Shown: one piece after another, positions 1 through 64,000 of the stretch
Position numbering within the stretch: position 1 is the stretch's first letter
How the letters are laid out: every line of letters starts with the position of its first letter
Assembly (NCBI GenBank): GCA_044892505.1
Contig: CM097882.1
Location: forward strand, 394,258,001-394,322,000
Direction of reading: 5' to 3'
DNA length: 64,000 bases
Source of the DNA: Schmidtea nova
Lineage: Eukaryota
Notes under the pieces: model-generated
Databases searched by the model: none
What the model saw: the letters and a program-made list of their open reading frames with translations, nothing else
Told to the model about the DNA's origin: nothing
Program-made: the position numbers and the translations under genes

Positions 1-1553
1 GCAATAGTAATCACAATATAATCTCTAAAGTATACATATTCACTTTTAATGCATAAAATCATTTTTATAAAAATTTGAATAAATATTTTTAATAACATTA
101 TAACTAAATTCATTTACTAATTACTACCAATTACTAATTACTAATTACTAATTTACTACTGTGCATTAGTTATATTCATTTGTAGATTCATTCAACTAAA
201 TTCAAATGAAACATTCGTTTGGTTTCGTTTATTTTCATTCTTTCAGACTATAGATCAATATTCTTTTTTTTAATTAAAAACAAATTATCTGTGTCAAATT
301 GAAGAAAATTTGACATCGAGACTGAAATATTAAAAATAAACGAAATTGTAAATAACAGATCAAAGATGAAGATTTTAATGATAGCATATATAATTTATTT
401 TTAAAGCATTTGCCAATTTCTTTTACAACTTCTAAGTGGAATTAAAATAGTTAATTTTCAAGAATCAAAATAATTTTAATATTGACAGTACTTTGGTGCT
501 CGGACAGCAACAATTTTTTGACTGACATGGCATTGAGAGTGTGGCTGAGAACGCACTTTTTAACATACTCAGTGTCAGGTCTATTATTTGTTTGGTTTCT
601 TAAATAAGAACATCCATAATTTCAAAAAACTATTTTAAAACACAATTCAAATTTAAATATTATTCAATCAATTTCTTTTTTATGTTTGAGAATATTTTAG
701 CAAGCATATGTTAACAATTGAATAAGGAATGTTCATATAGAAGCATTCAAAAAATATTTTATATTTTGAATTTCCAAATCTTAAATTTGAAATATACAGT
801 CAAGCCAATTAATAACTTTAAATATAATTTATTGAAGTCAATTTTTAATTTTATTAAATCTATTGAAATCTTTAAATTAAATGCTATTTCTATTTAATTA
901 TTCTCACAAGGTCAATATGTCTTACAACACAAAATGTTCAAAAAGACCTGTTTTTTCGAGGCACTGAGATTGGACGTGCCATTTTAGTTTCTTTTACAAG
1001 TCATATTTCCTTGGCGTAATAATAACAAACACAAATGATATATGTAAGTATGTACTGAAAATTTTATAATTGCAGATTTTCAATATACATAAGTGAATTG
1101 TGAAATAAACCATTCATGAATTGAATGTGAAAATCAATGTGACATTCCTGTCACATCTTTTGTAATTTGATATAAAATAGTTGAAAAAAGCAATGTGATT
1201 ATTTGCAAATTTAATAGACGTGTAAAGATCCGGAAATATTTAATTTCAATTTTTGGATTGTCCCGTGATTCCAACTACAAGCTACCGATGCATGTGTGTG
1301 CATCAGTGAGTACCCACAGTTTTCTGATTATAACAGATTGAATTTAGAAATGATGTAAACTTTATCTGGCAGATAATCTTGTTGAAAAATAAATGATACT
1401 TGTCGAACTAAAATATTTTACAAAGGTTTATCCTTTAACAAAACAAGATAATATTGCAGTAAATTTATTTTACTATCAAAATAATCTTGTGCTGATAAAA
1501 TCTTAAAAAAATTAAAATCAATTTTTATTAAAAAGTTTCATCTTTTGTTACTA

Positions 1554-2596
1554 CAGTGCACTCTCGATTTTCCGGGCTAATCCTGAGGAGGATGGTCACG
1601 GATAATTGAAAAACACGGATAATCAGAATTTATTTTATTTTCGAATATAATATCATATACACAACACAAATTTTTAACACACTATTTTTATATTCATTAT
1701 TTATCAAGAAAACGCAAACAAATAAGTAAAAATATAATATTTTATCATATATACGAACATAAAAATTATATATAAAAAATTATACATTTATATGTACAGA
1801 AATTTAATAAAATCTGTTATTTTCATTAGTTTTTGAGATTTTTTTAACGAATTTCTTATTTCACTTCGAAATATTCTTAAAGCTATTACATTATTATATT
1901 CAGCATTTGAACTGAGACGTCCTCCCTGAATCGTAAGCTGACGAATCCCGTGTCGCTGTTTGAACCTCGTCATCCAGCCTGACGAGGCGTTGAAACTTTC
2001 TTTAATTCCTAGATTCTCATGAAATGTCTTCGCTGCTTCGATGCACATTTGGCCACTAATTGGTATTCCCTCTACTCGTTCTTGATTGAACCACATTAGC
2101 ATGGATGCATCCAAATCTTCGAATGTCGACGTTTTCATACTCTTTCCTTTCGAAGGACCTGCAGAACTATCACAATCTCTAGCAAACGCCTCTAACTTAT
2201 TTTTTTGTTTGACTACATCTCGAACAGTTTGAATACCAATTCCATATTCTTCAGAAAGTTTTGACGTGGATTCTAATTTTTCGAATCTCTCAATTAATGT
2301 AAGTTTCTATTTTATCGTGAGTACAATTTTCTTTCGTTTTTCTGTTAATCATTCTTTCTCCATTTTTAAACGGTACAGATATGTAGAGCTAAAATATGAA
2401 TTTTTGAGATTCTGTGGTTTCTATACGTATTTCTTTCAAACAACGCGCATATTCAAGATCGAAATTAAATAATGCGTCTCATAATCGTAATAGAAAAAAA
2501 TCAATCAAATTAAATTTGAATTAAAAAATATTTATTTTCAGGCACGAATAATCAGAAAACCGGATAATCCATGAACGGATAATCGAGAGTACACTG
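1554..2596 (-). mobile_element. Tigger/pogo-family (Tc1-mariner superfamily) DNA transposon, internally deleted
   Basis: TIRs CAGTGCACTCTCGATTTTCCG / CGGATAATCGAGAGTACACTG flanked by TA on both sides (1552-53, 2597-98); encloses a CENP-B-type HTH transposase remnant. Confidence 0.9.
1788..2363 (-). pseudogene. Tigger/Jerky-like transposase N-terminus (HTH_psq plus CENP-B HTH) with stops; DDE domain missing
   Basis: Manual translation from ATG 2363 (RKKIVLTIK*KL...SKLSEEYGIGIQTVRDVVK) continues into the ORF LDASMLMWFNQERVEGIPISGQM...FNASSGWMTRFKQRHGIRQL. Confidence 0.85.
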
Positions 2597-2851
2597 TATA
2601 TCAAAATTTATAAATTATAATTACTAGCTTAAAATATTTAAAATTAATTAAAATAAATTAAATAAATAAATTAAAATAACACTAATACTAATAATATCCT
2701 AGAAAATTGTCCGTAGAGTTAAATGTCGTATATTGAAGCAATTCGAACATCTTTTCATATGTTACCCTTTTGTTACAAATTTTTTTATCTGTTATATACC
2801 GTTTATAGAATCTGAGACATATTTAAAAAGCCAGATAACGAAGTATGATGA

Positions 2852-2852
<1 letters not shown>

Positions 2853-2932
<80 letters not shown>
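2853..2932. repeat. (TA)n microsatellite
   Basis: Direct reading; similar tracts at about 10775-10806, 16857-16924, 27126-27154 and 27577-27620. Confidence 0.97.
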
Positions 2933-2935
<3 letters not shown>

Positions 2936-3173
2936 CATTTCATAATTAAATATCCACAAAAACATTAATTTAAATCACAAATCTGAAAAAATAGAGAATT
3001 AAATGCTTGACAATAATACTGAGTCAATGGAGAAATATATTAAATTTTTATAATTATGTTTTTGCAACAAATTCAATTTGACATGCACATATATTTTAAT
3101 AAAAAAATATAATTTTAGAAATTTACAAAAAAATAAAATAAATAAAAACACAAATTAAATTTAAATTTCTAAC

Positions 3174-3343
3174 ATTTTCTGTTGCAGTCAAGTTTTCATT
3201 GATGGACTTCTGATTTTGGATGGTGGAATTCAATTGAGATACGTTGTCAGTTAGGTCGGAAATTTTCCTTTTGATAATGGCAAGAGCTTCCAATGGATCG
3301 GTTGCGTTGACATTGAAATTGGAAATTGACACTTTGAGTTTGT
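3174..3343 (-). CDS. CCDC157: CCDC157-like coiled-coil protein, coding exon 6 (gene continues beyond the left edge)
   Basis: ttctaattag acceptor; phase 1 matches the exon 5 donor; coiled-coil sequence DKLKVSISN...LTATEN; GT donor at 3173. Confidence 0.65.
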
Positions 3344-4979
3344 CTAATTAGAAGAAAAATAAAATCTAATAAATCAAGTTGTATAAGAAATTGACATTGG
3401 CAATTTTAGAATTAAAACATCAAAACTGTGCATTCATTTGCCGAAAAGAAAATAAATTTTGTAATTTAAGTGATAAAATTATATAACTGTTAACAATTTT
3501 TTAGTTACAGTTAGATTGTCACGGCGGTGTGTAGCGTCAGTGTAAAAACATAAAATGAAATCGTAAAAAAGATTAAAGGTAACAAAGAATAAAAAAAGTG
3601 TATTAATAAATGAACTAATAATTTAATAATTTGGAAAAAATAAACAAAAACTACTTAAATGCTACATTCAAACAGAAATATAAAAATAACTAACTAAATT
3701 TTATTGATAATGATAATAAACTGTTCAATTAGTTTTAGATAAAACTTCTAATAGAATTTTTTTAAATATTATTGTACTAAATATTGAATTATTCATTTTT
3801 AGAGTAAATCTAATTTCATATTTTAGTACAAAATATTATTAAATGTCAAATAATTATTATTATTAAATTTATAACCAATATTTATTATTGCTATTCATTA
3901 TTGTTACTACTTATTAATATACAGTAGCTAATAAATATTTTCGTTTTTCACGCAGATATGTTTTGTTTACCTATTGCACCATGAAATAAAAACATGTTTG
4001 GTTATAAAATACAGAATTTATTTTGTTTATATAATTGTGTTAACATTGAAAACAATTAAAAAATATGACAGAGATAATATGCTTATAGAAATAATTATTT
4101 TTATGTGTTGAATGATTAATCATCATCGCAAAACTAGTTCATGGTTTATGGGAAACTTTTTGTTGTTCCGAGAATCGGAGGCTTTATGGTAGAATGACAT
4201 AAATAAAAACTTTTGGCTGTTTGATTTTTAATCGTTTAATTATTGTGTAATTTATTAAATTTCAAATATTTTAATTTTTCAGATAATAGATCTATTTTCT
4301 CCCACACACCTACTTTTGGTACTGTTTAAAGGGCAGTTGTGAAAATTCGTTGATTAAAAAATAAATTTTATCTATTATATTAAAAATAAAATTATGAAAT
4401 TAAAAAAATATTAAAAATAAAAAATTGTAATGTTAATTAATTTTTTTTACTACCTCTTACAAAACTTAACCCCTTACCACATTCTATAGCACATCAGCTA
4501 TATCCTATAAAATGCAACTAAAATTATGTTATTAAATACCAGCTGTAAAAAACTGGTATACCCATTTGACGGACAAATTCTTGATAATTTTCACACCGTT
4601 CCACTACTTCAATTAAGAATTTTTTGTCATGTTCTGTAATAAAAAAGTCATGCAGTAAGGAGTAATTTAAACAAAGCATATTTGCTTTAAAAATTGTTAA
4701 AACGCTCTACGAGAAAGAAAATATTCAGCAAAAAAGTATGAACTCAATTGAAAAAAATTTCGAATCTTTTGAAGATCGAAATAATTCATCAAATAAACAT
4801 TGCGGAGAAAAGCTCAACACTTTTACCTTATTATTATATTTTAATAAACTCTATTAACAACAAAACAGTTTTTATTATTATTATTATAAATAATAATAAT
4901 AATAATAATAATAATATCATAATTATCTTTTTTCACCTTTGATCTTTTTTTATTATTATTATCAATAATTCTCATAATG

Positions 4980-5127
4980 ACTATAGATCAAAATTTTTTT
5001 TTTTATAAACAATAACAACACAATATTTCGGCACAGCCTTTATCAAGTGTGTATACACACTTGATAAAGGCTGTGCCGAAATATTGTGTTGTTATTGTTT
5101 ATAAAAAAAAAAATTTTGATCTATAGT
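4980..5127. repeat. 148-bp perfect palindrome, core of a foldback/MITE-like family; truncated by an N gap
   Basis: Two 74-bp arms around gtgtgta|tacacac; degenerate relatives at about 6600-6720, 13320-13560 and 18630-18770. Confidence 0.85.
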
Positions 5128-5459
5128 NNNNNNNNNNNNNNNNNNNNNNNNNNNNNNNNNNNNNNNNNNNNNNNNNNNNNNNNNNNNNNNNNNNNNNNNN
5201 NNNNNNNNNNNNNNNNNNNNNNNNNNNNNNNNNNNNNNNNNNNNNNNNNNNNNNNNNNNNNNNNNNNNNNNNNNNNNNNNNNNNAATAAATAATAGTTAA
5301 AAATTTTGATAATAAATGTTNNNNNNNNNNNNNNNNNNNNNNNNNNNNNNNNNNNNNNNNNNNNNNNNNNNNNNNNNNNNNNNNNNNNNNNNNNNNNNNN
5401 NNNNNNNNNNNNNNNNNNNNNNNNNNNNNNNNNNNNNNNNNNNNNNNNNNNNNNNNNNN
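5128..5459. other. Assembly gaps or masked runs (5128-5284, 5321-5459)
   Basis: N runs. Confidence 0.99.
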
Positions 5460-7423
5460 AATTTTTAACTATTATTTATTCAAAAATAATCATAATATTA
5501 TTATTTATTATATATATATTTATATATATATATATATATATATATTTATTATATATATATTCGTATTCGTGCTAAAGCTTGTGGTTTTCAAAAAAATTTA
5601 AGATTTTATCGACAAATCAAACCATAAATCATTTTCTTAATCATACAAAGTAGATAATTTATCTCTTCCTAATTTGCGAATGAATGTAAATTTTACTTAT
5701 TAAACAATATTAAATAAATATCATGTATCTTAAGCTAAAAATTGGCCATCAACAATCTTTGAAAAATAACCCTGTGGAACTCCATGGTTTCATCGTGGAA
5801 CAAGGAATAGACCTTTAAATTTCCTAAATTAATATAAAAAGGAGGTCACACGAGTTCCTACGAGCACCACTGGGTGCAACATAATATTGAATTATAAGTT
5901 ATTATTTTCCAGTTTATTTACTGCATTCAGAATCGAAAGGAAATTACTAATCACGTAAATATCATGAAAATAATTTTTCAGTCAGAATAAAATAAAATAA
6001 AAGCTATTTGTAACATATAATGTGAATATACACTCGTATTAATGAAAAATTAAATGTTTACATGTATTTATAAATTTGTTAAACGAATGTCAATCAAAAA
6101 CATATTGTCACGAAGATTTGTAATAGTTAAAATATGACCGGGAATCAGGATATATCTGCGATCAGATCAATGGCATTCCAGGAATGACACTACGACAGCT
6201 TCGACTTGTTTTGCATTAAGACAGTTTTAATAAATTTTATTAACTTTAAAATGTAAATTAAAACGAATTAAATAAAAACTAATTAATTTGCTTTGGGAGA
6301 ATTTATTTATTTTATATTTATAGTTTTAATGACTAATTTGAGCTCTAGTTATTCTGCTTAGTTCATCGAAATCGATATAAATTTTTTTACGAGTCGAAAC
6401 AAATTCCCTTTGAGCCGCTGATTGACCATCATATTTTTCAAGTCTTATTTCTACGGATTAAATATTTTAAATAAACAGTGGGACTTTTAAAGAATATATT
6501 CAAAGCTTTATGTCAACATCGAGAAGTTAAGTTTTTGAAATGATAATAATATAATTCTAATCTTTTTTAAAAAGATATTCATTTAAAAAGATATTCATTT
6601 ATCAAGGCTGTACCGAAATATTGTGTACTTGTTTAAAGAAATTTTGATCTAGTCATTATGGGAATTATTGATAATAATAATAATAATAATAAAGATCAAA
6701 GGTGAAAAAAGATAATTATGATACTTATAAAAGTATAAATATTATTAAATAAAATTTATTTTAATTTTGATTTGTTAAATATTTTTTCGTTTTTTATTCA
6801 ATTTCAATAACTCCTAAAAAGTAGCAGCGTTTTTAATGAGAAAACTTTTTTTGATATTTAATATGAAAAAAAAATGAAATTGAAAAATGGTTGTTTTTAT
6901 TGCAAATCTATTGTGGAAATTGGTCATCACATAAAAAATATGTTAAGAAAATTTTCAAGTAATTTGATTGTTGGTAAATCCAATCCTGCGTACGTGCCTA
7001 GCGATCAGTCATCTAGGAATACTGCAATAAGTGAGAGTTTAAATGAAGATCCAAACCCTTGATCCAATATCATTCACAACGATTGATAAAATCTACTACC
7101 AATATGCATCAAATATTAGGTTTTGTACAAAATTCGTTAAATAAAATGTTACATTATTTAACTAATTAATTATTCAAAAATTTTAAATGTAGATTAAATT
7201 TTAAGAAGGTACTGAATCAAAATTAGACATAAAATAACCTTCTTTCTCCACAAATTCAAACAAAAATGTAATGGTTAATAATTTCGGTAATGTTTTAAGC
7301 CCAAGTTTAAGCTCAAATTAATTTTATTGGAAAAAACGATCAATGCGACGATGTGATAAAGAAATAGATTAAAAATAAATTCTATAATAATTTTTTGAGA
7401 AAAAACAACAAAAATAAACTCAC

Positions 7424-7634
7424 CTAATTCGTTGTTGATGTTTTGTTTTTCTAATATCTGCAGTTTCAATTGTGCTTTCTCGTGGTCTATTTGGTTAGCT
7501 TTCCCCTTAATTTCTTCCACCAAAGAGGCAGTTTGTAATTGAAGTTGACTTATTGTGTTGGTTAACTTTTCATTTTCAACACCGAATTCGTGCCGTTGCT
7601 GACCGAATTTCTTTTCGGAAATAGATAATTCACA
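7424..7634 (-). CDS. CCDC157: CCDC157-like, coding exon 5
   Basis: cttttcttcag acceptor and g|gtgagt donor; 211 nt (phase 0 to 1); coiled-coil CELSISEKK...NINNEL. Confidence 0.75.
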
Positions 7635-7761
7635 CTGAAGAAAAGGTTTATAAAAACATTTTTAATAAAAATATTGATCACTAGTCAAAAAAACAAATGA
7701 AAATAAAAGAAAATCGAAAATAAAAGAATTTTAATGAAAAAATAAAAGATTATCATTAATT

Positions 7762-8340
7762 AAAAACCAACGCCAATCCAAATATATATTCTGCACAATA
7801 TATTTCGAGAACTTAATTCTCTTCAACAGGTGCTACTCAAACTTCCATTCAAATATAAATCAAATAAATTGATTTTTCAAACGAACTAACATTAATTTTT
7901 AAAATAAAATATATATTATAAATTTTAAAAATTGTCAAAAAATTTAAAATGATCAAAAATTTTTTAATTTAAATAAATTAATCTTAAAAATATAATATTC
8001 TTTTTTTACAAAAAAATGTTTTTTTAACAATATATTATAAATATTTTCATATTTATAAACAGCAGAATGATTGAAAACCAAATCCATAATCCGCAATTGA
8101 AAATGCTCTAATACTCGAGTATTAGAAATAAAAAAAATATTTTTTTGTAAAAAAAGATTATATTTTTAAGATTAATTTATTTAAATTTAAAAATTTTTGA
8201 TCGTTTTAAATTTTTTGACTATTTTATAAAATTTATAATATATATTTTATTTTAAAAATTAATATTAGTTCGTTTGAAAAATCGATTTATATTTGAATGG
8301 AAGATTGAGTAGCGCCTGATGAAGAGAATTAAGTTCTTGT
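7762..8340. mobile_element. MITE-like element with about 220-bp imperfect inverted arms
   Basis: 7808-8030 is the reverse complement of 8110-8340; a related element with aaacgccaatccaaa...ttggattgttg ends lies at about 57895-58199. Confidence 0.7.
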
Positions 8341-8967
8341 TTTTAATTATTTTAGTGGGATGTTAGTTGTATTATGTATTATCATTAATGTAATTTATTT
8401 CTTTCACCTTTGATCTTTTATTAAGGGTTTCATTAATTTACTGAAAGTAAAAGATTTTATTAATTTACTGAAATATTGAAAAATAAATTAATTCATTATC
8501 ATAAACATCTTTGATTTTCATCTTTGATTTTTTCCTTTCTATATCAGAAATTTTCATTTTTTATAAAAACTATTGTTAAGGCTGCAATAAGATAGAAATT
8601 CTTTATATTTGCGTTAGCAATGTGAGCTCAGATAGCTAGCTTATTATCTATCTGAGCGTGAGTGTGTTTATGGTTTATTTAATTATCTTTTGTCCCGTCT
8701 GTGTGCGTAATTGAAATCTGGTGAAATTAAAATCTGAATTTGTTGGCGAATTGGAATTGTTGTGGAATTAATTATAATCATTTAAAATTGTTTTGTTGGA
8801 TAAGATTTTGAATAAATTGATTTGTATTTTATGATTAATTTTTTTGCGGAAGTTGGGTAATTTAAAAAAGGAATTAAATATAATTTGATTACGTTGAATA
8901 TATAGATTTAAAAGGATCTTAATTTTTTGTGAATTAAATTAATATATTCCTGAATTGTTAGTAATAA

Positions 8968-9443
8968 ATGAATAATTACTCTGACATAGATAAAGGAATT
9001 ACTGCGATTGATAATGAAATAAAAATTCTTACAAAGGAAGAATAGAATTTACTAAAGAAAAATAAAAAAACAAGCGTCTGTGTCTGTGACAATACAGTTA
9101 ATAATTATGACAAGGAACTGTTTTCATATTATCAAAATATTAAATAATTGCTTCAAGAAAAATTTTAATTTAAAAACTTTAATTATTGCAATTGAAAGCT
9201 ATTTAGATTACGTATTTATATCTCCACCAGGCAGTGAAAAGAGCCAATGTTATTAAGTAGCGTCAAATGTATCGGGATTCACGTTGGTCAGTGCTTCATT
9301 GACTTCTTTGATACATGATCAAATGATTGTATTAGAAAAGTTTGACATATCTTGTGTTTCTCTTGATTCTGACAGTTCTGTAAAAGCGCAGAATGAAATA
9401 TTTAAAGTCATGAAAACTGATCTGATTATTAAAATTGTGTACC
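8968..9443 (+). pseudogene. RECQL: Intronless degenerate 5' fragment of a RECQL (RecQ1) helicase mRNA
   Basis: MNNYSDIDKGITAIDNEIKIL (N-terminal coil), YDKELFSYYQNIK*LLQEKF, PPGSEKSQCY*VASNVSGFTLVSASLTSLIHDQMIVLEKFDIS...IKIVY, similar to human [44 protein letters not shown]; has stops and frameshifts. Confidence 0.8.
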
Positions 9444-9451
9444 AATTGAAA

Positions 9452-9706
9452 ATGGGAGTTAAGCCTATAACGGCTCCAAAAGCACAAAAATCACAAACGT
9501 AAAGAAAGCAATAGCATATATATTTACAAGGTTCTGCGATAAGTCCATCTCGATATGGGCATCTCTTGAATAGCTATTTCAATCAAAAACAGATTCGTTA
9601 TTGATTTTTTGAAATAATCACAACTGAACCCAGCAAGTTGACAAATTATAACGAGAAATCGACAATTTCCAGCAGAGACATCCAAACTGCAATTCAATTT
9701 ATTTTG
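9452..9706 (+). pseudogene. H2B: Degenerate histone H2B fragment fused directly after the RECQL fragment
   Basis: [68 protein letters not shown]; two stops and one frameshift. Confidence 0.92.
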
Positions 9707-10106
9707 TACGCGAACAACTTTAGGTAATAAGAAAAAAAATATAAGTTCTTTATAAAAAATGAATTCAGAAAATTTTAATTAATTGTTTATATTATATATA
9801 ATACACGTTTCTTTATTTTGGTAAATCTGAATGGGATATTTCAATGAAAGGATTTAATTAAGGAACCAAACACGGTCACAAACTCGGACTCACTAAGTCG
9901 CCGTTCTTTCCTGAACCTTTGATTTAACCTCTCTATGTATAAAATTGATTTGTTACTCATTTTCAAAATATTGGCAACTATTTAGAATTTTATTTAAACT
10001 CTTAAAGCATTATTTAGTTGGACGAATGTTTCAAAAAGAAATTCACAAATATCACTGAAATCACAATTTATATTTCCAAGTAATTAGAATTAAAATAATA
10101 AAGCAC

Positions 10107-10367
10107 CTTTTCTTTCTCTAAAGCGTCAGTGAGATTCTTGCATACATTTTTACAATCCAAAAGTTCGGCATTCGTTTTCATTTCTTTCTGCCTAATATTT
10201 CGATAAATTGTGCAGACTTTGTCCAGGTCTTTGGCAAGACAATCTTTTATTTGCAAAATCTTTTTGTCACTTAACCAATCAAGATTCAGAATTTTCTGTT
10301 GCAATTTCATTAGTGATGATGGCTGTGATTCTTCTTTCAAGATTTTCATAAGTAAAGAACTAGATTC
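10107..10367 (-). CDS. CCDC157: CCDC157-like, coding exon 4
   Basis: tttttcag acceptor and aag|gt donor; 261 nt, phase 0/0; ESSSLLMKILKEESQPSSLMKLQQ resembles human VISLCQSQNLPSSLGQFQQ. Confidence 0.8.
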
Positions 10368-10769
10368 CTGAAAAAAGGTTTCTATAATAATATTCGAAAA
10401 CCTATAATTTATAATCCGAAGCTTATTTTATAAAAAAATTAAAGTTCTATAACTCTGAAAAGGTTTCAGCAAAATTATCTATTTAAAATCAGTAAAATCT
10501 ATTTATTTACCAATGATCTACTTTTATTTTTAATTTTCTTTATCTTTATTTGTTCTCATATTATAGGTCAATATTTTTATTTGACATGAATTCTCCATAG
10601 AGAATTTTTCAGGTGTTTGAAAAAAACTGTTAAAATTAATAAAAAATATTAATCAATAGCAACGGTTATCAAATTCTTAAAAATGACAAGTTTTCAATAC
10701 CCACCTGATTTTGTAAATAAATAAAAACGGACAAAATAAAAAATATTAATTCTCTTAATTTAATATATT

Positions 10770-10811
<42 letters not shown>

Positions 10812-13673
10812 GAAAGGGGTCACACATCTCTGTCGACTTGTGACGAAGGGGAGGTGGGTAGAAATGTGACATCATACGACATTATAACAAACATCAACAC
10901 TTAATTAACGATAATTGTTACCACAATTAAACAACAGTGGTAATAACGATTATTTTGTTATTAATTTTTTGATTACATCTTTCTACGATTAACGTCATAC
11001 TTGAGATTTTAATTGTTCTGATCACTTAGCAGTTTACAGCATTTCCGATTTCCATTATAAGCAGAGACATGTGAAGAGCATTCGAATCGTGCATACATTT
11101 GTGACATGTAGTCAAATGCACTGAACTGTTACACGGATACAAATAAATATATCCAGATTTGTTTAAACTTTTCTAGCTTACACAAAAGTCCCGTGAGCGT
11201 GTGCAAACAATCTATGAATAAAGCAATTTGAATATGGAAATGGTGTATTAGACGAACCCATTGATTACTCAAGAATCAGAAGTATAACTTAGCACTAAAA
11301 ATTAATATTTTTATATACAGAAGGCACTAATTGTGACGAGGGATGGTCGAAAATGTGCAAAAATTGAGTGGTGTCATTTATGGACGACCACTAAAATGAA
11401 TTAAAGAATATTTATTTTGTTTACATTCGATATCTTCTTTTCTATTTCAAAATTTTTATTTATTTAAATAAAACGTTAAATAGTCAGTTAATGAAAGGTT
11501 GTATTAGTATTTACAATCAACAAATAGTAAAATAAATTTTATTTTTTTTTTTAATATAAAAACATTAATTTGGATCTACTTATTTAAAATTACGAAATAT
11601 TTTTGTAAATAATTTATTTTGGTTTAATGGTTTTCTTCGACTTCGCCCAACGGTACGAACTAGTCCCGAGTTCAAAGTAGAGTTCTGGTACAGTTTTGAA
11701 TACCTGATTACAAAGTCGTAATTGTACGACTATTTGTCAATTCATTCAATCAGTCCAACAGTAAATCTTGATAATTTACCTCACTTTCTCAAAGAATCAT
11801 CATTTTTCATGACTTTATTGAGTGATTCAATAGCATTCTTGGTAATTGGCGTTAGTTTTTTGGCATTTTAAAACCGATAGTTATTGGATTTAAGTTATTC
11901 TACAGAAAAGTAAATTCCCTTTGTACTTTTTTTTTCAAGAATAAGTTTGCTGCCTTTTTAAACACTTTTGTGGATTGACTAAATTGCAAAGAATATGTCA
12001 GGAGACATTCCATATCTCTCTTGTTTTGGAATAAATGTTTCCATGTTTATTATGCGAGCCCAATAAATAATCACCAGAATTTTGGATGCTTTTTGCTGTA
12101 TAAGAAATTATTGTAATTAGACTAATAGTGGTATTGAATATTTTAGCAACTTCATTCTATGGTGAATTGAACAAAAATGTGAAGTCATCGGTTTTTTCAT
12201 CTGTACAAATACCAAAACAGTTGAACTGTTAGTTGCTGTCTTTTGTAGCAATTATAAGTACAAGGAAGCCTTGCCATAAAAGTTTGTATGTAACATCCGC
12301 ATTAATGTTGTCAGCGCTTAAAGCGATTTTCAACAATATATTTAGTGTCATTATCATTATCTGGAACAGTTGAATGATTTTATAGCCACTGATGTACTTC
12401 GCCTAGGCTAATGATATCAGCGCCATATGTGGACTTTCTCATGAACACCAAACAATGATTTTGTTGATTTTTACTAAGAAGAGTTTGATTTTCTATAAAT
12501 AAAGGTTCCAAGACAGCTTTGAACTTTAATTTCAAAGCATACAATTGATCTATTTCATCTTTTACGGCATTAATTAATGCTGTTCTTGTTTTTATGTTGT
12601 TACAATCATACTTATGTCCCGATCTGAATACATAAACATCGCCACTGGTTGACTAATAACACAAATAAACTGAAGTTGAACATTATTCAACACGGTTACC
12701 CCCACAAGGTTCTATTTTCAGTTCTGTAAGAACGAAAACAATTTCACCTCTTCATTTTGTAAGAGATTTCCTGTTTCAGTTGCACTTGTAAAAACTTATT
12801 CTCTTTTTCCATCTTTGCTTATTTTTTCATGATTTGAGATTCACTAAAAGCATTTTATTATCACTTTCCGAAAAAGCCTATTTGCAAGTTTTTTCCTTGC
12901 ATTTTTGCTCTATGGTTAACACATATTAACTACAGTTTGTCGATTTTAATTATAGTTTACCAATTTTATTAATAGTTACAAATATTATTTATGGTTTGAA
13001 AATGTCATTTATATTTATTTATATATGTATATATACTTTAGAAGCTCTTCAAAATTTTAAAGGAAACAATTAAATAATATTATATTATTTATTCAATTAA
13101 AAATTAAATTTATTTCCCAAAAGTTTTACGCGCTTTTATCATCTAGAAATTTAGTTATTATCTCCGAATAATTTTTTCAAACTATTGCATCGCTGCGTGA
13201 ATTGTATACAAATAAAAATTATATTTCCCTCTGATGAACTGTGAAATAACCGTACCTGTCAATTAATAGGTCGCACTGAGAATTTTTTAATATACTAAAA
13301 ATGAAAACTAGCTAATAAGAAAACTATCATAATTATCTTTATGTTTCACCTGTAATTTCCTTTCATCTATATCAATAATTTACATAATAACATAACTATA
13401 GATCAATCTTTTTAGGTTTTTAAGTACACAGTATTTCGGCATAGCATTTATCAATTACGTATTGAAATACGCACTTGATAAATGATGTGCCAAAATATTG
13501 TGTACTTAAAAACCAAAAAGAATTTTGATCTATAGTCATGCCATTATGGAAATTATTGATATAAATTAGAAAACTAATTATTCAACCGCTTGTTGTCTGG
13601 TGAACTTTCAATAGGATAATTATTTTGCATTTTATCGAGTAAAACACGAATAATAAATATTTATTCAACTTAC

Positions 13674-13961
13674 TCGTAAACAAGTCTGAGAAATATGACA
13701 CGATTCACAAGGCTTGAAAGCTGTATCAATAGTCTGACTGGATTTGAATGTCATGTCCTTTGAAATGCTTCCAACAGCTGGCTTTCTATTTTTTATGTTG
13801 ATTTTACTTTCATTCTCCAAAGTTTTCAACCAATCGCCAGCTTCTTTAGATATTTTGTCATTTGTCATAACTTCATCAGCTACGTTTTGATAAGATTTAT
13901 TTGCTTTCAAATTTTCTAATGTTAAATTTAGATTGTTATTGGTCTTTTTTGTTTTCCCTAT
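13674..13961 (-). CDS. CCDC157: CCDC157-like, coding exon 3
   Basis: gtttag acceptor and cga|gtaagt donor; 288 nt; SQTIDTAFKPCESCHISQTCLR resembles human [22 protein letters not shown]. Confidence 0.85.
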
Positions 13962-15840
13962 CTAAACATTATCATCTCAGATCACGCAATATAGCAAGTA
14001 GATTATCAATTTATATATAAATAAAAATATATTAAAATAACTAATTTATTTAAATGGTCGCATGACGTTCAAAGCTGTAATGAATATGACTCATCATAAA
14101 TTCGTAAACTTGCTTAAAACATCGAGAATTTTATTTAACTACTTATTTGATTTTTGAAATTTGTGCGGTTTCATTTGGTACTAAAAATATATAAATCGAT
14201 AATGAAATCGATAAAGGTTGGACATCACTGGTTAAGTCAATATAAATAAAGATTGCGTAAAAATAAAACTGGATTAAAATTTGAATTTTACCGATAAAAC
14301 TTTAACTGAAAAGAAAAGTAGAATAAAAATAAAAACCGTATTAATAGATAAGAATAGAGAATAAATATTATTTTATTAGTATTGTTACATTAAAATTTTC
14401 ATTTTCATCAACGAGTATTACTAAATGATGATCAAAAAAGCATTTAGTAGCATTCTTTGTAAAATACTTCCAAATATTTGATTGATTTTTGAGGTTATGT
14501 TCAAGAAATGGAAATTCCTATTTTTTACGATGTTAAATGAACTACATAGTTTAATTCTATCTTATTGGAGTTAACATATTTTTGATGAAATTCCAATTTA
14601 AAAAATAGTAACAATATATTTCATACTCAGTGTTAGTATCTTCTTTTCCCGAACTTCGGGTATTAATTGCGTCAATCATTAAATAATTAATCATTAACAA
14701 AATTTCAAAACTGTATTTTTTACCACAATTATTTAAACAACGTTAGGAGATTCAAATAAATATGTAATTTTTCTTGACAGAATTTTCATAGAGAATTTAC
14801 AGAATTTACATACATTCAACATACGATTTTTAATTAATTTCAGCTATATTTTAATAAACCTATATATTTAATAAAAACTTTATTAAGACTTTCTATAGTA
14901 CATTTTAAATTTGATTTTAAATATTCTAATTATTAAAATCTGTACTGATAATCATTTTTATTTTAAACGAGATGTTTTCTTTGCAAAATACTTTTTTTAT
15001 TAAAATAATTTTATAAAAATCTTTAGAGTATTTTTAAATATCTCATACTCGGCATATGCAACTTATGATAATAACTTATAATCTTTTGATTTTGCTCTGT
15101 ACTTTGATTTTCATACATGATTCAACACATACTTCAATTCATAATAATATCAGTTATTCATAAAACAGAATCTCCAAAGTTTCTCAAGAGAAAAAATATG
15201 ATCAGGTAAAGAGGCTGTGATGGAGAATTCTCAACAATTCACAATTTCTCGATTTTCGATAATTTCAATTTATTTCTCGATAAAAAAATTTACAATATTT
15301 TTAAATCGAAGCAGTCTTAGTAATTAAATTAATTTTAAACTATGGAGGAACTACAGTTCTTTACAAAATATTGTTTTCTACATTGATGTGGTATAGTTTT
15401 TATCGTTAAACGTAAAATATTTATTTTTAAATATTGTTCTAGATCGACGCATTTTTGGATACGTTGTTCAGTTATTCTTGGTTATTTATTCGTAATATTG
15501 TAAGGTTAAAGTTCAAGTGCAAATATTATTTATTTTTTTATAAGTAAGATTATATTTATAATATAAAACTGTTAATCAATTAATAATATTTGTTTTAAAC
15601 CTTGAAACAATTAAATAATTCAATTTTAATATCGGTTTTTAAGAAATAAAATGAAGCGAAAATTGTTGGTAATCTGGTTGTAGTGTTTTATTATTATATA
15701 ATTAAATGTAGAATTATATTTTAATTATATTTGTTTAAATAAAGAGATGAAGAGAAAAAGGAGAAATTCGAATTTGGAAAGAACCAAAGTTGTTATAAAA
15801 AAATTATTGAATATCTTGTATTCGAATTTATAACAAAATT

Positions 15841-16853
15841 GTGTCAGAAGAAAACCTAGCAATTGGGAAAATGGATGTCAATACCAATGAGACGGAAGAT
15901 TATCGATTAGAAAACGTTTTCGCAGTGGAAAAACCGAAATTACCAGAGTTTTATCTAGGATCTCCAAAAATCTGGTTTGCAATATTTGAGGCAGCAAATG
16001 GAAAATTTTCTTCAATAAACAAAGTGTTATTGTTGATTGCAGCCTTACCTAACAGCCTAATACACGAGTTAGAAGAGAAACTAGAATCCATACTCGCGGA
16101 TAAAGAGCCATATGGAAACTAAAAGATTGCAGTAGAGAAACAATACCTACCTCAACAGAGTAATTTGATAGAGCTCTATTTCAAAACTCCAAGTCTAGGC
16201 ACGTTAAAGCCATCCGAATACATAAAAAACTAAGAAGCAAGTTTCAATCAAGCAACTATTTTTAAGAATATTACCAAAGCAAATTCAACTAATGCTGACA
16301 TTAAATCCACAACAAGACGTGAATGGACTAGAAAAGATCGCAGACAAGCTAATGGAAATAAATGTCCGAGAAATATACAGTATTGGAAACAAAGAAGGGA
16401 TATCGTTCGAGGACATGTGCGTTCCAGCAATTCAAAGAACCAAAACGTTAAATATGGATCGCCGGAAATCAGAACCACTAATATGCTACTTTCATCAGAA
16501 ATTTAAAAACAATGCACTGAAATGATTTATTGGTTGTTAATTAAAGAAAAATAATAATGAAGAAATTAAATCACTATGCATATACCATGGACTATTTCGG
16601 GAAAAGGCCATTAAATATATAGCTGGTTTTTCCTACAAGGCACAATTATCAAAACAGGGAAACGGGCAGAACCTGCCGAGGAAAAACTAACTTCAGTTAG
16701 TTCATCGATCATGAGTATTTTCAAAATAAAATCTAATGTAGTGGGTACAAATAAAAATTTTGATTTTTTAATTGATTCAGGTTCATGTTTGTCAATCATT
16801 CCACCAGATAATAATGTTGCGACACCAAATCAAAGTTTAGTCACGGCAAACGA

Positions 16854-16856
<3 letters not shown>
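15841..16856 (+). pseudogene. Ty3/gypsy gag-protease remnant in CCDC157 intron 2
   Basis: KLPEFYLGSPKIWFAIFEA, PSLGTLKPS, ICYFHQKF (Gag motifs) and FLIDSGSCLSIIPP (aspartic protease); has stops and frameshifts; ends in (TA)n. Confidence 0.8.
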
Positions 16857-16930
<74 letters not shown>

Positions 16931-17262
16931 TATTGATTATTAGTATTTCTTGATAAATTATAACTTCTAATCATGTATTAAATGAAAATTTGAATATAAT
17001 GATTATAAATCGATGCGGGTTTCCTAACGATATTATTATGAAAATATTAATAAATTAAACCTTTTTGGATACCTAAATGATTTCTACAAGCAAATTGTTG
17101 ATTTAATTCCCGTTTTATCCTTTGTTCACCGTACAAAAATATTTGTTATTTGACTTTAATTAATATGGACTTTTTATTCATTGCTAGTTTAAACTATTAA
17201 ATCATGAAATTAATTGCGAATATTTTTTTTAATATGGCAACTTTAATAAAAATAAATAATAC

Positions 17263-17455
17263 TTCTTGTTGGATATTGTCAACATATATAGACAACTGAC
17301 ACAATTTATTCCAATGTTTCTTCGATGTTAATCCTAAACATGGAGACATCATTTTTATCTTTGAATCGCTTTTGCAATTATTTGCACTGGAATGTTTATC
17401 TTTTGATACGATTTTGTCAATGGTTTCACAATGCAGTTGCAGTAGCAAACAAACT
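17263..17455 (-). CDS. CCDC157: CCDC157-like, coding exon 2
   Basis: 47-nt intron 1 (17456-17502); phase 2 in, phase 0 out; VCLLLQL...CLGLTSKKHWNKL resembles human LLLLLQ...SVGLTVRRFWDSL. Confidence 0.85.
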
Positions 17456-17502
17456 CTATTTAAACTTGCAATTCAACAAAAAAACGAATATAAGTTCACT
17501 AC

Positions 17503-17750
17503 CGGTCAACTATCAATTCTAATAGTATAATGTGAGAAATTTGATTGCTTTCGTTGTCATTGGCATCGTATTTATAACTGGTTAGATATTCATCGATATT
17601 CAAATCACATGCAAATTTGTCTGGGAATTTCCATGAAATAGAATTAATTCGACCGATTTTAAATATAATGTCTTTTATGCATGATTGAACATCACTTACA
17701 TCATTTGACAAACTCTGAATGCAATATTCGCTACCCAATAAAAAAGACAT
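17503..17750 (-). CDS. CCDC157: CCDC157-like, first coding exon
   Basis: MSFLLGSEYCIQSLSNDVSDVQ...SWKFPDKFACDL...ISHIILLELIVDR resembles human [22 protein letters not shown]...SWKFPDRMACDL...LSHAVLLELVIDR; cg|gt donor. Confidence 0.9.
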
Positions 17751-19443
17751 TATTTACTATAGAAACCGTTTGAAATATTTAACAGTTGATTATTTAAACA
17801 ATTCTTTATTTAATATCTACAATAAAAGTTAATTTTAGATATAATTATTTTAAGGTATTTTATTCGAAAATATGTATGAATGAGTTTTTAATTTTATTGT
17901 GAATTACTTTTTAGCTTCAGTTTTATCAAATAAACATTCTAAAAAAGAAAATATTATTTTTTTTTGAACTTGAAACTTTCTAATGTTGTTCGCGAATTAT
18001 AAGGATATTAAAAATTTCTGCCATAAACTTTTACCGTTGTATTCAACTTTACTTGTTCTAATGACTTTTATTACGCTTTTTATTTAATAATGATCAGTGA
18101 AATTGCGAATAATTCAGTTATAAAATTTACAACATATGGATACTTCAATACAGTAATAACAAAGATATTATTGCATGAACGAGAACGTATTACGACAAGT
18201 AAAAAGCCTAGTAAATTCTTGAGATTACTTAGAATTTGTTTATAATTTGAAATTAGTCTATATGAAGAGAAAACGATACAACGACAGCTATATCATTGAT
18301 CATGTGTTCAAACCAATTACCTAATAAAAATCACAATAGTTCCGAATTTATGATACGCAGTAAAATACAAATTTGATAATAATCCCATTAGTTTTAAGGA
18401 CTTTCAAATTTTCAAAAATTGTTGAGTCCATATAAATGGTTTACCAGGTAAAATGTTTGTTCTCTAAATAATAAGAATATATTGTTAATAATAAATTGTT
18501 ATAGAAAAAAGATTTCAATAAAAATTTATTAAATTTCGATAAATAAGTAAAAGCTTTGGTTTATAATAAAAATTTCAAGATGAAATAAAATTATTTAGAA
18601 TTTTTATAAAATTTTACGCAAAATTAATTGCACACTTGATAAATACCATGTCGAAATATTGTGTACTTTAAAACCAAATACTTTGATCTATATTTGTGTC
18701 ATTATGGAAATTATTGATATAAATAAAAAAAGACCAAAGGTGAAACCAAAAGATAATTATCATAGCAAAAATAATAATCTAAATCGGAAAATTTTATTTG
18801 AAAGAAATCAAAAATTTACACAAAGAAAATATCAGCAGACAGAAATAACAATCCGAATCGAGAATTTATTCAGTTAACTGAATTTGAAATGTAAGGATCA
18901 TGCACCCGATAGTTCCATACCAGGTATTTCTTTTTATAAATTTTTTTATTTATTATTATTGTCATTTTATTATTCACATATATATTTTTATTAACAATCT
19001 AAATGTTTTATAATTACTGTTTTTGAATTTCATTTCATAATACTTTTGGGAAAATTTGTCAAATATTTTCCAAATAACCAATGTAAGTATAAAAACTACT
19101 TGTTTTAATATTATATAATTTTATTTTACTTAATTAAATTCTCTTCCATACCTTCCGAAATTGGTGCTGGCTTGCCGAATAGCACGAGCCAGTATCAATC
19201 ATGTAGCCTAAGTAGATCGCCGGTTAATGATATAACTTTATTTACTATGTCATGTCTCTATAGTTGCTCATTTCATCTATCCTCGGCCCCTAATTTTGTA
19301 TGCCGATGTACAAGGATGGTTGCCTGGCCAAGAGTATCTAAAAAGAGTATCAAACTAAAAGTGTTTTTATGTATAATATCGTATTCTATTTTGATTTAAA
19401 ATATTGTATTTTTGAAAATAAATACAACACAACATACGGTAAC

Positions 19444-20352
19444 GTCTCACTAGAGCGCATCCCATTAGAGCGCAAAAATATTTTACTCCCATTAGAGCGC
19501 ATCCCGTTAGAGCGCAACCAGTGGCATAACTTCAAATTCTGGGCCCCCTGCAATGTTTTAAAAAGGATCAACTAAATTAGTAAGATGCAAATTTTAATGA
19601 TATTAAATTTATAATGATTTAAAGTGGTAGCCTTACGTTTAACATACTGCATTTATTGTTTAAACAGTTTTACAGGCAAAAATGATTGAGATTATGACTA
19701 ACACCAGTTATCATTTCAATGGCATCAATGTTCCCATTGTTATACAATACTGTCAGTCTCTCTATGCGTTTTTCAATGGCCACATATTTCTTGTCCTGCA
19801 GCAATTTGCAGTCGAGTTACTGAGGAACTGGCCTGTTCGTCACGAATTGAAGTAAGTAGACGCCATATGTTTGGGTGATGTGCGTTAACCAGACGATTAA
19901 AGCGGTTATGCCAGCCTTCACAATGATTGTTCGTTCTAAAGTTGACTTGGTAGACATTCCACATCTGTATAGGAATATTTACCATCCACTGTTGTTTGAA
20001 ATATGCAAAGAGTGATGCTGAAACGGGGGGCAGCGGACAAGCGAAGCTGTTGAAAGATTGTCCGGATCAGAAGTCTTGGTGCGAATCCCAAAGCCATCAA
20101 CTGTCTGACTTGTAGCCAAATAGCATCATCCTGTACATATCATCGTCCTTTTTTCTTTACGTTCTAACGGGATGCGCCCTAATGGGATGCGCCCTAATGG
20201 GATGCTCCCTAATGGGATGCGCCCTAATGGGATGCGCCCTAATGGGATGCGCCCTAATGCGATGCGCCCTAATAGGATGCGCTCTAGTGAGACTACAAAA
20301 ACTGTTGGCGCTCTAGTGGAGTACGCTCTAATGGGATGCGCTCTAGTGAGAC
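19444..20352 (-). mobile_element. Deleted MULE/Mutator-like transposon with repeat-rich TIRs
   Basis: Inverted ends gtctcactagagcgcatcccattagagcg / cgctctaatgggatgcgctctagtgagac; internal FRTNNHCEGWHNRFNRLVNAHHPNIWRLL (MULE transposase C-terminal motif); no clean TSD seen. Confidence 0.75.
20166..20290. repeat. 15-bp tandem array (aatgggatgcgccct) of about 8 copies, a subterminal repeat of the MULE-like element
   Basis: Direct reading; the same unit occurs inverted at 19450-19520. Confidence 0.9.
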
Positions 20353-21363
20353 CAAATCCAACATACATCTGTTTACGAAAATTTGTGAATATACAATCCA
20401 TATTAGAACATCAATACATCCGAAATAGTTCTCTTAGTCTGTTTTACTCGAAGAAAATTTAAAAAAGGCCGATTTATTTTGCCTTTTAGACTAAATTTAC
20501 AGATATTTACGATCATAATTGAATAAATATTTGATTTAGATTGGTCAAAATAGTCATATAACCTTGAAACTTTGTATATTTTTGTATATTTTTGTATATT
20601 TAAATCTATATTAGATATATCTATGGTTGAAGAATTGTATAATCGTGACTAAACTGGCTAGATCAACACTGAAATGGCCGTAAAAGCTCTACAAGTATTA
20701 TAACTGAATGTTTTTGAATAAAAATTGAAATTCTAAAAGATTCACTATTCTAATAGCCAGTTTGTATATTTATCAATATTTAGAGTAGTATCAATTTGTG
20801 TTTCCCCTATATTTTACTCTAATTCAGTAACTTTTCTCTTAATGTCTACAAAAGTTATGTTATTATAAACTAAAGAGCCTAAGGTAAAGTAATTTTTGGA
20901 AAGTTCTCTAAAAAATTCTCCAAATTTATAGTTATGGAAATTAAGTTTAATGTTTAGTTCAATATTATTTTCATATTTTCTTTTTATTGATCTGATTTTG
21001 TTGAATAAAACGGATAAAATTTATAATTATTATCGTTATATGTTTCATATAGCCAGGGCCGTAACAAGGGTGGTGCGAGCGGTGCAGTCGCACAGGGCGC
21101 ACACCTTAAAGGGGCGCAAAATTGGGAAGTAAATTTTTTTAATGTTACCAAAAAATAAAAAAATTATCAAATGGCATGCCCGTAAAAGACGACACTCTAG
21201 CTAGCCTATTTTTAACATTACTGGTGTGACTGGTCCATTAGCGTACCTTCGTAGGTGTGTATTTCGGAACGTTTGACAAGTTGATAAAGTGTGTCAATTG
21301 AAATTTATTTTGCATATTCTTTGAACTATGAAAACTGGTTCGCCGCGTCCAGCTCCGATTTGG

Positions 21364-21858
21364 TAATTCTTTATTTTGACGAAGCTTCTTTTCCTCATAG
21401 CTTTTAGTTTCTAACTGTTTTCCACCGACCGCAACAGCTCGACGACCAGCTACAAATCCACTGGGATCGGTTTTGAATAACAGTGGCTTATACATCTCCT
21501 TATCATAAGAAAATGCGATCATTGAACAACCTAATGGCATTATCGCAGCTGATTGAGTGTACAATTGATTAATATCGGCAATACATCGACAAGTCATGTC
21601 ACAGGACATTTCGCATTTAAATCGTGCAGCTTCCATTTGTGCACGGAATACTTGCGATTCGCAATCAGGAATCATTCCGGTCCTAACGCAACCGGTACTT
21701 TCAGTTATGTTAAATAATCTTGTAGCTGAACTCTTTTCATTCATTTTATCTGAGACTTTTCTTTGTGTAGCAACTACGCCACAATCATTATCTCGAACAT
21801 CAACAGAAAGTAATCTATCCAACGCAATCGCTTTAAATGCATAGTCGACCTGAAATAA
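21364..21858 (-). pseudogene. PSMA6: Intronless truncated proteasome alpha-1 (PSMA6) fragment, copy A
   Basis: LFQVDYAFKAI...VRDNDCGVVATQRKVSDK...LFNITESTGCVRTGM...IADINQLYTQ...PLGCSMI...KTDPSG resembles human PSMA6; both termini are missing. Confidence 0.9.
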
Positions 21859-22381
21859 TGCGCCCAAAGACATTTCACTATTCATATTTAAAATTCAAAT
21901 CAACAATTCCAAGTCACGAGGATTGTATTCAATTCCACGAATTACAATTCCAAATTCAAAAAATCCAATCAGTTTCCAATAAATTCCAAACTGCAAAATT
22001 CGAAAAACCAAAAATCACATTAAGCAAAAATTTAAACTTAAAAGTTCCAAATCACGAAACTGAAAATTAAATCCACTCAGCAAAAAATTAAACTCAAAAA
22101 GTCCCCAAAATAAATCAATTAATCCAGTAAAACAACTCTACAAAAATCTTTATTAAATTTTTCAATATGAGAAAATGTTTTTTAATCACTTCCAAAAATT
22201 CGAAAATTCCAATGCATTTACATCAAACAATCCACCAATAAATAAATCCAACTAGCCCAGAAATAAATTCCAATTAATACCGATAAACAAAATAGCCCAG
22301 TTAAACGAATCAATGTCGTTATTAAGTTTTCAAAGAAAAACCAAAATGGATTTATTTTCTTCCAAGATAAAATTCCACCAC

Positions 22382-22442
22382 TCGCGTCTGTGTGCGCACC
22401 CCAATCACAATAGATATAACACCACCGCGCACACAGACGCGA
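22382..22442. other. GC-rich hairpin (16-bp perfect stem, 29-nt loop), cassette A
   Basis: tcgcgtctgtgtgcgc (22382-97) pairs with gcgcacacagacgcga (22427-42). Confidence 0.9.
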
Positions 22443-22640
22443 TGTAATTTGTCTTTCATTGTGATATTAGGCCTGGTTCGGAAATGATATTCACTGGACC
22501 AGCGAGATTGTTTACATGTTTATTAAATGATGATGTTGGAGCTGAAGCTGGTTGACACCGATTTGATCGCATTGAGAATTGAGTAACACCACTGTTTTTT
22601 TCCAAATTTCGTATTATCTTCTTTCCAATCACTCATTTCA

Positions 22641-22683
22641 CATATAAGATTTATATAGATTTCGATAAGTCCGTGTTTACGGC
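22641..22683 (-). other. Full-length planarian spliced-leader exon copy lacking the SL intron (relict SL)
   Basis: Reads GCCGTAAACACGGACTTATCGAAATCTATATAAATCTTATATG; the last 29 nt are identical to S. mediterranea SL1 as I recall it; followed by TGAA-ATG rather than a GT donor. Confidence 0.85.
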
Positions 22684-24289
22684 TTCCAGACTCGCCCTAC
22701 AATCTCTCACAGCAATCAAGCTCCCAATTAATTATTTTAATTTTTATTTAATTAATTTTTAAATACATTATTAAAAGGGCGCGACCAACAACATTATTGA
22801 CGATTTTGCATCATCAAAAGCTCACAAAGTTTATATTAAATAGGTTTGAATAAGCTTGTTATATAATATTTTTTATAAAATCTTACAACTCCATTACTAT
22901 ACCAGCTAGCTGATGATAAAAGTAAAAGTTTCATTTTGTAAAATTTTAGTCCACACTATTGGTTCTTATCATTTTTTCAATTAGCAACAGAATTTTAAGA
23001 GCCGTACTACCTATTACAATAGCCGGAGATGAATACATAGTTAACAATCTTAACATGAACATTATAATTATTATAGTAGGCTGTTTTAAATTCGCGTGCT
23101 GGGGACGCCAGATATGTGAACCGCACAGGGCGCAATAATAAATTGTTACGGCCCTGCATATAGCTAACCAGTTTAAAATGGTAAATCGGTTCTAATGGTG
23201 CGACTTGTTATATTTGATTTGATATTTCATTATTGATAAACCGACAAATTGTAAGTATCCATAAATTCCACAAATTAATAAAACATAAAATTCAAAAACT
23301 TTTCCTAAACAGATAAAAATTACCATAATCTTCATCTCATAATACTTAATAAAAGTAATTACGAATGTTAAAGGAAACATAATTAAGAATTAAGAGTTTT
23401 AAGAGCAAGATAGATAACGCTAAAATGTTTGAAAATTGAGCTTGAAGAAGTATATGATCCATTGTATTGAGTTTCATTTTGAAATGTGATGAAAATCAAG
23501 TTAGGCATTCTTATTATCTTTCTTTTATTTATAGGAAATTGTGTGATTTTCTTTGATTTTAAAGTATATATTGCATGTGTAGAATCAAGTCCAATTTGAT
23601 GACCTTCTAATATCAACGTATCAACTCGGACTCTTCTTATCAATAATTTTGCTATAATATTTTCAACCTGGTGTGGACAATACCGTCTGAAAGTAAAGAT
23701 TTCGGCTGATTCATTAAATCAAATTATAATGATGAACACAAGGTAAAGGCTTTTGAGCCTTTAATCCACTTTTTCCTATTTTCATCGCTATCATAATCCA
23801 TAAGAGTAAGACCCGTATTTTTAGTATTGTAATAATAATTTAAAATAATATTTAGCAATTCCTTGTGAATGTTTGCATTATTAGCACCATCAATTTTTAA
23901 TTATTAAATAGGAGAGTCGCATCTTTAGAAAGCGCATGAAACATGAGGTTGCTTGAAATTGTAGCATCATTATCATTCGATATGGTGCTTGGAGCTTAAA
24001 TCTAGTGTGTCGAAAATTGTGTTGTATGTAAAGATTCAATGCGAGTTACAATACCAATGGATACGTTTGTTTCCATCACTTTAAAAGACAACAATCTGTA
24101 CATATTTTGGTTGCTGAAATACAAAAGGCATACTATGATGACCTTTACAATACAAAGTAATTATTGAAGATTTTTTTAAATAAAGAATTATTTTTGAAAT
24201 ACTTTGTATTTTTTGTTGTTTTTAGAGTTTATATGAGTTTTTTATTGTTGACGATTAAACTCTAAGTAATTTGATGTAAACATTATTGA

Positions 24290-24510
24290 ATTCGGACCAT
24301 TTTTGCCAAAGTAATGTTTTTTTCGTGTAAATTTGACCAGAAGAGACCAATTTTTCATGTTTTTACTTTTTTTGTTGTCCATTCAACTCTTAGTAGATTA
24401 GTATACAAATTATTGAATTCTGATCATTTTTGGATTTTTGGAAATTGTGGGAGTCGAGCGTTTTTACATGTAAATTTACCGCGGACTTTAACATATTCAT
24501 GTTTTTGTTA
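24290..24510. repeat. Diverged copy of the about 152-bp satellite unit found inside the giant palindrome
   Basis: ccattcaactcttagtagattagtatacaaattattgaattctga resembles ccattcaattctcagtagattggtataaaaattattgaattctga (53350-53395). Confidence 0.7.
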
Positions 24511-25634
24511 AAAATGAAATAATTTTTAAGATTTTGAGAAAACTTTGAAAAAATTAATAATTTTTATAATTTTTGATAAAATTTTGATAAAATTTTGAAA
24601 AATAAAACAAAATAAAAATATTATTTTTTTCAGTATTACATAATCAATTACACAATGTTCAAATAGTATGTAACGAGCAAAGTGATAAATCAATGTTTAC
24701 GTAACACAAATATGTTATGTAATCAATCAAATAATGTATAAAGTAGTACGTAACATATAAAGTATTATGTAACATTAACGTAGAGTTATGAAATATGTAA
24801 AGTTTTACTGAATTGTTACAAGATGGTTACATAATACATATGTTGAGGTTCCCAGAATCTCAACTTTGTATCTTAAATAAATAAATAAGATAACACTGGT
24901 TCGTACTAAATTTTCATTAAATAACAAAATAATAATTACCAAGATAAATCAAAATCAAACAGCTTCTTTCTAATCAAAATTTGTCTGTGTGTAAATGTTT
25001 TATGATTATAATATGTGATGCGTGAATTCTGCTCTGAGTTTGATTTACTGTATGCTCTATTTTAATTTTATAGTCGATAATAACTACAAGATTTTTAATA
25101 GCAGTGATTTTTGGAGTGATTTGAATGAAAAATCAGTCAGTTCATGTACTAAAATTTAGGGCACTTAATCTGTCAATAATGATTGTTATTTTGCTTCTTG
25201 AGTTGATTGAAATTGTTTTGAAAAAAGAATTGTTTTCAAAACAGAATTGTTTTCAAAATTATTTTTTAACCTTTGAATATTATTTTATTTTGCTGACCTT
25301 TGTAGGTCATACATATAATTTATTTAAACAAACATTAATTAATTTATTTTTAATTTATTTAAACAATCTGTATTATTTATTTATTTTATTATTATTATAA
25401 TTTATTGAATTAAAATATTAAAATATAAAAGAAAATATAATCTATTTTCCAAATAGTTTAAAAAATTAATTAACATAAAATATTTTCAAAACAAAATATT
25501 CTTTCAAAATTATATAAAATTTTGTCCGTCATCATAAAAAATGTTAATAAAGAATTTAAAAATTAATTAAATTAAAATTAAAATAATTAATTGGGTGCTT
25601 GATCGCTGTGAGAGATTGTAAGGCGAGCCTGGAA

Positions 25635-25661
25635 GCCGTTAGACGGTCTTATCTAAATCTA
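25635..25661 (+). other. 3'-truncated spliced-leader copy, cassette B
   Basis: GCCGTTAGACGGTCTTATCTAAATCTA matches SL1 nt 1-27 with one mismatch; preceded by the same leader as cassettes A and C. Confidence 0.85.
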
Positions 25662-26029
25662 AAGCTATCAAAAACCAGCCTCACGTCTCAACATTTGAAA
25701 CAGATCTGTATTTCCCTGCATTCTCTAGTTGGATTGAATATTTCTCAAACATCAGTTATCGAGAAATTTCTTGGAATTTCTTGATATTCACATGTTAGAC
25801 TTTCGTGCATTTTACAATTGTCTTTCCACACTAAAAGCCCAAACAAAACTCCGATATTTGGATTTATCACACAATGACCCCGAGAAAATAGACATAGGCA
25901 CGGATTTGGATATTTTATCGTGTCGTTTTCTGAAATCCATTCGTTGATTGGACTTTTCTGGTAATCAAAACAACATTAAAACCAAGACTCTGCTGGGCAT
26001 GTTGAGAAAAGCCAGTGCAAGGACCATCA
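25659..26029 (+). pseudogene. Internal fragment of a leucine-rich-repeat protein gene
   Basis: LKLSKTSL...LVGLNISQT/LEFLDI...LRYLDLSHN...IR*LDFSGNQ; one frameshift and one stop. Confidence 0.7.
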
Positions 26030-26087
26030 CGTCTGTATGCGCGACGGTGATGTTTAATGAGGTTGAATTGGTGTGCGCACACAGACG
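26030..26087. other. GC-rich hairpin, cassette B (homologue of 22382-22442)
   Basis: cgtctgtatgcgc pairs with gcgcacacagacg; 13-bp stem with one mismatch, 32-nt loop. Confidence 0.8.
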
Positions 26088-26419
26088 CGAGTAGTTGAAT
26101 TTGTCGTCGAATTAAAAATAAATTATCGAATTTTTGGAATTAATGTGGAATTTTTGAACTTAATTAAAAACATTTCAGATTTTGTTTAACTGATTTAATT
26201 AATTTAGTTTGGCGGAGTTTTGGATTTAAATGCTTTGGTACAATATGGCTGAATTGCATTGATTTGTTTAACTGGGTTATTGTTGTTTTTTGGATTAATG
26301 TAATTTATGAATTAATGTGTATTTTTGATTTCGGTTTCGTGTACCATTGGAAATAAACTTTGGAATTTGATTTATTGTAATTGACCGTTTTTGATTTAAA
26401 TTAAATGGAATTTCAATTT

Positions 26420-26905
26420 GTCGACTATGCATTTAAAGCGATTGCGTTGGATAGATTACTTTCTGTTGGTGTTCGAGATAATGATTGTGGCGTAGTTGCT
26501 ACACAAAGAAAAGTCCCAGATAAAATGAATGAAAAGAGTTCAGTTACAAGATTATTTAACATAACTGAAAGTACCGGTTGCGTTAGGACCGGAATGATTC
26601 CTGATTGCGAATCGCAAGTATTCCGTGCACAAATGGAAGCTGTACGATTTAAATGCGAAATGTCCTGTGACATGACTTGTCGATGTATTGCCGATATTAA
26701 TCAATTGTACACTCAATCATCTGCGATGATGCCATTAGGTTGTTCAATGATCGCATTTTCTTATGATAAGGAGATGGATAAGCCACTGTTATTCAAAACC
26801 GATCCCAGTGAATTTTTAGCTGGTCATCGAACTGTTGCGCTCGGTGGAAAACAGTTGGAAACTAAAGCTATGAGGAAAAGAAGCTTCGTAAAAATAAAGA
26901 ATTAA
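26420..26905 (+). pseudogene. PSMA6: Intronless truncated PSMA6 fragment, copy B (inverted relative to copy A)
   Basis: Near-identical to copy A; shares the small deletion at FKCEMSCD; 1-bp frameshift near the 3' end. Confidence 0.9.
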
Positions 26906-27121
26906 CGGAAATTAATCGGAGCTGGATGCGGCGAACCACTTAGGAATTTTTATTATTATGATTAAACTCATTTAAGATTGAACTTATGAAAAAATTTTAA
27001 TTTTATAATTACAACATTCCTTTTATCATTATTAAAATTAGAAAAATAGGAAAATCTGATATTGCATACACCAAAGGCATAAATTAGGGCCAAACTATTA
27101 AGGTGTCTATAATTACAATTT

Positions 27122-27158
<37 letters not shown>

Positions 27159-27573
27159 AAGATATACAAGGAGCAATGTAAATTTAAAATTATATTAAAA
27201 AATTTAATCAAAAATCTTTTTTGAAATGCAGAAAATGAAGTTATTATGCCTCAACTAGCCGAACCTGTATAAGGAAAACATTAGAAAATGTAAAATAAAT
27301 TTGAAATTTTAATTTCTAATTTAATTTTTCATAGATATACAGAACATGACAAAAATTCTTAATTGAAGTAGGGATACGGGATGAAGATTATGAAGAATCT
27401 TGCCGTCAAATGGGTTTCTAACATAAAAGTATCCAAAACATAGAGTCGAGGTGAAATAACTGGGCTGCCTACAACAGGGAAAAACGAAGAAAACACACAA
27501 GATGAAAAAGGAACACAATTATTGTCAAATAAAAATTATAATGACATACTTTTTTCCAGTTTTTCATAAATAT

Positions 27574-27627
<54 letters not shown>

Positions 27628-29469
27628 GGCAAAAACTGCAAATTGTTTTAATAAAGCAGTAACCCCATAAGTAGAGAACGCGCAAAATTCAATTTTAACC
27701 CAAACATTCATTGAAAACCAAAGTGATTAAGAGAAAACGTCAAAAAGGTGAAGTGGACTCAAGCACATTAACCAGTAGAGAACGCGCTAGCTGTGAATTT
27801 GCAAGTCCTTACATTGAAATCTCGAAAAAAATTAAAAGTCGTCAAAAGAAGAACGTTTGAAAGTTAGAATAGGCGGAAAACCCATAGAAAATGCCCATAA
27901 AGAACAGAATTTTGTCATAAACCTTCAGTGCAAAAAAAATAACAAAAAAATTTTAGAAGAAAATTGTGATTTTATCACAAAATTTCACATTTAACAATAA
28001 AAAGAACTAATATTGATCGAACTATCGTAAATTAAATCAAATCGAACAAATTTTGATTCAAAAATGAAAATTTTGAATTAAAATAAATTATTTGTGGTTT
28101 ATAAAAAATTATTACACAAAAATATGGATTTAATTTTTCGGAAAATCATTAGAATTATTTTAGAAGAATTAAAAAGAACATTCTAGAACAAATTGTTTTA
28201 CTGCACTAGTGAAGGTAACGCAAAATCGACGGTATATATACCGCCATCAAAATGGCAAGAATCAGAATTTTCGAGAAAAATTTAAGAATTTGGAGAAATT
28301 TTTAGAAAGTTGGAAGAACTTTTTAGAATTTAGAGGAAGAAATTTTAGAAATTTTGAGGAATCTTTAGAAATTTTGAGAAAATTTTAGAGAAAATTTTTA
28401 GAATTTGTGAACTTGTTATTTCGTGGAGAAAATTCTTTAGAGATTTTGGCAGAATTTTTGAATTTCTGAGACAGAGGAAGAAGACACTGATTCCCGGAAG
28501 ACGAAGATAAAAACGAGATTTTAGCAAAGAATTTTCGTTCGAATTTGAAGATTTTCCGGAATTTGCGAACCACTGAAAGAAATGTAAGGATTAATTTTCT
28601 TTTTTTTAACTTGTTTTTTAAGGGGTTTGGGATCGTCGATCATCATGCCTGACGACCATCCCATTCCTCGCGCTTATTAATTGATATGGTGTTTGTTATT
28701 ATTATTTTTAATTAATGCTAACACATTATTATGATATTATTAAAATAAATATTTATTTCATATTTTATTCAATTTAGTTTTAAATTTTTTTTCTTGTTGT
28801 TATTACTATTATCACAAATTTCCAAAATAATTAAAATTTCATATAAGCATTCATCTAAATAAAAATACGAAAAATAAAATTTTTTTTATTATTCCCATAT
28901 CTTCTGACGATTCGTCCAGCCTTGCGTTGTGCGGATTTGTTAGTAGCCTGGGTGGATCGTTGTCTGATTGGTAATCGGCCAGCCCATTTGTCCACTTTAA
29001 GGTGAGGCTCATACATCCATAATCACGTCATCCCAACTGGGGAATCGTGGTATGGCCAAGAGCAAGAAATTTTTATAATAATGATTTTTATTATAATATA
29101 GTAGAATATTCATACTACATTACATAAGCAATTCGTAACATAGCATAAATTCATCCAGCTCATGTCTTGAGATCTAAAATAGGCACTACATTACCAAATA
29201 TAATAGACTCGCACTCACCTTCGCCTTCACGGAAACTTTTCCGGCTTATTAGAATTCATTATATGTGAAATCAGAAATCAATAAAAATTGCTCAAACGAA
29301 AACCATTTATTGAATAATGAACTAGGTAAAGGAGCGACGAATTGTTGATTGAAAGATTATTGGTCGCGCCCGCTCTTAAAATATTTTAGGATTATTAAAT
29401 AATAATTAAAATAATTAATGGGGTGCTTGAACGCTGTGAGAGATTGTAGGGCGAGCCTGGAAGCCGAAA

Positions 29470-29497
29470 GCCGTTAGACGGTCTTATCGAAATCTAT
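29470..29497 (+). other. 3'-truncated spliced-leader copy, cassette C
   Basis: GCCGTTAGACGGTCTTATCGAAATCTAT matches SL1 nt 1-28 exactly as I recall it; preceded by a duplicated AAGCCG. Confidence 0.88.
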
Positions 29498-29498
29498 C

Positions 29499-29577
29499 TC
29501 ATTCATAACCTGTTCTTACAAAGAAGTTCGCCTAGAAGCTGTCATAACCTGCGCTAAATTACTTACGCCTTCGCTTG
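29499..29577 (+). pseudogene. MTOR: Short mTOR HEAT-repeat fragment
   Basis: SFITCSYKEVRLEAVITCAKLLTPSL resembles human FLNSEHKEIRMEAARTCSRLLTPSI. Confidence 0.7.
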
Positions 29578-29621
29578 GCGCCAATGAAGATGAAGGATCA
29601 TACTCTGACAGAAACACGCTA

Positions 29622-29795
29622 ACCGATAAGCTTGTTGGTAATAGAACTCGTGCAATTCTTCTTCAGTTTCTTCCATTAATATTTCTGAGTTCTATAAAAG
29701 ACAGTCCGGAGACATTTGCTCGTCTCTGTGACAGCCGACATGAGAGTCCTGAGCTCATTTGGAATGAGGATACTGGACAGTGTTTGTCTGCAGTG
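29622..29795 (+). pseudogene. DNAJC13: Internal DNAJC13/RME-8 fragment, in frame with the mTOR fragment
   Basis: TDKLVGNRTRAILLQFLPLIFLSSIKDSPETFARLCDSRHESPELIWNEDT resembles human [51 protein letters not shown]. Confidence 0.8.
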
Positions 29796-30585
29796 TTCTT
29801 TGAGGGAAAGTCCGCATATTTTGGGGATGGGAAAGGTGATGCATCGAGAAAGTGTGCGAACATGCGAGTATGTGTGCATTCGACGTCGGAAATAGGAGCG
29901 CAGTCTTTGCGAGTATTGCGGGAATTTGGACACTTCTTGAATTGAACAGCTCACAAGCACGTTTATTGAAAGAAAGGTGGCAGCTAAATAAATTCTATGT
30001 TCTTTCTGGAAAAGCGACTGATTGAATGAATAATAAAGTTCATAAGAACTAAAAATGTAATCTTTCAAAGATATACATTTGGTGATATATATGAGCATAT
30101 TAAATTGATGTTGTAATTTTTGTTTGTGTTTTTCGTTACGCTTTGAGTCTATATTGATTTGATTTATTAATAATAATTGGCAAGTTGCAAATTATATATT
30201 TATGTCCCGGTATGTAATGATTGATGGGTTCTACTTTTTATTATTGAGTGTAAAGTTAATATGTTGGATTTAATGATAGATTGATTTCTATGATACGATT
30301 TTTCTACTATTATTTGCCAAAAAGGACTTTTGAATTTAAAACTTAATTTATTATTTTGGGTAGACTTTGAATTAATTTTGAATTAATTTAGAATTAATTT
30401 AATTATGAATTTATGTGTTGTTTATTTAAATTAGTTTAATGTTGGAAAACTTAATTTTTTGAATTGTTATTTTTATTTTAGCTGAATAACTGTATGAATG
30501 ATGGTATCGTGGATATATTTGAATTGAATGTTTTTGTTATGAGCTTTTTTGGGATTTCTAGAGTGGAAGTTTTTCGGTCAAATTA

Positions 30586-31209
30586 ATGGTTGATTATAAT
30601 TATGTTATGAATGTTAATGAGGAAATTCGAAATGATGAATTGAATGAATTCATAGTCGAAGTGGATATTACGTCTTCGTTTGGAGTTCAAGAGAAGATAT
30701 TGAATGGTGGTGAGAGAATGGTTGCATCAATTCAATGGCCAACTCTGATTGAAATAACGAATTCATTGAATCAAAATGTGTGGAAAGATAAAAACATATT
30801 AATGTATAAAGCGAACAAGAGTGATATTATATATGGCTTACGTAGAATAAATGTTCCCAATGAATATGTGCACCAAGTTGTAAAACGAACATTTTCTGTA
30901 TTGAATAATAATAGTTGTGAAATATATGTTTCATCGCCATTATCGCTCAGCTGTAATCTGAAACAAGATCTCAATGATGTTTTCCCGATAATTCGATGCT
31001 TATTTGTTGGTGGAATTTCAAATTCGAACTTAAAATTGCTTGAGCCGCCAAATCTTTTGGTTGGATTACCGACACAAATATTGACTTACTGTGCATTACA
31101 CGGGTTGAATGTAATTATCAATGCTGCTTATTTTGTTATGGAAACGAATAAAGATTATATGGCCGTTCAATCGATGATTTTACAATTATTATTTTTTATG
31201 AATTTTTAG
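30586..31209 (+). CDS. PSMG1: Proteasome assembly chaperone 1 (PAC1)-like ORF, 207 aa, intronless; captured copy or genuine gene is unresolved
   Basis: LKLLEPPNLLVGLPTQILTYCALHGLNVII resembles human PLLEQPNIVHDLPAAVLSYCQVWKIPAIL; sits after the G/T-rich spacer like the other second cargos. Confidence 0.65.
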   Translation: MVDYNYVMNVNEEIRNDELNEFIVEVDITSSFGVQEKILNGGERMVASIQWPTLIEITNSLNQNVWKDKNILMYKANKSDIIYGLRRINVPNEYVHQVVKRTFSVLNNNSCEIYVSSPLSLSCNLKQDLNDVFPIIRCLFVGGISNSNLKLLEPPNLLVGLPTQILTYCALHGLNVIINAAYFVMETNKDYMAVQSMILQLLFFMNF

Positions 31210-33735
31210 GTAAAAAATTCGAACCCTGTGGAAAATTTTGACGAAGAATATTATTAGATGATTTAAATCTTTTGCATGAATTTTTATCTTATTTTATTTA
31301 CGAAATTTTTAAATTTTACATTTTGTGGCATATTTAGTTTTAGATACTTGATTTTAGCATAAAAATTATTTATTTGATTTTGTAAAAAATTTATAACGGA
31401 TAAAGTAGAAATGGGAATATCAAATAACTAAAAGGATCCAGAAAAAGAATTGCAAAAAAAATATACACTTCCAATCTTCGATATTAGAAAAATTTTAATA
31501 TAATTGTAATTGTGAAATAGTATAAATTATCATTGTGATCTTGATGGAAAATATTATTTCATATATTAATCTCATGGAACGCAAATTAAGAGAAAAATTC
31601 TAATTCTACTTATTTAGATACTTATAATATAAAAATTTAAAATTTTATTGTAAAAATTTTATTAAACGGTTAAGAAAGTGTAAACCTTAAATTACAAAAA
31701 TTTATTACTATTATTTTAATTTAGGAATTATAAAATTTACTATTATTGTAATCTAGAAAGTATAAAATTTATTTTTATTTAGAAATTTTAATAGTTTGTA
31801 TTATTCTTTTAATTTGGAATTTAATTTATATATTATTTTATAAAATACCTCCCACAATATCACAAAATCATAATGCATCCATATTTGCAAAAACTTTCAT
31901 CCAATTCATTCATTAGTAACACCCATACTTAATACAATAGAAATACATTCAGTTACCAACACACACACACACTACCACATTTCAATCAATAGGATCTTCT
32001 ATGCTAAACAATATAATAAACAATACATCAACTCACCAACATACACAACGTGATTTCATCTCACAGTATTCACTAGCACCATACATCCAGACAATCCCCA
32101 CAGATATTCATACAATCACACCCATTGCTTATCGCCCATTGCAGTAGCATTCTTTCCGACTTACAAACACATACATTCACAACAATAGGATATCTTCCTC
32201 GATATATTGCAGTATTATTTCCATATTATATACACACGAGCCTACAATCACTACATTCATCAATAACATACGGTACCCATAAAACTTATTTCTAAAAAAG
32301 GATTGGTTAATTCTAATACCATGTGGTGAAATTCCCCATGTACGCAGACCTTCTATCGGTTAAATTGACCTACCCAGTGAACGGAGTAGTACCCTTCAGG
32401 AAAACTATAAAAGTCGTCAAATGACATTCGTACCCGTAATCAATTCCTCAATAAACTATTTTTAATTTTGACTCAGAAATTATTTTTAGTGTTTTTTTTC
32501 CGAAAAATATTGGAGAACAAATTTTTACTTGGATTAAGAATTATTTCGGGATTCAATTTTATAAAAATTCTCTTACATAAAGGCAAAATATTACCATAAC
32601 ATTATTCATGAATTACAAAAATTTTACCAGCTAAAAATTTTCTTGCATAAACATAAAATATTACCATAAAATTTATTTTATGAAATAAAAATACCAACTC
32701 AAGAAATTTAATCAAAAGACATCTTGATCAGAAAAAATCACGTATAATAATCCTAAAGTAATGATTTCTTCGGATAAATCCATGAGAACACTCCCCGAGA
32801 ATGGGGGTTCAATTCGAGAGATGCACGGGAATTCCTCATTGGTTTGATGATTATTCCATTTTTGAGAGTCAGCAAGAAGAGTCAAATTGTTGATTTTCTT
32901 GACGAAAGCTTGAATTACGATCCTTGAGGTGATGGCGACTTCACTGGGCTATGAATAATCCGTGTGGTGCTAGGAGTGGTTATGAGAAATTAAACAGGGA
33001 AAAGAAAAAATAAGAATTTACCTTTTTGTCCAATTGAAGATGAAATTCTCCACTTCTAAAATTATAAAAATGAATCGATAAATGTAAATTATGCAATAAA
33101 GCATACTATAGTGAATTCAACCAATAAGAACTGATTATTTTTTGCTCCCTGGTTATATATTTATGCTTCTCGTTTGGGGAACGCCGATATTTCTGGATAA
33201 AACTAACCCGAGACAGAGTTTCCTAATGTAACATTCTGTTTGGGACCTAAAGTAAAAATTAAATCTCCTAAATTCAGATAAAAATTTTTTAAACTTTAAA
33301 AGAAAATATATTATGAGGAAAAATCGTCACCGTTGTCGTTACTAAGGCCTCGGCGAAAATTCAAATATTATAATTATCGGATTTTTGATAAAAATTGAAC
33401 TAAAAATATAAAGCAAGTTAGACACTAGGTATAAGGGGTTAAAATCTTAGCTTGAGTTTTAATGAAAGGAAAAGTCCAAAAAATAGAAATTCTGCAATAA
33501 ATAAGCATTTAGACACAAATAAGAGAAATCAAATACGTGTTGATAAGAGATTTTCTTTTGATTCCCGAATTGAGATTTGATAAGCATATCCATGGAAAAC
33601 TCGCGATCGAATATGTGAGAGTTCCTTAACTTATTGTAATAATGAATGAACTAATTTAATTTTCGTGTATGATGATAAATGTGGTAATTATTGTGCGTTA
33701 ACCATTTTCAATATGTCTTAAGAGTTTGAACATTT

Positions 33736-34314
33736 TTGGCAATGAATCCAATGCAACAGATTGAGGAAATGCACAAGTTACTGCTCGAAAATGCAAAGCA
33801 CAATAAGAAGATCGACTCACGTTTGACCGAACTGGAAGCCAAAGGATCGTCCAAAACAGACGCACTCCAGCTGATGACCAGCCGAATCGAGAAATTTCGG
33901 GCCCGCTGTCGAGAGATGAAAGCGACATGGTCCGACAAAGAAACAGTAGACCGATTACGAAAGCAGAACCAACTGCTCATTCAACAAGCCGCCGAAGACG
34001 CAATGAGATTGCGGGCGTGTCGAGTCTCAATGCGAGAGCAGGAGCTCGCGAATGAGAAACTAAGGGTAGACAATGGCATCATCTCGGCCATACTACCGAA
34101 ATCTCAGCCTTCACCTCAGGAATTGTTCCCGGCGAGAGTGGAGGAAGAAATCGCCGCAGCAGCAGCTCCAACAAAGCCAAAGCGGTGGAGGCTCAGTAAA
34201 GGAGCCAGAGCCAGGAACAAGCGTCGCCAAGAAGCGCGAGTGCTAGGCCAGTTGAGTGTAGAGGCCTCGAAAATCATTGATTTCAACATTGATTTGACCA
34301 GTTCGCACATTTGA
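33736..34314 (+). CDS. Orphan 192-aa intronless ORF: coiled-coil N-terminus and Arg/Lys-rich C-terminus
   Basis: Uninterrupted ORF, about 50% GC by eye in a very AT-rich background; no family recognised. Confidence 0.6.
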   Translation: MAMNPMQQIEEMHKLLLENAKHNKKIDSRLTELEAKGSSKTDALQLMTSRIEKFRARCREMKATWSDKETVDRLRKQNQLLIQQAAEDAMRLRACRVSMREQELANEKLRVDNGIISAILPKSQPSPQELFPARVEEEIAAAAAPTKPKRWRLSKGARARNKRRQEARVLGQLSVEASKIIDFNIDLTSSHI

Positions 34315-35462
34315 CTTGATCCTGTAATAAATGTTATCTTATGTTACAATTATAAGTTTTCAATTATATTTTTTCATTGTTTGTTTGAATGAGGATACAG
34401 ATAAAAATAAAAGAGATCAAATAAATTACTTGATTAATAAATGAATCACGGCTTAGCGAAAATATTCAAATGGAAATCTTGTATTGAAAATCCACAGCGA
34501 TAGAGCGGTTAATTTAAAGGGACAAAAATGGGCAATAAACCTTCTATCGGTAGCCCTTGGACCCAGGAGATATTCGGTCAATCATAGTTTCGTATTAACG
34601 ACGCTCACTGATTGCGAATACCCACCCATTTGTTGCATTACCAACGTTACTTAGTGACGGGCAACAAGATGGTTATTACAATGTTTTGTATGTTGAGTTG
34701 TTGATACGAGCCATAGTAACGTCAAGGTCATATTGACGATCAACAACCCACCAATATAATAAATTGATTTTTAACTCAAGATAGTAAATAAATATAAAAT
34801 ATGCTAAAATAGCTTTAAAATATTGTTAAAAAAACAATTAATAATTATTACTCATTAACTGATCTTGATAAATGTCTTTGTGGCCATTAATTACAGACTG
34901 TTGATGTATTCTTGTTTATTCATATGTTAGAAAACACAATCTGTATCATGGAATAAATATTCTAAATTGAATTTTAGTATCAAAGATCATTAGTATAATT
35001 GAAAAAGCAGACATTTAAGTATTTGCATGATTATCGAGGTAAGTTTTGTAGAATTTCAAGTATTTTAGTATAATTATTAGTATCTTATTACGATATGTAA
35101 AAAGTATTGCAAAAGAATTATCTAGCTAATTAGGCAATAGCCAAAACGAAAAGAATCTTTCTAACTTTCTCTGATTGTTTGGCTAAAGTGTGAATAATAT
35201 TTTTGAAGGGAAGATGCTATTTTTGGTTACTATTATTGAATAGAAGCATTAGATACTATTATTATTTTTGATGTGACATTAATTATTAAGTTTCTGTTTG
35301 TTGATAAATTATTTGGTAGAAATTATAGAAAAATCACTTATTATCATCGAACTTTGTAAATTTAGAATCATTATTTTATCGTTAATATTATTATATTTCA
35401 TTACTTTAAAGGATGAAATGATTATTTTATTCGTAAATTTTGTGTTAAAACAATATGGATAA

Positions 35463-36056
35463 TGTAGGAATGCTAAAAGCAAATAAGATTTTATTAATAG
35501 AAATTGATCTCCAATTGACAAGTTGGTCTTTGGCAACCGGAAATCCTGACCGATGATAACAAGAGTTGAAATGAGCAAGCTCCATGACAGTCCGTATTGA
35601 TTGATTTCTGGTGATGGCGAATAATCGTTTAATCGAGATTGATTGTGATCCAATGTATTGATTTGTAGATTTTTTGAGTTATACATTTCAGATTTGTCTG
35701 GATAGTATATTAATATTGATCCAGTTGATGACAAGCATCTTCCAGTTTGTACGGCTTCTTTACGCATTCCAGCAGCGAAACATTTCTGCAATCTACGGAA
35801 CTGGCAATTGTTTCTTCTTTGAATATCGACTACACAATCTCCACTAGAGTAGAACTGATAATTGTTGTCATTTGATGAAAACGAGTCGCTGTGAATGTCT
35901 TGAGTGAATTGGCATATCGAATCATTGTTAACAGCTTGCATTTTTTTTGATCAGCGTGAAAAAGTGAAAATATATAAATATTAAAACAACATCTAATTTA
36001 ATCTATTTAATAATTAATTAATTTATAAAATTGGAAATTTAATCTAAGGCACTACA
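35463..36056 (-). repeat. 3' LTR (594 bp) containing a nuclear-receptor fragment
   Basis: tgtagtgcc...ttcctaca; three differences from the 5' LTR found by eye. Confidence 0.93.
35464..35941 (-). pseudogene. Nuclear hormone receptor fragment inside the 3' LTR (second zinc finger/T-box, hinge, start of LBD)
   Basis: CVVDIQRRNNCQFRRLQKCFAAGMRKEAVQ and LSIGDQFLLIKSY. Confidence 0.88.
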
Positions 36057-36120
36057 ATAGCCCCCGCCGAAGTACGCGGAGCGTCTCTAAGCTACAAAAT
36101 GGATTTGGGTGTTGGGTGAG

Positions 36121-38295
36121 TCACTGAAGGTGATAATCGGAGAGATATTGAGGGAGTTTACGTGTTCGCCTAGAAGAGAATGGCGGGTTGTCTTGAGAAA
36201 GTTGGGTATTTGTCTTTTCTGTAAGGATCTTCAGTTGTGCTGTGTCTTCTTGAATGTCTTCATCTATAGGATCTTCTTTCATGATATGGTAATTTGGTCG
36301 TTCATCATACTCAAGTGTGCAAAAGGATGGTTTTAATCTTGATAGGTTGACCATAATGTGATTGTTATCAATTTCTAGTTTCGCTGTGTTTTTGTATAGT
36401 TCGATGATGCGAAATGGGCCTTTGTATCTAGGTTTGAGGTTTGATGAGTCAATTGTCTTCATCCATGCGTGGGTGGCAGATGAAAGTGATTGTGGTATAT
36501 ACGGTTTGTATGATGTAGAATATGTGAAAGATGGATTTGTATCAAGACTCAAAAAATGATTGCGAGTGAGGTTGATTTCCTCTAGTGACGATTCGTTCTG
36601 TAGATCTATGAGTTCGTTGGGCATGGATGTGTTGGAACCGAACAAAAGTTGTGAAGGTGACACGCCACTTGAGCGGTTGGGAGTGTTGTGCCACCCGAGC
36701 AAGACGAATGGTAATGCTTTGGTCCACGAAGTTGTCGTTGAGAGTATTCTGAGAGATGATTTCAAAGTCCGGAGGGCGCGTTCCACAAGACCGTTTGTTT
36801 GTGGGTGATATGAGCTGGTACGTAAATGACTGATGCCGAGGCTGGTGGTCAGATGATCGAAAAGGTCTGATTCAAATTGTGTTCCTTGGTCTGTGATTAT
36901 GGCGGTTGGGATTCCATAACACGAAAACCAAGTGGATATTAAGGCGTGTGCAACCGTTTTTGCGGTGATGTCAGAAACTGGAATAGCCTCGAACCAGCGT
37001 GTTTTCCTATCGATCATTGTCAGTATATAGCAGAATCCATCGTATGAGGGGAGTTTGCCTACTAGGTCGATGTGGAGTATGTCGAATCTTGAACCAGTCG
37101 GGAATGGTGTGATTGGTGGTTTAGTATGTTTGTTCACTTTGTGTTGTTGGCAGCCTGTACATTCAGAGAGCCACTGTTTAACGTCTTTAAATAATGAGAA
37201 CCAAGTGACCTTTTGTCGTATGAGATGGTATGTGGACTTAATTCCTGGATGGTGTAGATTATGAATCGCGAAGAATGCTTCTTTCCTGAGTGACGAGTGC
37301 AAAATTGGTCTAAGAGTGTTTTTATACGTTGTGTCATAATGTATACCGTCTATTATCTCAAGCGAGTCTTTGAAGCGGGCGAGGTCAGCTGTCGTTGATG
37401 GAGTCGAACGGAGAATTTGTTGGGTGAAAACCGGTGTAGAGGTAATTGATGCAGCAATGTTTCTAGTAAGATAATCGGCGACCACATTATCTTTGCCCGA
37501 AACGTGAACAAATTTAATGTCAAAAGTTGATAGGTATGTTATCTGACGATGTACTCTGTTCGATGGGTCTTTCATGGTAAGGCAGTGGATGAGAGGTTTG
37601 TGGTCGGTGAAGATTGTAAATTGTCTTCCTTCTAAAATGTGACTAAAATGTTTGACTGCTAGAAAAATGGCAAGTAATTCTCTGTCGAATGCGCTGTACT
37701 TTGACTCTGCTAATGAAAATTTTCTCGAAAAAAATTCTATTGGTAGTGAGATTTTATCCATAATTTGGTGAAGGACTGCGCCTGCAGCAATATTTGATGC
37801 GTCAGTTGTCAGGGTGAATGGGAGGTCGTGACATGGGTAGTGAAGAGTGGTAATCTTGGTTAGAGCGTCTTTGACTTTGTTGAATGAGTCGCGTGTTGTG
37901 TCGGACCAATTGATGACGGAATTCTTTTTTCCTGTGTTCAGTGCTGAAAGAGGTGCTGTTATGTGAGATGCGTTTTTAATGAATCTATGGCAGAAGTTGA
38001 CGATGCCTAAAAAGCTACGTAGTTGTGTCACGGTGGTTGGCAGGGGAAAGCTGCGGATTACGTCAAGTCTTTCGGGGAAAGGTTCACAACCAGTAGATGA
38101 AAGTATATGGCCAAGGAATCTGACGCGTTCTTGAAACAAGCTACATTTGTTTACGTTTATCTGTAAGTTGTGACGGTTCAATATATCAAGGACCGTGTGT
38201 AAATCGTTTTTGTGGCTGTCTCGATCCGGGGACGCTATGATGATATCGTCAAGGTATGCGAAAGTGTTAGGGACATCGCGAAAAATTGTGTCCAT
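36121..38295 (-). CDS. Gypsy pol 3' part: RT C-terminal half (YLDD), RNase H, integrase (HHCC, DDE, GPF)
   Basis: FAYLDDIIIAS, TTDASNIAAGAVL, HHPGIK...CTGCQ, HIDLVG, ITDQGTQF, PQTNGLVER, RYKGPFRI. Confidence 0.95.
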   Translation of the reverse strand: MDTIFRDVPNTFAYLDDIIIASPDRDSHKNDLHTVLDILNRHNLQINVNKCSLFQERVRFLGHILSSTGCEPFPERLDVIRSFPLPTTVTQLRSFLGIVNFCHRFIKNASHITAPLSALNTGKKNSVINWSDTTRDSFNKVKDALTKITTLHYPCHDLPFTLTTDASNIAAGAVLHQIMDKISLPIEFFSRKFSLAESKYSAFDRELLAIFLAVKHFSHILEGRQFTIFTDHKPLIHCLTMKDPSNRVHRQITYLSTFDIKFVHVSGKDNVVADYLTRNIAASITSTPVFTQQILRSTPSTTADLARFKDSLEIIDGIHYDTTYKNTLRPILHSSLRKEAFFAIHNLHHPGIKSTYHLIRQKVTWFSLFKDVKQWLSECTGCQQHKVNKHTKPPITPFPTGSRFDILHIDLVGKLPSYDGFCYILTMIDRKTRWFEAIPVSDITAKTVAHALISTWFSCYGIPTAIITDQGTQFESDLFDHLTTSLGISHLRTSSYHPQTNGLVERALRTLKSSLRILSTTTSWTKALPFVLLGWHNTPNRSSGVSPSQLLFGSNTSMPNELIDLQNESSLEEINLTRNHFLSLDTNPSFTYSTSYKPYIPQSLSSATHAWMKTIDSSNLKPRYKGPFRIIELYKNTAKLEIDNNHIMVNLSRLKPSFCTLEYDERPNYHIMKEDPIDEDIQEDTAQLKILTEKTNTQLSQDNPPFSSRRTRKLPQYLSDYHLQ

Positions 38296-39340
38296 GAAAC
38301 ATTGTAATCACTGAGCTGCGTTTCTAAGACCAAAAGGCATGAACATGTATTCAAAATTCCCAAATGGTGTAGTGACAGCCGTTTTGTGGACGTCGTCCGT
38401 ATGGATGGGAAATTGGTGGTATGCTTTCGAGAGGTCTATAGTTGAGAACACTGTAGATTGTGAAAAGCGTGTTATTAAATCTCTAATGAGTGCATTGGGT
38501 AAGCGTCGTGGACTGTTACTTGGTTGAGCTGTCGATAATCTCCACAGGGTCTGAATGATCCGTCTTTTTTTGTTACTACGTGTATTGGCGAAGCCCATGG
38601 TGAAGATGAACGACGTAAAATGCCTACGTTTTCTAGACTGACAAATTCAGCTTTGACTGCGTCGAGTTTCGTGGAAGAGAGAGGTCTGGCTCGATTGTGT
38701 TGTGGTATGCATGGTAATGTGTGAATCTAGGGAGTCGATAGGGTAGTGGGTGGTATGGTATCGGATTTAGTGATGAGGTTTGGATATTTGATTGAAATTA
38801 ATTTGATCATGTCATCGATGGTATCTAGATTGGCTGATTGGTCGATGTCCAAAGTGGTTTTATCGTTTTCCATCGTAGAATCTTGATGAATCGAGTTGAG
38901 TTGTGTCGGTGTAGATGTCTGCGTTGAAATTGATGTTACATTTGACGATGAAATTGTCGGTATATTGGCATTGTCGTGTTTTACAGTGAACAACTTACGA
39001 TTTTTGCAATCTACCATGATGGATTCGTTGCTTAAAAAATCGGAGCCTAATATTGGGTGGATCGTGTCTGCTATGTGGAAGGTGTGAGTGAAAGTTGAGT
39101 TTAATGTTGGTATTGTGAATGAGAGTTTATTTGTTCCCAAAAATTGGATCGGTGTGCTGTTAGCGGCCAAGACAGTGAACGAAGATTTGAAGTCTGGTGT
39201 GAAAGTTGTTGGAAGGATTGAAAATGACGAGCCCGAATCTACGAGAAAATGAATTGATGAGCTGGAGTCGAAGTTTGCTTCAACAGTGAAGATATTGTTG
39301 ATCGCAAGGACGCTGCCTGAAAATCCAGGGTTGACAGACA
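38296..39340 (-). pseudogene. Gypsy protease and RT N-terminal half, frameshifted
   Basis: IHFLVDSGSSFSIL (protease); FSTIDLSKAYHQFPIH...KTAVTTPFGNFEYMFMPFGLRNAAQ; stops and frame changes relative to the pol ORF. Confidence 0.85.
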
Positions 39341-39483
39341 GCGGCGCTAGTTTTTTTTGGGAGAATTGAAATTGTTTTTGTCGTATGATTTATTTGAGGA
39401 ACGGTTTACAAAAGTGCAACCTGAAAGGCATTTTTGTGCGTGTATACCGAAGATATTGTGATAGATGCAAATAGGAATGATCC

Positions 39484-40312
39484 TCAAAGTGGAAGAGTGT
39501 TTAGCCATGAACATCCTATATGGCATGTTCTTGCGTCGGATGAGAATTTCCTGTGAAAAAAACAAGTCAGAGTGGGAAATGAATTCGGTTTATCGTTTCT
39601 TTGGGTGTGTGTAGTTACCTGAGAGGAGTTGAGTATCGCGTCGACTGTTTTTGTCAGAGAAGATATCTGTTCCTGTAATGAAGGGTCGGAAACTGATGCG
39701 ATGGTAGTTGGTGCGTTTCGGATGGGGGGTCGAGTAACCAACTTATCAGCAATTTTTGCAAGTTGAAAAGGATCATCGGAATCGACAACGAGGAGTGAGG
39801 TCTGGATGTGATATGGAAGAGCTGTTAAAAATTGATGGCATAGGAGAGCAGTGTTTTTTGATAAACCGGTGTGGACGGCCTCGAGTTCGCGTACTAGTTG
39901 AGATAAAAAGGATGATGGGGGTTGACCGGCGTATGGGGTGGGTTTTGATAACTTTTCGATCGCTGAAGTGCGCGTGGGTGAATATTTTTTTTATGACCGC
40001 TTTGATTGATTCATAAGGGGTTTCTGAGTTTAATGCGTCAGCTATTTGTGAGCCTAATTCTGACATTAACTCGTCGGGTATTGCATATAGCAGAAGATCT
40101 TGCCTAGACTTGGGATTGGCTCTAGTGCGCGATTCAAAAATGCGGAACCAAGATGATGGTGTGCCGTCTGCGTCTAAAAATATCAGTTGAGTGCGACCTA
40201 TGGACGTGGGAGGGTTATGGTCATTGTTAGTTTTGGCACCGCCTCTTGCCGCATGAAGAGATTTATTATTGCGTTTGTTGGGACTGAAAGAGGATCTGTG
40301 ATGGGAACTCCG
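39484..40312 (-). pseudogene. Gypsy gag, frameshifted
   Basis: PSSWFRIFES, TPYESIKAVI and CFFHRKFSSDARTC motifs, same Gag family as the 15.8-kb remnant. Confidence 0.8.
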
Positions 40313-40630
40313 TTATTTAAAATAAAGAAGTCGTTGTGTTCTATTAAAAAAAACGTTTAATATCGTTAAAAAGTTTGTCGTGGTAATTTTAACTGTGTGA
40401 ATAATAGTTTTGTGGCGTACAGTGATGTTGAGTAAGCCGTCATGAAGGGTAAATGGTTGTGAACAGGTAGGGGAAACTGTTGTAGTTTTGGTTATAGGAC
40501 TATGAAAATTATTATTAAAATAATTATTAAAATTTTTATTGAGTATATTATTAAAATTATTATTAATATAAATGAAGTAATTAGATGAATTTAAATATTC
40601 ACATAATAAATTCAAAAATCTTACGTTTGT

Positions 40631-40644
40631 CACTTCTGACACCA
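40631..40644 (-). promoter_or_regulatory. Primer-binding site TGGTGTCAGAAGTG (tRNA-Leu type)
   Basis: Begins 2 nt after the CA end of the 5' LTR. Confidence 0.85.
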
Positions 40645-40646
40645 AT

Positions 40647-41240
40647 TGTAGGAATGCTAAAAGCAAATAAGATTTTATTAATAGAAATTGATCTCCAATT
40701 GACAAGTTGGTCTTTGGCAACCAGAAATCCTGACCGATGATAACAAGAGTTGAAATGAGCAAGCTCCATGACAGTCCGTATTGATTGATTTCTGGTGATG
40801 GCGAATAATCGTTTAATCGAGATTGATTGTGATCCAATGTATTGATTTGTAGATTTTTTGAGTTATACATTTCAGATTTGTCTGGATAGTATATTAATAT
40901 TGATCCAGTTGATGACAAGCATCTTCCAGTTTGTACGGCTTCTTTACGCATTCCAGCAGCGAAACATTTCTGCAATCTACGGAACTGGCAATTGTTTCTT
41001 CTTTGAATATCGACGACACAATCTCCACTAGAGTAGAACTGATAATTGTTGTCATTTGATGAAAACGAGTCGCTGTGAATGTCTTGAGTGAATTGGCATA
41101 TCGAATCATTGTTAACAGCTTGCATTTTTTTTGATCAGCGTGAAAAAGTGAAAATATGTAAATATTAAAACAACATCTAATTTAATCTATTTAATAATTA
41201 ATTAATTTATAAAATTGGAAATTTAATCTAAGGCACTACA
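40647..41240 (-). repeat. 5' LTR (594 bp) containing the same nuclear-receptor fragment (40648-41125)
   Basis: TG...CA ends; same length as the 3' LTR; TSD immediately outside. Confidence 0.93.
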
Positions 41241-41951
41241 GATAATAAAACTATAAATTGTTTATAATTAGAATGATCCACTGTGAAGTTAACATTTCAT
41301 TTATTTTGATTTTTTAAATCTTTATAAATTTTCGAATTAATGACAATTTATATATTTAATTAAAAATTATAGTAATCTCATCATGGAAAAGGCACTACAA
41401 AGTGTAAATAAACGAATGAACCGTTTCAGAGAAAGAAATGGAATATTAGAAAAGAAAAATGGCATTTGGACAAACTCATTCAACGCGGCAAAACAATGGA
41501 ATCGGCCTGGTTCTGTACGGAGAAAATAAAGCGCGCACACCTTAATTTTCGTCCTTTGGTCACAATTATTAAAAAACACTAATAAATGAAATATTAACAC
41601 TATTTAATGCAAAGGCCATACTATCAAATAAAAAACCCAATTATAATCAATGTCGATAAAAAATCTGTCTTAAGAAATGTTTACAATTAACTTTGTGAAC
41701 GATAAACCAATAGCAAGTTGCAATCAGTTTTATAAATCTTTATATAAAAGAATATATTTATTAATTAAATATAAAATTTTAAACATAAATATTTGATAAT
41801 GGAATAAAAGTTGTTTAAACTGTTTATTTATTGATATTGATTACTCGGTGATATATTTCTGATTTGCAAATGAAACTTTTATTTTGGCTATTAATTATAA
41901 AGGTAAGAATTGTTTTTTTTTGGAAAACAATTGGTTCATTGTGAATTTCAG

Positions 41952-42222
41952 ATTGCGAATTATTTATGTCAAAGTGATATTGATAAGTTCAAATCATATA
42001 ACTGCTACGTTGAGTCAATACCAACTTCTTACGTTGGTCATGTGAATGTATCAAAATCAGGTTTTTTTTGCGGTAAATGGAATGATTACTTTCTTTCGCT
42101 CGATTTATTTCTCCGATACAAGGATTACGGAAATCATAATTATTGTCGAAATTACTTTTCATTAAAGTCCGTTCATTGTTACTCTGGAATTGGGGTACTG
42201 TTGTGTGATGTTCCTCGATGTG
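41952..42222 (+). CDS. Kringle-domain exon of an extracellular modular protein
   Basis: tttcag acceptor; CYVESIPTSYVGHVNVSKSGFFCGKW...HNYCRN...CY...CDVPRC; g|gtgag phase-1 donor. Confidence 0.8.
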
Positions 42223-42859
42223 GTGAGAGAATGTTTTGAATTTCTCAATTATCTTAAAATACAAATATATATTTCGAAATTACAGCGAGCGATAGATGAC
42301 AAAAATAAACGATATCAATTAGAATAAAGTTCTTTAGTTTAATTATTTTTTAATTCTTCTATCGTCTTAATCAAATTACTTTTAAGTTACGATATTTTAT
42401 ATTACTTGCTTAAAATGCTGAAAATATTAAGTACTTTATAAAATACTCACTTCATTCTATTTTAGTTTTTCTTTCCGTAATTTAAAGACTTTTTGACATC
42501 GTATTTAAATTCTTGATTTCCTCATGAACCTCTTATTACGTGTTTTTGTTAACAAATACTGTAATAGATGCCTTTTTGGTATGTGTTTAATGATAAATAC
42601 TTTGAATTTCTTCAGAAACGGATTCCAAATTTCCGCCAATCTTAAATATTTTAGAGATTAGCACAAACACTTTGAGTGCATAAGTTGGTATGGTTTTGGT
42701 GATGGTCACCATATTAGAAGATTCATAAACCATACAAGTTAGTAGAGTAGGGGGAGCGCCCAAGAACAGGAACAGACCCCCCCTCCCCCCTCCCCCCACC
42801 CCCCCCCAAAATTTTTTTTAATTTTTAATTTTGTTTAAATGAAGTGAATTTTTTAATTT

Positions 42860-44030
42860 TGATTTTTTGTTTAAATGAAGTCAATTTAATTTTATTATTT
42901 TGTTTAAATGAAGACTTTATTTATTTTTATTTTTATTTTTATTTTTTTTTATTTATTTTTATTTATTTTTATTAATTTTTATTTTTATTTATTTTTATTA
43001 ATTTATTTTTAATAATTTATATGTATTAATTTATTTTTATTAATTTTTATTAATTTATTTTTATTAATTTATTTTTAATTTATTTTTTAATAATTTATTT
43101 GTATTAATTTATTTTTATTAATTTATTTTTATTAATTTATTTGTATTAATTTTTATTAATTTATTTTTAATTTATTTTTAATTTATTTTTATTAATTTAT
43201 TTGTATTAATTTATTTTTATTAATTTATTTTTAATTTATTTTTAATAATTTATATGTATTAATTTATTTTTATTAATTTTTATTAATTTATTTTTATTAA
43301 TTTATTTTTTAATAATTTATTTGTATTAATTTATTTGTATTAATTTATTTGTATTAATTTATTTTTATTAATTTATTTGTATTAATTTTTATTAATTTAT
43401 TTTTATTAATTTATTTTTAATAATTTATTTGTATTAATTTATTTGTATTAATTTATTTTTATTAATTTATTTTTATTAATTTATTTTTTAATAATTTATT
43501 TGTATTAATTTATTTTTATTAATTTATTTTTAATTTATTTTTAATAATTTATATGTATTAATTTATTTTTAATTTATTTTTTAATAATTTATTTGTATTA
43601 ATTTATTTGTATTAATTTATTTTTATTAATTTATTTGTATTAATTTATTTTTATTAATTTATTTGTATTAATTTTTATTAATTAATTTTTATTAATTTAT
43701 TTTTAATAATTTATTTGTATTAATTTATTTGTATTAATTTATTTTTATTAATTTATTTTTATTAATTTATTTTTTAATAATTTATTTGTATTAATTTATT
43801 TTTATTAATTTATTTTTAATTTATTTTTAATAATTTATATGTATTAATTTATTTTTAATTTATTTTTTAATAATTTATTTGTATTAATTTATTTGTATTA
43901 ATTTATTTTTATTAATTTATTTTTTAATAATTTATTTGTATTAATTTATTTTTATTAATTTATTTTTATTAATTTTTATTAATTTATTTTAATTATTTAT
44001 TTTAATTTTTATTTAAATAATTTTAATTTT
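42860..44030. repeat. AT-rich 11-12-bp minisatellite (tattaatttat-ttg/ttt); mirrored at about 54520-55640
   Basis: Direct reading. Confidence 0.9.
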
Positions 44031-44039
44031 TTGATCTGG

Positions 44040-45240
44040 TTATTTTTGTAAAGGATTTTTACTCTGGTAATTTTGTATAGGAATTTCTACTCCGAGATTT
44101 TCTATGGCAAAAAGGGACTCTGGATTTTTTGTACAGGGAATTTTTATACATGAAATTTTGGACTGGTATTTTTGTATAGGATTTTGGTCTGGTTATTTTG
44201 AATAGGATTTTCAACTCCCATATTTTTCTAGGGCAAAAATAGACTCTGGTAATTTTGAACTAAATTTTTTATGGTAAATAAAAACACGTGTAAATTTTTT
44301 AAACTATTAAAATACATTGAAATTATTTTGAATAGGATTTTCAACTCCCATATTTTTCTCGGGCAAAAAGGGACTCTGGTAATTTTGAACTGAAATTTTA
44401 ATGGTAAATAAAAAACACGTGTAAATTTTTTAAACAAGTAAATTATCATTAAAGTATTTTGTATAAGATTTTCAACTCCCAGATATTTTCTAGGGCAAAA
44501 AAGGGACTCTGGTAATTTTGAACTAAATTTTTTATGGTAAATAAAAACACGTGTAAATTTTTAAACTATTAAAATACATTGAAATTATTTTGAATAGGAT
44601 TTTCAACTCCCATATTTTTCTAGAGCAAAAATAGACTCTGATAATTTTGAACTGTAATTTTAATGGTAAATAAAAAACACGTGTAAATTTTTTAAACTAG
44701 TAAAATACATTGAAATTATTTTGAATAGGATTTTCAATTCCCAGATTTTTCTTCAGGCAAAAATAGACTCTGGTAATTTTGAATATGATTTTTAGTCTGG
44801 TATTTTTGAAAATAATATTTTGGTCGGCGAAAATCAAAAAATTAAAAAGTGGTCAGAATTCAATAATTTTTATACCAATCTACTGAGAATTGAATGGGGA
44901 ACAAAAAAGGTTCAAAAAGTAAAAACATGAAATTTTGACTTTTCCGACCCAATTTTACACGTAAAAAGGGTCAACTCGGAGAATTTCCAAAAAATCAAAA
45001 ATGCTCAGAATCAAATAATTTTTATACCAATCTACTGAGAATCGAATGGCGAACAAAAAAGGTTCAAAAAGTAAAAACATGAAATTTTGACTTTTCCGAT
45101 CCAATTTTTACACGTAAAAAGAGTCAACTCGGGGAAATTCCAAAAATTAAAAAGTTGTCAGAATTCAATAATTTTTATACCAATCTACTGAGAATTGAAT
45201 GGTGAACAAAAAAGGTCAAAAAATTAAAATCATGAAAAAC
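44040..45240. repeat. Tandem arrays of about 131-bp (about 5 copies) and about 152-bp (3 copies) units; mirrored at about 53310-54510
   Basis: ggattttcaactccca recurs about every 131 bp; ataccaatctactgaga recurs at 44872, 45024 and 45177. Confidence 0.88.
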
Positions 45241-46010
45241 CAAAATTTTATACGTAAAATTACAGTCTCAGTAAAAAAGGGTAAAATATATAAAAACGTG
45301 GAAATATTTAAAATAAAAATTTTTAAACTAAATAATTAAATCTAAATAAATTTATGATAATTAAATAAAAAAGTAAATAAATTCTATACGAATTTCAAAA
45401 CTCAATAAATAATTCACTCATTATTTTGTATTTAATTTATCAAGTAAAATGGTACATTAAATAAAAGCATGGAAATAATAAGTAAATTAAACTTAGAATT
45501 TAAAAATAATTTGTACTGGATTTATGAAAAATATCAAAGTAAATAAATTAAAGATAGAATTTTAAAAATAATTATGAATTTAATGATAAATAGAAATATA
45601 AGTAAATTAAGAATAAAAAAGTAAATTAAGAAAGACGTGAGTTTTAATGTCATAATTTAAAAAAGAATTGCTTTTAAAGGAACTGTTTAAGGTAATATTT
45701 GAAAAATGTGAGAATAATTAATTATTTTTGAAATTTTTTAAAGTAAAATTTATTAACAATAAGGTCAATGTAGAATTTTTTAGCAATAAAATCAATGAAA
45801 ATTTTTTAATTAATAAATACAAATCTAATTGTTTTTCAATATGATGTTTTTTAAGGAAATGATCAAATGTAGTAAATAAAACACATGTAAATATTGAATT
45901 TATTTAGAATAAAAATAGTTATTAAACAAGAGTTTTTACAATTTTGTATACTAAGTTAAAAAAAAAATATCAATTAATGACATAAATTTTTAAAAATAAA
46001 CGTAATAATT

Positions 46011-46147
46011 NNNNNNNNNNNNNNNNNNNNNNNNNNNNNNNNNNNNNNNNNNNNNNNNNNNNNNNNNNNNNNNNNNNNNNNNNNNNNNNNNNNNNNNNNN
46101 NNNNNNNNNNNNNNNNNNNNNNNNNNNNNNNNNNNNNNNNNNNNNNN
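46011..46147. other. 137-N gap, mirrored by a 137-N gap at 52405-52541
   Basis: N runs at symmetric positions. Confidence 0.99.
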
Positions 46148-46299
46148 CTAAGTACCAGCAATAAACCGATCAAATAACTAATAATCTCATTACACACACA
46201 AATAAACCACTGACTAGTAACTGATCAAATGCCAACTGACTCTATCCACAAATCAACAATCGACTAGTTACTTACAAGTTACCAACTGATTCTATATAT

Positions 46300-47110
46300 T
46301 AACCAACTAGGAAATTGTTCCATGTGTCAATCACTTCCTATTGCCTATATATCAAATAATCCAATCCCCTTAGTTAACAAATAGTACAATTCCTTACTAA
46401 CCAACTAGTTCTATACATTAACCAACTAACTTTATTCACAAATCACCAACCAACTAACTAACTAACCAGCAACCACTTCCTTACTAACCAACTAGTTCTA
46501 TACATCAACCAACTAACTCTTCACATTAACCAAGTAACTAACTAACTAACTAACCAGCAATCAATTCATTACTAACCAACTAGTTCTATACATTAACCAA
46601 CCAACTAACTAACTAACCAGCAACCACTTCCTTACTAACCAACTAGTTCTATACATCAACCAACTAACTCTTCACATTAACCAAGTAACTAACTAACTAA
46701 CTAACCAGCAATCAATTCATTACTAACCAACTAGTTCTATACATTAACCAAGTAACTAACTAACTAACTAACCAGCAACCACTTCCTTACTAACCAACTA
46801 GTTCTATACATTAACCAACTAACTTTATCTATACTAACCAACCAACTACACTAACCAACTAACTAGCTATACATACTAATCTCTTACTAACCAACTAGTT
46901 CTATTCATTATTCTTGTACCAACCAACCAACTACATTAACCAACTAACTAACTAACTAACTAACCAATTCCTTACTTCCCAACTAACTCTTCTCATTAAC
47001 CAACTAACTATTCATAAATCAACAACAGACTAGTTAATTATTAAATATCAATTGATTCTATCCACAATCTACTAGTTAAATCAACTAATTGGATACCAAC
47101 TGACTCTATA
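46300..47110. repeat. AACC/AACT-rich composite tandem repeat; mirrored at about 51440-52250
   Basis: Recurrent cttactaaccaactagttctatacattaaccaactaact. Confidence 0.88.
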
Positions 47111-48549
47111 TATTAAACAAATAAATCTTCACTCTAAGGAAATTGTTCCACGTATCAATTAACTCTTCGCATTAATTAGATAAGATATTTAAAACTAACT
47201 GATTCTAAATATCGTGTCATAAAATTAAATTTATTACTTTGAATAATTTAATTAATCTTTAGTTGATTATCAGTTTTCAAAAAGGTATACTAATATCTAC
47301 GTAGTTAAAATGAAATTTTTTATTAATTAAAGTTATTAAAATTTCGAATATATTTAAAATGCAAATGACTTTTAATTCAAAGCTCTATTGAAATCATTGT
47401 TCATTTATTTCTTCACTTGATAACTAACATGTATAAGTAATTTAAAAATCATTATAAAAAACTCTGTTAACTAGGTAAACATATTAAAATGATAAATAAG
47501 CAACTAATGAAATATTTTTTGTTACTTCCTATTACATGTTCAATTTATTTCTTCACTCTGATAATTTAAAAGAATAAATAAATAAATATTCAATTAATTC
47601 TAAAAATAATAAAAATTAATTCAAATTTCAATACAAATATTTATTTATTAAACATTTTTATTAACCATGCTAAACAGTACTACCAAGTGTTTTTGTTATT
47701 GGATTCTAGTATCAGATTCTATTATTTCCAATTCACATCAACATTGACGATATGTTTTTCATCAATAGCGATGGATAATAAAATCCCATTGGTTCAAACA
47801 TGTGTATTTTATCGGGTTTCACATAAACTGCAATCATGAAAATATAATTTGAATCTTTTACAGGTAAAAACCATCACAAAAGAGGTTCTGCTACCAAAGG
47901 TTCTGCTAGAAAGGTTCTGCTACGTGATAAATTTAATGAAAATGTAACAATAATAGTATATAAGTGAATATACAATATGAATCTTTTACAGGTAAAAACC
48001 ATCACAAAAGAGGTTCTGTTACCAAAGGTTCTGCTAGAAAGGTTCTGATACTGAATATAATTGTTAATAATGAATTTTACCAAAATATTTATTAATTTTT
48101 CATTTTAAATATTTTTAGTGAATTATTAATATTAATATTTTTATTATTTTTATTATTAACACGTAATAATTTTGCAACATTAAATCTGTTTCGAATGTTC
48201 ATTATGAAATTTATAAAAGTAGATATAATAAGAAAAAATAATCAATTTATTCACAAAGGGCAAATTATGTTAAACGAAATCTGATTGGTCAATTTGAATT
48301 ATGAAAACATATATATATATATATAAATTGATTAAAAATTACAGATTTCATTAAAAATGCATCAACTTAAAAGTAAGTTTAATTAATTTTGAATGATTAT
48401 TTTTTAATATTTTATTCTTGAATCTTCGAACAAAAATATGTTTAAACAAGAAGTAATGAAAATTATTCTTAATGATGTTGTCAAACCTGTTTTGAAAAAT
48501 TATAGAAACAAATATATGTGAATAAAATTTATTTATCAAATCTTCTCTT

Positions 48550-49025
48550 TTCATTTCATTTTATTTTATTTTTTGTTTTGGTTAATTTTAATTTTTAATA
48601 ACAATTATTTTTTGTGTTAAATTTATTACCAAATATTTAAAATCGATTAGTTTTTTATAAAAATAAAAATAATTAATTTTTTATTTTATTTTTTGTTTTG
48701 GTTAATTTTAATTTTTAATAACAATTATTTTTTGTGTTAAATTTATTACCAATTATTTAAATTTGATTAGTTTTTATTAAATAAAAATAATTAATTTTTT
48801 ATTTTATTTAATTTTTTGTTTTGCTTAACTTAAATTTTTAATAACAAATATTTTTTTTTGTGTTAAATTTATTAAAATAAAAATAATTAATTTTTTTTTT
48901 ATTTTATTTAATTTTTTGTTTTGGTTAATTTAAATTTTTAATAACAATTATTTTTTGTGTTAAATTTATTACCAAATATTTAAAATCGATTAGTTTTTTA
49001 TTAAAATAAAAATAATTAATTTTAT
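48550..49025. repeat. About 120-125-bp AT-rich tandem units; the right arm (49277-49995) has about two more units
   Basis: Mirror-coordinate sum shifts from 98301 at the centre to 98550 beyond the array. Confidence 0.85.
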
Positions 49026-52000
49026 TATCATAATTATTCTAAATTGATTTTGTTTTATTAATTGATTATACGTTTAAAATTAAAATTCAAAATAATTTTC
49101 TTTAATATTTTCCCGGCAACAATAATTAATTCGGAATTTGATATATATTCGAATATATATCAAATTCCGAATTAATTATTGTTGCCGGGAAAATATTAAA
49201 GAAAATTATTTTGAATTTTAATTTTAAACGTATAATCAATTAATAAAACAAAATCAATTTAGAATAATTATGATAATAAAATTAATTATTTTTATTTTAA
49301 TAAAAAACTAATCGATTTTAAATATTTGGTAATAAATTTAACACAAAAAATAATTGTTATTAAAAATTTAAATTAACCAAAACAAAAAATTAAATAAAAT
49401 AAAAAAAAAATTAATTATTTTTATTTTAATAAATTTAACACAAAAAAAAATATTTGTTATTAAAAATTTAAGTTAAGCAAAACAAAAAATTAAATAAAAT
49501 AAAAAATTAATTATTTTTATTTAATAAAAACTAATCAAATTTAAATAATTGGTAATAAATTTAACACAAAAAATAATTGTTATTAAAAATTAAAATTAAC
49601 CAAAACAAAAAATAAAATAAAAAATTAATTATTTTTATTTTTATAAAAAACTAATCGATTTTAAATATTTGGTAATAAATTTAACACAAAAAATAATTGT
49701 TATTAAAAATTAAAATTAACCAAAACAAAAAATAAAATAAAATAAAAAATTAATTATTTTTATTTAATAAAAAACTAATCAATTTTAAATAATTGGTAAT
49801 AAATTTAACACAAAAAATAATTGTTATTAAAAATTAAAATTAACCAAAACAAAAAATAAAATAAAATAAAAAATTAATTATTTTTATTTTAATAAAAAAC
49901 TAATCGATTTTAAATATTTGGTAATAAATTTAACACAAAAAATAATTGTTATTAAAAATTTAAATTAACCAAAACAAAAAATAAAATAAAATGAAATGAA
50001 AAGAGAAGATTTGATAAATAAATTTTATTCACATATATTTGTTTCTATAATTTTTCAAAACAGGTTTGACAACATCATTAAGAATAATTTTCATTACTTC
50101 TTGTTTAAACATATTTTTGTTCGAAGATTCAAGAATAAAATATTAAAAAATAATCATTCAAAATTAATTAAACTTACTTTTAAGTTGATGCATTTTTAAT
50201 GAAATCTGTAATTTTTAATCAATTTATATATATATATATATATGTTTTCATAATTCAAATTGACCAATCAGATTTCGTTTAACATAATTTGCCCTTTGTG
50301 AATAAATTGATTATTTTTTCTTATTATATCTACTTTTATAAATTTCATAATGAACATTCGAAACAGATTTAATGTTGCAAAATTATTACGTGTTAATAAT
50401 AAAAATAATAAAAATATTAATATTAATAATTCACTAAAAATATTTAAAATGAAAAATTAATAAATATTTTGGTAAAATTCATTATTAACAATTATATTCA
50501 GTATCAGAACCTTTCTAGCAGAACCTTTGGTAACAGAACCTCTTTTGTGATGGTTTTTACCTGTAAAAGATTCATATTGTATATTCACTTATATACTATT
50601 ATTGTTACATTTTCATTAAATTTATCACGTAGCAGAACCTTTCTAGCAGAACCTTTGGTAGCAGAACCTCTTTTGTGATGGTTTTTACCTGTAAAAGATT
50701 CAAATTATATTTTCATGATTGCAGTTTATGTGAAACCCGATAAAATACACATGTTTGAACCAATGGGATTTTATTATCCATCGCTATTGATGAAAAACAT
50801 ATCGTCAATGTTGATGTGAATTGGAAATAATAGAATCTGATACTAGAATCCAATAACAAAAACACTTGGTAGTACTGTTTAGCATGGTTAATAAAAATGT
50901 TTAATAAATAAATATTTGTATTGAAATTTGAATTAATTTTTATTATTTTTAGAATTAATTGAATATTTATTTATTTATTCTTTTAAATTATCAGAGTGAA
51001 GAAATAAATTGAACATGTAATAGGAAGTAACAAAAAATATTTCATTAGTTGCTTATTTATCATTTTAATATGTTTACCTAGTTAACAGAGTTTTTTATAA
51101 TGATTTTTAAATTACTTATACATGTTAGTTATCAAGTGAAGAAATAAATGAACAATGATTTCAATAGAGCTTTGAATTAAAAGTCATTTGCATTTTAAAT
51201 ATATTCGAAATTTTAATAACTTTAATTAATAAAAAATTTCATTTTAACTACGTAGATATTAGTATACCTTTTTGAAAACTGATAATCAACTAAAGATTAA
51301 TTAAATTATTCAAAGTAATAAATTTAATTTTATGACACGATATTTAGAATCAGTTAGTTTTAAATATCTTATCTAATTAATGCGAAGAGTTAATTGATAC
51401 GTGGAACAATTTCCTTAGAGTGAAGATTTATTTGTTTAATATATAGAGTCAGTTGGTATCCAATTAGTTGATTTAACTAGTAGATTGTGGATAGAATCAA
51501 TTGATATTTAATAATTAACTAGTCTGTTGTTGATTTATGAATAGTTAGTTGGTTAATGAGAAGAGTTAGTTGGGAAGTAAGGAATTGGTTAGTTAGTTAG
51601 TTAGTTAGTTGGTTAATGTAGTTGGTTGGTTGGTACAAGAATAATGAATAGAACTAGTTGGTTAGTAAGAGATTAGTATGTATAGCTAGTTAGTTGGTTA
51701 GTGTAGTTGGTTGGTTAGTATAGATAAAGTTAGTTGGTTAATGTATAGAACTAGTTGGTTAGTAAGGAAGTGGTTGCTGGTTAGTTAGTTAGTTAGTTAC
51801 TTGGTTAATGTATAGAACTAGTTGGTTAGTAATGAATTGATTGCTGGTTAGTTAGTTAGTTAGTTACTTGGTTAATGTGAAGAGTTAGTTGGTTGATGTA
51901 TAGAACTAGTTGGTTAGTAAGGAAGTGGTTGCTGGTTAGTTAGTTAGTTGGTTGGTTAATGTATAGAACTAGTTGGTTAGTAATGAATTGATTGCTGGTT

Positions 52001-55000
52001 AGTTAGTTAGTTAGTTACTTGGTTAATGTGAAGAGTTAGTTGGTTGATGTATAGAACTAGTTGGTTAGTAAGGAAGTGGTTGCTGGTTAGTTAGTTAGTT
52101 GGTTGGTGATTTGTGAATAAAGTTAGTTGGTTAATGTATAGAACTAGTTGGTTAGTAAGGAATTGTACTATTTGTTAACTAAGGGGATTGGATTATTTGA
52201 TATATAGGCAATAGGAAGTGATTGACACATGGAACAATTTCCTAGTTGGTTAATATATAGAATCAGTTGGTAACTTGTAAGTAACTAGTCGATTGTTGAT
52301 TTGTGGATAGAGTCAGTTGGCATTTGATCAGTTACTAGTCAGTGGTTTATTTGTGTGTGTAATGAGATTATTAGTTATTTGATCGGTTTATTGCTGGTAC
52401 TTAGNNNNNNNNNNNNNNNNNNNNNNNNNNNNNNNNNNNNNNNNNNNNNNNNNNNNNNNNNNNNNNNNNNNNNNNNNNNNNNNNNNNNNNNNNNNNNNNN
52501 NNNNNNNNNNNNNNNNNNNNNNNNNNNNNNNNNNNNNNNNNAATTATTACGTTTATTTTTAAAAATTTATGTCATTAATTGATATTTTTTTTTTAACTTA
52601 GTATACAAAATTGTAAAAACTCTTGTTTAATAACTATTTTTATTCTAAATAAATTCAATATTTACATGTGTTTTATTTACTACATTTGATCATTTCCTTA
52701 AAAAACATCATATTGAAAAACAATTAGATTTGTATTTATTAATTAAAAAATTTTCATTGATTTTATTGCTAAAAAATTCTACATTGACCTTATTGTTAAT
52801 AAATTTTACTTTAAAAAATTTCAAAAATAATTAATTATTCTCACATTTTTCAAATATTACCTTAAACAGTTCCTTTAAAAGCAATTCTTTTTTAAATTAT
52901 GACATTAAAACTCACGTCTTTCTTAATTTACTTTTTTATTCTTAATTTACTTATATTTCTATTTATCATTAAATTCATAATTATTTTTAAAATTCTATCT
53001 TTAATTTATTTACTTTGATATTTTTCATAAATCCAGTACAAATTATTTTTAAATTCTAAGTTTAATTTACTTATTATTTCCATGCTTTTATTTAATGTAC
53101 CATTTTACTTGATAAATTAAATACAAAATAATGAGTGAATTATTTATTGAGTTTTGAAATTCGTATAGAATTTATTTACTTTTTTATTTAATTATCATAA
53201 ATTTATTTAGATTTAATTATTTAGTTTAAAAATTTTTATTTTAAATATTTCCACGTTTTTATATATTTTACCCTTTTTTACTGAGACTGTAATTTTACGT
53301 ATAAAATTTTGGTTTTTCATGATTTTAATTTTTTGACCTTTTTTGTTCACCATTCAATTCTCAGTAGATTGGTATAAAAATTATTGAATTCTGACAACTT
53401 TTTAATTTTTGGAATTTCCCCGAGTTGACTCTTTTTACGTGTAAAAATTGGATCGGAAAAGTCAAAATTTCATGTTTTTACTTTTTGAACCTTTTTTGTT
53501 CGCCATTCGATTCTCAGTAGATTGGTATAAAAATTATTTGATTCTGAGCATTTTTGATTTTTTGGAAATTCTCCGAGTTGACCCTTTTTACGTGTAAAAT
53601 TGGGTCGGAAAAGTCAAAATTTCATGTTTTTACTTTTTGAACCTATTTTGTTCCCCATTCAATTCTCAGTAGATTGGTATAAAAATTATTGAATTCTGAC
53701 CACTTTTTAATTTTTTGATTTTCGCCGACCAAAATATTATTTTCAAAAATACCAGACTAAAAATCATATTCAAAATTACCAGAGTCTATTTTTGCCTGAA
53801 GAAAATTTGGGAATTGAAAATCCTATTCAAAATAATTTCAATGTATTTTACTAGTTTAAAAAATTTACACGTGTTTTTTATTTACCATTAAAATTACAGT
53901 TCAAAATTATCAGAGTCTATTTTTGCTCTAGAAAAATATGGGAGTTGAAAATCCTATTCAAAATAATTTCAATGTATTTTAATAGTTTAAAAATTTACAC
54001 GTGTTTTTATTTACCATAAAAAATTTAGTTCAAAATTACCAGAGTCCCTTTTTTGCCCTAGAAAATATCTGGGAGTTGAAAATCTTATACAAAATACTTT
54101 AATGATAATTTACTTGTTTAAAAAATTTACACGTGTTTTTTATTTACCATTAAAATTTCAGTTCAAAATTACCAGAGTCCCTTTTTGCCCGAGAAAAATA
54201 TGGGAGTTGAAAATCCTATTCAAAATAATTTCAATGTATTTTAATAGTTTAAAAAATTTACACGTGTTTTTATTTACCATAAAAAATTTAGTTCAAAATT
54301 ACCAGAGTCTATTTTTGCCCTAGAAAAATATGGGAGTTGAAAATCCTATTCAAAATAACCAGACCAAAATCCTATACAAAAATACCAGTCCAAAATTTCA
54401 TGTATAAAAATTCCCTGTACAAAAAATCCAGAGTCCCTTTTTGCCATAGAAAATCTCGGAGTAGAAATTCCTATACAAAATTACCAGAGTAAAAATCCTT
54501 TACAAAAATAACCAGATCAAAAAATTAAAATTATTTAAATAAAAATTAAAATAAATAATTAAAATAAATTAATAAAAATTAATAAAAATAAATTAATAAA
54601 AATAAATTAATACAAATAAATTATTAAAAAATAAATTAATAAAAATAAATTAATACAAATAAATTAATACAAATAAATTATTAAAAAATAAATTAAAAAT
54701 AAATTAATACATATAAATTATTAAAAATAAATTAAAAATAAATTAATAAAAATAAATTAATACAAATAAATTATTAAAAAATAAATTAATAAAAATAAAT
54801 TAATAAAAATAAATTAATACAAATAAATTAATACAAATAAATTATTAAAAATAAATTAATAAAAATTAATTAATAAAAATTAATACAAATAAATTAATAA
54901 AAATAAATTAATACAAATAAATTAATAAAAATAAATTAATACAAATAAATTAATACAAATAAATTATTAAAAAATAAATTAAAAATAAATTAATACATAT

Positions 55001-56574
55001 AAATTATTAAAAATAAATTAAAAATAAACTAATAAAAATAAATTAATACAAATAAATTATTAAAAAATAAATTAATAAAAATAAATTAATAAAAATAAAT
55101 TAATACAAATAAATTAATACAAATAAATTATTAAAAATTAATTAATAAAAATTAATTAATAAAAATTAATACAAATAAATTAATAAAAATAAATTAATAC
55201 AAATAAATTAATACAAATAAATTAATACAAATAAATTATTAAAAAATAAATTAATAAAAATAAATTAATAAAAATTAATAAAAATAAATTAATACATATA
55301 AATTATTAAAAATAAATTAAAAATAAATTAATAAAAATAAATTAATACAAATAAATTAATAAAAATAAATTAATACAAATAAATTAAAAATAAATTAATA
55401 AAAATTAATACAAATAAATTAATAAAAATAAATTAATAAAAATAAATTAATACAAATAAATTATTAAAAAATAAATTAAAAATAAATTAATAAAAATAAA
55501 TTAATAAAAATTAATAAAAATAAATTAATACATATAAATTATTAAAAATAAATTAATAAAAATAAATAAAAATAAAAATTAATAAAAATAAATAAAAATA
55601 AATAAAAAAAAATAAAAAAAAAAATAAAAATAAATAAAGTCTTCATTTAAACAAAATAATAAAATTAAATTGACTTCATTTAAACAAAAAATCAAAATTA
55701 AAAAATTCACTTCATTTAAACAAAATTAAAAATTAAAAAAATTTTTTGGGGGGGTGGGGGGAGGGGGGGGAGGGGGGTCTGTTCCTGTTCTTGGGCGCTC
55801 CCCCTACTCTACTCAAGTTTTTTATACTATAATAAAATATCGTGATTCGTGAAAGAAATAAATTGAGTAAATAACATGAACAAATTCATACATTTAAATT
55901 ACGCCACATTATACATAACATTTAAGATCCAGACAATCATTTTGTATCATTCAGTCATATAATTTAGAAAACAATATAAATATGGATTTTTATAATTACA
56001 CCAAAGAACATAAATTAAGGGCCAGACAAGCAATAATTAAGGTATCTATAATCACAATTTAAATTATATACAAAAAAATATACATACCTACTGCAGATAA
56101 GGACAAAGATAAAAAGCATAGTCATAAATTACGGGCCTATACAATAGGAAAGATAAAAAATAAATTAAGTCAAAAAACACTTAAACAACACACAAAAACC
56201 CTATAATAAAAAATACGAACACATGGACATAATTTAAGTGACAATCTTTAATTAAGGGATTTTAAAATTAAAAAAATAAAGTGATTTTTGAAGATATTTC
56301 AGAACCTTCGTCAAAATCAACAATACTATTTATTGGAGAGGATTAAGGAGAAATGTAATTTACAATTATATTAAATAATTTTATAAAAATAATTTTTAGA
56401 AATGCAGAAAATGAAGTTATTGTGCCTCAACCAGCCGAATCTGTAGAAGAGAAACATCCAAAAACGAAAAATAAATTTTAATTTTTAATTTGTAACTCAA
56501 ATTTCATAGATCTACAGAATCTAATAAATAAATTACTAATAGATGTAATGAAACGCGGTGAAACGGTATAAAAT

Positions 56575-56650
56575 GATATAGTCGCTTTCTAAACCACATA
56601 GAAAGTGTATTTAGTAAATTAAAAGGGGCTATCAGAAAAGAAGTTTTGCG
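56575..56650 (+). pseudogene. Possible Tc1/IS630-like (DDE_3) transposase remnant
   Basis: YSRFLNHIESVFSKLKGAIRK resembles the YSPxLNPIExVWSxLK motif. Confidence 0.45.
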
Positions 56651-57447
56651 GCAATCAAAGGATGGAATACCATTGATTACAAAATTTGGATGGAATCAGT
56701 CAAAAGATTTGAAGAGAACGAATAAGAAAAAGGATCATATTTTCATTTAAAAATTATTATGATCATATAAAAAGGTTTTTCCTAAAGTCTTTATTCAAAG
56801 AGGAAATCTTGTGGGACATGCAAATAAGCACGTGTAATTTAATTACCGAATAAAAATTATAATGACTTACCTTTCAGTATTTCATAAATATCTAAAAAGT
56901 ATTTATAAAATAAATAGATATTTAACTTAAAATATTAAATAAAATATGTAATTAAATTAAGATATGTTAAAATAGCTTTAAATTAAAATCATAATAAATA
57001 GTAATTACTCACCAACTGCCTGTATAAATATCTTTGTGGCCCTTAATTACAGACTGTTGGTGTATACTATTTTTATTTTAGAGATTTTCATTTTTTAAAT
57101 AAAGACTAAATCAAAATTGCTTTTAAACTGAAATAGAAAAATGAACTTTGTTAATTCAAAACAGGAGTCTTATAGATCGTGTATAGAGTCAATAAATGTG
57201 ATAAAAGCAATGCCGAACACTTTTGTAACCGCAAATTCGATGAATATATTACTGAATTTGCATTCAGAAGTTGAAAAAGGATATTTTTCTTTAGGGGAAT
57301 GGTTAATCTACTTTTATGTTAAAACTGTATTTGCTACAGGCTCTACTCCCTTTCATGCTTTCATTAAATTATATTGTATATTTAATTTATCTTTAACAAT
57401 TTATGAAATGTATAATCATATTTTATTCTAATTTATTTATAATTTAG

Positions 57448-57813
57448 TCAATCTAGCAGGAGTTTCATCATTCGATTTAATGTTCAATAATAAATTTATC
57501 GAGCCTCCGTATTATAATCCTATTAAATTTTTCGACAATAATCTCACGACATGCATTGGAAATGCACTGGTATACTTCGTAGATTTAATGACACAAACCA
57601 AAATTGAAGGCATTGTTTTATATTCTAATAAGAAAATAAACAGTAAAATGCTGAATAATATTCAATTTTTAAAAACTTTAACCGATGTTTTCACTGAAGA
57701 TTGCCAATTTAATGCAACTAATAACTATTCCACCGCAATATGTCACCAACTAGGTCGCTATATAAAAATATCAAGTATAGATCTAATAGATCTTTGTGAA
57801 ATCCAAATTTATG
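57448..57813 (+). CDS. F5/8 type C / fucolectin-like exon of the kringle gene
   Basis: atttag acceptor, phase 1 (matches the 42222 donor); VNLA...C...ICHQLGRYIKI...LCEIQIYG; g|gtaaat donor. Confidence 0.7.
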
Positions 57814-58300
57814 GTAAATTATTATAATGTTATTTAATATTTTTTAATAAACTGTACAATAATAAATCCAACATGGCACTGAAATAATTAAAAATAAACG
57901 CCAATCCAAAATTATATTCCACACAATATATTTCAAGAAAATCATTCTTATAATCAAATGCTTTTCAGATGAACATTCTAATATTAATCAAATAAATAGA
58001 TTCATTTAAACAAATTAACCATAATTCTTAAATTTCACAAAATTTTATACTAAATTTTTTTTTAAATATAATGATTAATTTTCTCTTAAATTAATCTACT
58101 TATTTGATTTATATTAGAATGTTTGACTGAAAGGCACTCAATTATGAAGAGTTTCTTGAAATATTTTGTGCGGAATATTATTTTGGATTGTTGTGGTTTC
58201 TAAAATAATAATCTAATTTAATCATTATTAAAAATGAATTTTACTTTTATTAATCCTAAATAATTAATAAACAACTAGAGAATTGAAAGTCAGACTAGTC

Positions 58301-58717
58301 AAGGGGTCTCAAACACGCGGCCTGCGACGTTGTCTTTTGCGGTCCGAAACGAAGCACATGGATTTTGTAATTTAACCAACAAATAAAATCATGATTAGCT
58401 TTAAAATTTAGAACTTTCTTTTAAATTATTTTTTTTGAACGATTGCGTCTACTTACAACTCAATAATTCTACTAACATTATTGAAAACGGTTTATTTATT
58501 CTTTAACGTTTTTCATTTGTTTTATTAATGATAATTTGCATATTTAAAAATTTTTTAACCCATAGAAGAATAGTCTTAAAAAAATTTAAGTTTTACTTTC
58601 TTTACTACTAGATTTATGTGTTTTAATCATTGTATAAAGATTTAAAGTAGTGCGGCCCCTGGAGTTATGCTTTTAGTAACACACGGCCCGCGTTAGACTT
58701 TGAGTTTAAGACCCCTG
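58301..58717. mobile_element. hAT (Charlie-like) MITE, 417 bp
   Basis: Ends (A)AGGGGTCTCAAAC / GTTTAAGACCCCTG; 8-bp TSD GACTAGTC (58293-300, 58718-25). Confidence 0.88.
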
Positions 58718-59899
58718 GACTAGTCATATTTGAAATAATTGAAATACATGGTTTCAGTAAGTAGCGATTTTATAATGGAAATAAAAAAACCAATAAATTT
58801 ATATTAAAGGCGAAACAACGACTTATCCGTATGGAAAAAGAAATCATCAAATCATGTTACGCTCAATAGCGTTTTTATCAGAGGTTTCTTAAATTGATAA
58901 GTATAATAAATAAACACAATTGACTCGATTTCCATAATAAGAGATGGATAGATTTTAAATACAATTTTGCTTAACCATAATTTTTTATGGCTAATATGAA
59001 TTATTTCTGATAGGAAATCTTAGTTTTCCTAAATGAAATGGTAAGAGGGAAGACTAAGAATACGCTTCTCCAAGAGAAAAAAGCCAAATTTATACCAGAA
59101 AACGATGATGCATTTTAGAACTATGTAGTTTAAATGTTTGTTACGTGAGCTTCTGCTTTAACGACAGGAAAGAAAAAATTTCAACTCGTGAAAATGAATT
59201 TTTGAAAAAGCATGTTTCTAGAATTTTAAAGATTTGCTTATTTTATGGTATATAATAAATAGGTATTAATGAAAAGTTCGAATTTATTTGGCGTTTCTAT
59301 AAAGGAATTGTACAGTGCTTTCTTTAAATAATTATTAAAATAAGCTTGGGCATCCAGTTATGTCCCTAGGACACTTGGCGGAGGTTGCATCTCAACAATC
59401 TGAAAGAATACTCCTATGATCATAATAAATCAAACTTTAGTGTAGTTATTAAAATATATTTTAATTTAATTATTTGTATTGTGATTACTGTAATAGGGTA
59501 GAAAATATCGCAATTCGGGACTTCCACTTAATCCAAAAATAATTTTCTTGCTTCACATACTCTCAGGGTATCTTTCTAAATAACTGTTCACCTAAAACCT
59601 TCTACTAAAGGTCTTGATTCCTTATAATTTAAACCGCGCCAAAATAGGATCAATCATTTAAAATATAAGCAACCTTTCAGACGAAAGAAAAAATTCAAAA
59701 ATTTAAAATATGCAAAATTTAGATTTTAATGTTTTAAAAATTTGATTAACAGATATCATCAAATTTTAATGAAAATATTTTAGTAATTCATATAAAATGA
59801 TATACTAGTAGATTTAGAAAAAATAGATTTTTTAGAAAAAAACGATAAAAAACATGAATCAAACGGGTTAAACCGTTGATTTATAAGAACAGATAAAAA

Positions 59900-60330
59900 T
59901 CTCATAACAATGACATTGAAAAGTAGATGTGAAGGGAAAAAATACATGAACTGTTACATAGAATAGAATTGAGCATAAACAGCAGTCGAAAAAGCGTAAA
60001 GGTTTTAACCTCTGATTCTAACCTAAAGCTAACAGATTTACAAAGAAAAGAATTGATGGACGATAACTTTCATAATGCAACAAATGAGAGTTTTGGATGA
60101 GGCAAAGAGTAATGCATGATTTGTTGAAGAGGAGGCGGTGTTAGCACTCACAGAATCACAGAAAAGACACGGTTGGAATGCAATATGAAGGCCTGTACAA
60201 AATTATTAAATTTCTATCACCGCCTTGAGTTGAACTCTAAACTCAAGATTGGACAAAATAAAGACCACGTAATGGTGAAAGTAGTAGTAAAGATTTAGAA
60301 AGAAAGAGTTATATCGATAATTTAAATAAT
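59900..60330 (+). pseudogene. Possible highly degraded gypsy integrase C-terminus
   Basis: A stretch reading GLYKIIKFLSPP resembles the GPY/F motif; many stops. Confidence 0.3.
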
Positions 60331-60808
60331 TTGTTTGTTTGAATATCGACCTTTGTGATTATGTTTTAAATAAAAAGGATGTATATTAAAAGTTTTATAA
60401 CGAATAAATCTGATTTAACTCTTAAATTGCTTGTTATTACTATACTAGCTTGGAGCTAAATATTAAACAAACTCGTGCGATTTAGTTAATTATAATACAC
60501 TAAATCCTCGTTTTACGGCCTTTAAAATTTCTAAAATATTGGCCTGAAAGTGAAATGCTTCATAAAGAAGTAATTCAAATATCATCTCGTCTGTTTTCAA
60601 TTATGTTACGACTAAATTCTTTCTATGCTGTGGCCGTATATAGAATCTTAGACATGATTAAAGAATCCATATAAAGATGTATGAGTGTAACTAGATTTTG
60701 CAGTAATTAATTCTGACAATTAAAGATGCTCATTTAACTAATAATGTTTTAGTGGTTTTGGAAAATATAAATAAGTAAAACAAATGCTCATTTATTTCAA
60801 ATATTTAG

Positions 60809-61081
60809 TAATAGGAAATGAAAAGTGTTCTAATCGCGATGACAAATTTGATTTTGTTGGCAAACTTGATCATGATCAAAATGGGGTCAAATGTATAGAG
60901 TGGAATTCTTCTAGTGTAGCGTCACAATTTTCTGAACATGTGGTGTTTCCAGATAATGCCCTTGATACACATCAATTTTGTAGAACTCTGTATACAGAAA
61001 ATACATTGAAAATGTACAACTCAATCTGCTTTACAAATTGGACTGAACCATCTTTCTGTGATATTCCCAAATGTGAAACAG
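60809..61081 (+). CDS. Second kringle-domain exon
   Basis: Phase-1 acceptor (60809 or 60815); C...FVGKLDHDQNGVKCIEW...HQFCR...CFT...CDIPKC; g|gtattt donor. Confidence 0.8.
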
Positions 61082-61332
61082 GTATTTAAGATTTTCTTAA
61101 ATTTATGACTATTTGCACTTAAAAATAAATAATTTTATTGATAATTTTAAAATCAGAAAAGCCAGTGCTTTTATTCTTCCACAGTTTTGACTCAATTTAG
61201 TAAATATATAAATACTAGCTTTATTACCCGGCTTCGTCAGTATTAAATTCAAACTTATTCTTTTTTAATTTTAATGAGTTTTACATATCACATCCAATTT
61301 CTGCCAAATCATAAATATGCATATCTACTTGG

Positions 61333-64000
61333 CAGAGGCGTAGCGAGGGTTTTTGGCGCCCGGGGCGAAACTATAAATTTTGCGCCCCCCGGGCCTCCCC
61401 CAGTTGCAATGAAGAAGTTAAAGTTAAACACAATTTGAAGCCATTTCAAGTGAAACGAATTTTTATTTTAATCTATATACTGAGTATTACAGACGCAGAA
61501 AAAATGTCCGTGTTCGTTACAGTACTTTGCCTAACCAACAGTTGAGTTACAAGCTATAACAACGGCTCATTCATTCTTAAAATTATCGTGATAATAAACG
61601 TACGTTATACCAAATTTATTTTTCTCGCCTTCATGCTTGCAAATTTGTTAATAATATCATCGAAGTCGATTTTTCAGCTGTTTCCTTCTCGACACTTAGC
61701 AGTGGAAGATCAGAAAGACGATCCTGACCCATAGATGCTCTAAGATACGAGAGTATTAGCTTCAGCTTGCTGAAGGAACACTCGCAACTGGCTATTGATA
61801 CTGCAATTGTTAAAAGAATTTGCAGAGCAATGCGCAAGTTTGGAAAAACATCATCACCATATGACACAATGAAAGAAATGAGTTCCAAGGGAGTCGATGG
61901 TAAAGCATCACCTCTCGCGTTTAGCAGCATTTTGCAGTCGCATATTTCGTTGAATAGTTCTCTTCCATCATCATCTGTGTCGTAGAAAATAGCTAGATCT
62001 AAGCAATTTGCGCGAAGAATATCCAAATCATCGCTCTTGATGAGATTTTTAACATCCAGTAAAAATGCGAATTTTGAGTTTAAGTCAGTGAGACGAATGA
62101 ATCTCGTTGTTAGTTCCTGTTGAAATCTATCCAACACACCTTTCATAACTCGTGATACCTCTTCTTCAGCTGAAAGCCCGGCATGTGAACGGACCTCCTG
62201 CGTTTTGAAATACTGAAGCTCCACATACTATCAGCTCATTTCGAAGTTTTTGTGACACCGTGGCTAGTTGAGATATTTGGTCGAAATCTAAATATCCAAT
62301 GTCATTGAACATCAGTACTTCAGGGATGGCATTTCGAGGGGCATCATCATCATCAGCATCATCATCAGCAGAATCATCATCATCGTCGTCTTCATCGTCT
62401 CCGGTGTTTGATTCTTCGGCTATATCAATACTCCTATAATTGTTTTCGGCAGTCTCTTCCCGTTCCTGTCGCTGCATATCGAAGTAGAAAATGGACTCAG
62501 CAGTGTCAGCCTCCATTTGATCAATTACTTCCTCGTCTTGGTCTTGAGTTTCCGGTTCAGAATCATCTCCTGATTCATCGGATTCATCTGTGTAATTGTG
62601 AGATTCATCATCAGTTTTACCTTTTTTCAAAAATTGTTCTATTAAGTGACTGGACTTCTTGGCTTCATTATCGAAGGCAACCTTCCTCTTTCGCCGTTGA
62701 GCGCCACTCAATTTTCTTCCTGAAATGATCTGAAAATCAAAAAATTAAAAACATTGGAAAACTTCGCAAAAGATAATTAATTTTCTATTCAATTATTTAT
62801 AATATATCTAGTAATTATACAGTAATCAGTAATCTCAAGTATAACAATTAAAATAAATATTCATTTATTATCTTCTGATCATCTGATTATGATAATGTAC
62901 AATTTATTTTTATTTAATTCAATATATGTACACAAATTGTTAACAGCAACATACCGTTTTCTTGTTGTTTCTTGTTCAAAATGACGCCAACTTCTCTTTG
63001 AAAAATTTAATGCCAATGAATTATTAGTTTTATTAATTTATTTTATTTATTTGCAATCCAACATCAAGTTTAACAAGCGACTGGTTACGAGGCAGATCTA
63101 ACACATTTTACACATAACTGTTATACGAACGGCATTCCTACTATGAACACTTAACACCAACCACAGTCTAAGATCTAGCGGCCCGGCAGTCTGAACCCAT
63201 CCATTCCGGCTGGCTGTGCCAGAACCCAGAGGTGATGAGGGCATGAGGCTCCTGTTATCTAGGCCGTCGGTTCAGCAGGCTATGGACATGGTGTGCTGCA
63301 CATACGTTCTAGATAGCAGGGCAGCTGTTAATTTACATCAGCTCTACAACAGCGATGTGAAATGACTGGATGAAGGCGAAGCTTGAAGGGGTCACCAAGT
63401 GCAAGCCTGTCGCCAAGTTCCAACTTGCCTGAGCTTGACTACAGAGATCTGTGCCGACCGACATTGCGGCCTGGCGGATTTGAAATTGAACACATCGATC
63501 CTGGCTGGTTGTCGGTGGCTGAGCCAGAGCGGTGATGAGGCTCTTATACTGTCTATCTAGACCGTCTGTTCAGCAGGCCATGCCCATGTTCCTAAACGGC
63601 GTGGGCAAGGTGTGCTGCACAGACCTTCTAGATAGCAATAGCAGCTTTCAAAACATTGGCTCTACGTCAAAGATGTGAAATGACGGGTGGCTGGAGCATG
63701 AAGGGGTCACCAAGTTCCACCTTGCCTGAGCCGGAGATCTGTGCCTAGATTGTGGCTGGTGGGTTTGAAATGAAACACATGAGTGACATGGCTCTCTCCC
63801 TTCCTAAGAACCTAACAAGTTTGATGCTGCAGAACAACTAAATGGACTGAAGCAGAAGATATACAACTAGACTGTTGACGACATCCTGATGCAAGGAAGG
63901 AAACTACTGTTTTTCTTGCATCTTACGCAAACTTTGAGAGAGAGTTAGTCTAGCATGAATATACTGTATCTTCCTCTTCGGCGCCCGGGGCAGCTCGCTC
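61333..64000 (-). mobile_element. hAT transposon (ZMYM/TTF-type), internally deleted; the other TIR probably lies just past the window end
   Basis: Left end CAGAGGCGTAGCG with ggcgcccggggc subterminal motif, which recurs at 63980-63991; encloses a transposase remnant. Confidence 0.8.
61631..62711 (-). pseudogene. hAT transposase remnant: acidic N-terminus joined to the C-terminal dimerisation domain, catalytic core missing
   Basis: MSGAQRRKRK...; VFPNLRIALQILLTIAVSIASCECSFSKLKLILSYLRASMGQDRLSDL. Confidence 0.88.

Follow-up and report, generated by a model that had tools for sequence, protein, structure and literature searches.

A spliced leader joined to host mRNA sequence inside a Bel/Pao long terminal repeat of Schmidtea nova

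The DNA analysed here (the window) is a stretch of 64,000 nt from contig CM097882.1 of Schmidtea nova, in which a 43-nt leader ending AAATCTTATATG lies on the minus strand (22683-22641) and is followed by TGAA and ATG AGT GAT TGG AAA GAA, with the ATG at 22636. The original prediction had read this as a complete spliced leader (SL) exon joined to an mRNA-like 5' end, with no GT donor and no Sm site behind it. The junction and both absences were found as described, and the leader is full-length, although its 5' end has diverged from that of the true type-1 SL gene. The extent assigned to the feature, 22443-22745, was too short: it belongs to a 1,452-bp long terminal repeat (LTR), which we call cassette A. 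The LTR, its surroundings and two related cassettes are laid out as follows.

21054..23156, no strand assigned: MITE that hosts the LTR insertion, hAT-like, with CAGGGCCG ends and the 8-bp target site duplication (TSD) GCTATATG; empty copies measure 647-685 bp
21331..21335, minus: downstream TSD copy, GTTTT, one mismatch
21336..22787, minus: cassette A, solo LTR of the Bel/Pao family, 1,452 bp, TG...CA ends; same termini in other copies
21336..21885, minus: open frame with its ATG at 21885, proteasome alpha-subunit fragment (Pfam PF00227, E=5e-25)
21886..22350, minus: T/G-rich spacer, putatively outron- or U5-like; median T+G 0.65 over 79 LTRs
22383..22441, minus: GC-rich hairpin, family-conserved, then AATAAA at 22356-22351; motif in 79 distinct LTRs
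22447..22472, minus: 26-nt remnant of gene Y from an earlier cargo; parent L239, sister LTRs L049 and L051
22461..22470, minus: 10-nt microhomology CTAATATCAC, common to gene Y and, only after removal of intron 2, to gene X
22471..22640, minus: 5' end of the gene X mRNA from its trans-splice acceptor; 63 nt are deleted internally, between two GGT; ATG at 22636
22641..22683, minus: type-1 spliced leader copy without GT donor; 39/42 matches and one insertion against SL gene L054
22684..22787, minus: conserved LTR head (U3-like), 104 nt, common to all 30 loci
22788..22792, minus: upstream TSD copy, GTTGT; empty MITE copies have one GTTGT in 10/11
25544..26938, plus: cassette B, second LTR of the family, 5'-truncated, with a partial leader and a different cargo
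29361..31184, plus: cassette C, third solo LTR, TSD ATTAT, with a partial leader and an internal acceptor, TTTTAG followed by CTGAATAA (first exon base 30482)

The cassette A junction sits 104 nt inside the LTR, and LTR termini of the cassette A type recur in full elements, where they are followed by a primer-binding site (PBS) or preceded by a polypurine tract (PPT). The region of the hairpin (22450-22361) folds at -43.1 kcal/mol, and a poly(A)-signal test on the AATAAA returned 29, 25 and 7 of 79 LTRs. The 3' part of cassette A is 95% identical to cassette B over 523 nt, and its proteasome-fragment frame is the one that enters ubiquitin-Gag in full elements. We take the surrounding MITE to be hAT-like from its 8-bp TSD and its terminal motif.

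The leader was compared with the true SL genes of the genome (G000). A pattern of leader tail plus donor occurs at five places, comprising three SL RNA genes (L054-L056) and two LTR copies. The three genes consist of the leader, GTACGG, a U-rich Sm-like site and stem-loops, and the second leader type likewise has true SL genes (L227 and L228); this type-2 leader may match the published SL3, and the cassette A leader is taken to be of the freshwater-planarian type (42 nt, ending ATG). Every difference between the cassette A leader and L054 falls within the first 14 nt, and the last 29 nt are identical. Cassette A has no GT donor, Sm-like site or SL-gene flanks, and the DNA upstream of all five SL genes is unlike the LTR head that precedes its leader. 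The prediction would have failed had the SL RNA gene itself continued with the cargo sequence; the true genes continue with GTACGG and have a different upstream region. The 104-nt head was also considered as an SL gene promoter and was ruled out, since the SL genes have different upstream DNA. A 54-nt pattern of LTR plus leader gave 70 exact matches in the genome as opposed to 0 for its reversed control, so the arrangement is not due to chance. With 142 leader-bearing LTR heads against five SL genes seen, SL matches in such genomes are mostly not SL genes. One further LTR head (L184, plus strand) carries a possible third leader type, ending AAATTTATG.

These comparisons bear on a reading in which the cassette was captured at the DNA level by the surrounding hAT-like MITE (Pack-TIR) or is a variant SL RNA gene. 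The cassette is indeed enclosed by terminal inverted repeats, and an 8-bp TSD is present; however, 11 other copies of the MITE have no LTR insert and a single target site, and real SL genes have a GT, an Sm-like site and different flanks. We therefore regard both versions as refuted by the empty MITE copies and by SL gene anatomy, with practically no chance of being correct.

A genome search using the leader together with the sequence preceding it returned 1,981 first-look candidates, a figure that is not a copy number, of which 40 were scored. At 30 of the 30 loci examined, a head of about 104-105 nt and the leader are common and the sequences then diverge, and most of these loci rejoin at the hairpin, the T/G-rich tract, the proteasome fragment and a common end. 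Among solo LTRs with both ends in view, 16 of 20 have a TSD matching at four or five of five positions; outside microsatellites, a TSD was found in 10 of 11 solos, as against a shuffle mean of 1.0 and a maximum of 5. A (TTA)n/(TAA)n microsatellite surrounds 14 of 38 solo or 5' LTRs, and at L007 two LTRs stand head to head. The common form of the LTR end plus PBS occurs at 68 exact sites, and a pattern modelled on L006 matched nowhere in the same search because the L006 copy is a variant. Over its 18 nt the PBS is complementary to tRNA-Met(CAT) of this genome (3' end plus CCA), placing the family among those primed by initiator tRNA, and a purine tract precedes the 3' LTRs. No tRNA gene lies in the 64-kb window; a tandem tRNA-Met(CAT) array with a 458-bp period was seen elsewhere (L331, G000:C1:510.09-510.13 Mb), and the 3' motif of its genes has 1,034 exact matches genome-wide.

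Young copies have LTR pairs that are 99-100% alike. One of them (L294+L295; LTRs 99.8% alike, TSD ATGAC) contains a single frame of 2,572 codons with ubiquitin, DUF1759, CCHC, protease, RT, Peptidase_A17, an integrase zinc finger and DUF5641; L234+L235 has a similar autonomous-type domain set in two overlapping frames, and L290+L291 and L292+L293 resemble autonomous-type members in size. The internal region of autonomous-type members is about 6 kb, while that of non-autonomous members is mostly 2.8-3.7 kb and holds HSP90 and ubiquitin fragments and a coiled coil, with DUF1759 in L179. The family thus has the TG...CA termini and short TSD of Bel/Pao elements, a tRNA PBS with a polypurine tract and, in full-length relatives of the solo LTR cassette A, the order Gag(CCHC)-PR-RT-RH-IN with DUF1759, Peptidase_A17 and DUF5641. 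Judged from sequence comparison, with the family placement taken from Pfam domains, cassette A is almost certainly a Bel/Pao solo LTR with processed cargo. A protein search with the HSP90-ubiquitin-Gag region was uninformative on other species, all matches listed (at least 120) containing polyubiquitins.

The prediction described a cargo of about 200 nt from a single parent and took it for the reverse-transcribed 5' end of a trans-spliced mRNA. The cargo search gave 16 matches, spread over 11 loci; at three of these loci only the last 33 nt match. A parental locus for the main part, gene X, does exist (L045/L195), and it has a polypyrimidine tract and an AG exactly at the leader join, reading ...TTTTTCCAAATTAAG and then TGAAATG at precisely the junction base (G000:C2:415828952). 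The RNA origin of the cargo and the expected AG acceptor were thereby borne out. The single parent was not, as the cargo is a mosaic: gene X contributes about 170 nt, interrupted by a 63-nt deletion, and gene Y a remnant of 26 nt. Nor is the fixed mRNA end a stand-alone copy; it occupies one slot of a many-copy LTR with many cargos. Identity to the gene X parent (L195:2952-3252) is 94.5% in exon 1 and 88.7% in exon 2. In cassette A the frame of MSDWKEDNTKFG (MSDWK) follows that of the parent for 11 residues only and is 37 codons long before it meets a stop. Gene X had no significant Pfam match in four frames, and in the Atlas it scored 0.83 at best and 0.82 against RING-like clusters, short of the trust level of that tool.

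The parent L045/L195 has four GT-AG introns of 53, 52, 55 and 4,267 nt. Seven leader-bearing LTR copies, cassette A included, carry gene X cargo with five different 3' junctions. All four parental introns, including the 4.3-kb one, are absent from the sister copy L046, and intron 1 is absent from L044, L047 and L048. Intron loss is demonstrated by these sister copies, because in cassette A the intron-1 junction falls within the 63-nt deletion, which is common to cassette A and two sister copies, and the intron-2 junction overlaps the gene Y remnant. In the gene Y parent (L239), the sequence runs through the 26 nt and an AG stands at the gene's own leader junction, while the whole gene Y cargo is present in the sister LTRs L049 and L051. 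A parental AG exactly at the leader junction was thus found for both genes checked. The 10 nt of CTAATATCAC are contiguous in gene X only without intron 2, which points to an RNA template at this one junction. Cassette A records a serial cargo swap at a 10-nt microhomology found only in the spliced parent mRNA. Loss of four introns in L046 together with microhomology at the switch point in cassette A (one junction) are the features of LTR-mediated retrocopies.

A leader at a true acceptor and introns lost in sister copies would also be seen in a stand-alone processed pseudogene, either a LINE-type retrocopy or a leader relic of the dinoflagellate style, that lies here by chance. However, the cDNA is 3'-truncated and has neither a poly(A) tail nor a TSD of its own, the same 104-nt head precedes the leader at all 30 loci, and it is the entire 1,452-bp unit that the TSD encloses. 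This origin is largely refuted by the PBS- and PPT-flanked copies, and we consider it extremely improbable.

Sampling of 156 distinct LTR heads yielded 107 with the type-1 leader, 35 with the type-2 leader and 14 that are truncated or too diverged; the ratio of 107:35 is not a frequency, because the types were partly sought with separate patterns. Behind the 142 full leaders lie 76 cargo clusters, 46 of them singletons, clustered approximately on the first 60 nt only. As observations on cargo content, the L155 5' LTR holds a near full-length TDP-43-like mRNA (TDP-43_N and RRM matches) behind a type-2 leader, and the L090 cargo is a Sec7/BIG1 DCB fragment. One cargo was seen with both leader types (seven copies and one). 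The presence of two host leader types in the LTRs, and of one cargo with both, indicates that the 3' part of the leader travels with the mRNA. Exact junctions at host AG acceptors would likewise arise if the element RNA were itself the SL donor, its LTR-encoded leader being trans-spliced onto host pre-mRNAs and the chimera reverse transcribed, and GTAC does follow the leader in L053. Nevertheless, a GT directly follows the leader in only 6 of the 142 LTR heads, the LTR copies inspected show no tail with an Sm site, and the leaders match two different host SL genes, with one cargo behind both; a donor role is thus very doubtful.

The 5' part of the leader behaves differently from the 3' part. 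Type-1 copies that had been collected without bias as to the leader (n=49) share variants at leader nt 8 across 10 cargo clusters and at nt 13 across 7, and their mismatch to the SL gene is 8.5% at nt 1-19 as opposed to 3.9% at nt 20-42. This pattern, which unassembled SL gene variants could mimic, suggests that the 5' part travels with the element and that the crossover lies inside the leader. Leader variants of the LTR heads cluster at nt 5-8, the loop of the first hairpin, and stem positions vary little; the structure of nt 1-13 may be under selection, or it may mark a pause of the reverse transcriptase (RT).

Thirteen LTR pairs have the same cargo in both LTRs, and all are near-identical pairs; in these concordant pairs the cargo appears to have been fixed before integration. 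Ten of them are biased to young copies because they were found by exact patterns. Among two-LTR elements found without bias through the PBS, five of eight have different cargos (L090, L149, L155, L168 and L172). The flanks are compatible in L090 and L172, and two of the five discordant pairs are interrupted by later insertions. Such discordance favours conversion after integration, in which mRNA cDNAs or other LTR copies would recombine into resident LTRs, with the leader as 5' homology and a microhomology as 3' homology, and retrotransposition would only amplify the product. L172 fits this account, its LTR heads being 99% identical over 113 nt between near-matching flanks (GACTT/GGCTT) while the rest of the LTRs differ. 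On the other hand, the LTRs of discordant pairs are also unlike in their 3' slot or head subtype, as expected of inter-element recombinants, cargo is shared in all 13 near-identical pairs, and the described route of LTR capture, in the available text of PMC5131818, is microhomology-guided switching. We consider conversion an unlikely source of the cargos.

Cassette C bears on how a leader came to stand in an LTR. Its acceptor AG is kept in 26 of 26 unspliced copies of its type, and a leader is joined exactly at the same acceptor base in other copies, type-1 in L323, L328 and L329 and type-2 in L233, which is 91.6% identical to cassette C from the acceptor to the LTR end. L230-L232 have the first eight bases of the cassette C exon start and then differ. 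Because both leader types are thus found joined precisely to the internal AG of a sister LTR subfamily, the element RNA was probably trans-spliced at an AG inside the LTR and then reverse transcribed. The cassette C acceptor could itself be the acceptor of a host gene; no host parent of its exon is among the 30 loci examined, and internal acceptors were found in the cassette C type only, 1 of 76 clusters.

At the other end of the LTR, the 3' part is open for at least 100 codons in the ubiquitin-Gag frame in 31 of 64 LTRs, compared with 0 and 3 in the other frames, and cassette A has 186 open codons with the proteasome fragment in this frame. The LTR thus has two slots, a free one behind the leader and one in frame ahead of the PBS. 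Ubiquitin ends just before the Gag-side sequence with RLRGG in L179 and L090, RLRGD in L177 and RLCGG in L232; given the RLRGG ends, host deubiquitinases could release Gag from a variable N-terminal mosaic.

With the identity of the LTR, the tRNA-Met primer site, the autonomous members, the processed cargo at true acceptors (parents checked for 2 of 76 cargo clusters), the two leader types and the serial replacement established, we propose that cargo is exchanged under guidance of the leader during reverse transcription, and we consider this account likely. The SL would serve as a universal homology: RT would jump to a co-packaged SL-bearing mRNA, copy it to the cap and return through the SL. 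First, tRNA-Met would prime minus-strand DNA and the 3' part of the 5' LTR would be copied. RT would then use a microhomology to switch to a trans-spliced host mRNA packaged in the same particle, which it would copy up to the capped leader. For the transfer of this new end, the element RNA would offer only the leader copy at its 3' end; the product would comprise the head, the leader, a new mRNA end and the remains of older cargo. Second-strand synthesis would put the cargo into both LTRs, and integration would create the 5-bp TSD, with later LTR-LTR recombination leaving a solo LTR. In its simple form this model predicts identical LTRs, so the five discordant pairs among eight would additionally require an intermolecular second transfer or later conversion.

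The leader probably entered the LTR, and was kept there, because the element RNA itself is trans-spliced at acceptors inside the LTR; the stretch from leader to acceptor would then be a dispensable outron tolerating any cargo. If so, the leader would be an obligatory passage of replication, and any host mRNA that is trans-spliced and present in the particle would be a ready donor. To the following joint reading we would give an even chance: the SL would act as the working repeat (R) for first-strand transfer, the RNA would be trans-spliced within the LTR, the element would be a running exchanger of mRNA heads, the LTRs would archive the trans-spliced transcriptome, and the 3' part of each LTR would be a second slot, used for exon shuffling in frame and uncoupled from Gag by the ubiquitin spacer. 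The leader-plus-host-mRNA junction inside a Bel/Pao LTR, with dozens of different cargos, is a real finding, and it links SL trans-splicing and LTR reverse transcription, which are usually studied apart. A universal mRNA 5' tag inside the LTR would make the rare event of microhomology capture routine (76 cargos in 142 sampled copies). From the LTRs one could read off the trans-splice sites and the choice of leader in heritable cell lineages and, if the joint reading is true, the archive would cover the cells in which the family is active, including which leader each gene received.

Comparisons with known systems refer here to the accessible portions of the cited reports. LTR-mediated retroposition by template switching has been described in metazoans by Tan et al. 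2016 (PMC5131818), with one mosquito case involving BEL18_AG; as there, microhomologies mark the joins between processed pieces of host mRNA and an LTR element, mosaics of several genes occur and further rounds of retroposition follow. In those retrocopies, however, the cargo replaces internal ORFs between the LTRs through two microhomology switches, whereas here it lies inside both LTRs and always starts from the leader junction, the 5' switch uses a fixed universal homology of 42 nt, and one family holds 76 cargos in 142 copies. As in the dinoflagellate relic leaders (DinoRL; PMC12014239), reverse-transcribed mRNAs are marked by the trans-spliced leader in DNA form; those accessible sections describe retrogenes with no element identified, whereas here the leader is a fixed LTR part and the cargos are mostly 3'-truncated. 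SL sequence inside mobile elements of flatworms was also reported for parasitic species (PMC12582326), in which 597 discarded partial-leader loci lie at LTR/LINE elements and trans-spliced element transcripts were suggested as the source; the leaders there are partial, and the text available describes no anatomy, host cargo or strand-transfer role. The present family thus provides a concrete element and a route for DNA-encoded leader relics whose maker is unnamed in the dinoflagellate and parasitic-flatworm reports, as far as their accessible text goes (PMC12014239, PMC12582326).

An LTR retrotransposon RNA that is given a spliced leader, as predicted here, is known from Cer1 of C. elegans, whose RNA receives SL1 (PMC3315495). 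Unlike the present family, Cer1 is a Gypsy element in which only the spliced 2.4-kb RNA is trans-spliced, with no leader in the LTR and no host cargo described in the sections at hand. Burro (PMC6431247) is likewise a planarian LTR element with a polyprotein containing host-like domains, including a ubiquitin/SUMO-like one, but by the available account it is Gypsy-like with an internal region of up to 25 kb, as opposed to Bel/Pao with about 6 kb (3-3.7 kb in non-autonomous members) and a leader in the LTR; identity with Burro was rejected on both its Gypsy-like nature and its internal size. In Echinococcus, a solo LTR is cis-spliced to a trans-splice acceptor, according to the accessible part of PMC4558846. 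The consulted portions of two planarian genome papers (PMC10899757 and PMC11410931), a transposon paper (PMC8532177) and an SL-finding paper (PMC7346339) mention no leaders in LTRs, and full-text searches found no account of an LTR that carries a leader and swaps the heads of host mRNAs; supplementary repeat libraries, Repbase or Dfam may already hold the family.

Other mobile sequences were observed in the window. A Gypsy-type element on the minus strand (35463-41240; 594-bp LTRs 99.5% alike, RT/RH/IN) has a frame overlapping its LTR with a nuclear-receptor C4 zinc finger (PF00105, E=1.4e-7), making it the second family here whose LTR contains a host fragment. A giant nested palindrome at 42741-55813, with 3,594-nt arms that are 100% complementary, a central perfect hairpin of 597 nt and AT-rich 14-mer arrays, may be a real foldback element or an assembly artefact. 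A frame at 1788-2306 (minus strand) resembles what we take to be a piece of a pogo/Tigger-type transposase, and a hAT transposase remnant (PF05699) lies at 61631-62744 on the minus strand.

Follow-up and report, generated by a model that had tools for sequence, protein, structure and literature searches.

The LTR core of a Ty3/gypsy family of Schmidtea nova is a spliced piece of COUP-TF-like mRNA, likely translated in frame with gag

Why would a retrotransposon hold an open nuclear receptor reading frame inside its LTRs, and what keeps that frame open? The question is raised by a stretch of 64,000 nt from Schmidtea nova (GCA_044892505.1, CM097882.1, 394,258,001-394,322,000, forward strand), referred to here as the window, whose own numbering is used throughout. 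A gypsy element of approximately 5.8 kb occupies its minus strand. The original prediction of 594-bp LTRs bounded by TG/CA, with a primer-binding site (PBS) and a 5-bp target-site duplication (TSD), is borne out. The 5′ LTR (40647..41240, minus strand) and the 3′ LTR (35463..36056, minus strand) both start with TGTAG and end with CTACA, and they differ from each other at 3 positions. The TSD, GATAA, is present at both ends, at 41241..41245 on the upstream side and 35458..35462 on the downstream side. The PBS-type sequence TGGTGTCAGAAGTG (40631..40644, minus strand), which we take to be of the tRNA-Leu type, lies 2 nt inside of the 5′ LTR; a sequence search for a primer tRNA end matching it gave 0 matches, and no tRNA genes were found within the 64-kb window. 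A G-rich polypurine-type tract (PPT; 36057..36068, minus strand) directly precedes the 3′ LTR. The arrangement of TSD, PBS, and PPT recurs at other loci.

The interior is that of a gag-pol element, read on the minus strand. The gag gene (39347..40254) has a weak DUF7041 match, is broken near 40250 and near 39985 in the window copy, and encodes C-x2-H-x9-C-x3-C (39511-39564), the spacing of which is presumably that of the CHCC Gag motif. At the gag-pol junction (39303..39358), a -1 frameshift site (A AAA AAC) is predicted together with a downstream hairpin (predicted fold of -16 kcal/mol, z -1.73). The pol gene (36121..39389) is spread over several frames in the window copy, with breaks near 38727, 38475-38646, and 38308. 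Its domains follow the gypsy-like order PR-RT-RH-IN, with Pfam matches to RVT_1, RT_RNaseH, Integrase_H2C2, and rve in sequence and a weak profile match for the protease (E 0.08). With its direct TG...CA LTRs, TSD, PBS, PPT, and pol order, the element is a Ty3/gypsy LTR retrotransposon. Each LTR has a single TATAAA and a single AATAAA. The former (41206..41211, minus strand; base 30 of the LTR) is a candidate TATA box, also present in 3 of the 4 LTR starts compared. The latter (40674..40679, minus strand), 28 nt from the LTR end, is a candidate polyadenylation signal made of host codons (host ATTAAA).

Approximately 460 of the 594 LTR bases derive from a host gene. As recognized by sequence identity, Pfam, and intron comparison, the piece in the 5′ LTR (40663..41125, minus strand) contains, in order, an ATG, a shortened A/B region, a damaged finger 2, a T-box, the hinge, and the start of the ligand-binding domain (LBD). 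Element-derived parts flank it, about 115-155 nt at the LTR start and 16 nt at the end. The expected ATG-initiated frame of roughly 160 codons is present: it runs for 159 codons from LTR base 116 (window position 41125), sense to the element and stop-free within the LTR, a length that 0 of 2000 shuffled LTRs reproduced. In the second copy of the piece, in the 3′ LTR (35479..35941, minus strand), the frame continues out into flanking DNA. Finger 2 had been predicted with one Cys replaced by Arg; the finger stands (Pfam zf-C4, E 8e-8, model positions 33-70), but two of its four cysteines are altered, C to F and C to R. The predicted LBD signature holds by DNA identity to the host gene, from which the LBD was assigned, but not by profile alone (E 0.88). 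A protein search with the LTR frame against longer proteins gave 227 candidates, 0 of them at E 0.001. Finger 1 and the P-box are deleted in the window copy, which keeps 3 of 9 DNA-binding domain (DBD) cysteines, and the piece ends at codon 219 of the 430 in the host protein. With C4 fingers and P-box not intact and the LBD incomplete, the LTR-borne piece is, judged from its sequence, non-functional as a nuclear receptor.

The parent is a four-exon COUP-TF-like gene whose 430-aa product carries a COUP-type DBD and an LBD in one frame. Aligned with an NR2F protein, this product shows 33% identity across 355 columns (E 2e-51); its top PDB match is COUP-TF1 (E 3e-29), and its named matches are mainly NR2F. 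The host gene is probably an NR2F/COUP-TF member, with orthology assigned by best match only. The LTR sequence skips a 1,491-nt GT-AG intron of this gene, with the splice junction falling near 40939 (minus strand) in the 5′ LTR. Because the LTR sequence crosses a host intron, the donor of the capture was an mRNA, as had been proposed from the absence of introns; the piece is no native exon at this site. LTR copies are 89-93% identical to the host mRNA. Apart from a dispersed repeat distinct from the gene, a search with the last host exon matched nothing but the two host copies. An A-rich stretch that lies before the ATG in host and LTR alike is a candidate for microsimilarity at a switch point. 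A search for a receptor-free LTR end ahead of the PBS gave 3 matches, all damaged receptor-bearing copies, and no receptor-free ancestor.

The host mRNA was captured in spliced form into the LTR and then amplified in full elements and solo LTRs. A first look gave 1,666 and 1,001 candidates for the receptor-carrying, gag-pol-bearing LTR family. The piece lies inside both LTRs of full elements and in solo LTRs, not between the LTRs, and the expected persistence in solo LTRs is seen at 15 of the 30 LTR loci examined, each with its own TSD. The predicted spread of receptor-fragment units is thus real as amplification but not as the spread of a working receptor, given the lost finger 1, the changed finger-2 cysteines, and the early end of the LBD. 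A zf-C4 search of the genome gave 2,656 candidates; most of the matches listed are confined to the model positions present in the LTR; all five loci of this coverage that were checked are LTR copies.

Two subfamilies, A and B, have been amplified, the second of which was absent from the original prediction. Subfamily B has 18-19 of 45 DBD codons changed and has lost 4 of 9 cysteines, keeping 5. Between A and B, the LTR start is 94% identical, and dS is 0.05-0.09 in the leader and gag and 0.10 in pol; the receptor piece has a dS of 0.84 and a dN of 0.30. The AATAAA arose from the host ATTAAA by different substitutions in A and B. We consider it quite probable that the host gene entered twice, the old piece being kept in B and a fresh piece, swapped in by homology, founding A. 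The argument is weakened because the LTR is also the faster-changing part within A, at 89% identity versus 95-96% for the interior.

Although receptor function is lost, the frame has been retained in a non-random way. All four lineage-wide deletions (141, 54, 18, and 51 nt) are in frame, as compared to 5 of 15 private indels (one-sided P 0.033); these counts leave out L119, which has a 1.1-kb insert and aligns poorly, and treat L120/L130 and L126/L133 as the same loci. In subfamily B, 153 substitutions common to two copies produce 0 stops where 7.7 are expected, an outcome reached in 1 of 5000 simulations (P about 2e-4). In the frame headed by the LTR, 101 codons of the AT-rich leader are free of stops, which happens in only 5 of 5000 dinucleotide shuffles (P 0.001). 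The same observations bear on a simpler reading, in which the piece is a neutral passenger, kept merely as LTR sequence (a spacer, a polyadenylation signal) and open by chance. Consistent with it, the receptor domains show no amino-acid conservation, the AATAAA alone could account for keeping the 3′ part, and the lack of stops in young A by itself is not significant (P 0.065). The dN/dS of 0.4 between receptor piece and host, calculated with no outgroup, is not attributable to the element’s branch, and the differences shared in the leader (10 non-synonymous versus 2 synonymous) likewise give no sign of amino-acid conservation. However, the stop-free substitutions, the in-frame deletions, and the open leader all argue against chance, and exact-pattern tests, which are weak, gave 0 matches at one mismatch when a B-like gene with introns was sought as a possible source of the constraint. 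We regard passive carriage as improbable.

As a further observation, not anticipated by the original prediction, the frame continues into the leader and gag. In the window copy, it runs from the host ATG across the LTR end, the PBS, and the leader for 270 codons, with a stop ahead of gag (40313..41125, minus strand). A homopolymer run (40346..40353, minus strand), the length of which varies among copies, sets the phase of this frame relative to gag. In subfamily A, the in-phase class has 145 exact sites versus 189 for the out-of-phase class, to which the window copy belongs, and 8 of the first 12 in-phase sites can be read without a stop from the host ATG through to gag. In subfamily B, 5 of 7 leader-bearing copies are in phase, and 1 of 7 is fully stop-free from ATG to gag; the other copies bear lesions that vary from one to the next. 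An earlier in-phase count of 5/35 (38 rows, 3 lacking the ATG motif) was set aside because its loci had been ranked by likeness to the out-of-phase window copy and were biased. Assembly error as the origin of the two classes is ruled out, because short-read contigs carry both at similar depth (8,238 and 8,790 in X1); the four sets, all from a single study, consist of contigs of unspecified kind, with transposase-adapter ends in three of them, and their depths are uninformative on expression or starts. The copy tree gives no answer on the parental run length.

These data suggest that the spliced COUP-TF-like mRNA in the LTR core of this family is likely translated as the N-terminus of an ORF1 in frame with gag. 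The receptor frame would then stay open because the element's own capsid protein begins with the piece. Gag’s own ATG sits where, we presume, related Gags begin, so a fusion with the LTR frame is not required a priori. The frame could instead be translated as an ORF of its own, about 260 codons long and closed before gag is reached, which would modulate Gag output by re-initiation or by -1 slippage on the U run; in-phase copies would then be by-products of slippage. The out-of-phase class is the commonest, most copies compared have the 260-codon frame, and the single full A-mid copy examined is likewise out of phase; moreover, gag lies in the -1 frame, and the run ends as a slippery-type heptamer immediately ahead of the stop. 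However, no stable structure was found behind the leader run (z -0.59), B copies are mostly in phase, and the in-phase frame stays free of stops over the remaining 30 codons ahead of gag’s ATG, which makes a separate ORF the less likely arrangement by some distance.

Two further readings concern the protein made and the RNA that would encode it. Expression of the fragment from many LTRs as a v-ErbA-like, dominant-negative regulator would accord with the kept frame and with three old copies that retain both fingers, 96-98% identical to the host over the finger-1 stretch. Such a role is very doubtful, as both amplified subfamilies lack DNA-binding cysteines or finger 1, the LBD ends at its signature motif, short of the dimerisation helices and the AF-2 helix, and the frames in solo LTRs terminate at chance stops in the flanks. 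We assign an equally slight probability to a location of the piece in U3, with transcription starting near the far LTR end and the frame read only from the 3′ end of the RNA through a spliced message, as in MMTV sag and HIV nef. An AATAAA so close to the LTR end does fit a short R. Nonetheless, no stop interrupts the frame within the LTR, its openness over the PBS and leader makes sense only for a transcript of the 5′ LTR, and the sole TATAAA is upstream of the ATG. Setting U3/R/U5 borders requires RNA, according to the available text of PMC3601003.

Returning to the N-terminal ORF1, a sequence of events can be proposed. Reverse transcriptase would have left the LTR end for a host mRNA packaged alongside and then returned, so that host sequence took the place of the R/U5 region. 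Transcription would begin upstream of the host ATG, making this ATG the earliest initiation codon in the genomic RNA and the head of ORF1. Copies that keep phase would yield a receptor-remnant/leader/Gag protein; out-of-phase copies would be the product of repeated slippage and could move in trans, or through frameshifting or re-initiation. The AATAAA formed from host codons may act as the polyadenylation signal, and selection would act on the open frame rather than on receptor function. The fullest version, for which we see a chance just short of even, is that a transposon domesticated a host gene: the mRNA would serve as working R/U5, as Gag start codon and N-terminus, and as polyadenylation signal, with a fresh copy later swapped in by homology and the genome seeded with thousands of receptor fragments.

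Host genes captured by LTR elements have been reported as cargo that is internal and low in copy number. In this successful family, the cargo occupies the greater part of the LTR, and parent gene and intermediate stages are all present in one assembly. A frame kept while its function is lost points to a directly testable reason for retention. Because most of the zf-C4 matches listed appear to be LTR copies, counts of receptors in this genome could be misled, as could the design of probes or RNAi directed at the host gene. With thousands of copies this close to the host mRNA, the family might also supply small RNAs that silence a developmental regulator.

Some known elements likewise code for protein within an LTR: Ty1 GAG starts in the 5′ LTR, with ORF1 crossing the PBS, and MMTV sag and HIV nef lie in U3, whereas v-erbA lies between LTRs. 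We know of no spliced host parent, with its intron, identifiable in the same genome for Ty1, sag, or nef. By motif and layout rather than by an RT tree, the element resembles the CsRn1 clade of Ty3/gypsy, as far as the available text of PMC2582038 describes it, in its CHCC Gag motif, its size, and its predicted gag/pol overlap with -1 frameshifting, reported for 9 of 14 AgCR elements; it differs in its PBS (TGGTGTCAGAAGTG versus the tRNA-Trp type of CsRn1) and in its TSD (5 bp versus 4 bp in PwRn1). The v-erbA gene of avian erythroblastosis virus, in the portions of PMC2194726 available, also stems from a host nuclear receptor that a retroelement took up and joined to Gag, as proposed here, but it follows gag and still binds DNA, whereas the present remnant precedes gag, in the LTR, and lacks fingers. 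Cassandra TRIMs likewise have host-gene sequence built into the LTR, serving the element and kept in step with the host gene; as presented in the accessible part of bioRxiv 10.1101/2023.07.14.548913, this is a 5S rRNA internal promoter in non-autonomous plant elements, whereas the present element has gag and pol and carries a protein-coding mRNA. BARE-2, in the sections of PMC13317346 at hand, took foreign sequence into its LTR through abnormal template switching and founded a subfamily, the donor being the retrotransposon Wis-2 rather than a host mRNA. The literature searched, mostly open-access, yielded no description of a gypsy LTR that contains a protein-coding mRNA, whether from a nuclear receptor or from another gene. 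LTR-mediated retroposition in animals and maize Bs1, in the available text of PMC5131818, share with this family a spliced partial host mRNA joined by template switching, replacement of part of the element, and renewed retroposition. Those retrocopies are internal, element-flanked, and low-copy (one to five for Bs1), whereas here the piece is the LTR core of a gag-pol-bearing, high-copy family, occurs in solo LTRs, and is joined to gag in frame. LTR-mediated capture is known; a host mRNA as the LTR core of a gag-pol-bearing family is a new variant of it.

The gypsy retrotransposon occupies window positions 35463-41240 on the minus strand, with its PBS and PPT in place. Its two LTRs, 594 nt each, differ from one another at three sites, and GATAA is found on both flanks. 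The interior encodes gag of the CHCC type and pol in the order PR-RT-RH-IN; neither is intact in this copy. Each LTR contains a frame of 159 codons that begins with an ATG at LTR base 116; this length was equalled in 0 of 2000 shuffles. A profile search finds a zf-C4 match inside the frame (E 8e-8). The nuclear-receptor frame that the original prediction placed inside both LTRs of a gypsy element is real.

The parent gene was found by a zf-C4 search of the genome (2,656 candidates, 150 scored), from which 30 loci were aligned. It lies on contig C2 as two copies in an inverted duplication (G000:C2:240,862,000-240,908,000, L091-L096) with arms 96-99.8% identical. Exon 1 of the second copy carries a 6-nt deletion and five substitutions. 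Four phase-compatible exons give a product of 430 aa with 33% identity to an NR2F protein; the named matches are mostly NR2F, and the best solved-structure match is the COUP-TF1 DNA-binding domain (DBD). The receptor piece spans the host ATG to codon 219, within exon 2, and ends 16 nt ahead of the LTR end. Host exon 1 is followed by a GT donor and a 1,491-nt intron, and the LTR sequence is continuous over the intron position. The skipped intron shows that the piece was captured from mRNA, as had been proposed. The presence of captured host mRNA in the LTR is real and well supported.

Across the 1.25-Gb genome, first-look candidates numbered 1,666 for the LTR, 859 for the leader between PBS and gag, and 1,001 for subfamily B; these are not copy numbers. 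All 40 scored LTR matches are full length at at least 99%, and 40 for subfamily B scored 95-96% besides the query. Solo LTRs were expected to keep the receptor cargo, and they do: among 30 LTR loci examined, 15 are solo LTRs, each with its own 5-bp TSD, seven are 5' LTRs, seven are 3' LTRs, and one lies in the middle of a tandem. Tandem arrays with shared LTRs occur at L016-L018, L040-L042, and L047-L048; the adjacent units at L016/L017 are identical across leader and gag except in run length.

Old subfamily A copies (826 nt) retain both zinc fingers. In a search with finger 1, it was present whole in 3 of 40 scored matches, the two host copies not counted. In mid A copies (684-688 nt), a 141-nt deletion has removed finger 1; young A copies, including that in the window, have lost another 54 nt and two cysteines. 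Subfamily B, ~760 nt long and found mostly as solo LTRs, has the same junctions as A and its own deletions of 18 and 51 nt. It differs from the host at 161 of 588 bases (~73% identity), and 18-19 of the 45 retained DBD codons are changed.

The reading frame has been retained through this loss of receptor features. Shared deletions are in frame in 4 of 4 cases versus 5 of 15 private indels (P 0.033). Two B copies share 153 substitutions relative to the host and no stops; random placement of these substitutions gives a mean of 7.7 stops and a stop-free frame in 1 of 5000 runs. The same test with the 49 substitutions of young A gives P 0.065. dN/dS against the host is ~0.4 for both B and young A, with B below the simulated range of 0.48-1.08. 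The underlying synonymous excess may stem partly from the host branch.

The LTR-headed frame has no stop within the LTR. In the 5' LTR it runs on over the PBS and through 101 open codons of the leader, an openness matched in 5 of 5000 dinucleotide shuffles. A homopolymer run in the leader sets its phase to gag. The receptor piece likely serves as the start of ORF1, a role proposed from sequence; the chief alternative is translation of a uORF ending ahead of gag. Exact genome-wide sites are in phase at 145 places and out by one base at 189, and short-read contigs contain both classes at similar depth, with a third at about half that depth. Eight of the first 12 in-phase sites have an unbroken frame that begins at the host ATG and enters gag. 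Among ten B 5' LTRs, seven keep the leader; five of these are in phase with gag and one is wholly stop-free. A tree of 50 copies has 13-14 run-length changes, and neither main class clusters on it above shuffled labels (54/500 and 118/500), so slippage recurs. A slippery heptamer and a predicted hairpin mark the gag-pol junction. In one copy the frame that begins at the host ATG continues uninterrupted past gag and on in pol, up to the end of the examined stretch; the run length at gag-pol therefore varies too, and CsRn1-like elements are known to include single-frame variants (PMC2582038). With the receptor piece as the start of ORF1, template switching in minus-strand synthesis would have replaced R/U5 with it, the genomic RNA would have gained the host ATG as its first start codon, and lineages with the frame open to gag would produce a fused ORF1 and proliferate.

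The sole AATAAA of the LTR lies 28 nt from its end. The host has ATTAAA at this position, and A and B gained AATAAA via different substitutions. This motif is the best conserved in animal Metaviridae LTRs (PMC3601003), and we infer that it is used as the polyadenylation signal.

The element parts of A and B are close (LTR start 94%; leader, gag, and pol dS 0.05-0.10), whereas their receptor pieces are far apart (dS 0.84, dN 0.30). Classed sites group A with the host at 142 positions, A with B at 7, and B with the host at 5, and all three differ at 3. The simplest account, and probably the correct one, combines an early capture that has been decaying in B with a later homologous recapture that founded A. 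Less probably, there was a single capture followed by far quicker divergence of B; within A, too, the LTR evolves more rapidly than the interior.

A distinct dispersed repeat, present at L162-L167 and some six other places, contains the 3' UTR and last exon of the host receptor gene, at 67-96% amino-acid identity. It is often broken and does not match the gypsy element. Apparently, a different region of this receptor gene was picked up by a second mobile family. At L163, a B-type solo LTR is inserted near a copy of this repeat.

Elsewhere in the window, two uninterrupted proteasome-subunit frames (21238-21894, minus; 26405-26905, plus) are inverted, 97% identical, and 4.6 kb apart, and are possibly the other mRNA capture named in the original prediction. 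A very large palindrome (42741-55813; arms of 3,594 nt, 100% complementary) has a perfect 597-nt hairpin at its center (48554-49747) and AT-rich minisatellites outside; it is either a foldback-like element or an assembly artifact. A 215-codon plus-strand frame (30562-31209) has a weak match to the proteasome assembly chaperone PAC1 (E 1e-4, below cut-off), and transposase remnants of Tc5/CENP-B type (1788-2306) and hAT type (61631-62744) are present.

No equivalent case appeared among the papers listed in literature searches. The element resembles the CsRn1 clade in its CHCC motif and differs in its PBS (PMC2582038); because its PBS is not of CsRn1 type, it is not assigned to that clade. Foreign sequence within an LTR is also known from Cassandra (bioRxiv 10.1101/2023.07.14.548913) and BARE-2 (PMC13317346), and a receptor-Gag fusion from v-erbA (PMC2194726). 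The captures described in PMC6431247 lie downstream of pol or between LTRs. LTR-mediated retroposition, as outlined in PMC5131818, follows the same route as the receptor-piece capture but places the sequence at a different position.

What the first reader, a model, noticed from the sequence alone, without database searches (positions are those of the whole stretch)
42741..55813. 13-kb perfect-centre palindrome with Polinton-type ends and a true 6-bp TSD: a snap-back defective Maverick?
Seen: two arms of about 6.5 kb meet with no spacer; the termini are AGTAGAGTAG/CTACTCTACT; CAAGTT is directly repeated outside both ends; there is no credible ORF, and the interior is a mosaic of tandem arrays. 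Established: Polintons/Mavericks have AG...CT termini with short terminal repeats and 6-bp TSDs, and replicate as linear DNA by protein-primed PolB. Inference: fold-back replication of one end produced a palindromic defective genome, analogous to viral snap-back defective-interfering genomes, that was still integrated by the element's integrase. A direct TSD is not expected from a read-hairpin artefact.
Basis: partly seen in the sequence, partly recalled or inferred. Interest (0 to 1): 0.84.

Follow-up and report, generated by a model that had tools for sequence, protein, structure and literature searches.

The report
Non-coding foldback transposon with Maverick-type ends
A 13-kb, gene-less mobile element built as an almost perfect mirror image sits in an animal genome with insertion marks like those of Maverick/Polinton virus-like elements; the insertion is real, but only the sequencing reads can show whether its seamless centre is biology or an assembly error.

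Summary
Positions 42741-55813 form a palindrome with no spacer; its centre lies between 49150 and 49151. The ends are AGTAGAGTAG / CTACTCTACT, and an exact 6-bp direct repeat, CAAGTT, flanks both. There is no credible ORF, and 58% of each arm is tandem arrays.

The insertion is genuine: the flanks are not mirror images and the duplication is exact. A 6-bp duplication, AG...CT ends and a short tandem repeat at each tip are the published Maverick/Polinton end signature. Other 6-bp superfamilies have different ends.

The arms hold no Maverick gene or remnant. The element is therefore not a defective Maverick genome. It looks like a non-autonomous foldback-type passenger, probably integrated in trans.

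All six base substitutions between the arms lie in the outer 2.2 kb. The inner 4.2 kb has none. So at least 2.2 kb of each arm is a real, distinct inverted repeat. The inner identity and seamless centre could come from three sources:
- strand-switch copying before integration;
- later arm-to-arm conversion;
- a foldback-read assembly error bridged through the repeats.

A 249-nt surplus in one arm, with unique sequence, argues mildly against the artefact. No related copy could be retrieved.

The parts
42735..42740 (.). Left copy of the 6-bp target-site duplication CAAGTT
42741..49150 (+). Left arm of the palindrome (6,410 nt)
49151..55813 (-). Right arm (6,663 nt), 99.8% identical to the left arm apart from indels
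55814..55819 (.). Right copy of the target-site duplication CAAGTT
42741..42750 (+). Terminal motif (AGTAG)x2; its mirror is at 55804-55813
42741..42813 (+). G+C-rich terminal domain (69% GC in the first 70 nt, against 19% for the element). It includes a tract of four C runs at 42777-42807; the mirror tract is at 55748-55777. The two ends differ only in run lengths.
42831..42913 (+). Three subterminal direct copies of TTGTTTAAATGAAG spaced 36 and 33 nt apart; the mirror copies are at 55641-55723. These are candidate protein-binding sites (inference).
   Evidence: 8 matches against 0.25 expected
42919..44007 (+). Array of about 81 copies of a 14-nt AT-rich unit with a 286-nt higher-order period; mirror at 54544-55635
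44193..44783 (+). 131-nt array, 4.5 copies; mirror at 53769-54358
44824..45237 (+). 152-nt array, 2.7 copies; mirror at 53315-53728. Relatives at 71-80% identity lie elsewhere in the window at 24241-24477.
46011..46147 (.). N run of 137 nt, left unread; its exact mirror is at 52405-52541
46387..47023 (+). C/A-rich arrays with periods of 63-151 nt; mirror at 51585-52165
48559..49002 (+). 100-125-nt array next to the centre, left arm
49744..49992 (-). 249-nt surplus (two units) present in the right arm only. It is 94% identical to its inner neighbour, and 40 of its 229 21-mers occur nowhere else in the element.
49148..49153 (.). Centre of symmetry (TTCGAA), no spacer
41910..42239 (+). Kringle-like exon upstream of the insertion. 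A second lies at 60784-61089 (+), so the element is probably in an intron (inference; both hits are below Pfam's cut-off).

Best explanation
This is a genuine insertion of a non-coding, non-autonomous DNA element of the foldback type. Two long inverted arms, made mostly of tandem arrays, sit between specific ends. The host is an AT-rich animal genome, and the insertion probably lies in an intron of a kringle-domain gene.

Shown: the palindrome, its exact boundaries, the exact 6-bp duplication, the (AGTAG)x2 / AG...CT ends, the lack of any gene or gene remnant, and the fact that the two arms are physically distinct copies.

Inferred: the element was integrated in trans by a retroviral-type integrase of the Polinton/Maverick kind, because the duplication length and end signature are those of that group and of no other 6-bp group read about here. 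It shares only the end signature with Mavericks. It stands to them as FB, Tetris or Galileo-type foldback derivatives stand to their own superfamilies. It is not a truncated Maverick genome.

The outer 2.2 kb of the arms are real long inverted repeats, about 0.3% diverged. The substitution-free inner 4.2 kb and the seamless centre come from one arm having been copied onto the other. That copying happened either as a strand switch or hairpin replication of a one-ended molecule before integration, which would also restore the two identical ends an integrase needs, or by arm-to-arm conversion afterwards.
For: Boundaries, TSD and termini. The flanks are not mirrored. Published Maverick marks are 6-bp TSDs and short tandem end motifs beginning AG(T) (PMC8097293) and a 6-bp TSD for Polinton (PMC10045372). 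The total length of 13,073 bp falls inside the 12.7-24.6 kb range of intact vertebrate Mavericks. Polinton derivatives lacking polB still occur as insertion polymorphisms, and butterfly Polintons have ~2-kb TIRs (bioRxiv 10.1101/2025.02.07.637071). Foldback anatomy: arrays make up 58% of each arm, and the arms are unequal by whole repeat units. The foldback shape is thought to arise independently in different superfamilies, and TSD length is the clue to the enzyme (PMC4079207). Distinct arms: 6 substitutions, a 3-nt indel and a 249-nt surplus with unique 21-mers. Plausible host: a flanking gene's best named relative is from the flatworm Macrostomum lignano at 54% identity. Planarians have very low GC and annotated Mavericks (bioRxiv 10.64898/2025.12.11.693146).
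Against: No autonomous partner or second copy was seen. The window has no pPolB, capsid, ATPase or protease gene, and its only integrase belongs to a Ty3-type retrotransposon. The 10-nt end motif is not one of the published vertebrate motifs. Inverted repeats of 6.4 kb are far beyond the 46-1,447 bp (vertebrates) or ~2 kb (butterflies) reported. A spacer-less 13-kb palindrome is expected to be fragile, and it is also the signature of foldback reads (PMC12870357; PMC3300023, abstract). The mirrored N runs and the homopolymer-only differences at the tips could be technical.
Confidence: 0.45

Rival explanations
1. The insertion and its long inverted repeats (at least 2.2 kb) are real, but the inner mirror and the seamless centre are an assembly error. 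In this scenario a foldback or chimeric long read (flank-repeat-interior-interior'-repeat') was joined to the true right flank through the right-hand repeat. The true interior beyond the fold point would then be missing from the window.
For: All substitutions between the arms lie in the outer 2,167 nt and none in the inner 4,243 nt; P is about 0.002 if the six events fell uniformly. The centre has no spacer. [quoted passage not shown] The N runs are exactly mirrored and of equal length. Differences at the tips are homopolymer lengths.
Against: The right inner arm has 249 nt more than the left, and that surplus holds 40 21-mers found nowhere else in the element. The two strands of one molecule cannot differ this way, so a second assumption is needed, such as a heterozygous array length. 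No foreign sequence sits at the centre. Mirrored N runs are also what content-based masking would give.
Confidence: 0.3
2. One reading: a snap-back defective (possibly interfering) genome of a Maverick, made by fold-back replication of one end of the virus-like element by its protein-primed polymerase, and then integrated by its integrase.
For: The end signature and 6-bp TSD. Snap-back defective genomes are defined as near-complete palindromes without coding capacity (PMC13506859). The total length lies within the size range of intact Mavericks. From my own knowledge, not checked here: incomplete adenovirus particles carry DNA from one genome end arranged as a long inverted repetition.
Against: There is no Maverick-derived sequence beyond the end signature, and no protein remnant in 6.4 kb. 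The arms are arrays of the foldback-transposon kind, and one array has relatives elsewhere in the host genome. The discontinuous divergence between arms does not fit one snap-back followed by uniform decay. No parent element is known.
Confidence: 0.12
3. A foldback-type non-autonomous element of a cut-and-paste superfamily that also makes 6-bp duplications, either known (IS3EU/GingerRoot, some Ginger2) or undescribed. It would have no link to Mavericks, and the three subterminal repeats would serve as transposase-binding sites.
For: Long, internally repetitive inverted repeats and subterminal repeated motifs are typical of cut-and-paste foldback elements. IS3EU and GingerRoot usually make 6-bp TSDs. 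No Maverick gene lies nearby.
Against: IS3EU/GingerRoot ends are TA..TA or TG..CA. Ginger ends follow TGTNR, and Ginger2 targets RTATAY. This element ends AG..CT and the target is CAAGTT. The window's cut-and-paste remnants (a Tc5/pogo HTH domain and a hAT dimerisation domain) belong, to my knowledge, to superfamilies with other TSD lengths.
Confidence: 0.2
4. Not a mobile element at all, but a host-made inverted duplication like the older one around the proteasome genes at 21.3-26.9 kb.
For: The window holds another inverted duplication and a small spacer-less palindrome.
Against: The boundaries are sharp, the ends are specific and G+C-rich, and an exact 6-bp direct repeat flanks both. Host inverted duplications leave no such marks.
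Confidence: 0.02

Closest known systems
Foldback-type transposons (Drosophila FB, Tetris, Galileo; Tm1 of root-knot nematodes)
   Same: Very long inverted arms built from tandem arrays. The arms differ in length by whole repeat units. Most copies have no coding capacity and depend on an enzyme supplied in trans (PMC4079207; abstracts).
   Different: Those elements make 7-10-bp duplications (8-10 bp for Tetris) and are assigned to the Mutator or P superfamilies. Here the duplication is 6 bp and the ends are AG..CT. The arms here are several times longer (up to 1,735 bp in Tetris), and there is no middle domain.
Polinton/Maverick virus-like elements
   Same: A 6-bp duplication, inverted ends beginning AG and ending CT, a short tandem repeat at the very tip, and a total length within the range of intact copies.
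   Different: By definition they encode a protein-primed polymerase and an integrase (abstract of PMC5499653); this element encodes nothing. Their inverted repeats are tens of bp to ~2 kb and do not fill the whole element. The exact end motif here is not one of those published for vertebrates.
Snap-back defective viral genomes
   Same: A nearly complete palindrome without coding capacity and with two identical ends (PMC13506859).
   Different: Those are copies of the parent virus's own sequence and are known as replicating molecules. Here no parental sequence is recognisable, the molecule is integrated in a chromosome, and interference is untested.
IS3EU/GingerRoot and Ginger2 transposons
   Same: Integrase-related enzymes; 6-bp duplications are usual (IS3EU/GingerRoot) or possible (Ginger2).
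   Different: Their ends are TA..TA, TG..CA or TGTNR, not AG..CT. Ginger2's preferred target, RTATAY, does not fit CAAGTT.
Foldback reads and whole-genome-amplification palindromes (technical artefacts)
   Same: A seamless mirror junction; identical inner arms.
   Different: An artefact on its own mirrors the flanks too. Here the flanks differ, a direct duplication is present, and the arms differ by substitutions and by a 249-nt block.

Membership tests
Polinton/Maverick | 6-bp target-site duplication | tested here: met
   CAAGTT at 42735-42740 and 55814-55819, exactly 6 bp; criterion
Polinton/Maverick | Ends 5'-AG...CT-3' with a short tandem repeat at the tip | tested here: met
   (AGTAG)x2 and (CTACT)x2. 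The published vertebrate motifs are (AGT)2 and (AG)3, so the type matches but the exact motif does not.
Polinton/Maverick | Encodes a protein-primed family B polymerase and a retroviral-type integrase | tested here: not met
   No ORF over 73 aa; 41 stop-to-stop pieces gave no Pfam family. The element can therefore be at most a non-autonomous dependant, not a member proper.
Polinton/Maverick | Capsid, packaging ATPase and protease genes | tested here: not met
   none elsewhere in the window either
Polinton/Maverick | Terminal inverted repeats of tens of bp to about 2 kb around a unique interior | tested here: not met
   The inverted repeats span the whole element at 6.4 kb each, with no unique interior.
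Polinton/Maverick | A gene-bearing partner with the same ends in the same genome | not tested
   The host genome is not in the accessible collections.
Foldback-type transposons | Long inverted arms made of tandem repeats that form most of the element, with no coding capacity | tested here: met
Foldback-type transposons | Duplication length of the Mutator (8-10 bp) or P (7-8 bp) enzymes that move the known families | tested here: not met
   6 bp; criterion and from my own knowledge
IS3EU/GingerRoot | Ends TA..TA (or TG..CA) with a 6-bp duplication | tested here: not met
   The duplication length fits but the ends are AG..CT
Ginger1/Ginger2 | Ends TGTNR; 4-5-bp duplications or an RTATAY target | tested here: not met
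Snap-back defective viral genome | Palindromic copy of one end of an identifiable parent genome | tested here: inconclusive
   It is a palindrome, but no parental sequence is recognisable and no parent is available for comparison.
Foldback-read assembly artefact | Mirror junction supported only by reads that fold at their own midpoint, with halved depth | not testable with these tools
   No reads are available. Indirect evidence points both ways.

The most novel reading that the evidence does not exclude
The element is an integrated tail-to-tail dimer of a gene-less satellite that depends on a Maverick. Strand switching of the protein-primed replication machinery on a one-ended molecule would have made it. 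It would then have been selected because only the dimer has two integrase-competent ends and a length (13.07 kb) within the size range of intact Mavericks. That would be a chromosomal fossil of linear, extrachromosomal Maverick replication, and the first satellite or defective-genome analogue for this group in an animal.
Probability: 0.12. Interest if true: 0.8.

Novelty: new variant of a known kind. Interest (0 to 1): 0.45.

Why it matters
Gene-less dependants of Mavericks are barely documented. How these virus-like elements replicate and integrate is still inferred mostly from their genes. A foldback-shaped passenger with Maverick-type ends would show that the end signature alone is enough for integration in trans. 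It would also add a further, independent origin of the foldback shape. If the centre is real, it would hint at strand-switch products of the replication machinery. If the centre is an artefact, the locus is a useful warning: a correct target-site duplication does not vouch for the interior of an element that has long inverted repeats.

Tried and rejected
1. Exact look-ups of the window's own small ORFs, to find independent assemblies of the locus. These were the junction-spanning ORF 42587-42799, the arm ORFs 48351-48554 and 44228-44449, and the proteasome ORF. None is on record.
2. Metagenome scan with a 36-mer spanning the centre, which could match only palindromic copies: 0 hits.
3. Metagenome scan for the empty site (left flank + one CAAGTT + right flank): 0 hits. 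Both blanks say nothing, because the host is unlikely to be in that collection.
4. Rfam and tRNA scans of the element: nothing. So it did not land in an snRNA or tRNA target, and it carries no known RNA.
5. Paralogous empty site within the window: the right flank from about 120 nt outward belongs to a dispersed repeat also found at 27011-27607, but the left flank does not match there.
6. Terminal hairpin at the ends: not better than shuffles, z = -0.75.
7. Extension of the small palindrome at 4980-5127 across the neighbouring N runs: no.
8. Kapitonov & Jurka 2006, Krupovic & Koonin 2015 and Daniell & Mullenbach 1978 are not held in the library. Their content is used only through papers that cite them, or is marked as my own knowledge.
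9. The large representative protein search, structure prediction and fold search were not used, because the element has no protein to search with.
10. The first alignment block used wrong coordinates and is disregarded. Only its run-length part is used.


Full report
**1. The observation**

Positions 42741-55813 form a palindrome whose centre lies between 49150 and 49151, inside TTCGAA, with no spacer. The arms are 6,410 and 6,663 nt. Aligned in mirror orientation they give 6,399 matches, 9 mismatched columns and 6 indels, including a 249-nt block present only in the right arm at 49744-49992.

The ends read AGTAGAGTAG and CTACTCTACT, a 5-nt unit repeated twice. The terminal 36-mer occurs nowhere else in the window. 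CAAGTT precedes the left end and follows the right end. The repeat is exactly 6 bp, the flanks beyond it are unrelated, and the chance of such a match is below 1e-3.

No ORF exceeds 73 aa, and 58% of an arm is tandem arrays. The array units are 14 nt near the tip and mostly 131-152 nt further in.

**2. The N runs (tested first, as asked)**

46011-46147 and 52405-52541 are exact mirror images, each 137 nt, and their flanks are perfectly mirrored. No frame is at stake. Content-based masking would give exactly this pattern. Two true gaps of identical estimated size would instead be suspicious. I did not fill them or look their letters up.

**3. Context**

- The window is an AT-rich animal genome. 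A flanking proteasome alpha-type ORF has its best named relative in the flatworm Macrostomum lignano, at 54% identity. I did not identify the species.
- Kringle-like exons on the + strand lie on both sides, at 41910-42239 and 60784-61089. The element is therefore probably intronic, but both hits are below Pfam's cut-off.
- The window also holds a Ty3-type LTR retrotransposon, a Tc5/pogo fragment and a hAT fragment. It has no polymerase B, capsid, ATPase or protease gene.

**4. What the element is**

It is a real insertion. The flanks are not mirrored and the duplication is direct, so the outer boundaries cannot come from a hairpin read.

Duplication length is set by the integrating enzyme. Among the groups I read about, 6 bp is characteristic of Polinton/Maverick and usual for IS3EU/GingerRoot. 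IS3EU/GingerRoot ends are TA..TA or TG..CA, and Ginger ends are TGTNR. Vertebrate Mavericks have 6-bp duplications and end motifs that are short tandem repeats beginning AG: (AGT)2//(ACT)2 and (AG)3//(CT)3. These repeats are thought to serve the jumping-back step of protein-primed replication. The present ends are of that type, although the exact motif differs.

The arms contain nothing else of a Maverick. I scanned 41 stop-to-stop pieces of at least 35 aa against Pfam, and none gave a credible hit. Rfam and tRNA scans were also empty.

The anatomy is that of foldback transposons:
- long inverted arms of tandem arrays;
- arms unequal by whole repeat units;
- no coding capacity.

That shape is thought to arise independently in different superfamilies through loss of the enzyme gene and elongation of the inverted repeats. 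One of the arrays has diverged relatives elsewhere in the window. Three subterminal copies of a 14-mer in each arm are candidate protein-binding sites.

**5. The arms are not plain mirror copies, and their divergence is discontinuous**

| Region of the arm | Differences between arms |
|---|---|
| Outer 2,167 nt | Six substitution-type differences, a 3-nt indel, and run-length changes in the C/A/T tracts at the tips |
| Inner 4,243 nt | No substitution; only an (AT)n length change and the 249-nt surplus |

If the six substitutions fell uniformly, P is about 0.002 (note). The surplus is 94% identical to its neighbour and holds 40 21-mers found nowhere else in the element.

At least the outer 2.2 kb are therefore two real, slightly diverged inverted repeats. 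The inner identity needs a separate cause. There are three readings:
- **M1:** the whole palindrome was made before integration, and the outer arrays are simply more mutable.
- **M2:** the inner part was made identical later, by arm-to-arm conversion or break-induced copying between the arms.
- **M3:** the inner mirror is an assembly error bridged through the real repeats.

Sequence alone cannot separate M2 from M3.

**6. The artefact question**

Foldback reads make up about 0.55-0.6% of ONT genomic reads, some with nothing between the halves. Whole-genome amplification also makes palindromic chimeras.

Against the artefact stands the 249-nt surplus with unique sequence, which the two strands of one molecule cannot produce. 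I put the chance that the centre is real at about 0.6.

**7. Mechanism (inferred)**

An integrase of the retroviral type needs two matching ends. A one-ended fragment cannot be integrated with a duplication, but its mirror-image dimer can. Strand switching of a strand-displacing polymerase, or hairpin formation followed by replication, turns a one-ended molecule into such a dimer. The definition of snap-back defective genomes is given. From my own knowledge, not checked here, incomplete adenovirus particles carry one genome end as a long inverted repetition. The dimer's 13.07 kb lies within the 12.7-24.6 kb range of intact vertebrate Mavericks.

This fits M1. Under M2 the element was already a long-repeat foldback element when it integrated. 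In both cases integration in trans by a Maverick-type integrase is the best-supported step, and it remains an inference.

**8. Comparison and membership**

The element works like a foldback transposon and carries the end signature of a Maverick. It is not a Polinton/Maverick, because the defining genes were tested and are absent. It is not one of the known foldback families, whose duplications are 7-10 bp. It is not IS3EU/GingerRoot or Ginger, whose ends differ.

Butterfly Polintons have ~2-kb inverted repeats, polB-less Polinton derivatives still show up as insertion polymorphisms, and C. elegans strains carry insertions of the Polinton inverted repeats alone. Dependants of this group therefore exist. 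I found no description of a fully palindromic, gene-less one. That is a limited literature search, not proof of absence.

**9. Limits**

- The host genome is not in the accessible collections: look-ups and two metagenome scans were blank.
- I did not scan public collections with the element's termini.
- Slip to report: in my reasoning I recalled from memory a few short end motifs of known viruses and transposon superfamilies. The motifs quoted in this report come from the window or from papers read with the tools.

**10. Verdict**

The best reading is a non-coding foldback-type element with Maverick-type ends, a new variant of known kinds. The reality of its seamless centre is unresolved until the reads are examined.

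Noticed in passing
window 4980-5127 (and 5285-5305 / 5460-5480): A second spacer-less perfect palindrome with 74-nt arms at 100% identity. Its right arm ends exactly at the N run 5128-5284. A further 21-nt inverted pair brackets the N run 5321-5459. The mirror identity does not continue beyond the N runs.
   Followed up: partly
window 21333-22776 and 25445-26941: An older inverted duplication with one proteasome alpha-type ORF in each arm (21238-21885 on the - strand, 26405-26905 on the + strand). Identity is 97-98% in the coding part and decays to 73-93% outside it. Relatives of the element's 152-nt repeat lie near its centre, at 24241-24477.
   Followed up: partly
window 35463-41240: A Ty3-type LTR retrotransposon with 594-nt LTRs that are 99.5% identical, and a 724-aa pol ORF carrying RT, RNase H and integrase domains. 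The weak nuclear-receptor zinc-finger hits at 35309-35941 and 40313-41125 lie inside the LTRs, so they are not evidence of receptor genes.
   Followed up: partly
window 42777-42807 and 55748-55777: Each end of the element carries a 30-31-nt tract of four runs of 6-9 C (G on the other strand), a motif capable of forming four-stranded structures. The two ends differ only in run lengths.
   Followed up: no
window 57885-58233 and 7729-8290: Two related short inverted-repeat structures that look like MITEs, one of them 2 kb to the right of the element.
   Followed up: no
window 55933-56924 and 27011-27607: The right flank, from about 120 nt outside the insertion, belongs to a dispersed repeat that has a second, colinear copy at 27 kb. 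The left flank has no counterpart there.
   Followed up: partly
window 1788-2138 and 61631-62711: Fragments of cut-and-paste transposases: a Tc5/pogo DNA-binding domain and a hAT dimerisation domain. Neither is linked to the element.
   Followed up: no
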